From positions 1 through 26,835 of the forward strand of contig CAZHPN010000072.1 in NCBI GenBank assembly GCA_964534375.1: DNA of 26,835 bases, read 5' to 3'. Position 1 is the first letter of the stretch; every line of letters starts with the position of its first letter. Below are positions 1 through 26,835 of the stretch, in pieces. Source of the DNA: an uncultured bacterium. Its GTDB lineage: Bacteria; Lernaellota; Lernaellaia; Lernaellales; Lernaellaceae. Below the pieces are notes generated by a model that did no database searches, had not been told where the DNA came from, and saw nothing but the letters and a program-made list of their open reading frames with translations. The position numbers were made by a program, and so were the translations under genes.

Positions 1-17
1 TGGCAGGCGCGCGCCGC

Positions 18-46
18 TTGACACCCGCGCCCGGGCGCCGTAGCAA
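18..46 (+). promoter_or_regulatory. Possible sigma70 promoter of the exporter operon
   Basis: TTGACA at 18-23, 17-nt spacer, weak -10 TAGCAA at 41-46, ahead of ATG at 80. Confidence 0.35.
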
Positions 47-79
47 TAAAACCCGGCTGCAACCGGAAAGGCGGCGTCG

Positions 80-538
80 ATGAAAGGCCGTAAATATTGG
101 TGGGTCGCGCTGGTTCTCTGCGCCGCGGCGCCGGCGCTGGGCATGGGCGACATGGGCTTGGGCGGCGACGAAAGGGCGCCGCGGCGGCCCGGCCGCAATT
201 TCACGGCGGTGGTGGTCGACCGTCTGATGCAGACGCTGGCGGTCAGCTACGTCAACTGCGAAGGCAAGACCACCATCAAGGGGTTTCTCGGCGAGATGCA
301 GATCGAGTTGTCGTTCGACAAGATCAAGAAGGTGGACTTCACGCCCGGCGACGGCGGCTTTGCCGATGGCCGCGTCCTCTTCCGCGACGGACAGAGCAAG
401 GCGATGCGCTTCAAAGATCTCACGCGCTGCTACGGCGAAAGCGACCTCGGCAAGATGATGGTTCGCCTCAAAGACCTGAAGGCGATCGAATTCGGCGAAC
501 CGCCCCCGATCGAGGAGACCCCGGCGCCGAGAAACTGA
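80..538 (+). CDS. Hypothetical secreted/periplasmic protein (152 aa)
   Basis: N-terminal signal peptide (MKGRKYWWVALVLCAAAPALG), globular beta-rich-looking body, co-oriented with the downstream operon. Confidence 0.75.
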   Translation: MKGRKYWWVALVLCAAAPALGMGDMGLGGDERAPRRPGRNFTAVVVDRLMQTLAVSYVNCEGKTTIKGFLGEMQIELSFDKIKKVDFTPGDGGFADGRVLFRDGQSKAMRFKDLTRCYGESDLGKMMVRLKDLKAIEFGEPPPIEETPAPRN

Positions 539-586
539 CGCGCGCGCCGCGCGGGACAACTACCGGTCACAAGGAATCGCGCTCCG

Positions 587-1864
587 ATGAAAAAATCCGC
601 CCCTCGTAAACGCCTATGGATCTGGCTGACCGTCGGCATCGCGCTCGCCGCGGCGATCGGCGCCGGCGTATACTATTTCACCGGCGAAAAACCGGCGGCG
701 ATTCAGCTCGACAAAGTGACGCGCGGCCAACTGTCGCAGATCGTCACCGCCTCCGGCCGCGCCAATCCGGCGATCAAAGTCGAAATCAGCGCCAATATCT
801 CGGCGGAAATCCGCAAACTCTACGTGAAGGAAGGCGATCGCGTCGCCAAAGACCAGCCGTTGGTCCTGCTCGACAGCCGGCGCTACGAGGCGAGCAACTC
901 GCAGTCGCTGGCCGCCATGCGGGCCGCGGCGGCGCAGGTCCGCCTCGCGGCGGCCAACGCCGATCTCGCCGCAAAAACGAGAGAGCGGCAAACCGAGTTA
1001 TTCAAACAGAATATGACGAGCAAGGAAGCGCTCGACACGGCCGAGACGCAGCATGACGTCGCGACCGCCACGCTGGAAGCGGCGCGCCACGCCGTGTCGC
1101 AGGCCGAGGCCGCGCTCAACGTCACGAGCGACGATTTGTCGAAGACGCTGATCCGCTCGCCGATGGACGGCGTCATCACGCGCCTGCCGAAACAGGAAGG
1201 TGAAATGGCCATCGGCAACATGTTCACACGCGACGTGATCATGGATGTTTCCAACCCGAACGAAATCGAAGCCACGGTCGACGTGGACGAGGCCGATGTC
1301 GCCTCGCTGAAAATCGGCAACGCGGCGACGGTCAAGATCGACGCCCTGCCGGGCAAAAAATTCGACGGCAAAGTCATCGAAATCGCCGGCAGCGCAAAAA
1401 TCAACCAACTCGGCACCCAGGAGCAGACCGTCAGCTTCGAGGTCAAGGTGCTGCTGTCCGGCGACACCGCCGCGATCCGCCCGGGCATGAGCGCCACCGC
1501 CGAGATTGTCACCGCGACCAAGGAAGACGTGCTGCAGGCGCCGATCCAGTGCGTCACGATGCGCGACCCCGAAGCGCTCGCAAAACTCGCCGACAAAAAG
1601 CACAAGAAAACCGGCGGCGACGCCGACCTTGGCATCAGCAGCGATATGAACAAGATGAAAGAAATGGTGTTCGCCGTCCGCGACGGCCGGGTGCAGCCGA
1701 TCTGGGTGAAGCCCGGCATCAGTTCCGACACTCACATCGAACTGACCGGCGACGGCCTCGCCGAAGGCCAGGAGTTGGCCTGCGGACCGTTCAAGACCGT
1801 GAATCGCGAGTTGAAGCCGGGAGACAGGGTAGAAGTGAAGGCGGAGAAGGGACCGGGGAAGTAG
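587..1864 (+). CDS. Efflux RND/ABC transporter periplasmic adaptor (MacA/HlyD-like membrane fusion protein)
   Basis: N-terminal TM anchor, lipoyl-like halves (LYVKEGDRVAKDQPL, IRSPMDGVI), alpha-helical hairpin, VDEADV and IRPGMSA motifs. Confidence 0.93.
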   Translation: MKKSAPRKRLWIWLTVGIALAAAIGAGVYYFTGEKPAAIQLDKVTRGQLSQIVTASGRANPAIKVEISANISAEIRKLYVKEGDRVAKDQPLVLLDSRRYEASNSQSLAAMRAAAAQVRLAAANADLAAKTRERQTELFKQNMTSKEALDTAETQHDVATATLEAARHAVSQAEAALNVTSDDLSKTLIRSPMDGVITRLPKQEGEMAIGNMFTRDVIMDVSNPNEIEATVDVDEADVASLKIGNAATVKIDALPGKKFDGKVIEIAGSAKINQLGTQEQTVSFEVKVLLSGDTAAIRPGMSATAEIVTATKEDVLQAPIQCVTMRDPEALAKLADKKHKKTGGDADLGISSDMNKMKEMVFAVRDGRVQPIWVKPGISSDTHIELTGDGLAEGQELACGPFKTVNRELKPGDRVEVKAEKGPGK

Positions 1865-1887
1865 TCAGTAGACAGTAGCCAGTAGTT
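1860..1887 (+). repeat. Heptamer tandem array A (AGTAGNN x4) overlapping the adaptor gene stop codon
   Basis: AGTAGTC AGTAGAC AGTAGCC AGTAGTT; TAG stop at 1862-1864 lies inside unit 1. Confidence 0.9.
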
Positions 1888-1968
1888 GCACGCGGACGCT
1901 GGTCGCAGAGGCAAAGATGAATAAGTCGTCAAATTTTTATTTTGGCGACCAATTCTCGCGGACAAATG

Positions 1969-1998
1969 CTGACTACTGACTACTGATTCCTGGCTACT
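1969..1998 (-). repeat. Heptamer tandem array B, inverted relative to A
   Basis: CTGACTA CTGACTA CTGATTC CTGGCTA CT; reverse complement matches array A. Confidence 0.88.
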
Positions 1999-2017
1999 CA
2001 CCCCTCAAGGAGCCAAC

Positions 2018-2383
2018 ATGGGCGAGAGGTCGAAGAGATTTCAGGACGTGCCCGTGTGGCAAAAAGCGCACACGTTTGTATTGCGCATATATGAAGTTTC
2101 GGCCGGGTTTCCCAAGACCGAAACATACGGGCTCACCTCTCAGCTTCGCCGATCCGCCGTCTCAATCGCCGCAAACATCGCCGAAGGGTTTCGCAAGCGG
2201 TCGCGGTTGGACAAGACGCGCTTCTACAATATTGCGCAAGGCTCACTCGAAGAAACACGTTATTATCTAATTCTCGCCCACGACTTGGGCTATTGCGATT
2301 CCGAAGACCTGCACGCGTTTCTCGACGAAGTGAGCAAATTGCTCGAAGCGTACTCACGAGCTGTCGCCAATGCGCACTCCTAA
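2018..2383 (+). CDS. Four helix bundle protein (23S rRNA intervening-sequence protein family, TIGR02436-like)
   Basis: Signature FQDVPVWQKAH...FPKTETYGLTSQLRRSAVSIAANIAEGF...FYNIAQGSLEETRYYLILAHDLGY; RBS AAGGAG at 2007-2012. Confidence 0.95.
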   Translation: MGERSKRFQDVPVWQKAHTFVLRIYEVSAGFPKTETYGLTSQLRRSAVSIAANIAEGFRKRSRLDKTRFYNIAQGSLEETRYYLILAHDLGYCDSEDLHAFLDEVSKLLEAYSRAVANAHS

Positions 2384-2444
2384 GCCCGTGGTCGCCGCGC
2401 CCAATCTGGCGGTCGCCATTCCCCCGCGCCGCCCGGCGCGCGTC

Positions 2445-2476
2445 CTACTGACTACTGCCTACTGCCTACTGTCTAC
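2445..2476 (-). repeat. Heptamer tandem array C (CTACTGN x4.5), direct to B and inverted to A
   Basis: CTACTGA CTACTGC CTACTGC CTACTGT CTAC. Confidence 0.9.
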
Positions 2477-2494
2477 GGCCCCCGGAGCCTTCCC

Positions 2495-3187
2495 GTGCCC
2501 CTGATTGAATGCCGCGATCTTCGCAAGAACTACCAAATGGGCGGCGAGACCGTGCACGCCCTGAAGGGCCTCAACCTGGCCATCGAAAAGGGCGAATACG
2601 TGGCGATCATGGGGCCGTCCGGCTCCGGCAAATCGACGCTGATGAACATGCTCGGCTGCCTCGATACGCCGTCCGCAGGCGCATACCTGCTCGATGGCGA
2701 GCGCGTCGATGAAATGACCGACGACGAACTTGCCGACATCCGCAACATGAAGATCGGCTTCGTTTTTCAAACGTTCAATTTGCTCGCGCGCGCCACCGCC
2801 CAGGCCAACGTCGAGTTGCCGCTGATTTACGCCGGCGTCCCGGCGCACGAGCGCCGCGTGCGCGCGCGGGACGCGCTGGCCAAGGTGGGACTGGCCGACC
2901 GCGTCGGGCACCGGCCGAATGAAATGTCGGGCGGCGAGCGCCAGCGGGTGGCGATGGCCCGCGCCTTTGTGACCGAGCCGCAATTGATTTTGGCCGACGA
3001 GCCGACAGGCAACCTCGACACGCACACCAGTTGGGAAATCATGGACTTGCTGAAGGACATTCACGCGCGCGGCAACACGATCATTCTGGTGACGCACGAG
3101 GATGACATCAGCCGCTACGCCCGGCGCATTGTGCGGCTGCGCGACGGCGTCGTGGAAACCGACGCGCCGAACGCCGACCCGAAATGA
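2495..3187 (+). CDS. ABC transporter ATP-binding protein (MacB/LolD family)
   Basis: Walker [10 protein letters not shown], signature MSGGERQR, Walker [13 protein letters not shown]-loop VTHE; GTG start with GGAG RBS. Confidence 0.96.
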
Positions 3188-4401
3188 CCCGCTGGCGCGA
3201 CATCTTCGTCATGGCGTTGTCCGCGTTGCGGGCGAATTCGATGCGTTCGCTCTTGACGACGCTGGGCATCGTCATCGGCATTACGACGATTATCGCGATC
3301 GTGTCGATTGTCGCCGGCCTCAACTACTCGTTCGCGAACCAGCTTTCGGCGATCGGCCAGGGCGTGCTGTACGTGCAGAAATTTCCCTGGGCGAGCAACG
3401 ATTGGCGCAAGTTCCGCGCGTATCCCGACATTTACTGGAAGGAATATTACGCCATCGCGGGCGAGGCGACGGGCGTCGCCGGCCTCAGCCCGCTGCTGAG
3501 CGACATGAAGACGATCAAGTTCGAGGACCGCAAGATCGAGCGCATTCAGGTGCTCGGCGTCAACGAGCAGTACGCGATCATCCGCAACGTGTTCCCCGAG
3601 ACGGGCCGCAATTTCACGGCGCTGGACGTGGCGCATGGCCGCTATGTTTGCATTCTGGGCTACGAGGTGGCGGAGCGGCTGTTCGGCCTGCGCGACCCGA
3701 TCGGCCGCCGCATTCGCATCGGCGAAAACTCGTTCGAGGTGATCGGCGTCATTTCCAAGCGCGGGGATTTCTTCGACCAGAACCTCGACCAGTTCGTCAT
3801 GCTGCCGCACACGGTTTTCGTGAAGACGATTCGCGCCGAGCGGCGCTATTTCTCGATCGGCGTCAAGGTCGCCGACACGACCCAAATCGGCGTGGTCAAA
3901 GAACAGATCCGCGGCATTCTGCGGCGCGTCCGCAAAGTGCCGTTCAACAAGCCCGACAATTTTTCGATCAACGAGGTCGATCTCTTGCGCGACCTGTACG
4001 AGAAATTGACCGGCGGCCTTTACGCGGCGATGTTCGCCGTCGCCGGCATTTCGCTGCTGGTCGGCGGCATCGGCATCATGAACATCATGCTGGTTTCCGT
4101 CACCGAACGGACGCGCGAAATCGGCGTGCGCAAAGCGCTCGGCGCGCGGCGGCGTTCGATTCTGCTGCAATTCCTGTTCGAAGCGATGCTGATTTCATCG
4201 GCCGGCGGCGTGCTCGGCGTGCTGCTCGGCGCTCTCGCGGCGCATTTGGTCGATCGCTTCACCTCGCTGCCCGCGCGGGTCGAAACGTGGAGCGCGGTGC
4301 TCGGCCTGGCGTTTTCCAGCGCCGTCGGGATTTTCTTCGGGCTGTTCCCGGCGCGCGCGGCGGCGAAGAAGGATCCGATTGAAGCTCTTCGTTACGAGTA
4401 G
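3184..4401 (+). CDS. ABC transporter permease (MacB-PCD/FtsX family)
   Basis: [53 protein letters not shown] overlap with the ATPase. Confidence 0.95.
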
Positions 4402-4496
4402 GGGCGCTGCTTGCTGCGCCCACCTTCGGCCGCGCCTCGCGCGGGCGAGCGCCAATCGCCAAACCGCGATCGGGGCGCGGCAAGCGGCGCCCCTAC
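4398..4496. repeat. GTAG-family REP inverted doublet (REPIN/BIME-like)
   Basis: GTAGGGGCGCTGCTTGCTGCGCCC (4398-4421) and GGGCGCGGCAAGCGGCGCCCCTAC (4473-4496): 24-bp inverted repeats with 2 mismatches, each an internal palindrome with a GTAG head. Confidence 0.85.
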
Positions 4497-4518
4497 GCAC
4501 GGAATTTCGGGGCCCACA

Positions 4519-5775
4519 ATGACCCCGAAGCGCCTCAAACGCCGCATCAGCCTGATCGAGAACTTCATAATCGCCCTGCGGTCGATCGGCTCGGCGAAGT
4601 TGCGCGCGGGGCTGACGAGCCTGGGCATTATCATCGGCGTCGCCACGGTCATTTCGATGATGACCATTGTCGGCGGAATCGATCAGATCGTCGTCAAGGA
4701 ATTTTCGCGCGTCGGCGCCGACGTGTTCATCCTGCAAAAATATCCGGCGATCGCGATCACGATGGATTGGAACAAGTTCCGCAATCGCAAAGACCTCAAG
4801 CTCGAAGACGCGGAGGCGATCAAGCGCGCCTGCCCGTCGATCGATTTGGTCAGCCCCATCGTCTACAACTGGATGGGCGACGTCGTGCGCGGCGAAGGCC
4901 GCAAGACCGACGCCGACGTGCAAATCGCTTCGGTCACCGACAGCTACCTCGCCGTGGCCGGCCAGAGCCTCGACCTCGGCCGCAATTTCACGCCGCAGGA
5001 GTCGGCCGACGGCACGCGCGTCGCGATCCTCGGCTACGACATCATGGAAAAGCTCTTCCCCTACGGGAGTCCGATCGACCGTTACCTGATGGTGCACGGC
5101 GACCGCTTCCGCATCATCGGCCTCGCCGAGCGGCAGGGCGCCATTTTCGGCGAAAGCCGCGACAATTTCGTGGCCATCCCGCTAGCGGCTTACACGCGAA
5201 AGTGGGAAATCAAAGACCTGATGAACATTTACCTGAAGGCGAAAAAAGGCGCGTCGGTCGAGGCGGCGATGGACGAAGTGCGCGGCGTGATGCGCGTCCG
5301 GCACAAGCTCAAGCTGACCGACCCGGACGATTTCGAACTCGTCACGCGCGACAGCCTGATGAACACCTACCAGAGCCTGACCGGCTCGATCTTCGTCGCG
5401 GCGATCGGGATTGCCGCCATTTCGCTGCTCGTCGGCGGCATCGGCATCATGAACATCATGCTGGTTTCGGTGCGCGAACGCACGCGCGAAATCGGCGTCC
5501 GCAAAGCGCTCGGCGCGCGGCGGCGCGACATCTCGCGGCAATTCCTGATCGAATCGATCACGCTGTCGTTGATCGGCGCCGCCGTCGGCATCGCGCTCGC
5601 GTTCGGCCTGCTCATGCTCGTGCGCAACCTCACGGACAAATTGCCGATTTCGTTTGCGGCGGACAGCGTTGTTCTCGCGGTCGGCTTCGCGGTGGCCGTC
5701 GGCGTGTTCTTCGGCGTCTACCCGGCCCGCAAGGCGGCGCTGCTCGATCCGATCGAGGCGCTACGGTATGAATAA
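4519..5775 (+). CDS. Second ABC transporter permease (MacB-PCD/FtsX family)
   Basis: Same motifs as the first permease; start moved from 4411 to ATG 4519 because the ORF extension runs through the REP doublet. Confidence 0.93.
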   Translation: MTPKRLKRRISLIENFIIALRSIGSAKLRAGLTSLGIIIGVATVISMMTIVGGIDQIVVKEFSRVGADVFILQKYPAIAITMDWNKFRNRKDLKLEDAEAIKRACPSIDLVSPIVYNWMGDVVRGEGRKTDADVQIASVTDSYLAVAGQSLDLGRNFTPQESADGTRVAILGYDIMEKLFPYGSPIDRYLMVHGDRFRIIGLAERQGAIFGESRDNFVAIPLAAYTRKWEIKDLMNIYLKAKKGASVEAAMDEVRGVMRVRHKLKLTDPDDFELVTRDSLMNTYQSLTGSIFVAAIGIAAISLLVGGIGIMNIMLVSVRERTREIGVRKALGARRRDISRQFLIESITLSLIGAAVGIALAFGLLMLVRNLTDKLPISFAADSVVLAVGFAVAVGVFFGVYPARKAALLDPIEALRYE

Positions 5776-5815
5776 TAACCGGCGCCAAAATGGCTGGCCC
5801 TGGCGAAAAGAGCAG

Positions 5816-5836
5816 GCCTTGCGCCGGGCGCAAGGC
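5816..5836. terminator. Hairpin between convergent genes, likely terminator of the aminotransferase gene
   Basis: GCCTTGCGCC-G-GGCGCAAGGC inverted repeat; short T-run follows on the minus strand. Confidence 0.5.
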
Positions 5837-5842
5837 GCTGAT

Positions 5843-6697
5843 TCAGATCCCCTGCTGGTCGACCCATTCGCGAAAGAGCGCCAGGATCCGTCGCGACATG
5901 GGTCCGGGGCGGCCGTCGCCGACCGCCCGGCCGTCGATGCGCACCACCGGCATCACCTCGGTCGTGGTTCCGGACAGAAAGACTTCGTCCGCGGCCATCA
6001 TTTGTGTCTGGGACACGGCTTTCTCGACAACTTTCAATCCCGAGTCCCGCATCAAGCGCAGCCAGGCGTTACGCGTGACGCCCGACAAAATGCGTTCGTT
6101 CGCCGGGTGCGTCCAAACGGCGCCGTCGCACACGACGAACAAGTTGGCGGCCGTGGCCTCCCGCGCCTCGCCGTCGGGGCCGATGAAAATGGCTTCGAAG
6201 CAATCCTGTTCGCAGGCGTCCTGTTTCGCCAGACAATTCGGCAACAGGTTGATGGTTTTGATGTCCACCCGGCCCCACCGGTTGTCCGGGCGGGTCAGGC
6301 AGGCGACGCCGTCCGCGAAAAACTGGGGCGACAGCGGGTGCAGTTCCCGCACGGTGATCACGACGTTCGGCGCGACGGGCGGCTGCGGAAACGCGTGGTT
6401 GCGGGGGGCCGCCCCGCGCGTGATTTGCAGGTAGATCTTGGCGTCGGCCAACGCCGCGGCATTGCAGAGGCGGTGAATTTCCGCGGCGACCGGCGGCATC
6501 GCCACGTCGCTCATCCGCACCTGGTCGAGGCTGCGCCGCAGCCGCGCCAGATGCTCGTCGAGAAACAGAAGTTTGCCGCGGCGCGCGACGATCACCTCGT
6601 ACACGCCGTCGCCGAGCAGAAAGCCGCGGTCGTCAATTGAAATGCACGCCTCGCCGATCGGCGAAATCTTTCCGTTTACCGACGCCAGTTCGGGCAT
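5843..6697 (-). CDS. dat: PLP-dependent class IV aminotransferase (D-amino-acid transaminase-like)
   Basis: DRGFLLGDGVYEV, YLQITRG, R-H-FP motif, catalytic IKTINLL, ILSGVTR, DEVFLSGTTTEVMPV. Confidence 0.85.
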   Translation of the reverse strand: MPELASVNGKISPIGEACISIDDRGFLLGDGVYEVIVARRGKLLFLDEHLARLRRSLDQVRMSDVAMPPVAAEIHRLCNAAALADAKIYLQITRGAAPRNHAFPQPPVAPNVVITVRELHPLSPQFFADGVACLTRPDNRWGRVDIKTINLLPNCLAKQDACEQDCFEAIFIGPDGEAREATAANLFVVCDGAVWTHPANERILSGVTRNAWLRLMRDSGLKVVEKAVSQTQMMAADEVFLSGTTTEVMPVVRIDGRAVGDGRPGPMSRRILALFREWVDQQGI

Positions 6698-6845
6698 GTC
6701 GCCGTTCCTTTCGCAAATAGACGCGCGAGTTTAGTATTTGCGACGGGCGCGGGCAATCGGCGACCGCGGGGAGCGGCGATTTTTTTCGACGCGCGTCAGG
6801 CGATTGCCGGCGCTGACGCCGCGGCAAAACGACGCCCGGCGCCAT

Positions 6846-6974
6846 CGCGGCCTTGACGATCTGCGCAAAACACGCAATAAGAGTCGTGCGACTCTTGGTT
6901 GTCTGACAAAAACGAATTGGCACGCCACTCAATTTTCCCCTGGAGCGTCTCTAGCGCCCAAGCGAGGAGCCGTA
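6846..6974 (+). promoter_or_regulatory. Upstream regulatory region of lipoprotein 1 (duplicated at about 8456-8584)
   Basis: TTGACG at 6853, palindromes AAGAGTCG-TG-CGACTCTT (6879-6896) and TTGTC-T-GACAA (6899-6909), RBS GAGGAG; aligns with the copy before lipoprotein 2. Confidence 0.55.
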
Positions 6975-8336
6975 ATGAAGACTACCCCCCTAGTGTTGGC
7001 AATTTTACTTTGCCTCGTTCTCGCGGCGGCCGGCGTCGCGGGTTGCGCGACGAGCAGCAGCAGCAGCAGCAAGGGCGACGATGACGTCACCCCGGCGGAT
7101 GACGACGACAACGACAACGACGACGCCACCCCGGACGACGACGACGACGCCTCGCCTGACGACGACGACAACGACGACAATGACGCGTCCCCGGATGACG
7201 ACGACAACGACGACAACGACGCGAGCCCGGACGACGACGACGACGACGATGACGATTCCTCCCCCATCGAGATCATTCTTGACGACGGCAGCGCGAATAC
7301 CGGCGTCTATATGAGCGCCGCCAACACGGATCTGGTGCAGGGCTTCTTCCTCAAGCATCACCCGGCGAAACTTTTGTCCGCGCAGATTTACGTGTTCGGC
7401 ACGCAGGGCGCGACGAATCAGGTGGAGCTCGTCGTCTACTATTCCACGGCCACCAAGGGAACGGGGCCGGGGTCGACCACTCCGGTCTACTTATCCGCCC
7501 CGTTCACCGTGGCGACGACGGACGGCTGGAATGAGTTCGATCTGAGCGACGTCGTGGAACTGCAAACGCCCGTCGCAACCGGGGAACTCTACGTCGGCTT
7601 CGCCTACACGGTGGCCGGCACTGGCCCCTCGATCGGGCTCGATGAACAGGGTCTGCCGAACAACGACGCGTGGTATCAAGGCGGCGGCACGTGGTACAAC
7701 GTCGACGCGAACGCCGGTTACCCCGGCGTGCTGATGGTGCGCCCGACCGTCGAATACGAAGGCTCCGGCGACGACGACACGACCGACGATGACGACGACA
7801 ACGACGACGACGACGACTCGTCGCCGGCCGATGACGACGCCACCCCGGTGATCGGCTACGCCACGGGGGACACCATGCCGGACTTCACCGAGATGTCCAA
7901 CAGCGGCGCCAACGTCTCGTTGACCGATTTCAAGGGCAAAATCATTTTGCTCGACTCGTCGGCTATGTGGTGCCCGGGATGCAAAGCCGAGACACCGGAC
8001 CTCGAGACCGAATTCTACACGCCCTATCAAGACACCGGCCCCGGGTTGATGGTCCTGCAATTGCTCGGCCAAGACGTGTCGGGCAACACGCCGACCGTCG
8101 CCGAAATGCAATCGTGGGCGACGACCTACGGCCTGACCTTCCCCGTGCTCGCGGACGCGGATTGGAAGGTCGGCGGCCCGATCGGCGACAACCTGATTCC
8201 GTTCTATTGGGTTCTCGATTCGAACCTCAAGATCGTCGCAAAGTCGGATGACCCCGACACGGGCTGCGCGCAAAACCATTGCATGCTGTCATATTTCCTG
8301 CCGATCGTCCAAAAGCTTTTGGGCGTGGACGAATAG
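6975..8336 (+). CDS. Lipoprotein: Asp-rich linker, central putative beta-sandwich domain, Asp-rich linker, C-terminal TlpA/redoxin domain (WCPGC)
   Basis: RBS GAGGAG; lipobox VAGC; SPDDDDND repeats; PDFT...VSLTDFKGKIILLDSSAMWCPGC and IPFYWVLD of a thioredoxin-like redoxin. Confidence 0.88.
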   Translation: MKTTPLVLAILLCLVLAAAGVAGCATSSSSSSKGDDDVTPADDDDNDNDDATPDDDDDASPDDDDNDDNDASPDDDDNDDNDASPDDDDDDDDDSSPIEIILDDGSANTGVYMSAANTDLVQGFFLKHHPAKLLSAQIYVFGTQGATNQVELVVYYSTATKGTGPGSTTPVYLSAPFTVATTDGWNEFDLSDVVELQTPVATGELYVGFAYTVAGTGPSIGLDEQGLPNNDAWYQGGGTWYNVDANAGYPGVLMVRPTVEYEGSGDDDTTDDDDDNDDDDDSSPADDDATPVIGYATGDTMPDFTEMSNSGANVSLTDFKGKIILLDSSAMWCPGCKAETPDLETEFYTPYQDTGPGLMVLQLLGQDVSGNTPTVAEMQSWATTYGLTFPVLADADWKVGGPIGDNLIPFYWVLDSNLKIVAKSDDPDTGCAQNHCMLSYFLPIVQKLLGVDE

Positions 8337-8370
8337 GGCCGGCAAGCGAGGCGATTTCGCAAAACTCCAG

Positions 8371-8400
8371 GGCGGGCCGAGCGGCCCGCCTTTCTTGTTT
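8371..8400 (+). terminator. Rho-independent terminator
   Basis: GGCGGGCCG-AG-CGGCCCGCC followed by TTTCTTGTTT. Confidence 0.8.
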
Positions 8401-8584
8401 CGAACGAAAGGCCCCGACGCGTTCGCGTTCGCACGCGGTCTGCTCGATCGGCGACCGCGGCCTTGACGGACTTTTGCAAACACGCGATAAATTCCTCGCG
8501 ACTTTTGGCTGTCTGACAGCAGAGAAATGGCGGTTCATTCAATGTATGCCTGAGGCGTTTCTGGCGCCCAAACGAGGAGCCGTA

Positions 8585-9877
8585 ATGAAAAACACTCGAC
8601 TGGTCCTGGCATTTTTGCTTTTCGTCGTGATGGCGGCCGCCGTCGTCGCCGGTTGCGCGACGAGCAGCAGCAGCAGCAGTAAGGCCGATGACGACGTGAC
8701 TCCGTCGGACGACGACGACAACGACAACGACGACGACGCCTCGCCGGTCGACGACGATGCGAGCCCGGACGACGACGACAACGACAACGACGACAACGAC
8801 GATACGAGCCCGGTCGACGACGACAACGACGACAACGACGACAACGACGACGCGTCCCCCGCGGCCAGTTGCAATCTGGTGGCCCAGGACGTGGTCGGAA
8901 CCTGCAGCGTCGTGCTGAAAGACCTGCAGGGGAATCAGATCAATCAGTCGGGCGTGGACGACTGGTGCGGCTTGTGCGACGACTTGTTCGGCGGGGGGAC
9001 GACCGTGAGTTCCCCATTCTGGAACTGCATGAACGCCTGTGCGGTCGGCCAATCTTGCAATGCGGCGTGCTTCAACGGTTGCACCGCGCCGCCCGATCCC
9101 GGCGGGACGGGCTGCAATCACACGGTCTACGGGATCTATTCGTGCGGCGTCGTCTTCTCGTTCCTCGACACCTACTACATGGTGCCGGAAATGGACGAGG
9201 CGCTCGACTGCCCGAATGCGACGTCGATGCCGTGGCCCTGCTACCAGACGTGCGTGAACAACAACCCCTGCTCCAACCCGCCGACGAACGCTCAGGCCAA
9301 TGCGTTGATCGCCTGCATGAACAAGTGCCCGGCGGCCGACGATGACGACGACGACAACGACGACACGTCGCCGGCCGACGACGACGCCACTCCGATCGTC
9401 GGGTACGCCACCGGCGACACGATGCCGAACTTCATCGAGATGTCCAACAGCGGCGTCAACGTCTCGCTGAGCGATTACAAGGGCAAGGTCATTTTGCTTG
9501 ACTCGTCCGCCATGTGGTGCCCCGTCTGCAAAGCCGAGACGCCGGATCTGCAGTCGGAATTCTACGGGCCGTATCAAAACACCGGACCAGGTTTGATGGT
9601 GCTTCAACTGATCGGCGAGGACGTGGCCGGCAATACGCCGACCGTCGCCGAACTGGAAAACTGGGCGACGACTTACGGCTTGACGTTCCCGATCCTCGCC
9701 GATCCGGATTGGCGCGTGGGCGGCCCGATCGGCAACAACGAGATTCCGTTCTACTGGGTTCTCGACACGAACCTGAAGATTGTCGCGAAGTCGAGCGACG
9801 GCGGCAACGATTATCCGCTGTCGTACTTCCTGCCCATCGTGCAAGAGTTGCTGGGCGTGGACGACGACTCGCAATAA
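8585..9877 (+). CDS. Paralogous lipoprotein: Asp-rich linker, Cys-rich central domain, Asp-rich linker, TlpA/redoxin domain (WCPVC)
   Basis: RBS GAGGAG; lipobox VAGC; N- and C-terminal parts closely similar to 6975..8336, central part unrelated and Cys-rich. Confidence 0.88.
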   Translation: MKNTRLVLAFLLFVVMAAAVVAGCATSSSSSSKADDDVTPSDDDDNDNDDDASPVDDDASPDDDDNDNDDNDDTSPVDDDNDDNDDNDDASPAASCNLVAQDVVGTCSVVLKDLQGNQINQSGVDDWCGLCDDLFGGGTTVSSPFWNCMNACAVGQSCNAACFNGCTAPPDPGGTGCNHTVYGIYSCGVVFSFLDTYYMVPEMDEALDCPNATSMPWPCYQTCVNNNPCSNPPTNAQANALIACMNKCPAADDDDDDNDDTSPADDDATPIVGYATGDTMPNFIEMSNSGVNVSLSDYKGKVILLDSSAMWCPVCKAETPDLQSEFYGPYQNTGPGLMVLQLIGEDVAGNTPTVAELENWATTYGLTFPILADPDWRVGGPIGNNEIPFYWVLDTNLKIVAKSSDGGNDYPLSYFLPIVQELLGVDDDSQ

Positions 9878-9902
9878 ACGCCTCGATCTCGTAAAACGCC
9901 GG

Positions 9903-9930
9903 GGCGGGCCGAGCGGCCCGCCTTTTTTTT
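9903..9930 (+). terminator. Rho-independent terminator, hairpin identical to the one at 8371
   Basis: GGCGGGCCGAGCGGCCCGCC followed by T8. Confidence 0.88.
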
Positions 9931-10093
9931 CGCCCGCGCCGCGAAAGGCGCGGCCGGCCGCGGGGGGCGGTTCGCCGCGCGCTTGAAACGCGTCGCGCCG
10001 TATGCAATTATTTTTCAAACAGCATGCCGATCGACGGCTGTTGGGCGCATCGGGCGCCTTGGAGTCGAAATCACAAGAACAGGAGGGATCCCC

Positions 10094-10852
10094 ATGTGGC
10101 GTTTATATTGCGCGGTGTTGGCCGTGGCGGCGGCGTCGGCGACGGCCTTGATTCTGGCGGCTTGCGGCGCGGGCTATCAGAACAGCGCCAGCGGCGGCGG
10201 CGGCGGTTCGTGCATCAATTGCGACACCACGTCCGACTGCAGCCAGGCGATGGGACAGGGCTGGGCCTGCGAGGACGGCTGCTGCGAGCAAGTCTCGTCG
10301 TGCCAAGCGGTCTTTGACGAGGCATACCAAGATTGTTCGCTGACGGAGACCGATGAAAATGGAAATCCCATACCAGAATCCGAGGTCGTGCAAGAGTGCC
10401 AGAACAATGCCGACGACAACGGCCTCAGCGGCCCGTATGCCGCGTGCATCATTAATTATTGGGGTGATTGCGACGCCATGCAAACGTGTCTCGAAAATGT
10501 GCCGCCGAGCGACGATGACGACGACAACGATGACGACAATGACAATGACGACGACAACGACACCGCGGCGCCGACCTGCCAGAGCGTGTACGACCAGTTG
10601 TACACCGTGTGCAGCTTCCAGTTCCACGACGGCAGCGGCAATCCGATTCCGGAATCGACGATCGTCGCCGATTGCGAAGCCGGCAATTTGTGCTACGAGC
10701 TTACCGGCAGCATCGCCGAGTGCGTCACCAACAACTGGGCCAATTGCACGAACATCGAGGCCTGCATCGCCGGACACCTTCCCTGCGGCGACGACGACGA
10801 TAACGACGACAACGACGACAATGACGACAACGACGTGTCGCCGGGCGCCTAA
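10094..10852 (+). CDS. Cys-rich, Asp-rich lipoprotein with two internal repeats
   Basis: RBS AGGAGG; lipobox LAAC; two copies of C-x10-C-x5-D-x2-GNPIPES-x5-C separated by a DDDND tract. Confidence 0.8.
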   Translation: MWRLYCAVLAVAAASATALILAACGAGYQNSASGGGGGSCINCDTTSDCSQAMGQGWACEDGCCEQVSSCQAVFDEAYQDCSLTETDENGNPIPESEVVQECQNNADDNGLSGPYAACIINYWGDCDAMQTCLENVPPSDDDDDNDDDNDNDDDNDTAAPTCQSVYDQLYTVCSFQFHDGSGNPIPESTIVADCEAGNLCYELTGSIAECVTNNWANCTNIEACIAGHLPCGDDDDNDDNDDNDDNDVSPGA

Positions 10853-10913
10853 CGCGTAAACGCGGAGCCCTTTGCGGGGCGACTCGCGGGCGCCGCCGGC
10901 CAGACGCGGCCGG

Positions 10914-13808
10914 CTACGTGACGGCCGCCGCCGGCGCCGAAGGGCGGTTCGTCGGCCGCCGGATGACAATGGTGAAGGTGAAGGTCGAGCCGCGGCCTTC
11001 GCCAGCGCTCTCGACCCACAGGCGGCCGCCGTGCAATTGCACCAGCCGCGCGGTCAACGCCAGGCCCAGACCCGCGCCCTCGCGAACGCGCGTGTAGGGG
11101 TTCTCGAGGCGCTCGAACGGCTGGAAGATGCGCTCCTGCTCCTCCGGCTTGATGCCGATTCCCGTATCCCGTACGTGGACGAACAGCAGTTCGCCCTCGC
11201 GTCGCGCCCCGAGAAATATGGCGCCGCCGTCCGGGGTGAATTTGACGGCGTTCGACAAGATATTGAACAGAATTTGCTTCAGTTTGCGTTCGTCGGCCTC
11301 GATCGTCAGGCCGCAGAGCTCGGCCGGGACGTCGACCGCGATGTCGATGCGGTGATGCAGCGCCAATTCGCGGACGACCGCCAGCCCGCTTTCGATCACG
11401 TCGCCGAGTTTCACCGCGCCGAGGTCCAGCGCCATTTTGCCCGCTTCGACTTTCGACAAATCGAGGATGTCGCCGATCAGGTCGAGCAGATGCCGGCCGC
11501 TGACGTGGATCGCAGCGACATAGCGGCCCTGTCGCTCGGTCAACTCACCCGACAATTTCTCCTGCAAAAGTTCGGAAAAGCCAAGGATCGCGCTCAGCGG
11601 CGTGCGCAGTTCGTGGCTCATGTTCGCCAGAAAATCGCTCTTCGCGCGATTGGCGGTTTCCGCCCTGTCTTTCGCGGCGATGACCTCCGCCTCCATCCGC
11701 TTGCGCTCGGTAACGTCGCGCGTCGTGCCCAGGACGCCGATCGGCCGCAATTGCTCGTCGCGCAGGAAGGTCACGACCGCCTCGGTCCAGACGGTCGAAC
11801 CGTCTTTCCGATACTGCTCGACCTCGATCGTGCGCGAGCGGAACGGGTCGACGCCCGGCTGGCCGTCGCGTTGGAACTCCTCGGCGAACATCGCCATCGC
11901 GCGCGCCAGCGACGACGGCGGCAGTGTTTGGTCAAACGGCAAGGCCATCGCCTCCTCGGCCGTGTAGCCGCGAATCCGCTCCACCGACGGGCTCATGAAC
12001 GTAAAGTGGAAATTCAGGTCCATCGTCCAGATCGCGTCTTGCAGGTTGTCGGCCAGCAAGCGGTAACGCCGTTCGCTGTCGGCCAGCCGCTCCTCGGCGT
12101 GCTTGCGATCCGTAATGTCGCGAATCGATTCGATCGCGCCGACGATCTCGCCGCCCGCCCCGCGCAACGGCGCCGCCCGGCCATATAGATACACCGTGCC
12201 GCCGCGCAGGCCCGGCATGTACGCCTCGCCCGCGACCACGTCGCCGGCGCGCGAAATGTCGAAATACCGGCTTTCGATTTCCACGTCCGGCCGAAGCGCG
12301 AGGTCGATCAGAATCGGCCGCCGCTCGCCGTAGAACGGCACGGCGTAATCGTAACCCTTCTTGCCCAGCATCTCGGCGGCCTGGATGCCGGTGACCGTTT
12401 CGATGGCGCGGTTCCAGGCGATGACCGCGCCATCGGTGTCGACGACCAGAGTTGCATCGGGTAAGAAATCGATGATGTCCGCAAGCCGGCGTTCGGAGTC
12501 GCGCAGGGCGCGGACGGTTTCTTCGCGGCGACCCATTTCCCGGTCGAGCGTTTCGATCGTGCGTTTAAGGTCGGCGGTGCGGGCCGCCACGGTCTCGGCC
12601 ATTTCCTGCGCATGCCGGTCGTGCATCGAGCGCACGCGATCGCCCAGGGCGAACGAGAGCAGCAGGCCGCTGACGCCGAAACCGAAATGGAAGGTGTTGA
12701 GCGTGAGCACGTTCGGTTCGACGACGCCGAACATCACCAACGTGAAAACGAGGCCGCCGGCGGTGAACAACGCCCAGGCCAGCAACAGGTGCCGCGCCGG
12801 TCGGAAGCCGCGCAGCCAACAGAGGATCGCGGCGATCACGATGGCGACAAACGACACGAAGACGTCCGCGGTCGCCAGATAATCCGTCGCGCGCATGTCG
12901 ATAAACGTCCCGAGCAACACCGCCACGGCCAGCGCCATCAGGACGCGGAAGACCGTGTCCATCCGGGGCGCGTGCACTGCGACGTCGAGAAAACGGCGCG
13001 TGAACGCCACGCCGTAAAAGATCGCCGCGCCGCCGAAAAAGAGCGTCGAACGCAGCGCCCAATACGGATGCTCGGGCCAGAGATGCACCGCGGCGAAACC
13101 GCTCAGGCACGCCTGGTACGCGCCGAATCCCATGACGAACAACGCGTAATAAAGGTAGCTGCGTTCCTGAAACGCCGAGTACAGCAACAAGTTGTAAACG
13201 ATGAGCGCGCCGATCAGGCCCAGATAAATGCCGAGCGCCAGTTGCGTTTCGTTGTCGGCGCGCAAGAGCGCCCGCGCATCCCACAGCGCCAAATCGAAGG
13301 CCATCACCCCGGCCGTCTCGAAACGCAGGTAAATCACAAGCGGCGTCTTCGGCTCCAGCGTCGCGGGAAATATTTGGCGCCGATCGCGGGCCGAGCGTTG
13401 CGACACGGGCACGCCCTGCCCGCTGCGCAAGTGCACGAAGCGGTCGCCGTCGCCGCTCGCGTAGAAATCGACGACGGCCATTTGCGGATTGGCGCCGACC
13501 AACACCGCGTCCAGCGGCTGCGCGCTGTCGTTCCGCACGGCGAACCGCACCCAATAGGCGGAATACGTGATGCCGTAGCTGGGAATGAACTTCCGAACGC
13601 GCCGGAACCGCTCGGCGTAAGCGCCGTGGGAAACGTCGTCGAAGGTCAACGCGCGGCTCGGATCTTCCAGCACTTCGAGAAAAAGGCCGAGCGGCGCGGA
13701 ATCGCGCAGTTCGTTGAGCGCCAGCACCCGCGGCTCCGCCCGCGCGCGGGCCGGCAGCGCCAGGCAAAGCGCCAGCAGAAGAAATACACATCCGCGGCGT
13801 GCGCTCAT
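10914..13808 (-). CDS. Membrane sensor histidine kinase: 7TM-DISM extracellular domain, 7TM region, two PAS/PAC, HisKA, HATPase
   Basis: Signal peptide MSARRGCVFLLL; LEDPSRALTF and YWVRF DISMED2-like motifs; seven hydrophobic segments; two PAC ends (RDITDRK, RDVTERK); FLANMSHELRTPL, NILSNAVKFT, DTGIGI, GAGLGL. Confidence 0.93.
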   Translation of the reverse strand: MSARRGCVFLLLALCLALPARARAEPRVLALNELRDSAPLGLFLEVLEDPSRALTFDDVSHGAYAERFRRVRKFIPSYGITYSAYWVRFAVRNDSAQPLDAVLVGANPQMAVVDFYASGDGDRFVHLRSGQGVPVSQRSARDRRQIFPATLEPKTPLVIYLRFETAGVMAFDLALWDARALLRADNETQLALGIYLGLIGALIVYNLLLYSAFQERSYLYYALFVMGFGAYQACLSGFAAVHLWPEHPYWALRSTLFFGGAAIFYGVAFTRRFLDVAVHAPRMDTVFRVLMALAVAVLLGTFIDMRATDYLATADVFVSFVAIVIAAILCWLRGFRPARHLLLAWALFTAGGLVFTLVMFGVVEPNVLTLNTFHFGFGVSGLLLSFALGDRVRSMHDRHAQEMAETVAARTADLKRTIETLDREMGRREETVRALRDSERRLADIIDFLPDATLVVDTDGAVIAWNRAIETVTGIQAAEMLGKKGYDYAVPFYGERRPILIDLALRPDVEIESRYFDISRAGDVVAGEAYMPGLRGGTVYLYGRAAPLRGAGGEIVGAIESIRDITDRKHAEERLADSERRYRLLADNLQDAIWTMDLNFHFTFMSPSVERIRGYTAEEAMALPFDQTLPPSSLARAMAMFAEEFQRDGQPGVDPFRSRTIEVEQYRKDGSTVWTEAVVTFLRDEQLRPIGVLGTTRDVTERKRMEAEVIAAKDRAETANRAKSDFLANMSHELRTPLSAILGFSELLQEKLSGELTERQGRYVAAIHVSGRHLLDLIGDILDLSKVEAGKMALDLGAVKLGDVIESGLAVVRELALHHRIDIAVDVPAELCGLTIEADERKLKQILFNILSNAVKFTPDGGAIFLGARREGELLFVHVRDTGIGIKPEEQERIFQPFERLENPYTRVREGAGLGLALTARLVQLHGGRLWVESAGEGRGSTFTFTIVIRRPTNRPSAPAAAVT

Positions 13809-13869
13809 CGATTGCACTCCCACAGAGAATCTCAGGCTGACGAAATGCCGGTTGCTTTTTTTCGCCGCG

Positions 13870-13899
13870 ATTATACGGACAGTGGGGTGTTTTGCGCAA
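13870..13899 (-). promoter_or_regulatory. Putative sigma70 promoter of the histidine kinase
   Basis: Minus strand TTGCGC-N18-TATAAT, about 60 nt upstream of ATG 13808. Confidence 0.55.
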
Positions 13900-13942
13900 T
13901 CCGGTTCGGGCCGAGAGCACGCGAATTCCGTCGCGGTCGCCG

Positions 13943-14302
13943 CTATGTCTTGGCGGGTCGCGAAGCCAGGTGAATGCCGACGCCGATGCCGGCGCCGAGC
14001 GCCCAACGGAAGATCAGGAACAACGCCGCATCGCCGAGCAGGCCGACGAACAACTGCTGATTCAAGGTGTAGGGCGTCGCCGCAAACATATTGAAGACGT
14101 GGCCGGTGATGAACGGCACGCCGTGTTTTTCGATCATCACGACGACGTTGACCAAGCCGATCAGGACGCCGGCGATCCACCACGACCGCGCGCGGGCCTG
14201 TTCTTTCTTGAACAGCCCGGCGACGAGGCCAACGACGAGCGGCATGACGTACGCGAAGACGACGACCTTCACGACCGCAAGAATGTGATATTTCATAAAC
14301 AT
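13943..14302 (-). CDS. Hypothetical membrane protein (about 3 TM, 119 aa)
   Basis: Hydrophobic segments from MFMKYHILAVV; starts 11 nt after the lipB stop; alternative start at 14296. Confidence 0.65.
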   Translation of the reverse strand: MFMKYHILAVVKVVVFAYVMPLVVGLVAGLFKKEQARARSWWIAGVLIGLVNVVVMIEKHGVPFITGHVFNMFAATPYTLNQQLFVGLLGDAALFLIFRWALGAGIGVGIHLASRPAKT

Positions 14303-14313
14303 GGCGGCAGCCC

Positions 14314-14985
14314 CTACACCATCGACTCGATGTCGACAAACACCTCTTCGACCGTGTCCGCGAAAATCGCTCCGGCGGCGGTGACAAATCGCCAGTACAC
14401 GTCGTACATCGAAAAAGGCCGGTTCGTCTCTTCTTCCATCGAGGTGATTTTGCGGCCGACCTTGCCGCAGGGAATGATGTAATCGAATGGTTTCAGATCG
14501 CGTCCGACATTCAGGCCAAAGCCGTGCATCGTCACGTTCTTTTGCACGCCGAAGCCGAGGAAGGCGATCTTTTTGTCGTCGACGACCACGCCGGGATCGC
14601 TTTCGTTGTAGCTCGCGTCGATGCCGTACGAATCGAGCACCGCGATGATCGCTTCGGCCGTCTTCTCGACAAATACGCGCGTTTTCAAGTTGCGCCGTTT
14701 CAGATCGAAAATCAGATACCCGACCAGTTGATCCGGCCCGTGATATGTGGTCTTGCCGCCGCGATCGATGTCGATGATCGGAATGTGCTCCGCCTCGAAG
14801 CGCTCGCGCGGCTCCAGCAGGCCGTCCTCGCCGCGGTCCGACACGCCGCGCGTCACCACCGGCGGGTGCGACAACAGCAGCAGGTAATCGACCGGCGCCC
14901 CGCCCTGCACCTGCTCGCGCAGTTCGGTTTGCAGCGCCAGCGCGCGCGGATACGGCGTCAACCCGAGATAGCTCCATTTGATCAT
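14314..14985 (-). CDS. lipB: Lipoyl(octanoyl) transferase
   Basis: HPPVVTRG, DRGGKTTYHGPDQLVGY, KKIAFLG, HGFGLNV, IIPCG; ATG overlaps the upstream stop (ATGA). Confidence 0.93.
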   Translation of the reverse strand: MIKWSYLGLTPYPRALALQTELREQVQGGAPVDYLLLLSHPPVVTRGVSDRGEDGLLEPRERFEAEHIPIIDIDRGGKTTYHGPDQLVGYLIFDLKRRNLKTRVFVEKTAEAIIAVLDSYGIDASYNESDPGVVVDDKKIAFLGFGVQKNVTMHGFGLNVGRDLKPFDYIIPCGKVGRKITSMEEETNRPFSMYDVYWRFVTAAGAIFADTVEEVFVDIESMV

Positions 14986-15728
14986 GACGGTTTGTACGCG
15001 CCTTTCAACGACAGCCACCGGATTTTCAGCACCTCGAGAAACATCCGCGTCGAATCGCGCAGCGCGCTGACGCGGCTGCTGGGCGAATCGATCCACTGCA
15101 CCGGAACTTCCACCGCCAGCAGCCCGTACAGTTGGGCGATGTACAAAAGTTCCACGTCAAAACCGAAGCCGGTCAATTGCTGCCGGCGGAAAATCAAATC
15201 GACGGCCCCGGCGCGAAACGCTTTGAAGCCGCATTGCGTGTCGTGAAAACCGGAGACGGTCAACAGGCGGACGAGGCCGTTGAAAACCCGGCCCATCAGC
15301 CGGCGATGCCACGGCTGGCGCTGCACGATGTCCGCGCCGGGCACGGCCCGCGAGCCGAGGCAAATGGCGACCAGGCCCTTCGCGAAATGCGGCCAGAATT
15401 TCTCGACCTGGTCGATGGGCGTCGAGCCGTCGGCGTCGTAAAAAAGCCGGATCTGGCCGGCGGCGTGCAGCATGCCGTGGCGAACGGCGAAGCCTTTGCC
15501 GCGATTGGCGCCGTAGGACAACACTTGCAAATTCAGCGGGGCGGCGGCGTGTTCGCGCGCGACTTGCGCCGTGCTATCGACGCTGCCGTCGTCGATCACC
15601 AGCACCTCGACGGCGTAATCGACCCGCGCAAAATAGGCGGCGAGCTTGTCCAACGTCGCGCCAAGGCGCGTTTCTTCGTTGTAGGCCGGGATGATCACCG
15701 ACAACCGCGGCGGGGCTGGAGCATCCAT
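14982..15728 (-). CDS. GT2 glycosyltransferase, dolichyl/polyprenyl-phosphate glucosyltransferase-like
   Basis: LSVIIPAYNEE, IDDGSVD, NRGKGFAV, DADG, DTQCGFK, FGFDVELL. Confidence 0.92.
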   Translation of the reverse strand: MDAPAPPRLSVIIPAYNEETRLGATLDKLAAYFARVDYAVEVLVIDDGSVDSTAQVAREHAAAPLNLQVLSYGANRGKGFAVRHGMLHAAGQIRLFYDADGSTPIDQVEKFWPHFAKGLVAICLGSRAVPGADIVQRQPWHRRLMGRVFNGLVRLLTVSGFHDTQCGFKAFRAGAVDLIFRRQQLTGFGFDVELLYIAQLYGLLAVEVPVQWIDSPSSRVSALRDSTRMFLEVLKIRWLSLKGAYKPS

Positions 15729-15760
15729 CGTGTTCTCGCTTTGCGCAAATGACGATGCGC

Positions 15761-15769
15761 ATTCTAGCA
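15761..15769 (-). promoter_or_regulatory. Extended -10 promoter element for the GT2-lipB operon
   Basis: Minus strand TGC-TAGAAT, 32 nt upstream of ATG 15728. Confidence 0.45.
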
Positions 15770-15815
15770 AAAATGCCGGCCCGGGATAGCGGCCGGCGCG
15801 CAAATTTTTGCCGCC

Positions 15816-16520
15816 CTAGAAAACGCCGCCGTACGAGTTCGGACACGCCGCGCAGCGGGGCGCCCGTTTGCGGCAAAAATCCTTGCCCAGGTACACGATC
15901 TGCGCGTGAAATTCTTGGTAGAACGCCACGTCCGGCGGAAAGCGCCGCTGAAACAGCGCTTGCAGATCGTCGTAATCGATGTCCTCGCGCGCCAGGCCCA
16001 TGCGGTGCACGATGCGCCGCGTGTATGCGTCCACCACGAACATCGGCAACTCCGCCGCGTACAAGACCATCGAATCCGCCGTCTCGGGGCCGATGCCGTT
16101 GAGCGCCAGCAATTCCGCGCGCAGCACCGCCGGGTCCTGCGCCAGCAGATGCTCCAGCCGGCCGCCGTGCGCTGCGAAAATGTGCGTGCAAAACGCCTTC
16201 AGTTTCTTCGCCTTCTGGTTGTAGTAACCGGAGGGGCGAATCGCCTCGGCCAGGGCCGGCAGCGGCGCGCGGTGGATCGCCCGCGGCGTCAGCCAGCGTT
16301 TGGCGCGCAAGGCCGCAATCGCCTTGTCGACGTTGGTCCACGCCGTGTTCTGCGTCAAAATCGCGCCGACGCAGACCTCGAACGGAGTGTCGCCCGGCCA
16401 CCAGTGCAACGGCCCGAAATGCGCGTAGGCCCGCGCATACAGCCGTTTCAGACGCCGCCGCGTTTCACTGGCGCAGTGCGTCGAGGTCGTCGATGTCGGG
16501 GAAGGATTGCAGCCAAACAT
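15816..16520 (-). CDS. Endonuclease III-like HhH-GPD DNA glycosylase domain protein (start uncertain)
   Basis: HWWPGDTPFEVCVGAILTQNTAW, IRPSGYYNQKA, HhH LLALNGIGPETADS, FVVDAY, C-terminal CRKRAPRCAAC. Confidence 0.88.
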   Translation of the reverse strand: MFGCNPSPTSTTSTHCASETRRRLKRLYARAYAHFGPLHWWPGDTPFEVCVGAILTQNTAWTNVDKAIAALRAKRWLTPRAIHRAPLPALAEAIRPSGYYNQKAKKLKAFCTHIFAAHGGRLEHLLAQDPAVLRAELLALNGIGPETADSMVLYAAELPMFVVDAYTRRIVHRMGLAREDIDYDDLQALFQRRFPPDVAFYQEFHAQIVYLGKDFCRKRAPRCAACPNSYGGVF

Positions 16521-16731
16521 CTTTCATTCCGGGGCGGCGAAAACAATCGACGCACAAGTGCACGTTGTCGACGTCGGAGAGTTGCAGGTACGAGTGCGCG
16601 TGCCCGTCCTCGGTCTGCGTATGCACCCGCCGCGTCTTGCCGGTGTGCAGCCGAAAGCCGTCGATGCGATAGGCCTCGGGCCGATGGACGGTCTCCGAAA
16701 TCTCGCGTTGGCAGCGCAGGCACCGCGGCAT
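16465..16731 (-). CDS. Small hypothetical protein with two CxxC motifs (possible Zn-binding)
   Basis: CLRC near the N-terminus and CVDC near the C-terminus; AAGGGG RBS; lies between hypB and the glycosylase. Confidence 0.65.
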   Translation of the reverse strand: MPRCLRCQREISETVHRPEAYRIDGFRLHTGKTRRVHTQTEDGHAHSYLQLSDVDNVHLCVDCFRRPGMKDVWLQSFPDIDDLDALRQ

Positions 16732-16774
16732 CGAGGCCCCTTTAAAGTTCGCTCACTATACGGCGAAACAAAGT

Positions 16775-16939
16775 AACAGTGAACAGCGAGCACTGAGCAG
16801 TGAGCAGTGAACAGTTGTGCGCGCAAGTCAGTTGGGCTTCGCGCGGACCTGTTGCTGGAACATTCGGGCAAATTCTTGGACGGGAGTACGCTTCCACCAC
16901 TGTTCACTGTTCCCTGCTCGCTGCTCCCTGTTCACTGTT
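16775..16939. repeat. Inverted pair of six-unit heptamer arrays with an 81-nt spacer
   Basis: Left 16775-16816 AACAGTG AACAGCG AGCACTG AGCAGTG AGCAGTG AACAGTT; right 16898-16939 CACTGTT CACTGTT CCCTGCT CGCTGCT CCCTGTT CACTGTT; 36/42 complementary; contains the hypB TGA. Confidence 0.9.
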
Positions 16940-17600
16940 CGCCGCGTTTCCGGCGCAGGCGGTCTTTGATCCAGTCGACAAACAGCGGGACGCCTGCGCC
17001 CGTGCGGGCCGAAAGGCGCAGGATTTCGATCCGCGGATTGACCGCGCGGATGTTGCGCTCCATCAAATCCACGTCGGCGCCGAGCGCGATGGTCGCGTCG
17101 ATTTTATTGACGACCGCGAGCGTCGCTTCCTGGAACAGCAGCGGATACTTGAGCGGCTTGTCTTCGCCTTCGGCGACCGAGAGCACGGCAATTTTCGCGT
17201 CTTCGCCGAGGTCTTCCTCGGCCGGGCAGACGAGATTGCCGACGTTCTCGATGACCACCAGGTCGAGGCGGTCGAGCGGCAGGTTGTCGAACGCCTTGCG
17301 CGCCGAGGGCTGCGCGATGTGGCAACTGGTGACGCCGGTGCAGATCGCCTCGACCGCGATGCCCAGCTTCTCCAGCCGGTCGGCGTCGTTGCGCGTCGCC
17401 GCGTCGGCCTCGATGACGGCCAGGCGCAGATCTTTCGCGAGCAGCGGCAGCGCGCGTTCGAGCAGCGTCGTCTTGCCCGAGCCCGGCGAGCTGATGAGGT
17501 TGACGGCCAAAATGGCGCGGCGCGCGAGATCGGCGCGGATGCCGTCCGCGATTTGCTGATTTTCGCTGCGGGGATCTTTCGCAACAACGATCGTCGTCAT
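16932..17600 (-). CDS. hypB: Hydrogenase nickel incorporation GTPase
   Basis: SSPGSGKTTLL, CH motif (TSCH), ENVGNLVCPA, EGEDKPLKYP, NKID. Confidence 0.95.
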   Translation of the reverse strand: MTTIVVAKDPRSENQQIADGIRADLARRAILAVNLISSPGSGKTTLLERALPLLAKDLRLAVIEADAATRNDADRLEKLGIAVEAICTGVTSCHIAQPSARKAFDNLPLDRLDLVVIENVGNLVCPAEEDLGEDAKIAVLSVAEGEDKPLKYPLLFQEATLAVVNKIDATIALGADVDLMERNIRAVNPRIEILRLSARTGAGVPLFVDWIKDRLRRKRGEQ

Positions 17601-17941
17601 TCTTCCACCTCGATGGCCTGGAGCAGGACCTCCTTGCCTTTGATCATTTCCATCGGCCGGCCGCACTGCGGACAAAACATGATCGGCTCGGGCAGGTCGA
17701 AATCGTGCCGACACGTCGCGCAGCGCGCCACCATGCTTTGCAATTCGACGGCCAATTTCGCGCCGGCGAGCTGCGTGTCCGCCGACTGCATCTCGAAAAA
17801 CATCTCCATGGCGTCGGGCACCAGCCCCTGGCAGACGCCGACGAGCACACGCACTTCCTTCACTTTGCCGGTCGCGCCGTTCGTGCGCAACGCTGCCAGC
17901 GAGGCGTCGACGATGGCTTGGACGATGGCTCCCTCGTGCAT
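17597..17941 (-). CDS. hypA: Hydrogenase maturation nickel metallochaperone
   Basis: N-terminal MHE, two CxxC (CATC, CPQC), GKEV end. Confidence 0.93.
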   Translation of the reverse strand: MHEGAIVQAIVDASLAALRTNGATGKVKEVRVLVGVCQGLVPDAMEMFFEMQSADTQLAGAKLAVELQSMVARCATCRHDFDLPEPIMFCPQCGRPMEMIKGKEVLLQAIEVEE

Positions 17942-18954
17942 CAACAAATCCTTGGCAGCCCGGCCTCGATCGGCATTTCGATGACGCGGCGGGCGCCGAT
18001 CGCCGTCTCCATCACCACACGGCCGCGGCGCGGCGCTTTCTCGACGCGGCCGATGATCGCGGCCTCGCGGCCGTAAATGTGTTTCTGCATCGCAGCCAGC
18101 GCCGCCGCCGCCGCGTCCGGCGCGACGAACAGCAGCGCTTTGCCCTCGTTCGCCAGCGGCAGCGGATCGAGGCCAAGCACCTCGATGAACGACGCGACCG
18201 CCGCGCGAATCGGCAGTTTCTCTTCGACGAGCACGATCTGCAGGCCGGTGTCCTGCGCAAACTCGTTGAGCGTCGCGGCGAGGCCGCCGCGCGTTGGATC
18301 CCGCAACGCGTGCAGCGCGCCGCCGACTGCCGCCGCCACCTCGGCGACCAATTCGTGCAGCGGCGCGCAATCGCTGGCCAGCGTGCCGTCGAAGCCGAGT
18401 TTTTCGCGCGCGTTCAAGATCGCCGCGCCGTGATCGCCGATCGTGCCGCTGACGAGCAACACATCGCCCTCGCGGATCAATTCCGGCCCGACCGGCCCGA
18501 AGGCGCGCGTGCCGAAGCCCGTGGTGTTGAGGAACAGGCCGTCGACCGTGCCCTTCTCGACGACCTTCGTGTCGCCGGTCACGATCCGCACGCCGGTTTC
18601 GCGGCAGACGCGGCCGATCGACGCCATGATCGTGCGCAGTTCGTCGAACGCGAAACCTTCTTCGATGATCAGCCCGAGCGACATGTATTGCGGGCAGGCG
18701 CCCATCATCGCCACGTCGTTGATCGTGCCGACCACCGCCAGCTTGCCGATGTCGCCGCCCGGGAAAAACCGCGGCGTGATCGTGAAGCTGTCCGTCGAAA
18801 CCACCACCGGCGGCAGCAAATCCGGCAGCACCGCGGCGTCGAGCGTCACCGCATGGCCGTCTTTGCCCGACAGCGCCGGCAGAATGATCTGGTCCAACAG
18901 GTCTTGCGTCAGGCGCCCGCCGAAGCCGTGCGCCAGGCGAATCAACTCACTCAT
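17941..18954 (-). CDS. hypE: Hydrogenase maturation carbamoyl dehydratase
   Basis: LAHGFGG, FFPGGDIGKLAV, TGDTKVV, RDPTRGG, C-terminal PRIC. Confidence 0.96.
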   Translation of the reverse strand: MSELIRLAHGFGGRLTQDLLDQIILPALSGKDGHAVTLDAAVLPDLLPPVVVSTDSFTITPRFFPGGDIGKLAVVGTINDVAMMGACPQYMSLGLIIEEGFAFDELRTIMASIGRVCRETGVRIVTGDTKVVEKGTVDGLFLNTTGFGTRAFGPVGPELIREGDVLLVSGTIGDHGAAILNAREKLGFDGTLASDCAPLHELVAEVAAAVGGALHALRDPTRGGLAATLNEFAQDTGLQIVLVEEKLPIRAAVASFIEVLGLDPLPLANEGKALLFVAPDAAAAALAAMQKHIYGREAAIIGRVEKAPRRGRVVMETAIGARRVIEMPIEAGLPRIC

Positions 18955-20044
18955 TATCGACCTCCGGGTACAAAAAATGCGCGCGGCACGCGCCCTCGCC
19001 GCCCACCATGCACGGCCCCTTCGGCCGCTCCGGCGTGCAGGCCTTCGCGAACAAGCCGCATTCCTCGGGGCGTTTGCGGCCGAGCATGATCAAGTGGCAT
19101 TGGCAGCCGGGCATGACGTCTTCCACGCCGGTCGCCTCGGGCACGCCGAACACCGCGGTCGCGTCGAACCGGCGATACGGCTCGCGCAGCAGCAGTGCGG
19201 TGTCCGGCAGCACGCCGATGCCGCGCCAGGCGCCGTCGGCGAGTTCGAAAACCTCAAAGAGAATTTCCTGCGCGCGTTTGTTGCCCTCCGGCCGCACGAC
19301 GCGGCGGTAGCAGTTGGCCACCGCAGGTTCGCCGCGTTGGCGCTGCCGCGCGATCGAGAGCAGCCCGGCAAGAATTTCTTCCGGTTCGAAACCGGCGACC
19401 GCCGCCGGCTGGCGGTATTTCTGCGCGAGAAAATCGTACGCGACCTGGCCCGTGATCACGCACGCGTGGCCGGGCAGCAGATAGCCGCCGATCTGGCCGT
19501 CGTCGAGTTTCGCCAGCGCCTCGACCGCGGTCGGCACGTAACGGTGGCAGGGATAAATCGAGAAATTTTCCGGCAGGTCTTCCCGCAGCATCGCGGCCAC
19601 CGGCGCCGCCGTCGTCTCGAAGCCGATGCTGAAAAAAACGACGCGGCGTTCCGGCTCGCGCCGGGCGAGCGCGGCCGGCTCGTGCAGATCGTAAATCACG
19701 CGGATGTCGGCGCCCTCGCCGCGCGCGTCGAGCAATGAGCCCGCGGCGGTCGGCGTCCGCGCGATGTCGCCGTACGCACAGACGATCGGCCGGCTCGCGT
19801 GCCTGGCGAGCGCGATGGCCGTGACGATCGCCGCGGCCGGCGTGATGCAGACCGGGCAGCCCGGCCCGGCGACGAGGCGCACGTTTGCCGGCAGCAGTTG
19901 CCGCAGCGCCCAGCGCCCGATCTCGTGCTCGTGCGTGCCGCAGACGTGCATGACCGTCAGCGGCGGCTGCCCGTCGGCCTCGCGGCGCAGGGCGGCGGCG
20001 AGATCGCGGACCGTTTGCTTGCGGTGAGAACTAGTGTCGGTCAT
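18947..20044 (-). CDS. hypD: Hydrogenase formation protein
   Basis: CGTH, GPGCPVC, GFETT, PGH, C-terminal Cys cluster ending PCMVGGEGAC. Confidence 0.96.
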   Translation of the reverse strand: MTDTSSHRKQTVRDLAAALRREADGQPPLTVMHVCGTHEHEIGRWALRQLLPANVRLVAGPGCPVCITPAAAIVTAIALARHASRPIVCAYGDIARTPTAAGSLLDARGEGADIRVIYDLHEPAALARREPERRVVFFSIGFETTAAPVAAMLREDLPENFSIYPCHRYVPTAVEALAKLDDGQIGGYLLPGHACVITGQVAYDFLAQKYRQPAAVAGFEPEEILAGLLSIARQRQRGEPAVANCYRRVVRPEGNKRAQEILFEVFELADGAWRGIGVLPDTALLLREPYRRFDATAVFGVPEATGVEDVMPGCQCHLIMLGRKRPEECGLFAKACTPERPKGPCMVGGEGACRAHFLYPEVDNE

Positions 20045-20294
20045 GCGGGTCGTCGGCCGGGGCGACGAGATCGTTGAGTCGCGCGAAATCGTCGAAAGCG
20101 TCGAGAATCGTCTGCGCCTCGGCGTCGGCAAGCACCTCGATCGCCGCGCCGGCATGCACCAGCACGAAATCGCCGACCTTCGCCTCCGGGGTCAAGATCA
20201 GGCCGACCGTCAGCGTCGCGCCGCCCGCGTCCACGACGCCCGACAGGCCGTCTGGCGCGAGCGAAAGCAATTTGAATGGTCTGGCCAAACACAT
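20031..20294 (-). CDS. hypC: Hydrogenase assembly chaperone
   Basis: MCLARP N-terminus, VGDFVLVHAG; GGAGG RBS. Confidence 0.94.
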   Translation of the reverse strand: MCLARPFKLLSLAPDGLSGVVDAGGATLTVGLILTPEAKVGDFVLVHAGAAIEVLADAEAQTILDAFDDFARLNDLVAPADDPHDRH

Positions 20295-20340
20295 GACGTC
20301 CTCCAGGGGGAATCGGGCGCGGCCCGGCGAAAGCCACCGG

Positions 20341-20364
20341 GTCGAGCGACAAGCAGCGCCCTAC
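20341..20364 (-). repeat. Single degenerate GTAG REP-like copy just after the hypF stop
   Basis: Minus strand GTAGGGCGCTGCTTGTCGCTCGAC resembles GTAGGGGCGCTGCTTGCTGCGCCC at 4398. Confidence 0.55.
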
Positions 20365-20365
20365 A

Positions 20366-21589
20366 TTACCGGGCGACTTCGGCGAGGACAAGGCCGATCT
20401 GGCCCAACGCGATGGCCTGATCGCCCGGCGGCAGCTTCTGCGGTTTGCGATATTCGAGGCCGGCGTCGGCCAGCGCCGCGGCGAGCAGCCGGTCGAAGAG
20501 CCGGTTGAGGAACACGCCGCCCGACGCCAACACGACCCGCGCGCCGGTTTCGCCGGCGAGCCGCGCCGCCGCCGCCGCGACCGCCGCCGCCGCCGCGTGG
20601 TGAAACGCGTACGCCAGCCGCGGGGCGTCCGTCGGAGCGCGCCGCGCCGTCGCCGGCAAAGCGGGGAAGTCGATCACGTGCGGCTTGGTCTCGGAGACGG
20701 CGAACGGCCAATCACCGGGCTGCACGTCGTAGGCGTTGGCCTCTGCCAATTTCTGCAATTCGATCGCGCCCTGCGCCTCGAAATCGACGACGACGCGCAC
20801 GCCCAGCAGCGCCGAAACCGCGTCGAACCACCGGCCCAGCGCCGTCGAACGGCCGATCGCGACGTTCTTATTCAGCCCGGCGCGGAATAATTCGAAACCT
20901 CCCCCTTTGGAAGAGGCCAAATCGAAATCTCTCCCTTTGTGAGAGGTCGCCTCGCCCTGCGAGGCGGGTAAGGGCTCCCTCACCCCAACCCTCGCCCCAA
21001 GGGAGAGGGAGTTGACCAGCGGAACCCGGCGCGAGGCGAGCCACTGCCCGGCCTCGGCCTCCGAAACGCCCCGTTCCAGCAGCAAGGCAAGCGCAATGCG
21101 CCACGGCGCGCGCACCGCCGCATCGCCGCCCGGCAGGGGCACGGGCGCGAAATGCGCGGCCCGCGCGAAGCCCTGCGCCAGCGAGCCGGTGAACATCTCG
21201 CCGCCCCAGGCGACGCCGTCGTCGCCGTAACCGGTGCCGTCGAAGGCGAGCCCGATGACTTGTTCTTCGTACAGACCGAATTCGAGGCACGCTGCCGCAA
21301 CGTGCGCGCGATGATGCTGCACCTGAAACAACTTGCAGCCGCGTTCGGCCGCGACGCGTTCGGCGAGCGCCGTCGAGAAATAGCCCGGATGCCGATCGCA
21401 GACGATTGCCGTCGGCGCGATTTTCTCCAGCGCAGTTTCCAGCGCGTCCTGTTTTTCCGGCGAAGCGAGATCGCCGATCTCGTCGAGCACGTCGGCTTCG
21501 GCGCCGATGGCGACCGCCGGGCGGCATTTCAAATCGCCGCCCAGGGCGGCGAGGGAAAACGGCAGGGAATGAGGCAATTGAATTTTCAT
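20366..21589 (-). CDS. hypF: Short HypF carbamoyltransferase (Kae1-like C-terminal part only) with an internal repeat-derived insertion
   Basis: CDRHPGY, VQHHRAH, FDGTGYG, WGGE, GRWFDAV, SGGVFLN, PPGDQAIALGQ; no acylphosphatase, Zn-finger or YrdC region; GAGGA RBS upstream. Confidence 0.88.
   Translation of the reverse strand: MKIQLPHSLPFSLAALGGDLKCRPAVAIGAEADVLDEIGDLASPEKQDALETALEKIAPTAIVCDRHPGYFSTALAERVAAERGCKLFQVQHHRAHVAAACLEFGLYEEQVIGLAFDGTGYGDDGVAWGGEMFTGSLAQGFARAAHFAPVPLPGGDAAVRAPWRIALALLLERGVSEAEAGQWLASRRVPLVNSLSLGARVGVREPLPASQGEATSHKGRDFDLASSKGGGFELFRAGLNKNVAIGRSTALGRWFDAVSALLGVRVVVDFEAQGAIELQKLAEANAYDVQPGDWPFAVSETKPHVIDFPALPATARRAPTDAPRLAYAFHHAAAAAVAAAAARLAGETGARVVLASGGVFLNRLFDRLLAAALADAGLEYRKPQKLPPGDQAIALGQIGLVLAEVAR
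20892..21011. repeat. Palindromic repeat remnants inside hypF
   Basis: 30-bp-period duplication TCGAAACCTCCCCCTTTGGAAGAGG / TCGAAATCTCTCCCTTTGTGAGAGG (20892-20946) plus CCCTCACCCCAACCCTCGCCCCAAGGGAGAGGGAG (20977-21011). Confidence 0.7.
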
Positions 21590-21710
21590 GCAGCGACAAA
21601 TCCTCGGTGAACGGCGTCCCGGCCCCAAGTTGAGAAAGGCTTTTTACGGCAAAAAGGGACGGGAGTCCAGGCGAAAAAACAATCGCGTGGACGGCGCCAC
21701 GTCGTCGAAA

Positions 21711-21834
21711 CCATAGCGCCAACGGCGCGAACTAACCCAGCGAGGGTCGAAGGCCCTCGAATCCGGCCCTCGAATCCGGCCCTCGAATCCGGCCGACGAT
21801 CTCGTCGGCCGTAATCCACAGCGCCAACGGTGCG
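21711..21834. repeat. Composite intergenic repeat: 19-bp direct repeats enclosing a 13-bp x3 tandem repeat and hairpins
   Basis: CCATAGCGCCAACGGCGCG (21711-21729) and CCACAGCGCCAACGGTGCG (21816-21834); GGCCCTCGAATCC x3 (21752-21790); GGCCGACGA-TC-TCGTCGGCC (21791-21810). Confidence 0.8.
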
Positions 21835-21840
21835 TTTCGC

Positions 21841-22428
21841 TTACCTGACGCAACGCACGTTGGTCGCGTCCACGACGTAGCCTCCGTAGACGGAACCGTA
21901 GCTGAAATCTACTCCCCAAACCAAGTCGGCGGAGCCCGTGACCGCGGAGGACGACCAATACAAGTCGGGGCATCGGCCGCCAATCTGCGGCCAAAAGCAT
22001 CCGAATGGTCCTGGGCCGCCAGCGGGGCAATTGTCCGCGCTGCAAGCGTCGTTTTCGCAAGATTGATTCAAACACTGATCCGTGACGCCGCATGATCCGC
22101 CGGTGGCTGTGTCGGGACAGCCGCGAATGAGACTGCGAAGCGCGTCGATGTCCGGCAAGCGCCAGTCGTGAAAGCCAGCCAACGTCAAGCCGGCGCAATA
22201 GTTTTTGGCATCCGGGGGGTAATACGCCGTCGCCGGAGCATCCGCCTGCCACATGTGGCCGGTGCTCGGATCGGTCCAAACGGCAGCGTCATCGTCGTCA
22301 TCGGGCGAAACAACATCGTTGTCGTCGTCGGCCACAGATCGCTGGGCAGGCGGCACAGTACCGCTGCCGGCGCAAGCGGCCACTGCAAGCAGCGCCAGAA
22401 GCAAAAATAGACAATTTCGAGGTTTCAT
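21841..22428 (-). CDS. DUF1566 (Lcl C-terminal, C-type-lectin-like fold) domain lipoprotein
   Basis: Lipobox VAAC, DDDND linker, WTDPSTGHMWQ, YCAGLTLAGFHDWRLP, YWSSS, terminal VRCVR. Confidence 0.88.
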   Translation of the reverse strand: MKPRNCLFLLLALLAVAACAGSGTVPPAQRSVADDDNDVVSPDDDDDAAVWTDPSTGHMWQADAPATAYYPPDAKNYCAGLTLAGFHDWRLPDIDALRSLIRGCPDTATGGSCGVTDQCLNQSCENDACSADNCPAGGPGPFGCFWPQIGGRCPDLYWSSSAVTGSADLVWGVDFSYGSVYGGYVVDATNVRCVR

Positions 22429-22484
22429 TGGTCAGCCCCACGATTCGTAACCGGATTGGTCGTTGACAATCGCTTGCTGAAGTT

Positions 22485-22513
22485 ATTGTAGCCGCGTGAA
22501 GTTGGCGCCGCAA
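22485..22513 (-). promoter_or_regulatory. Putative sigma70 promoter of the DUF1566 gene
   Basis: Minus strand TTGCGG-N17-TACAAT, 56 nt upstream of ATG 22428. Confidence 0.5.
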
Positions 22514-22684
22514 GACGACTCCAAACGGTACGATGCGCCGTTTATCATCCATAGCGCCGACTGCGCGGCACGTGCGGGGCGACAGAAGAAAACCGCCGGC
22601 GCCGGGCGCGAAAAATCCGCGCACGTTCGGGCCGCCTTTGCGCCCTCTGCGGATTCCCCTGCGGCCGCTGCGTTTGATGAGGGC

Positions 22685-23065
22685 TTAGTTCTTCTTCAGC
22701 TTCAGCTTCAGCGTCGTGAGCAGCGTATTCGGGTCGATCGGCTTTTGGAAGATGCCGGCGAGGCCCAACTCGACCCAATTGACGTTTTGCGCCAGCGAAT
22801 CGCCGATCGAACTGAGCATATAGACCGGGATGTCGGCGCGTTCGAGCCGCAAGGCGCGCACGAAATTCCGGCCGGCGTCGATCTCTTCCATCATCATGTC
22901 GACGATGGCCAGATCGGGATGCGCTTCCTTAAATTTCTTCAAGCCGAGTTCGGCCGTCGGCGCTTCTTCGACAAAATAGCCGCCGTTTTCCAGGATCGTC
23001 CGCAACACCATCAGAACGTCCGGGTCGTCATCGACGCAAAGAATCACGAATTTGCCGTCTTTCAT
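22685..23065 (-). CDS. Single-domain response regulator (receiver only)
   Basis: ILCVDDD, PDLAIVDMMM (phosphoacceptor Asp), MLSS, QKP. Confidence 0.92.
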   Translation of the reverse strand: MKDGKFVILCVDDDPDVLMVLRTILENGGYFVEEAPTAELGLKKFKEAHPDLAIVDMMMEEIDAGRNFVRALRLERADIPVYMLSSIGDSLAQNVNWVELGLAGIFQKPIDPNTLLTTLKLKLKKN

Positions 23066-23091
23066 CGCTGCACCTGTGCCAGATTGATGAT

Positions 23092-23580
23092 TTACTTTCC
23101 GGCGACGTCTCCCGGCGCCGGGCCGAACGACCCTGCGCGCAACGCCGCGGCCAACCACTTTTCGGCCGCGGCCAGATTCGCCGCCGCTTTTTCCGTCAAC
23201 GTTTCAACGAACATCTCGAACGAATAACCGCGAATCGCCAGCAGATACCCGGCGACATTCGACCCGAACGCGTCGTGCGCCAGACTGAGCACCGCCGCCG
23301 GCGCGACGCTGTGCGACGAAAAGCTCTGCGGGCTTTCCGGCGCCAGCGCGCGAAATGCGAACGGCTCCGGTCCGGTCGTCGCCGCATCCGCGAAGATCAC
23401 GGTGCGATGCCGCGCCGCCGTCTCCGCGTCTTCCACTCCGAGCTGATACCCCGAATCGACGGTCACGCCGTCCAGGTTCAGCTTCTCGATCGCCGCCGCC
23501 AGCGCCGGGCCGAGCCCGTCGTCCTGCCGCGCCGGATTGCCGTAGCCGATCAGCAGCAGCGGGACCAAGCCGCCGATCAA
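23092..23580 (-). CDS. hoxW: Hydrogenase maturation protease
   Basis: LIGYGNPARQDDGLG, IFADA, SSH; TTG start overlaps the hoxH stop. Confidence 0.88.
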   Translation of the reverse strand: MIGGLVPLLLIGYGNPARQDDGLGPALAAAIEKLNLDGVTVDSGYQLGVEDAETAARHRTVIFADAATTGPEPFAFRALAPESPQSFSSHSVAPAAVLSLAHDAFGSNVAGYLLAIRGYSFEMFVETLTEKAAANLAAAEKWLAAALRAGSFGPAPGDVAGK

Positions 23581-25016
23581 CCCCGCGCCATCCGGTCGAC
23601 GAGATGGCCTTCCTCGTCAATCAGTTCGACTTCCAACGGCATGTGCCCCACCGCGTGCGTCGCGCACGACAAACACGGATCGTAGGCGCGAATCGCGACC
23701 TCGATGCGGTTGAGCAGGCCCTCGGTGAGCTTCTTGCCGTCGAGATGATCCATCGCCACGCGATGCACGGCGCGGTTCATCGGCTCGTTGTTGTGCGTCG
23801 TCGAGACAATCAGGTTGGCCTGAACCACCTGGTCGTCTTTGTTGACGCGATACGCGTGGATCAACGTGCCGCGCGGGGCCTCGATGATGCCGACGCCGTA
23901 CTCGCGGCGCTTGCCGGTCACCACCAGGTCGTTGCCCTGCAGGTCTTTGTCGTTCAGCAGCTCCTTGATCTTTTCGATCGAGTGCAGCAGCTCGATGATG
24001 CGCGACCAGTGATACGCCATCGTCAGGTTCACCGTCTTGCCGAGCGTCTTCACGTATTCCTTGCGCTCGGCTTCGGCTTCGGGCGTATCGATGAAATCGC
24101 ACGTGTTCAGGCGCGCCAGCGGGCCGACGCGATACCAGCCCTTTTCGGGGCCGAGCGTCTTGATGAACGGGAACTTCATATACGACCAGTTCCGCACTTC
24201 CTCGGCGAGATACTGCACGTACTGCTGGTTGTCGACGTGGTCGAAAATCTTCTCGCCCTTGTCGGTGACCGCGCGCAAGCCGCCGTCGTAAAGATCGAGC
24301 GCGCCGTCCTTGCGGACGATCGACATGTGGTTCGAATCGAACGCGCCGAACGGCCCGAGCGTGTCGACATTCTTCAGCGTGATGTCTTTGACGATCGCCA
24401 TCGCGCCGCGCGACCAGGTGATCATCTGGTCGAGGTCTTTGAGCAGGAAATCGCGCTCGGCGAGGCTCAGGTTTTTGTTGATGCCGCCGGGGACCGCGCC
24501 CGTGCCGTGAATCTTCTTTCCGGCCGTGCGCAGGATGATCTCCTGGCCGTACTTGCGCATCAACACCGCCTGCGTCGCCAACTCCGGATACTTGAAGATC
24601 ACGCCGATGACGTTGCGGATCTTCGGGTCGGCGTCGAAGCCGAACAGCAAATCCGGCGACGCGAGGTGGAAGAAGTGCAGCGCGTGCGACTGGAACATCT
24701 GGCCGTAGTGCATCAGCCGCCGCATCTTTTCCGCCGTCGGCGTCAGCTTGTCCGCGCCGACGATCACGTCGGACGCCTTGGCCGCCGCGAGGTGGTGGCT
24801 GACCGGGCAAATGCCGCACAGACGCTGCACCAGCACGGGCATTTCCCAATACGGCCGGCCTTGGACGAAGCGTTCGAAGCCGCGGAATTCCACGACATGG
24901 AAACGCGTCCGCTTGATCCGCCCGTCGTCGTCGATGAGCAGCGTGACCTTGCCGTGCCCCTCGACGCGGGTGATGGGTTCGATGACAACGCGATTCAAAC
25001 CGTTTGCAGTCTCCAT
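23577..25016 (-). CDS. hoxH: NAD-reducing [NiFe]-hydrogenase large subunit (group 3d)
   Basis: EPITRVEGHGK, L1 RLCGICPVSH, EAPRGTLIH, L2 DPCLSCATH plus cleavable C-terminal extension. Confidence 0.96.
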   Translation of the reverse strand: METANGLNRVVIEPITRVEGHGKVTLLIDDDGRIKRTRFHVVEFRGFERFVQGRPYWEMPVLVQRLCGICPVSHHLAAAKASDVIVGADKLTPTAEKMRRLMHYGQMFQSHALHFFHLASPDLLFGFDADPKIRNVIGVIFKYPELATQAVLMRKYGQEIILRTAGKKIHGTGAVPGGINKNLSLAERDFLLKDLDQMITWSRGAMAIVKDITLKNVDTLGPFGAFDSNHMSIVRKDGALDLYDGGLRAVTDKGEKIFDHVDNQQYVQYLAEEVRNWSYMKFPFIKTLGPEKGWYRVGPLARLNTCDFIDTPEAEAERKEYVKTLGKTVNLTMAYHWSRIIELLHSIEKIKELLNDKDLQGNDLVVTGKRREYGVGIIEAPRGTLIHAYRVNKDDQVVQANLIVSTTHNNEPMNRAVHRVAMDHLDGKKLTEGLLNRIEVAIRAYDPCLSCATHAVGHMPLEVELIDEEGHLVDRMARG

Positions 25017-25034
25017 TGGCGCTCCCTCGAAGGC

Positions 25035-25580
25035 TCAGTCGTATTTCAGCTCGCCGTAAGGCAGGGCGAGCGGTTTGCCGGTCAACAACGCGACCAACGC
25101 GTCCCAGATGGCGTCCGCCGGCGGCGGGCAACCCGGGATGAAGTAGTCGACCTTCACGACTTCGTTTAACGGATACACCTTGTTCAACAACAAGGGGATT
25201 TCCGGATCGTTCGGCACGTGGCCGGATACGTTGTACACCGTCGGCCCCAGCAGGTACGCCTCGTCGAGGCATTCCTTCAACGGGACGGTGTTGCGCATCG
25301 CCGGCAGGCCGCCCATGATCGCGCACTCGCCCACGGAAATCAGGATATCGCAATGCTTGCGGAAATCCTGCGCCACGTGGACGTTTTCCTCGTTGCAGCA
25401 GCCGCCCTCGATCAGCCCGACCAGGCAGCGTCCCGTGAATTTCTTGATGTCGTCGACCGGCGATTTGTCGAATTCCACCAATTCGACGAGCTTCAGGATG
25501 CGCTCGTCGATATCGAGAATCGACATGTGGCAGCCGAAGCAACCGGCCAACGAAGCTGTTGCGACTTTTGGTTTATCCAT
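25035..25580 (-). CDS. hoxY: NAD-reducing hydrogenase small subunit
   Basis: LAGCFGCHMS, GECA, IPGCPP; single Fe-S cluster size (181 aa). Confidence 0.95.
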   Translation of the reverse strand: MDKPKVATASLAGCFGCHMSILDIDERILKLVELVEFDKSPVDDIKKFTGRCLVGLIEGGCCNEENVHVAQDFRKHCDILISVGECAIMGGLPAMRNTVPLKECLDEAYLLGPTVYNVSGHVPNDPEIPLLLNKVYPLNEVVKVDYFIPGCPPPADAIWDALVALLTGKPLALPYGELKYD

Positions 25581-25592
25581 CGTTCTACCTCA

Positions 25593-26318
25593 CTACTTGC
25601 CGACGCCGGCCGGCGCGTGTTTTTTCTCGATTTCCGACCCGATGGCCTCTTTGTCGTACAACCGTTGGCCGACCGGGACCTTGTACCCCACGCGTTTGCG
25701 CATCAGCGAGCCGACCGGGCACATCTGGATCGCCTTGTCGGCGACCGCCGCGTCGGTGTCCGCCAGATCGGCCGTCGCGTTCACGGCGACCCGTTTGGCG
25801 TGCCCGCGGCCGACGAAATCGAAGACGTGCTTGCCGTCGAGCTGCTGCGACCCGCGCACGCAACGGGCGCAGAGGATGCAGCGGTTGCGGTCGACCCAGA
25901 TGTCCGGGTGCGTCATGTCGATTTCGCGCTTCGGGTCTTGATACGGGAATTGCGGCGACAGGATGCCCAGGCGGTACGCCATCGCCTGCAATTCGCAGTT
26001 GCCGCTCTTTTCGCAGAGCGGGCAGAAGTGATTGCCCTCGACGAACAGCATATCGACGATCGCCCGGCGGATGCTGCGCATCTTTTCGGTGTCGTTTTCG
26101 ATGATCACGCCCGGCGCCACCGGCTGGGTGCACGCGGCCTGCGGCCGGCCGTTGACCAGCACCGTGCACACGCGGCAACTGCCGTGCGGGGTCAACTCGG
26201 GATGGGAGCAGAGGCGGGGCACGTAGATGCCGGCCGCTTCCGCCGCTTTCAGGATCGTCTGGCCCGGCTTGGCCGGAACCTCAGCCCCGTCGATGATAAT
26301 GGTGATCGTGTCGCTCAT
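25593..26318 (-). CDS. hoxU: NAD-reducing hydrogenase diaphorase Fe-S subunit
   Basis: 2Fe-2S PRLC..GSCRVC..AAC, HFCPLC..C, CILCARC, MCPVG. Confidence 0.93.
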   Translation of the reverse strand: MSDTITIIIDGAEVPAKPGQTILKAAEAAGIYVPRLCSHPELTPHGSCRVCTVLVNGRPQAACTQPVAPGVIIENDTEKMRSIRRAIVDMLFVEGNHFCPLCEKSGNCELQAMAYRLGILSPQFPYQDPKREIDMTHPDIWVDRNRCILCARCVRGSQQLDGKHVFDFVGRGHAKRVAVNATADLADTDAAVADKAIQMCPVGSLMRKRVGYKVPVGQRLYDKEAIGSEIEKKHAPAGVGK

Positions 26319-26329
26319 CTTGCAGCCCT

Positions 26330-26835
26330 CTACTCGTGAAACTGGACCGACTTGCGGCCCTGAATCGCCTCGGAGGTCTTCACCGCGTCGGCGAGATGGA
26401 ACGTCGGCCGGAGGCCGTCGATGCGCTCTTTGATGCAGGCCTCGTAGGCGCCGCGGAAATTCTTCAGCGTCGTGAGCACCGGATTCGCGGAGGTCTGGCC
26501 GAGGCCGCAGCGGCTGGCGATCTTGACCGTCTCGCCCAGCTTCTGCAGGTAATCCAGGTCTTCCGGTTGGCCCTCGCCGGCGCGGATCTGGTGCAGGCGC
26601 TGCTGGAGCAGGCGATTGCCGACCCGGCACGGGGTGCAGTAGCCGCAGCTTTCGTGAATGAAGAATTTCATGAACGATTCGGCGATCTCGAGCACGCCGC
26701 GGTTCGGCCCGAAGATCATCATCGAGCCGCCGGTCGCCAAGTGATCGAAGCAGATGATGCGATCGAAATCGGCCTCGCCGACCATCTGGCCCGAGGGGCC
26801 GCCCACCTGCACCGCCACCGCATCCGGCGCGCCGA
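26330..26835 (-). CDS. hoxF: Diaphorase flavoprotein subunit (NuoF-like), 3' part only; 5' end outside the window
   Basis: VQVGGPSG, HESCGYCTPCRVG, SRCGLG 4Fe-4S motif; position directly upstream of hoxU. Confidence 0.9.
   Translation of the reverse strand, partial: GAPDAVAVQVGGPSGQMVGEADFDRIICFDHLATGGSMMIFGPNRGVLEIAESFMKFFIHESCGYCTPCRVGNRLLQQRLHQIRAGEGQPEDLDYLQKLGETVKIASRCGLGQTSANPVLTTLKNFRGAYEACIKERIDGLRPTFHLADAVKTSEAIQGRKSVQFHE

Follow-up and report, generated by a model that had tools for sequence, protein, structure and literature searches.

In an ABC exporter operon of an uncultured bacterium, a periplasmic adaptor gene and an ATPase gene are parted by a small gene for a four-helix-bundle protein and by three arrays of heptamers. 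The locus raises the question of how such a gene came to stand between two transporter genes, and of what the repeats around it have to do with the protein that it encodes. The window, as used below, is the whole stretch of DNA that was analysed (26,835 nucleotides).

A cassette at an adaptor–ATPase junction

The upstream host flank is a MacA-like periplasmic adaptor gene (587–1864, plus strand), the stop codon TAG of which (1862–1864) is spanned by the first unit of array A (1860–1886, plus strand). This purine-rich left arm comprises about four units (3.9) of CAGTAGN, and its pairing reaches further, to a GGGG at 1855–1858. An AT-rich loop of 82 nt (1887–1968, plus strand), whose sequence is unique in the genome, contains the motif CACRCRGA..CRCAGAG (1889–1910) and the beginning of a 20-codon mini-ORF (1917–1979), and leads to array B (1969–2000, with its end at 1998 or 2000; minus strand), an extra right arm of 4.3 units that is pyrimidine-rich on the plus strand. 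The four-helix-bundle gene (2018–2383, plus strand; PF05635/TIGR02436, 121 amino acids, intact) is preceded, 5 nt upstream of its ATG, by the Shine–Dalgarno sequence AAGGAG (2007–2012, plus strand), which looks to the eye like a degraded CAGGAGT unit, the left arm of relatives extending as far as the ATG. A GC-rich spacer (2384–2444) leads from the gene's stop codon to array C (2445–2476, with its start at 2444 or 2445 and its end at 2476 or 2480; minus strand), the right arm, which has about five units (5.3) in the same orientation as array B. By eye, 2484–2494 (plus strand) appears to be a remnant of the ancestral adaptor–ATPase spacer, including the ATPase RBS; it resembles, again by eye, the short adaptor–ATPase spacers of three other loci (L010–L012). 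The downstream host flank is a MacB/LolD-type ABC ATPase gene (2495–3187, plus strand), and a profile search identified a MacB/FtsX permease gene as a further neighbour.

An earlier note on this DNA had described an array that begins on the adaptor's TAG, an inverted one about 80 nt further on, and a third after the gene, and all three were found around the intact PF05635 gene at the positions that it gave. In the comparison of the window with shuffled sequences, the three-unit pattern AGTAGNNAGTAGNNAGTAG was counted; its eight matches in the window were confined to arrays A, B, and C, and 100 shuffles gave none. The window's copy of the cassette is worn, all that survives of its immediate arm units being the RBS and the final codons of the gene.

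The gap between the adaptor and ATPase genes is 630 nt in the window, whereas it is −14 to 21 nt in other genomes. When the 18 best of 30 loci were compared, the window's own included, the orthologous junctions of all 17 other genomes were without the insert (one gap of 61 nt belongs to a frameshifted copy). The insert splits genes that are normally adjacent, as the earlier note had supposed, and vertical inheritance of the gene at this site without arrays was seen in none of the 17 genomes, all of their junctions being empty. Six of the seven same-family genomes searched are among these insert-free junctions, the seventh having yielded no orthologue; the adaptors in the family are 49–59% identical, and the empty sites come from other genera only. 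The insert extends from about the adaptor stop to about 2476–2483, and a finer mapping of its ends was not possible because the relatives searched included no genome of the same genus. No target duplication was visible at the insert in the comparison with the empty junctions of other genera. The insert is more AT-rich than its neighbours, as had been noted, with a GC content of 55% versus 63% in the adaptor gene and 64% in the ATPase gene and the genome. Within the insert, the A–B part has 49%, the gene 54%, and the 3′ part 71%, and the GC3 of the gene is 0.64, compared with 0.83–0.84 in the neighbouring genes. No Rfam matches were found at 1700–2700, and a promoter and terminator scan remained at chance level. 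The insert is a foreign, lineage-specific cassette.

The product of the gene, which is under purifying selection, matches PF05635 (E = 2e-37; 127.9 bits vs. a cut-off of 33.8) and TIGR02436 (E = 1e-35; 122.3 bits vs. a cut-off of 24). The DGR Avd profiles NF033474 (26.2 bits vs. a cut-off of 80) and PF22296 (23.8 bits vs. a cut-off of 40) remained below threshold. The predicted structure consists of four helices (pLDDT 91.7), in a fold shared with BT_0352, and is similar to Xcc0516 (2GSC; TM 0.86) and to DGR Avd (TM 0.75–0.78), so that both the family identity and the structural relationship to Avd named in the earlier note were upheld. PF05635 is also described as homologous to Avd in a review (PMC10053308). 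The homologue structures 2GSC and 2RLD contain five chains each, and by analogy with them the window protein is probably an Avd-like homopentamer. Profile searches found no recombinase, nuclease, RT, or other catalytic domain in the cassette, and among the 120 longer homologues listed there was no recurrent fusion to RT, nuclease, or recombinase domains, only sporadic singletons with assorted neighbours. With neither such a domain or fusion nor a target duplication found, the suggestion that the element is self-contained in its mobility was not sustained.

The arm–gene–arm build and the unit of the subfamily

The relatives analysed are the 80 best of 411, at 61–71% identity and from many phyla. 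Arrays were found near the gene upstream in 67 of these 80 loci, downstream in 74, and on both sides in 64, the background elsewhere in the same loci being 0.09 arrays per 330 nt; the search for flanking period-7 inverted arrays at PF05635 loci that the earlier note had recommended was thus positive. The insertion sites mostly differ, 147 neighbouring ORFs falling into 124 families. The gene mostly follows a gene on the same strand, and the left arm lies at most 30 nt from the stop codon of the latter in 47 of the 54 cases measured. As a rule, the left arm terminates with the start codon (ATG), and the final residues of the protein, together with its stop codon, are encoded in the right arm. 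The median arm length is 4.6–4.7 units, a figure biased by the detection threshold. Extra arms have arisen by local duplication in three loci (L078, L136, and L251), and no Rfam matches were found in the 20 of the 80 loci that were scanned.

The unit CAG.A.. (CAGnAkw) was present in 71 of the 80 scored rows of this similarity-selected set, compared with one of 55 other family members; for this scoring, two second genes belonging to other clades were not counted in the first set. Elsewhere in the family, clades use other words, one of them 8-mers, and the family tree (FastTree, 97 columns) has many open forks. The four-fold sites are saturated, with a median identity of 0.30 over 1,540 pairs and of 0.23 between the window and 55 relatives. 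In the relatives, positions 2, 3, and 5 of the left-arm unit are fixed at 96–98%, and the left arm matches the right arm at the variable positions 1, 4, 6, and 7 better than in all 2,000 shuffles (uncorrected for kinship), both figures being inflated by the anchoring of the unit register on CAG.A. The fixed letters AG.A(G) also form a Shine–Dalgarno sequence, and the right arm often codes for the C-terminus, which may explain part of the conservation. Outside the window's subfamily, the unit tracks the tree weakly, being shared by 27% of the closest 11 pairs and about 3% of distant ones. The GC3 of the gene follows the GC content of the host (r = 0.85), indicating that transfer is slow or confined to like hosts. 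The arm–gene–arm build is typical of the family, and the protein subfamily and the unit go together.

At one orthologous site in 12 genomes of Ca. Brocadia, the cassette occurs intact, frameshifted, internally deleted, and reduced to its right arm, and the same site is also found occupied by a cassette of another clade, with another unit, or free of any cassette. The deletions in the Brocadia relatives fall inside the gene and not arm to arm, which gives no sign of the gene deletion through the direct repeats B and C that the earlier note had proposed. In Okeania, the cassette lies inside a duplicated host locus and is often broken, with extra arms produced by local duplication of its ends. 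Both sites are too reworked to fix the cassette ends. In L078, an internally deleted copy stands in tandem before an intact copy, in the same layout as in the window. A single site thus sees cassettes arrive, disappear, degenerate, and give way to one another.

In the window, the mini-ORF at 1917–1979 weakly resembles the joined ends of a deleted subfamily gene (joint p = 0.024, position-bound and post hoc); scored separately, the N-terminal part gave p = 0.04 and the C-terminal part p = 0.38. None of 35 other loops scored as high, in a test with an uninformative positive control. These scores are suggestive of a relic gene in the A–B loop. Apart from some 20 nt adjoining the arm, no siblings of this loop were found elsewhere in the genome. 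We consider it fairly probable that array B is the leftover arm of a second copy, an accident and not a switch. Cassette decay was rejected as the general origin of the gene-less hairpins in the host, because in a scan of both strands 70 of 71 inward loops were without a gene relic and the only match was a known intact gene; most host arrays are therefore not simply dead cassettes. An origin of hairpins from decayed cassettes does occur in Brocadia and in L078.

Heptamer arrays in the host and in other genomes

The host genome contains 731 period-7 arrays of many unit families, compared with 18–78 arrays each at periods 5, 8, 10, 11, and 13; at period 9, 205 arrays were counted under settings other than those used for period 7. 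Among the 211 pairs of neighbouring arrays less than 300 nt apart, 146 point inward (the purine arm first, then the pyrimidine arm), nine outward, and 56 the same way. The units are alike in 60 of the 146 inward pairs and unlike in 86, so pairing is not universal. At the stop codons of same-strand genes, called roughly with our own gene caller, 202 arrays lie on the purine strand versus 20 on the pyrimidine strand. A heptamer-hairpin repeat of about 200 nt is present in some 30 copies beside mostly unrelated genes (36 rows). A second, gene-less array pair lies within the window itself, at 16775–16940.

Judged by eye, inward arms stand on both sides of all five full-length PF05635 genes of the host, one of which contains an internal stop, whereas matching inward arms enclose only seven of 4,286 ordinary called genes, the gene caller behind the latter count missing the PF05635 genes themselves. 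The enrichment of heptamer arrays near four-helix-bundle genes that the earlier note had anticipated is thus present. Each of the five genes has arms of a different unit, and each unit is also that of a common resident array family; in total, the arrays outnumber the PF05635 genes by more than 100 to 1. The window's unit occurs at 64 sites in the host genome (control, three), and with a looser pattern the arrays of this unit are single at 65 of 79 sites. The loops of the window-unit hairpins are unrelated to one another. In 46 other host arrays of the window's unit family, G3 and A5 are fixed at 97% each, and positions 4 and 7 are loose. These are the positions that are fixed and loose in the cassette arms too, and a slippage repeat that decayed uniformly would not produce such a match.

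The correspondence between gene and arrays was also compared across 150 Desulfobacterota genomes, with the seed genome left out; these assemblies are incomplete and break at repeats, and kin among them are not independent. A close subfamily member was defined by E < 1e-35, and an array-positive genome by at least 10 overlapping pattern matches. All six genomes with the subfamily were array-positive, versus 17 of the 144 without it (12 of the 51 that have a different family member, and five of the 93 in which none was found). In one of the six (G141), the matches lie almost only at the cassette, and a further genome (G013) has 31 pattern matches and no member was found in it. The seven same-family genomes have 0–2 pattern matches each, compared with 225 in the host, and the window's unit was absent from all of their PF05635 loci examined. 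The PF05635 gene of the window type and its arrays are thus absent together from these genomes. A phylum search centred on another genome (G029) gave no match in two genomes. The family gene was found in none of 50,697 phage records and in 46 of 72,556 plasmid records, which are mostly cyanobacterial. The match between subfamily and unit across genomes, together with the conservation of the unit, makes plausible the role of a trans-acting factor that the earlier note had assigned to the protein.

Candidate mechanism, rival explanations, and known systems

The reading that we favour, with confidence slightly better than even, is that the insert is a cassette of the rRNA-IVS type, exchanged horizontally at gene junctions, whose Avd-like pentamer binds the cognate repeat. 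Such a cassette would consist of a purine-rich heptamer arm, the four-helix-bundle gene, and a complementary pyrimidine-rich arm, and would lie in sense downstream of a stop codon and ahead of the RBS that follows. The ring protein rather probably binds its repeat as single-stranded nucleic acid, at about one unit per subunit over 4–5 units, in the manner of TRAP, and such binding would keep the fixed unit positions in its own arms and in many gene-less arrays. We infer ring binding because it explains most simply why a subfamily would have a word of its own, with some positions fixed and others loose, and why gene-less arrays keep it too. TRAP is a ring protein whose subunits each take up one unit of a (G/U)AG tandem repeat that has both fixed positions and spacers; the likeness lies in the proposed logic only, since the TRAP fold is unrelated and binding in the present case is a proposal. 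Several observations speak against the favoured reading: 17 of 144 genomes, plus G013, have at least 10 matches and lack the subfamily; most window-unit arrays are single; 86 of the 146 inward pairs have unlike units; nearly all inward loops (70 of 71) are free of gene relics; gene GC3 follows host GC; the unit tracks the tree weakly outside the subfamily; the fixed letters may owe part of their conservation to Shine–Dalgarno and coding roles; and the phage records yielded no family gene.

In the operon mRNA, array A could pair with B or C, with duplex energies of −43.1 kcal/mol for A:B and −45.5 kcal/mol for A:C. In the fold of the full transcript, the expected pairs number 21.8 for A:C versus 1.1 for A:B, and the A:C stem, of about 30 bp with a mismatch at about every seventh pair, is found in the MFE and centroid structures (z = −2.8). 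By analogy with rRNA IVSs, this stem may place the adaptor stop beside the ATPase RBS and serve as a substrate of RNase III, to which we give somewhat less than an even chance. Cleavage by RNase III downstream of the adaptor stop codon and upstream of the ATPase RBS would leave both reading frames intact, so that the insert, handled like an rRNA IVS, would cost little. The host carries an RNase III gene; its 23S gene is absent from the assembly. Contigs of two DNA and two RNA runs over 500–3400 contained no joint that skips the insert, at a depth of about 2–4 and with no contig spanning the insert. Two contigs from the RNA libraries (1636–1958 and 1622–1911) extend across the adaptor stop and array A without a break, with DNA carry-over possible.

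As for its spread, we tentatively suggest horizontal transfer and recombination aided by the host, in which resident arrays of the same unit may act as landing or seeding sites; the cassette would bring no enzyme of its own. A wider claim, which we hold to be rather doubtful, is that four-helix-bundle proteins in general are sequence-specific ring readers of tandem repeats, with one word and period per subfamily, and that together with their arms they form transposase-free mobile elements that seed hundreds of cognate junction arrays.

An unlikely alternative, in which the repeats are spread actively, would have the protein write cognate arrays into gene junctions, either alone or with a borrowed host RT or repair polymerase, and the gene-less hairpins would be its non-autonomous partners. 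The strict polarity of the arrays at same-strand stops (202 vs. 20), the match of five resident genes to five resident array families, the 200-nt hairpin repeat beside mostly unrelated neighbours, and the joint absence of arrays and gene from the same-family genomes are consistent with this, and Avd is an RT cofactor in the account of Handa et al. (10.1101/2023.10.23.563531). However, the protein has no catalytic domain, the single RT match in the genome (RVT_1) is partial and on another contig, and no RT or nuclease fusion recurs among the 120 longer homologues listed; moreover, no target duplication was seen, and the window-unit hairpins have mutually unrelated loops.

It is quite improbable that the arrays are ordinary SSRs kept for RNA structure after stops and that the gene merely travels with the arms, the unit being conserved by co-inheritance and because it serves as RBS and coding sequence. 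The excess of arrays over genes, their presence in genomes without the subfamily, and the frequent pseudogenes would fit such a passenger, and polarity, four-unit bias, and inverted pairs have been published for Xanthomonas in an SSR analysis that involves no protein (PMC4692102). Nevertheless, bracketing by arms is the rule for the host's PF05635 genes (five of five, by eye) and rare for ordinary ones (seven of 4,286), gene-less arrays share their fixed positions with arms in other phyla, and the unit is kept across a saturated synonymous distance. The table of the same SSR study itself lists a GGGAATC array over the start of XCC0516 (PMC4692102).

The model of the earlier note, in which the three arrays switch between an A:B hairpin and an A:C loop-out of the gene or in which B/C recombination deletes the gene, is very improbable. 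Its premise of alternative pairing stands, as both duplexes are stable, and A:B would form first during transcription, when the RBS of the gene would be unpaired at 0.88 versus 0.49 in the full fold. A designed switch is not supported, as the R,Y–gene–Y layout occurs in two of 81 loci, of which the other, L078, is a deleted tandem copy; A:C dominates at equilibrium, and the deletions in relatives lie inside the gene. It is hardly credible that a REP-associated HUH transposase (Y1) encoded at another place in the genome moves the hairpins and the cassette, with the gene as cargo, because although the placement at gene ends is REP-like and the genome has seven Y1 transposase matches, none of the seven is bracketed by a matching inverted heptamer pair and four are without an array within 600 nt.

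The favoured reading, a cassette of the rRNA-IVS type, can be compared with the 23S IVS of Coxiella burnetii (helix 45), in which tandem heptamers stand directly before the S23p ORF and RNase III cuts the stem; in their treatment of this IVS, Warrier et al. (2016) regard the heptamers as a local feature and the S23p protein as probably not made (PMC4990558). In both elements, a terminal stem (28 bp in Coxiella, about 30 bp here) closes a loop that contains a PF05635 ORF directly preceded by tandem heptamers, with copy-number variation and internal deletion of the ORF, and the likening of the build to an intervening sequence in the earlier note agrees well with such ORF-bearing rRNA elements. 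The window's cassette differs in that it lies between two protein genes and not in rRNA, has a good RBS and a third arm, and has a stem predicted by folding, with RNase III cleavage as a candidate step. It would work like an rRNA IVS in an operon, yet is not an IVS by location.

Rehm et al. (2015) described intergenic heptamer SSRs of Xanthomonas and Nostoc and attributed them to G-quadruplexes; no protein is connected with the SSRs in their account, even though an array in their list extends over the start of XCC0516 (PMC4692102). The arrays of the host resemble these SSRs in their period-7 excess, their 7-nt units in about four copies, the purine- or G-rich strand right after stops, the convergent inverted pairs, and the fixed and loose unit positions, whereas CAGTAGN units have no G-tract and cannot form G-quadruplexes. 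In Avd, all five protomers read flipped-out RNA bases according to Handa et al. (10.1101/2023.10.23.563531). The window protein shares the four-helix fold of Avd (4DWL, 8UB7), whose barrel is pentameric, but the identity is 10–12% and the score is below the Avd cut-off, and the cassette contains no RT, template, or variable repeat and has transporter genes as neighbours, unlike a DGR. REP/REPIN–RAYT systems and bacterial MITEs are dispersed intergenic hairpins, a family of which matches one resident gene that is flanked by the same repeat. The window gene, in contrast, is not an HUH transposase, its repeats are tandem heptamers and not palindromic REPs, and no target rule is apparent for them.

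In the open-licence PMC and bioRxiv literature searched, a link between gene and heptamers was found for the Coxiella IVS only. IVS ORFs and, in the Xanthomonas and Nostoc SSR account, intergenic heptamer arrays with such polarity (PMC4692102) were known separately. The finding joins two unexplained things, a large protein family of unknown function and an excess of 7-base intergenic repeats, and the host alone provides five proteins, each with a different repeat word. The three-array arrangement of the window locus adds little to this; the interest lies in the match between subfamily and repeat word. If the link holds, rRNA IVSs with S23p ORFs would be an offshoot of an element common at operon junctions, and the RNA binding of Avd in DGRs would have a simpler relative. 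Were the ring-reader reading true, it would account for much of the bacterial heptamer excess, with the ORF-bearing rRNA IVSs as a special case. That a protein subfamily keeps its own repeat word suggests a candidate role for these proteins, namely, reading that repeat.

Cassette states at a single Ca. Brocadia site

A single intergenic site was compared among the 12 Ca. Brocadia genomes in which both flanks were present (L200–L212). The cassette, that is, a PF05635 gene between a purine-rich heptamer arm and a complementary pyrimidine-rich arm, was intact in one genome and frameshifted in another, two different internal deletions of it were found, and one genome retained the right arm alone. 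A cassette from another clade occupied the site in one genome and another heptamer family in two, and the remaining four were cassette-free.

Heptamer arrays without a gene and arrays at stop codons

In the window, AACAGTG-type arrays form an inward-facing pair with no gene between them (16775–16815 and 16898–16940). This is the most frequent heptamer unit family in the host genome, and it also brackets the PF05635 gene on host contig C291. A composite repeat of approximately 200 nt surrounds a hairpin of AATGGCG units in the host genome, where some 30 copies have the loop and flanks in common and mostly adjoin unrelated genes (e.g., C74:25623, C136:6372, and C188:3079). Heptamer hairpins without a gene can be copied as units, and no PF05635 gene with the AATGGCG unit was found in the host assembly.

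Many of the host arrays inspected were in register with the stop codon that precedes them. This codon can often be read as belonging to the first unit, and the array itself may provide it. This could also be the case for the MacA-like adaptor gene, at 1855–1864 in the window. Row 27 of supplement file 2 of PMC4692102 lists a GGGAATC array that overlaps the start of XCC0516, which encodes the solved pentamer 2GSC; no comment on this overlap was seen in the passages of the article that were consulted.

Elsewhere in the window, three predicted lipoprotein-like ORFs (6993–8336, 8615–9877, and 10115–10852) have long Asp/Asn-rich linkers; their N- and C-terminal portions are common to the first two. 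The minus strand of 16932–26818 carries what we take, from motifs recognized by eye, to be a gene cluster resembling a NiFe-hydrogenase operon with maturation genes.

Other repeat periods and a second protein family

One PF05635 clade (L180, L183, L186, L189, and L205) has arms of 8-mers rather than 7-mers, indicating that the repeat period, too, tracks the protein clade. The host genome contains 205 period-9 arrays, and 9-mer repeats lie upstream of three four-helix-bundle genes (L006–L008, on contigs C98, C320, and C71), which are longer and match the family weakly. All three GxxExxY/PF13366 matches (L230–L232, on host contigs C16, C166, and C43) were seen by eye to be flanked by tandem repeats, purine-rich first and pyrimidine-rich last, with a period longer than a heptamer. 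A second small protein family may be packaged in the same manner as the PF05635 genes.

Follow-up and report, generated by a model that had tools for sequence, protein, structure and literature searches.

Two adjacent genes of an uncultured bacterium, here called A and B, are a tandem duplicate of one entire transcription unit, and their products carry different folded modules on one redoxin scaffold, always joined at tracts rich in aspartate and asparagine (Asp/Asn). They lie in a stretch of 26,835 nucleotides, which we call the window. The locus is one local case of a module-mixing design that recurs in hundreds of exported proteins. A and B are paralogous, separately transcribed genes and, judged by family membership, are likely to encode thiol:disulfide oxidoreductases of the ResA/TlpA type that act outside the cytoplasm and are held there by a lipid anchor. 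The features discussed below are the following.

5843..6697, minus strand: class IV aminotransferase gene, synteny anchor (Pfam Aminotran_4, E 1.4e-50)
6846..6974, plus strand: gene A upstream region, duplicated, carrying a ribosome-binding site (gap-free match to 8456-8584, 94 of 129 bases the same)
6975-8336, plus strand: gene A, ORF of 453 aa
6975..7046, plus strand: gene A signal peptide with lipobox V-A-G-C, Cys24 (translation, Cys positions)
7074..7265, plus strand: gene A Asp/Asn-rich tether, linker 1 (tract finder, aa 39-97; repeat families D1 and D2)
7266..7766, plus strand: gene A middle, predicted Cys-free lectin-like beta-sandwich (AF2, VIA fold match)
7767..7847, plus strand: gene A second Asp/Asn linker (tract finder)
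7848..8336, plus strand: gene A ResA/TlpA-type redoxin and stop codon, WCPGC at 7971-7982 (Pfam)
8369..8392, plus strand: gene A terminator-like hairpin (10-pair stem with 8 G-C pairs, then a T run)
8456..8584, plus strand: duplicated upstream region of gene B (DNA match to that of gene A)
8585-9877, plus strand: gene B, ORF of 430 aa
8585..8656, plus strand: gene B signal peptide with lipobox V-A-G-C, Cys24 (translation, Cys positions)
8684..8860, plus strand: gene B Asp/Asn-rich tether, linker 1 (tracts at aa 39-54 and aa 56-92)
8861..9328, plus strand: gene B middle, predicted all-helical, 17 Cys of which 16 conserved (AF2 model)
9329..9394, plus strand: gene B second Asp/Asn linker (tract finder)
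9395..9877, plus strand: gene B ResA/TlpA-type redoxin and stop codon, WCPVC at 9518-9529 (Pfam)
9901..9924, plus strand: gene B terminator-like hairpin, with the stem-loop of gene A (repeat D8, inverted repeat I5)
10094..10852, plus strand: gene C, lipoprotein; two small Cys-rich modules, with Asp/Asn tracts between them and at the end (translation)

Duplicated flanks and different middles

The initial annotation had proposed that the whole unit, from upstream region to terminator, is duplicated, and this was borne out at the DNA level. Positions 6846-7221 match 8456-8840 with 78% identity and positions 7791-8396 match 9338-9928 with 79% identity; the homology therefore spans from about 130 nt before the start codon through the terminator, where the same stem-loop and T run, also noted earlier, are found at 8369-8392 and 9901-9924. 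By BLASTP, 47 of 61 residues are identical at the N-terminus (77%) and 133 of 172 in the redoxin (77%), and the flanks overall are 77-80% identical. The V-A-G-C of both proteins follows a hydrophobic signal and agrees with the lipobox pattern [LVI][ASTVI][GAS]C, a run of serines comes directly after Cys24, and both products are predicted signal peptidase II substrates, exported as lipoproteins; the tether behind the anchor is probably disordered. No sigma-70-like site was called upstream of A or B in the promoter scan, and a third copy of their upstream region is absent from the rest of the genome. With dS of 0.69-1.05 and, in the flanks, dN/dS of 0.10-0.19, the duplication is old and its flanks are under purifying selection.

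Between the flanks the two genes have nothing detectable in common, as had been claimed. BLASTP gives no alignment of the two middles, profile-profile comparison (hhalign) assigns them a probability of 0.1%, the predicted folds are all-beta for A and all-alpha for B (AF2), and there are 0 Cys in the first and 17 in the second. Diverged homology of the middles was dropped on the hhalign result. The sequence GACGACGACAAC occurs at 7101, 7161, 7197 and 7791 in A and at 8711, 8771, 8816 and 9347 in B. The 5' homology block stops 13 nt past the tracts at 7197 and 8816, and the 3' block begins exactly at 7791 in A and 9 nt ahead of 9347 in B. The block ends thus sit in the Asp/Asn linkers, where homology had been said to stop and resume; because the tracts are of low complexity, the breakpoints can be placed only to the inside of the linkers.

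The redoxin scaffold and its modules

The redoxin of A matches Pfam PF08534 (Redoxin) with 55.4 bits and PF00578 (AhpC-TSA) with 52.6 bits, and that of B matches AhpC-TSA with 53.6 and Redoxin with 46.5 bits, the cut-offs being 26.6 bits for Redoxin and 26 bits for AhpC-TSA. The best PDB relatives of the B redoxin are ResA chains (4nmu, E 2.4e-12). Thirty-two PDB chains match at E <= 0.001, thioredoxin-family lipoprotein entries among them, including chains of 4hqs, 2yp6 and 4hqz (E 2e-8 to 7e-8), which we take to be Etrx1/2. Residues W50, C51, C54 and P127 are the same in all 10 aligned relatives; P127 belongs to the conserved Pro loop that faces the active site and would be the cis-Pro of the fold. 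The peroxidatic Cys of AhpC/TSA peroxiredoxins stands in the motif P-x3-T/S-x2-C; this motif is absent here, where S-S-A-M-W precedes a first Cys belonging to WCxxC, and assignment as a peroxiredoxin was rejected.

A and B resemble ResA, TlpA and CcmG (DsbE), for example Bacillus ResA (PDB 4nmu, 1st9), in the thioredoxin-like fold, WCxxC and Pro loop, in being membrane-tethered and exported, and in the presence of a DsbD/CcdA-type donor in the genome. However, they score 47 and 51.4 bits with NCBIfam ResA (NF002854), far below the subfamily cut-off of 170. The other subfamily models were likewise not reached: 27.4 and 25.6 bits for TlpA (NF047696, cut-off 230), 14-17 bits for DsbE/CcmG (TIGR00385/NF011941, cut-offs 123-359) and 20-22 bits for StoA (NF041202, cut-off 210). 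A and B also differ from these proteins in being lipid-anchored through an Asp/Asn tether of about 60 residues, in the extra folded module before the redoxin, and in lying in a tandem array beside an aminotransferase rather than in a cytochrome c maturation operon. Two DsbD_TM proteins of the genome score above cut-off (C87 and C118; 760 and 831 aa), and both end in a WCxxC thioredoxin-like part. The redoxin would most likely be held reduced by these DsbD-type proteins and would reduce or isomerise envelope disulfides or other oxidised Cys or Met targets, while the middle module would select the place or target of its action. This enzymatic role is one part of our overall explanation of A and B, which, taken as a whole, we regard as probable.

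The middle of A, modelled with a pLDDT of 94.4, matches the lectin-like domain of Clostridioides difficile Cwp84. VIA gives Z 15.5 and rmsd 2.5 Å over 151 of 172 residues for 4ci7_B and Z 14.4 for 4d59_A, the matched Cwp84 residues being 332-497, and Foldseek finds the Cwp84-type fold with E 2e-4; no Pfam family matched. The model points to a beta-sandwich of the Cwp84 lectin-like type, which probably serves in binding or positioning. The two share the same fold but only 9-10% identity, and A's module is joined to a redoxin instead of a cysteine protease. An exhaustive search of 1.84 billion representatives found 36 related proteins in several architectures, 18 of which were read, and a word-index protein search returned only the query itself. 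The genome holds one other copy, 44% identical, and free-standing copies are up to 44-48% identical to that of A. A genome of another family (G012) also carries a lectin-like module with a redoxin, its module being 36% identical to A's; the module tree, with weak support, does not place the two as sisters.

The model of the B middle has eight helices and a pLDDT of 92.3, and suggests a disulfide-rich helical module. No PDB fold match was found (Foldseek best E 3.5, VIA wide best Z 3.5), which does not establish a new fold, and there was no usable match in the ESM Atlas; a word-index search gave one relative, 58% identical and 516 aa long, probably from the same assembly. Fourteen copies occur in 13 ORFs of the genome, either by themselves, doubled, following papain-like peptidases, next to propellers or, in one case, with a redoxin, the best other copy being 60% identical, and the module is present in 8 of 17 genomes of the phylum. 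Its combination with a redoxin was seen in none of the relatives (13 loci read, 11 with a B-module ORF). Gene C is a neighbour outside the A/B duplicate. Its module recurs in about 20 further ORFs and has a distant relationship to the B module, over the latter's N-terminal third (hhalign probability 76%, E 2.3e-5); the gene is absent at this locus in three sister genera (G004, G001 and G003).

Probable origin of the fusions and possible role of the tracts

In these three genera the aminotransferase also adjoins the redoxin array, and gene order is the same as here (aminotransferase, redoxin array, orf13943, GT2), with three redoxin genes in G004, two in G001 and one in G003. Only one of the six, in G001, has a folded middle, a small Cys domain; the other five have the tether only. 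The five redoxin paralogues of the genome under study form one clade (96/92) in which A and B are sisters (99/96), in a tree of 21 rows with one G004 domain left out; outside this clade the tree is a polytomy. The middles of the five are lectin-like, Cys-rich, beta-propeller (two copies) or none; the initial annotation had advised looking for just such other middles on the scaffold. Module combinations also vary across genera at the orthologous locus and are not fixed. A search of the public collection with the redoxin alignment yielded 80 loci; with a single redoxin, no relative was found.

The ancestral gene was probably a signal-tether-redoxin gene, as in the sister genera, which would then have been duplicated as a whole unit; within their tethers the copies A and B would have come to carry different members of a phylum-wide stock of exported modules, every one of which has tracts of this kind at its borders. 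Since the sister genera mostly lack any middle, A and B probably each gained one inside the tether, and the initial description of the middles as swapped is doubtful, independent insertion fitting better. The direction of change, gain rather than loss, is the probable one by parsimony over four genera. An ancestor with one or both middles, lost from the sister genera by deletion between linkers, is unlikely: such deletion between two similar tracts is mechanistically easy, and since G012 combines a lectin-like module with a redoxin that architecture could be old, but five of the six syntenic genes are tether only, the G012 redoxin falls outside the clade, its module is less similar to A's than are the free-standing copies (36% against 44-48%), and the B module occurs with a redoxin in none of the relatives examined (13 loci).

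The tracts themselves are widespread. Of 64,321 stop-to-stop ORFs of at least 50 aa, 401 bear one, and the genome has 562 with a median of 21 aa. A 24-nt codon pattern, D3-N-D4, was found in 16 of 17 phylum genomes and 1 of 24 outgroup genomes, with 0 in reversed controls. In their tracts, 340 ORFs have exact 24-mers in common with one another and 247 have exact 30-mers in common, and the longest exact matches of the A/B linkers to other loci are 40-44 nt for the tethers and 31-34 nt for the second linkers. The literature searched yielded nothing on poly-Asp linkers between domains or on the modules defined here; in the passages of PMC9324843 examined, none of the terms "lipoprotein", "thioredoxin" and "cysteine-rich" occurs.

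We propose, with a confidence that falls somewhat short of even, that recombination took place, in frame, at the GAC/AAC codon tracts themselves. Among 145 gene pairs, 46 of 171 internal homology ends fall no more than 30 nt from a tract in each of the two genes, against 4.6 expected. The statistic is confounded in that linkers mark domain boundaries and the paralogue families lack independence; only alignments with at least 150 nt outside tracts were counted, and an overlap filter excluded the A/B pair. An earlier count of 210 against 22.9 expected was rejected because many of its alignments set tract against tract. A single mosaic example is the C171 tandem pair, with 88-100% identity over upstream region, signal and tether and 52-77% in the domain that follows. 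C332 and C344 have upstream region, signal and tether in common (83% over about 800 nt), followed by unrelated passengers. The earlier claim that the tracts are recombination joints is plausible and has partial backing from the homology ends and the C171 mosaic. It is quite possible that the tracts were passive linkers, flexible acidic spacers that mark tolerated insertion sites without being recombination substrates: modules would arrive anywhere by ordinary illegitimate recombination, and selection would keep only those inserted in a disordered spacer. Selection alone predicts breakpoints at domain boundaries, and the A/B flanks (78% and 79% identity; dS 0.69-1.05) show no recent exchange. 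The B module is at most 60% identical to any possible donor, so that its arrival has left no trace. Against this, the drop in C171 from 88-100% to 52-77% just past the tether is a recent exchange ending at a tract, and exact in-frame matches of 24-44 nt are common to hundreds of tracts; 24-44 nt is near the minimal length for homologous recombination in E. coli.

The active role that we propose for the tracts does not extend to a dedicated, rapid swapping of surface modules onto the redoxin. Such a programmed, cassette-like system, akin to those of antigenic variation, was suggested by the constant scaffold, the variable middles and the repeated tracts at both sides, and is very improbable. 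The duplication is old and under purifying selection and the B module has no copy more than 60% identical, so rapid diversification is not supported; near-identical silent donors were not found (best 60% for B, 44% for A), the tracts are spread over the whole genome and indeed phylum-wide, and comparison of 18 window ORFs with Pfam, 6 of them unmatched, gave no recombinase, invertase or reverse transcriptase. Six public runs contain part of the stretch, and in the four metagenome runs compared the longest contig pieces listed show 0 differences over the unique parts. All k=31 contigs from these runs break in tracts, and the joints listed have sides of less than 40 nt, inside repeats, and were taken as uninformative. 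This, together with an assembly of 381 contigs many of which end in tracts, raises the question of a mis-join at repeated tracts that would make the module-redoxin fusions unreal. We consider such an artefact most unlikely, since the longest exact matches of the linkers (40-44 and 31-34 nt) are shorter than a read, the second linkers are only about 50-80 nt long, a lectin-like module with a redoxin was assembled independently in G012, and the reading frame, the style of the linkers and the duplicated flanks all fit together.

Known systems and wider meaning

Etrx1 and Etrx2 of Streptococcus pneumoniae are surface thioredoxin-family lipoproteins (PMC3914529). A and B resemble them as paralogous, outward-facing lipoprotein redoxins; a difference is that no MsrAB partner gene was seen in the window. 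To our knowledge, the Etrx proteins have neither an acidic tether nor a passenger module. In modular glycoside hydrolases and cellulosomal proteins, low-complexity linkers rich in Pro/Thr or Ser, like eukaryotic exon shuffling, provide joints between independently folding modules, which are found in many combinations. In contrast to these linkers, the Asp/Asn tracts are acidic and phylum-wide, and the DNA repeat that encodes them has codon periodicity, which preserves the frame and could make it a recombination substrate. According to El Rayes et al. (bioRxiv 10.1101/2021.01.05.425367), disordered N-terminal linkers of Gram-negative outer-membrane lipoproteins are needed in E. coli for Lol trafficking. 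The likeness lies in a disordered stretch right behind the lipid-anchor Cys, whereas the tracts of the A/B type are nearly pure Asp/Asn, are made of GAC/AAC repeats in about 400 genes, and recur between domains and at C-termini.

As far as our searches reach, two modules are first defined here, a helical one with 16 conserved Cys and no fold recognised, known so far only from the phylum (8 of its 17 genomes), and a Cwp84-like lectin module. Two genomes have the latter joined to a thiol-disulfide enzyme, and a shared origin of the two fusions is seen in neither tree, at weak support. For annotation in practice, the label "TlpA family protein" covers very different proteins in these genomes. A broader picture may be sketched, though we hold it only as a speculative possibility: the tracts would be frame-preserving joints that mix exported modules phylum-wide, like exon shuffling, with the redoxin locus showing the steps, from tether only through tether with a small Cys domain to the lectin-like or 16-Cys module, and this last module would be a new disulfide-rich fold whose spread, with an expanded set of tethered redoxins toggling Sec/Cys and no detectable DsbB or VKOR, would hint at an undescribed oxidative folding route. 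If the tracts do act as joints, the lineage would amount to a natural experiment on how bacteria assemble new multi-domain surface proteins, and the redoxin locus would supply a dated series of intermediate forms.

Layout of the tandem genes and age of the duplicate

Genes A and B are adjacent, and both proteins begin with a hydrophobic signal that ends V-A-G-C (Cys24) and continues into a Ser run. The Asp/Asn-rich tether behind this lipid-anchor Cys, a middle module, a second Asp/Asn linker and a redoxin domain follow in each.

Features of the A/B locus
6975-8336, + strand: gene A, 453 aa (tether aa 34-97; middle module aa 98-264; second linker about 27 aa; redoxin active site WCPGC)
8369-8392, + strand: terminator-like hairpin of A
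8585-9877, + strand: gene B, 430 aa (tether aa 34-92; middle module aa 93-248; second linker about 22 aa; redoxin active site WCPVC)
9901-9924, + strand: terminator-like hairpin of B, identical to that of A in stem and loop

The initial annotation had described a duplication of the whole unit, with constant flanks around differing middles, and this description is borne out by BLASTP, by DNA alignment and by the shared hairpins. The N-termini are identical at 47 of the first 61 residues and the C-termini at 133 of the last 172, and the middles gave no BLASTP alignment. At the DNA level a 5' block (6846-7221 against 8456-8840, 78%) and a 3' block (7791-8396 against 9338-9928, 79%) match, so that the repeated unit starts about 130 nt 5' of each start codon and stops past the terminator-like hairpin. 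The tract motif singled out in that annotation sits at the ends of the homology blocks; since the tracts are of low complexity, breakpoints can be placed no finer than within the linkers.

The 129 nt upstream of each gene (6846-6974 and 8456-8584) align without gaps at 94/129 positions, and no third copy of this region was found elsewhere in the genome. At 73% identity this noncoding sequence is better conserved than synonymous positions within the genes (43-55%), a difference suggestive of a conserved regulatory leader. It contains a TTGACG box, though scanning for promoters gave no sigma-70-like site upstream of A or B. Further upstream in the window, at 587-5775, lie genes for an HlyD-type adaptor, an ABC ATPase and two MacB/FtsX-type permeases, which may make up a MacAB-like exporter or a Lol-like lipoprotein transporter.

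Between A and B, dS is 0.69 and dN/dS 0.19 over the redoxin segment (159 codons), and 1.05 and 0.10 over the first 40 codons; furthermore, no other copy of the B module in the genome is more than 60% identical to that of gene B. Rapid or programmed diversification, the strong form of the cassette-like system first proposed, is not supported by these values. Over the unique parts, the longest contig pieces listed from four wetland metagenome runs, one of which may be the source sample, showed 0 differences.

Middle modules and redoxin domain

The A module is predicted as a beta-sandwich (pLDDT 94.4) and the B module as eight helices (pLDDT 92.3). Profile comparison of the two gave a probability of 0.1%, which rules out diverged homologues, and the earlier statement that the middles differ entirely therefore holds. 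The best fold match of the A module is the Cwp84 lectin-like domain (Foldseek E 2e-4; VIA Z 15.5, rmsd 2.5 Å over 151 aligned residues), followed in VIA by phage tail modules (Z 10-13.6) and by lectin and CBM32/35 folds (about Z 7). The module occurs in 36 proteins recovered by exhaustively searching 1.84 billion representatives, and the architectures of 18 of these place it alone after signal and tether, after propeller-like domains, or before a poly-Asp tail ending Gly-Cys-Gly-Cys. Such a C-terminal stretch, ending Gly-Cys-Gly-Cys (or -Ala), closes several module-bearing proteins, encoded in this genome on contigs C8 (8005-10248), C38 (20155-21537) and C311 (1871-3601) or recovered as proteins P0002, P0010 and P0015.

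The B module has no match in Pfam or the ESM Atlas, and no similar solved fold was found (Foldseek best E 3.5; exhaustive VIA best Z 3.5). Sixteen Cys columns are conserved over its 14 copies in this genome, and a 17th Cys forms a W-C-x-x-C on a helix (residues 128-131, window 8966-8977), of which the second Cys is present in 5 of the 14 copies and replaced by Ser, Thr or Asp in the others. This motif may be a reactive thiol pair atop eight structural disulfides. A small Cys-rich module of about 70 aa aligns to the first third of the B module (hhalign probability 76%, E 2.3e-5). Lipoproteins with such small modules are encoded just 3' of a redoxin gene twice, by gene C (10094-10852) after B and at 1891-2904 of contig C10, between two redoxin copies.

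The redoxin domains of A and B score above the cut-offs of Pfam Redoxin and AhpC-TSA, and ResA chains are the closest proteins of solved structure (4nmu, E 2.4e-12). The top NCBIfam model is the ResA subfamily, at 47-51 bits, far short of its cut-off of 170, and TlpA, DsbE and StoA score even lower. The W-C-x-x-C and the Pro loop are invariant in 10/10 aligned relatives. From these sequence matches we file both domains as ResA/TlpA-like thiol:disulfide oxidoreductases and as none of the named orthologues. Peroxiredoxin was considered and rejected, as the motif preceding the Cys differs. Among 22 redoxin domains examined, four, in relatives, have TGA in place of the first Cys with the frame continuing (W-U-x-x-C), among them loci L012 (contig C83 of genome G004), L013 and L024 (contigs C155 and C20 of G003, another genus of the family). 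SelA is present in all four genomes checked, and the family seems to alternate between selenocysteine and cysteine; the five copies of this genome have Cys at that position, or Arg in one.

Paralogues, tracts and the probable origin of the two architectures

Five close redoxin paralogues are present in this genome. In keeping with the constant redoxin scaffold initially annotated, they carry the A module, the B module, a beta-propeller (two, on contig C181 and at the start of C10, 22-585, 91% identical in DNA) or no middle at all (a plain lipoprotein redoxin on C10 without any tether). Contig C10 begins within the propeller and linker preceding its first redoxin, which reads W-R-R-Y-C where the C181 copy has W-C-L-Y-C, a difference that may reflect inactivation of this copy or an error in the sequence. 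In the redoxin tree the five form one clade (96/92) in which A is sister to B (99/96); outside it the relatives' copies form a polytomy.

Three other genera of the family have the order aminotransferase, redoxin array, orf13943, GT2 in common with this genome, where the array is additionally separated from orf13943 by inserted genes, gene C and one for a histidine kinase. The syntenic locus holds three redoxin genes in G004, two in G001 and one in G003; five of these six encode signal, tether and redoxin, and in the sixth, from G001, the tether also contains a small Cys domain. The simplest history would start from a tether-only ancestor, duplicated in this lineage, with each tether gaining a different module; an ancestor that already bore modules, later lost, is the less likely alternative. 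The linkers are repetitive and the source is a metagenome assembly in many fragments, so that the module-redoxin fusions might be assembly chimeras. This is unlikely, since a read is longer than any of the exact repeats, and since one of the architectures, lectin-like module plus redoxin, was assembled independently on a short contig of G012, a genome of another family. The G012 redoxin falls outside the clade of the five paralogues, and the module attached to it does not group as sister to that of A (weak support).

Asp/Asn tracts number 562 in 401 stop-to-stop ORFs of this genome (median 21 aa, maximum 185; GAC 48% of codons), and a lipobox-like motif precedes the first tract in 261 of these ORFs. 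Poly-Asp tethers were confirmed here and in phylum relatives. A 24-nt D3-N-D4 codon pattern occurs in 16 of 17 phylum genomes, the remaining one being 84% complete, and once in one of 24 outgroup genomes (reversed controls 0). The B module, found in 8 of the 17, occurs in this genome alone, doubled, behind papain-like peptidases and beside propellers and Cys-rich repeats, with tracts as its boundaries in every case; among 13 relatives' loci examined, none of the 11 with a B-module ORF has a redoxin.

The Asp tracts had been proposed as recombination joints. Gene pairs that align over 150 nt or more outside the tracts number 145 and have 171 homology ends internal to both genes; 46 of these are no more than 30 nt from a tract in both members (4.6 expected) and 72 in at least one (50.7 expected), a statistic confounded by domain boundaries and by the relatedness of genes. 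In a tandem propeller lipoprotein pair on contig C171 (5705-8625), identity is 88-100% over the upstream region, signal and tether and falls to 52-77% across the propeller, which points to a recent exchange that stopped at the tether. Genes on C332 (1029-2747) and C344 (162-2009) have about 800 nt in common at 83% (a long upstream stretch, signal and tether) and unrelated passengers, a propeller and a Cys-containing repeated domain. Furthermore, exact tract 24-mers are common to 340 ORFs and 30-mers to 247, and stretches of 31-44 nt in the linkers of A and B recur exactly at other loci. Together, the homology ends, these mosaics and the exact runs make recombination within tracts plausible, and we hold it tentatively, at a little short of an even chance; the proposal thus gains from the homology ends and the C171 mosaic, and for A and B themselves it is plausible but not proven.

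Proposed function and significance

The lipid anchor would keep each protein at the membrane, and the acidic tether of roughly 60 residues would let the folded parts extend away from it. The redoxin, judged by family membership, would be reduced via DsbD and exchange disulfides with envelope proteins, and the middle module would determine where or on what it acts. For this the A module would bind a glycan or a surface polymer, and the B module would make some protein contact. The genome encodes two DsbD-type proteins and one DsbA-like protein, and neither DsbB nor VKOR gave a match in this 94%-complete assembly; given this and the many exported disulfide-rich modules, the enlarged set of tethered redoxins may have a part in forming or shuffling disulfides.

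In modular build A and B resemble linker-joined glycoside hydrolases, and in mode of action ResA/TlpA-type enzymes. They are also like the paired thioredoxin lipoproteins Etrx1/2 (PMC3914529), and their tether is like the disordered linkers of outer-membrane lipoproteins (bioRxiv 10.1101/2021.01.05.425367). Our literature search returned no description of the acidic codon-periodic joint between domains, of the two modules or of the stepwise series at one locus, which we regard as new. The A/B locus is a real feature, and it offers a view of module shuffling in the phylum.
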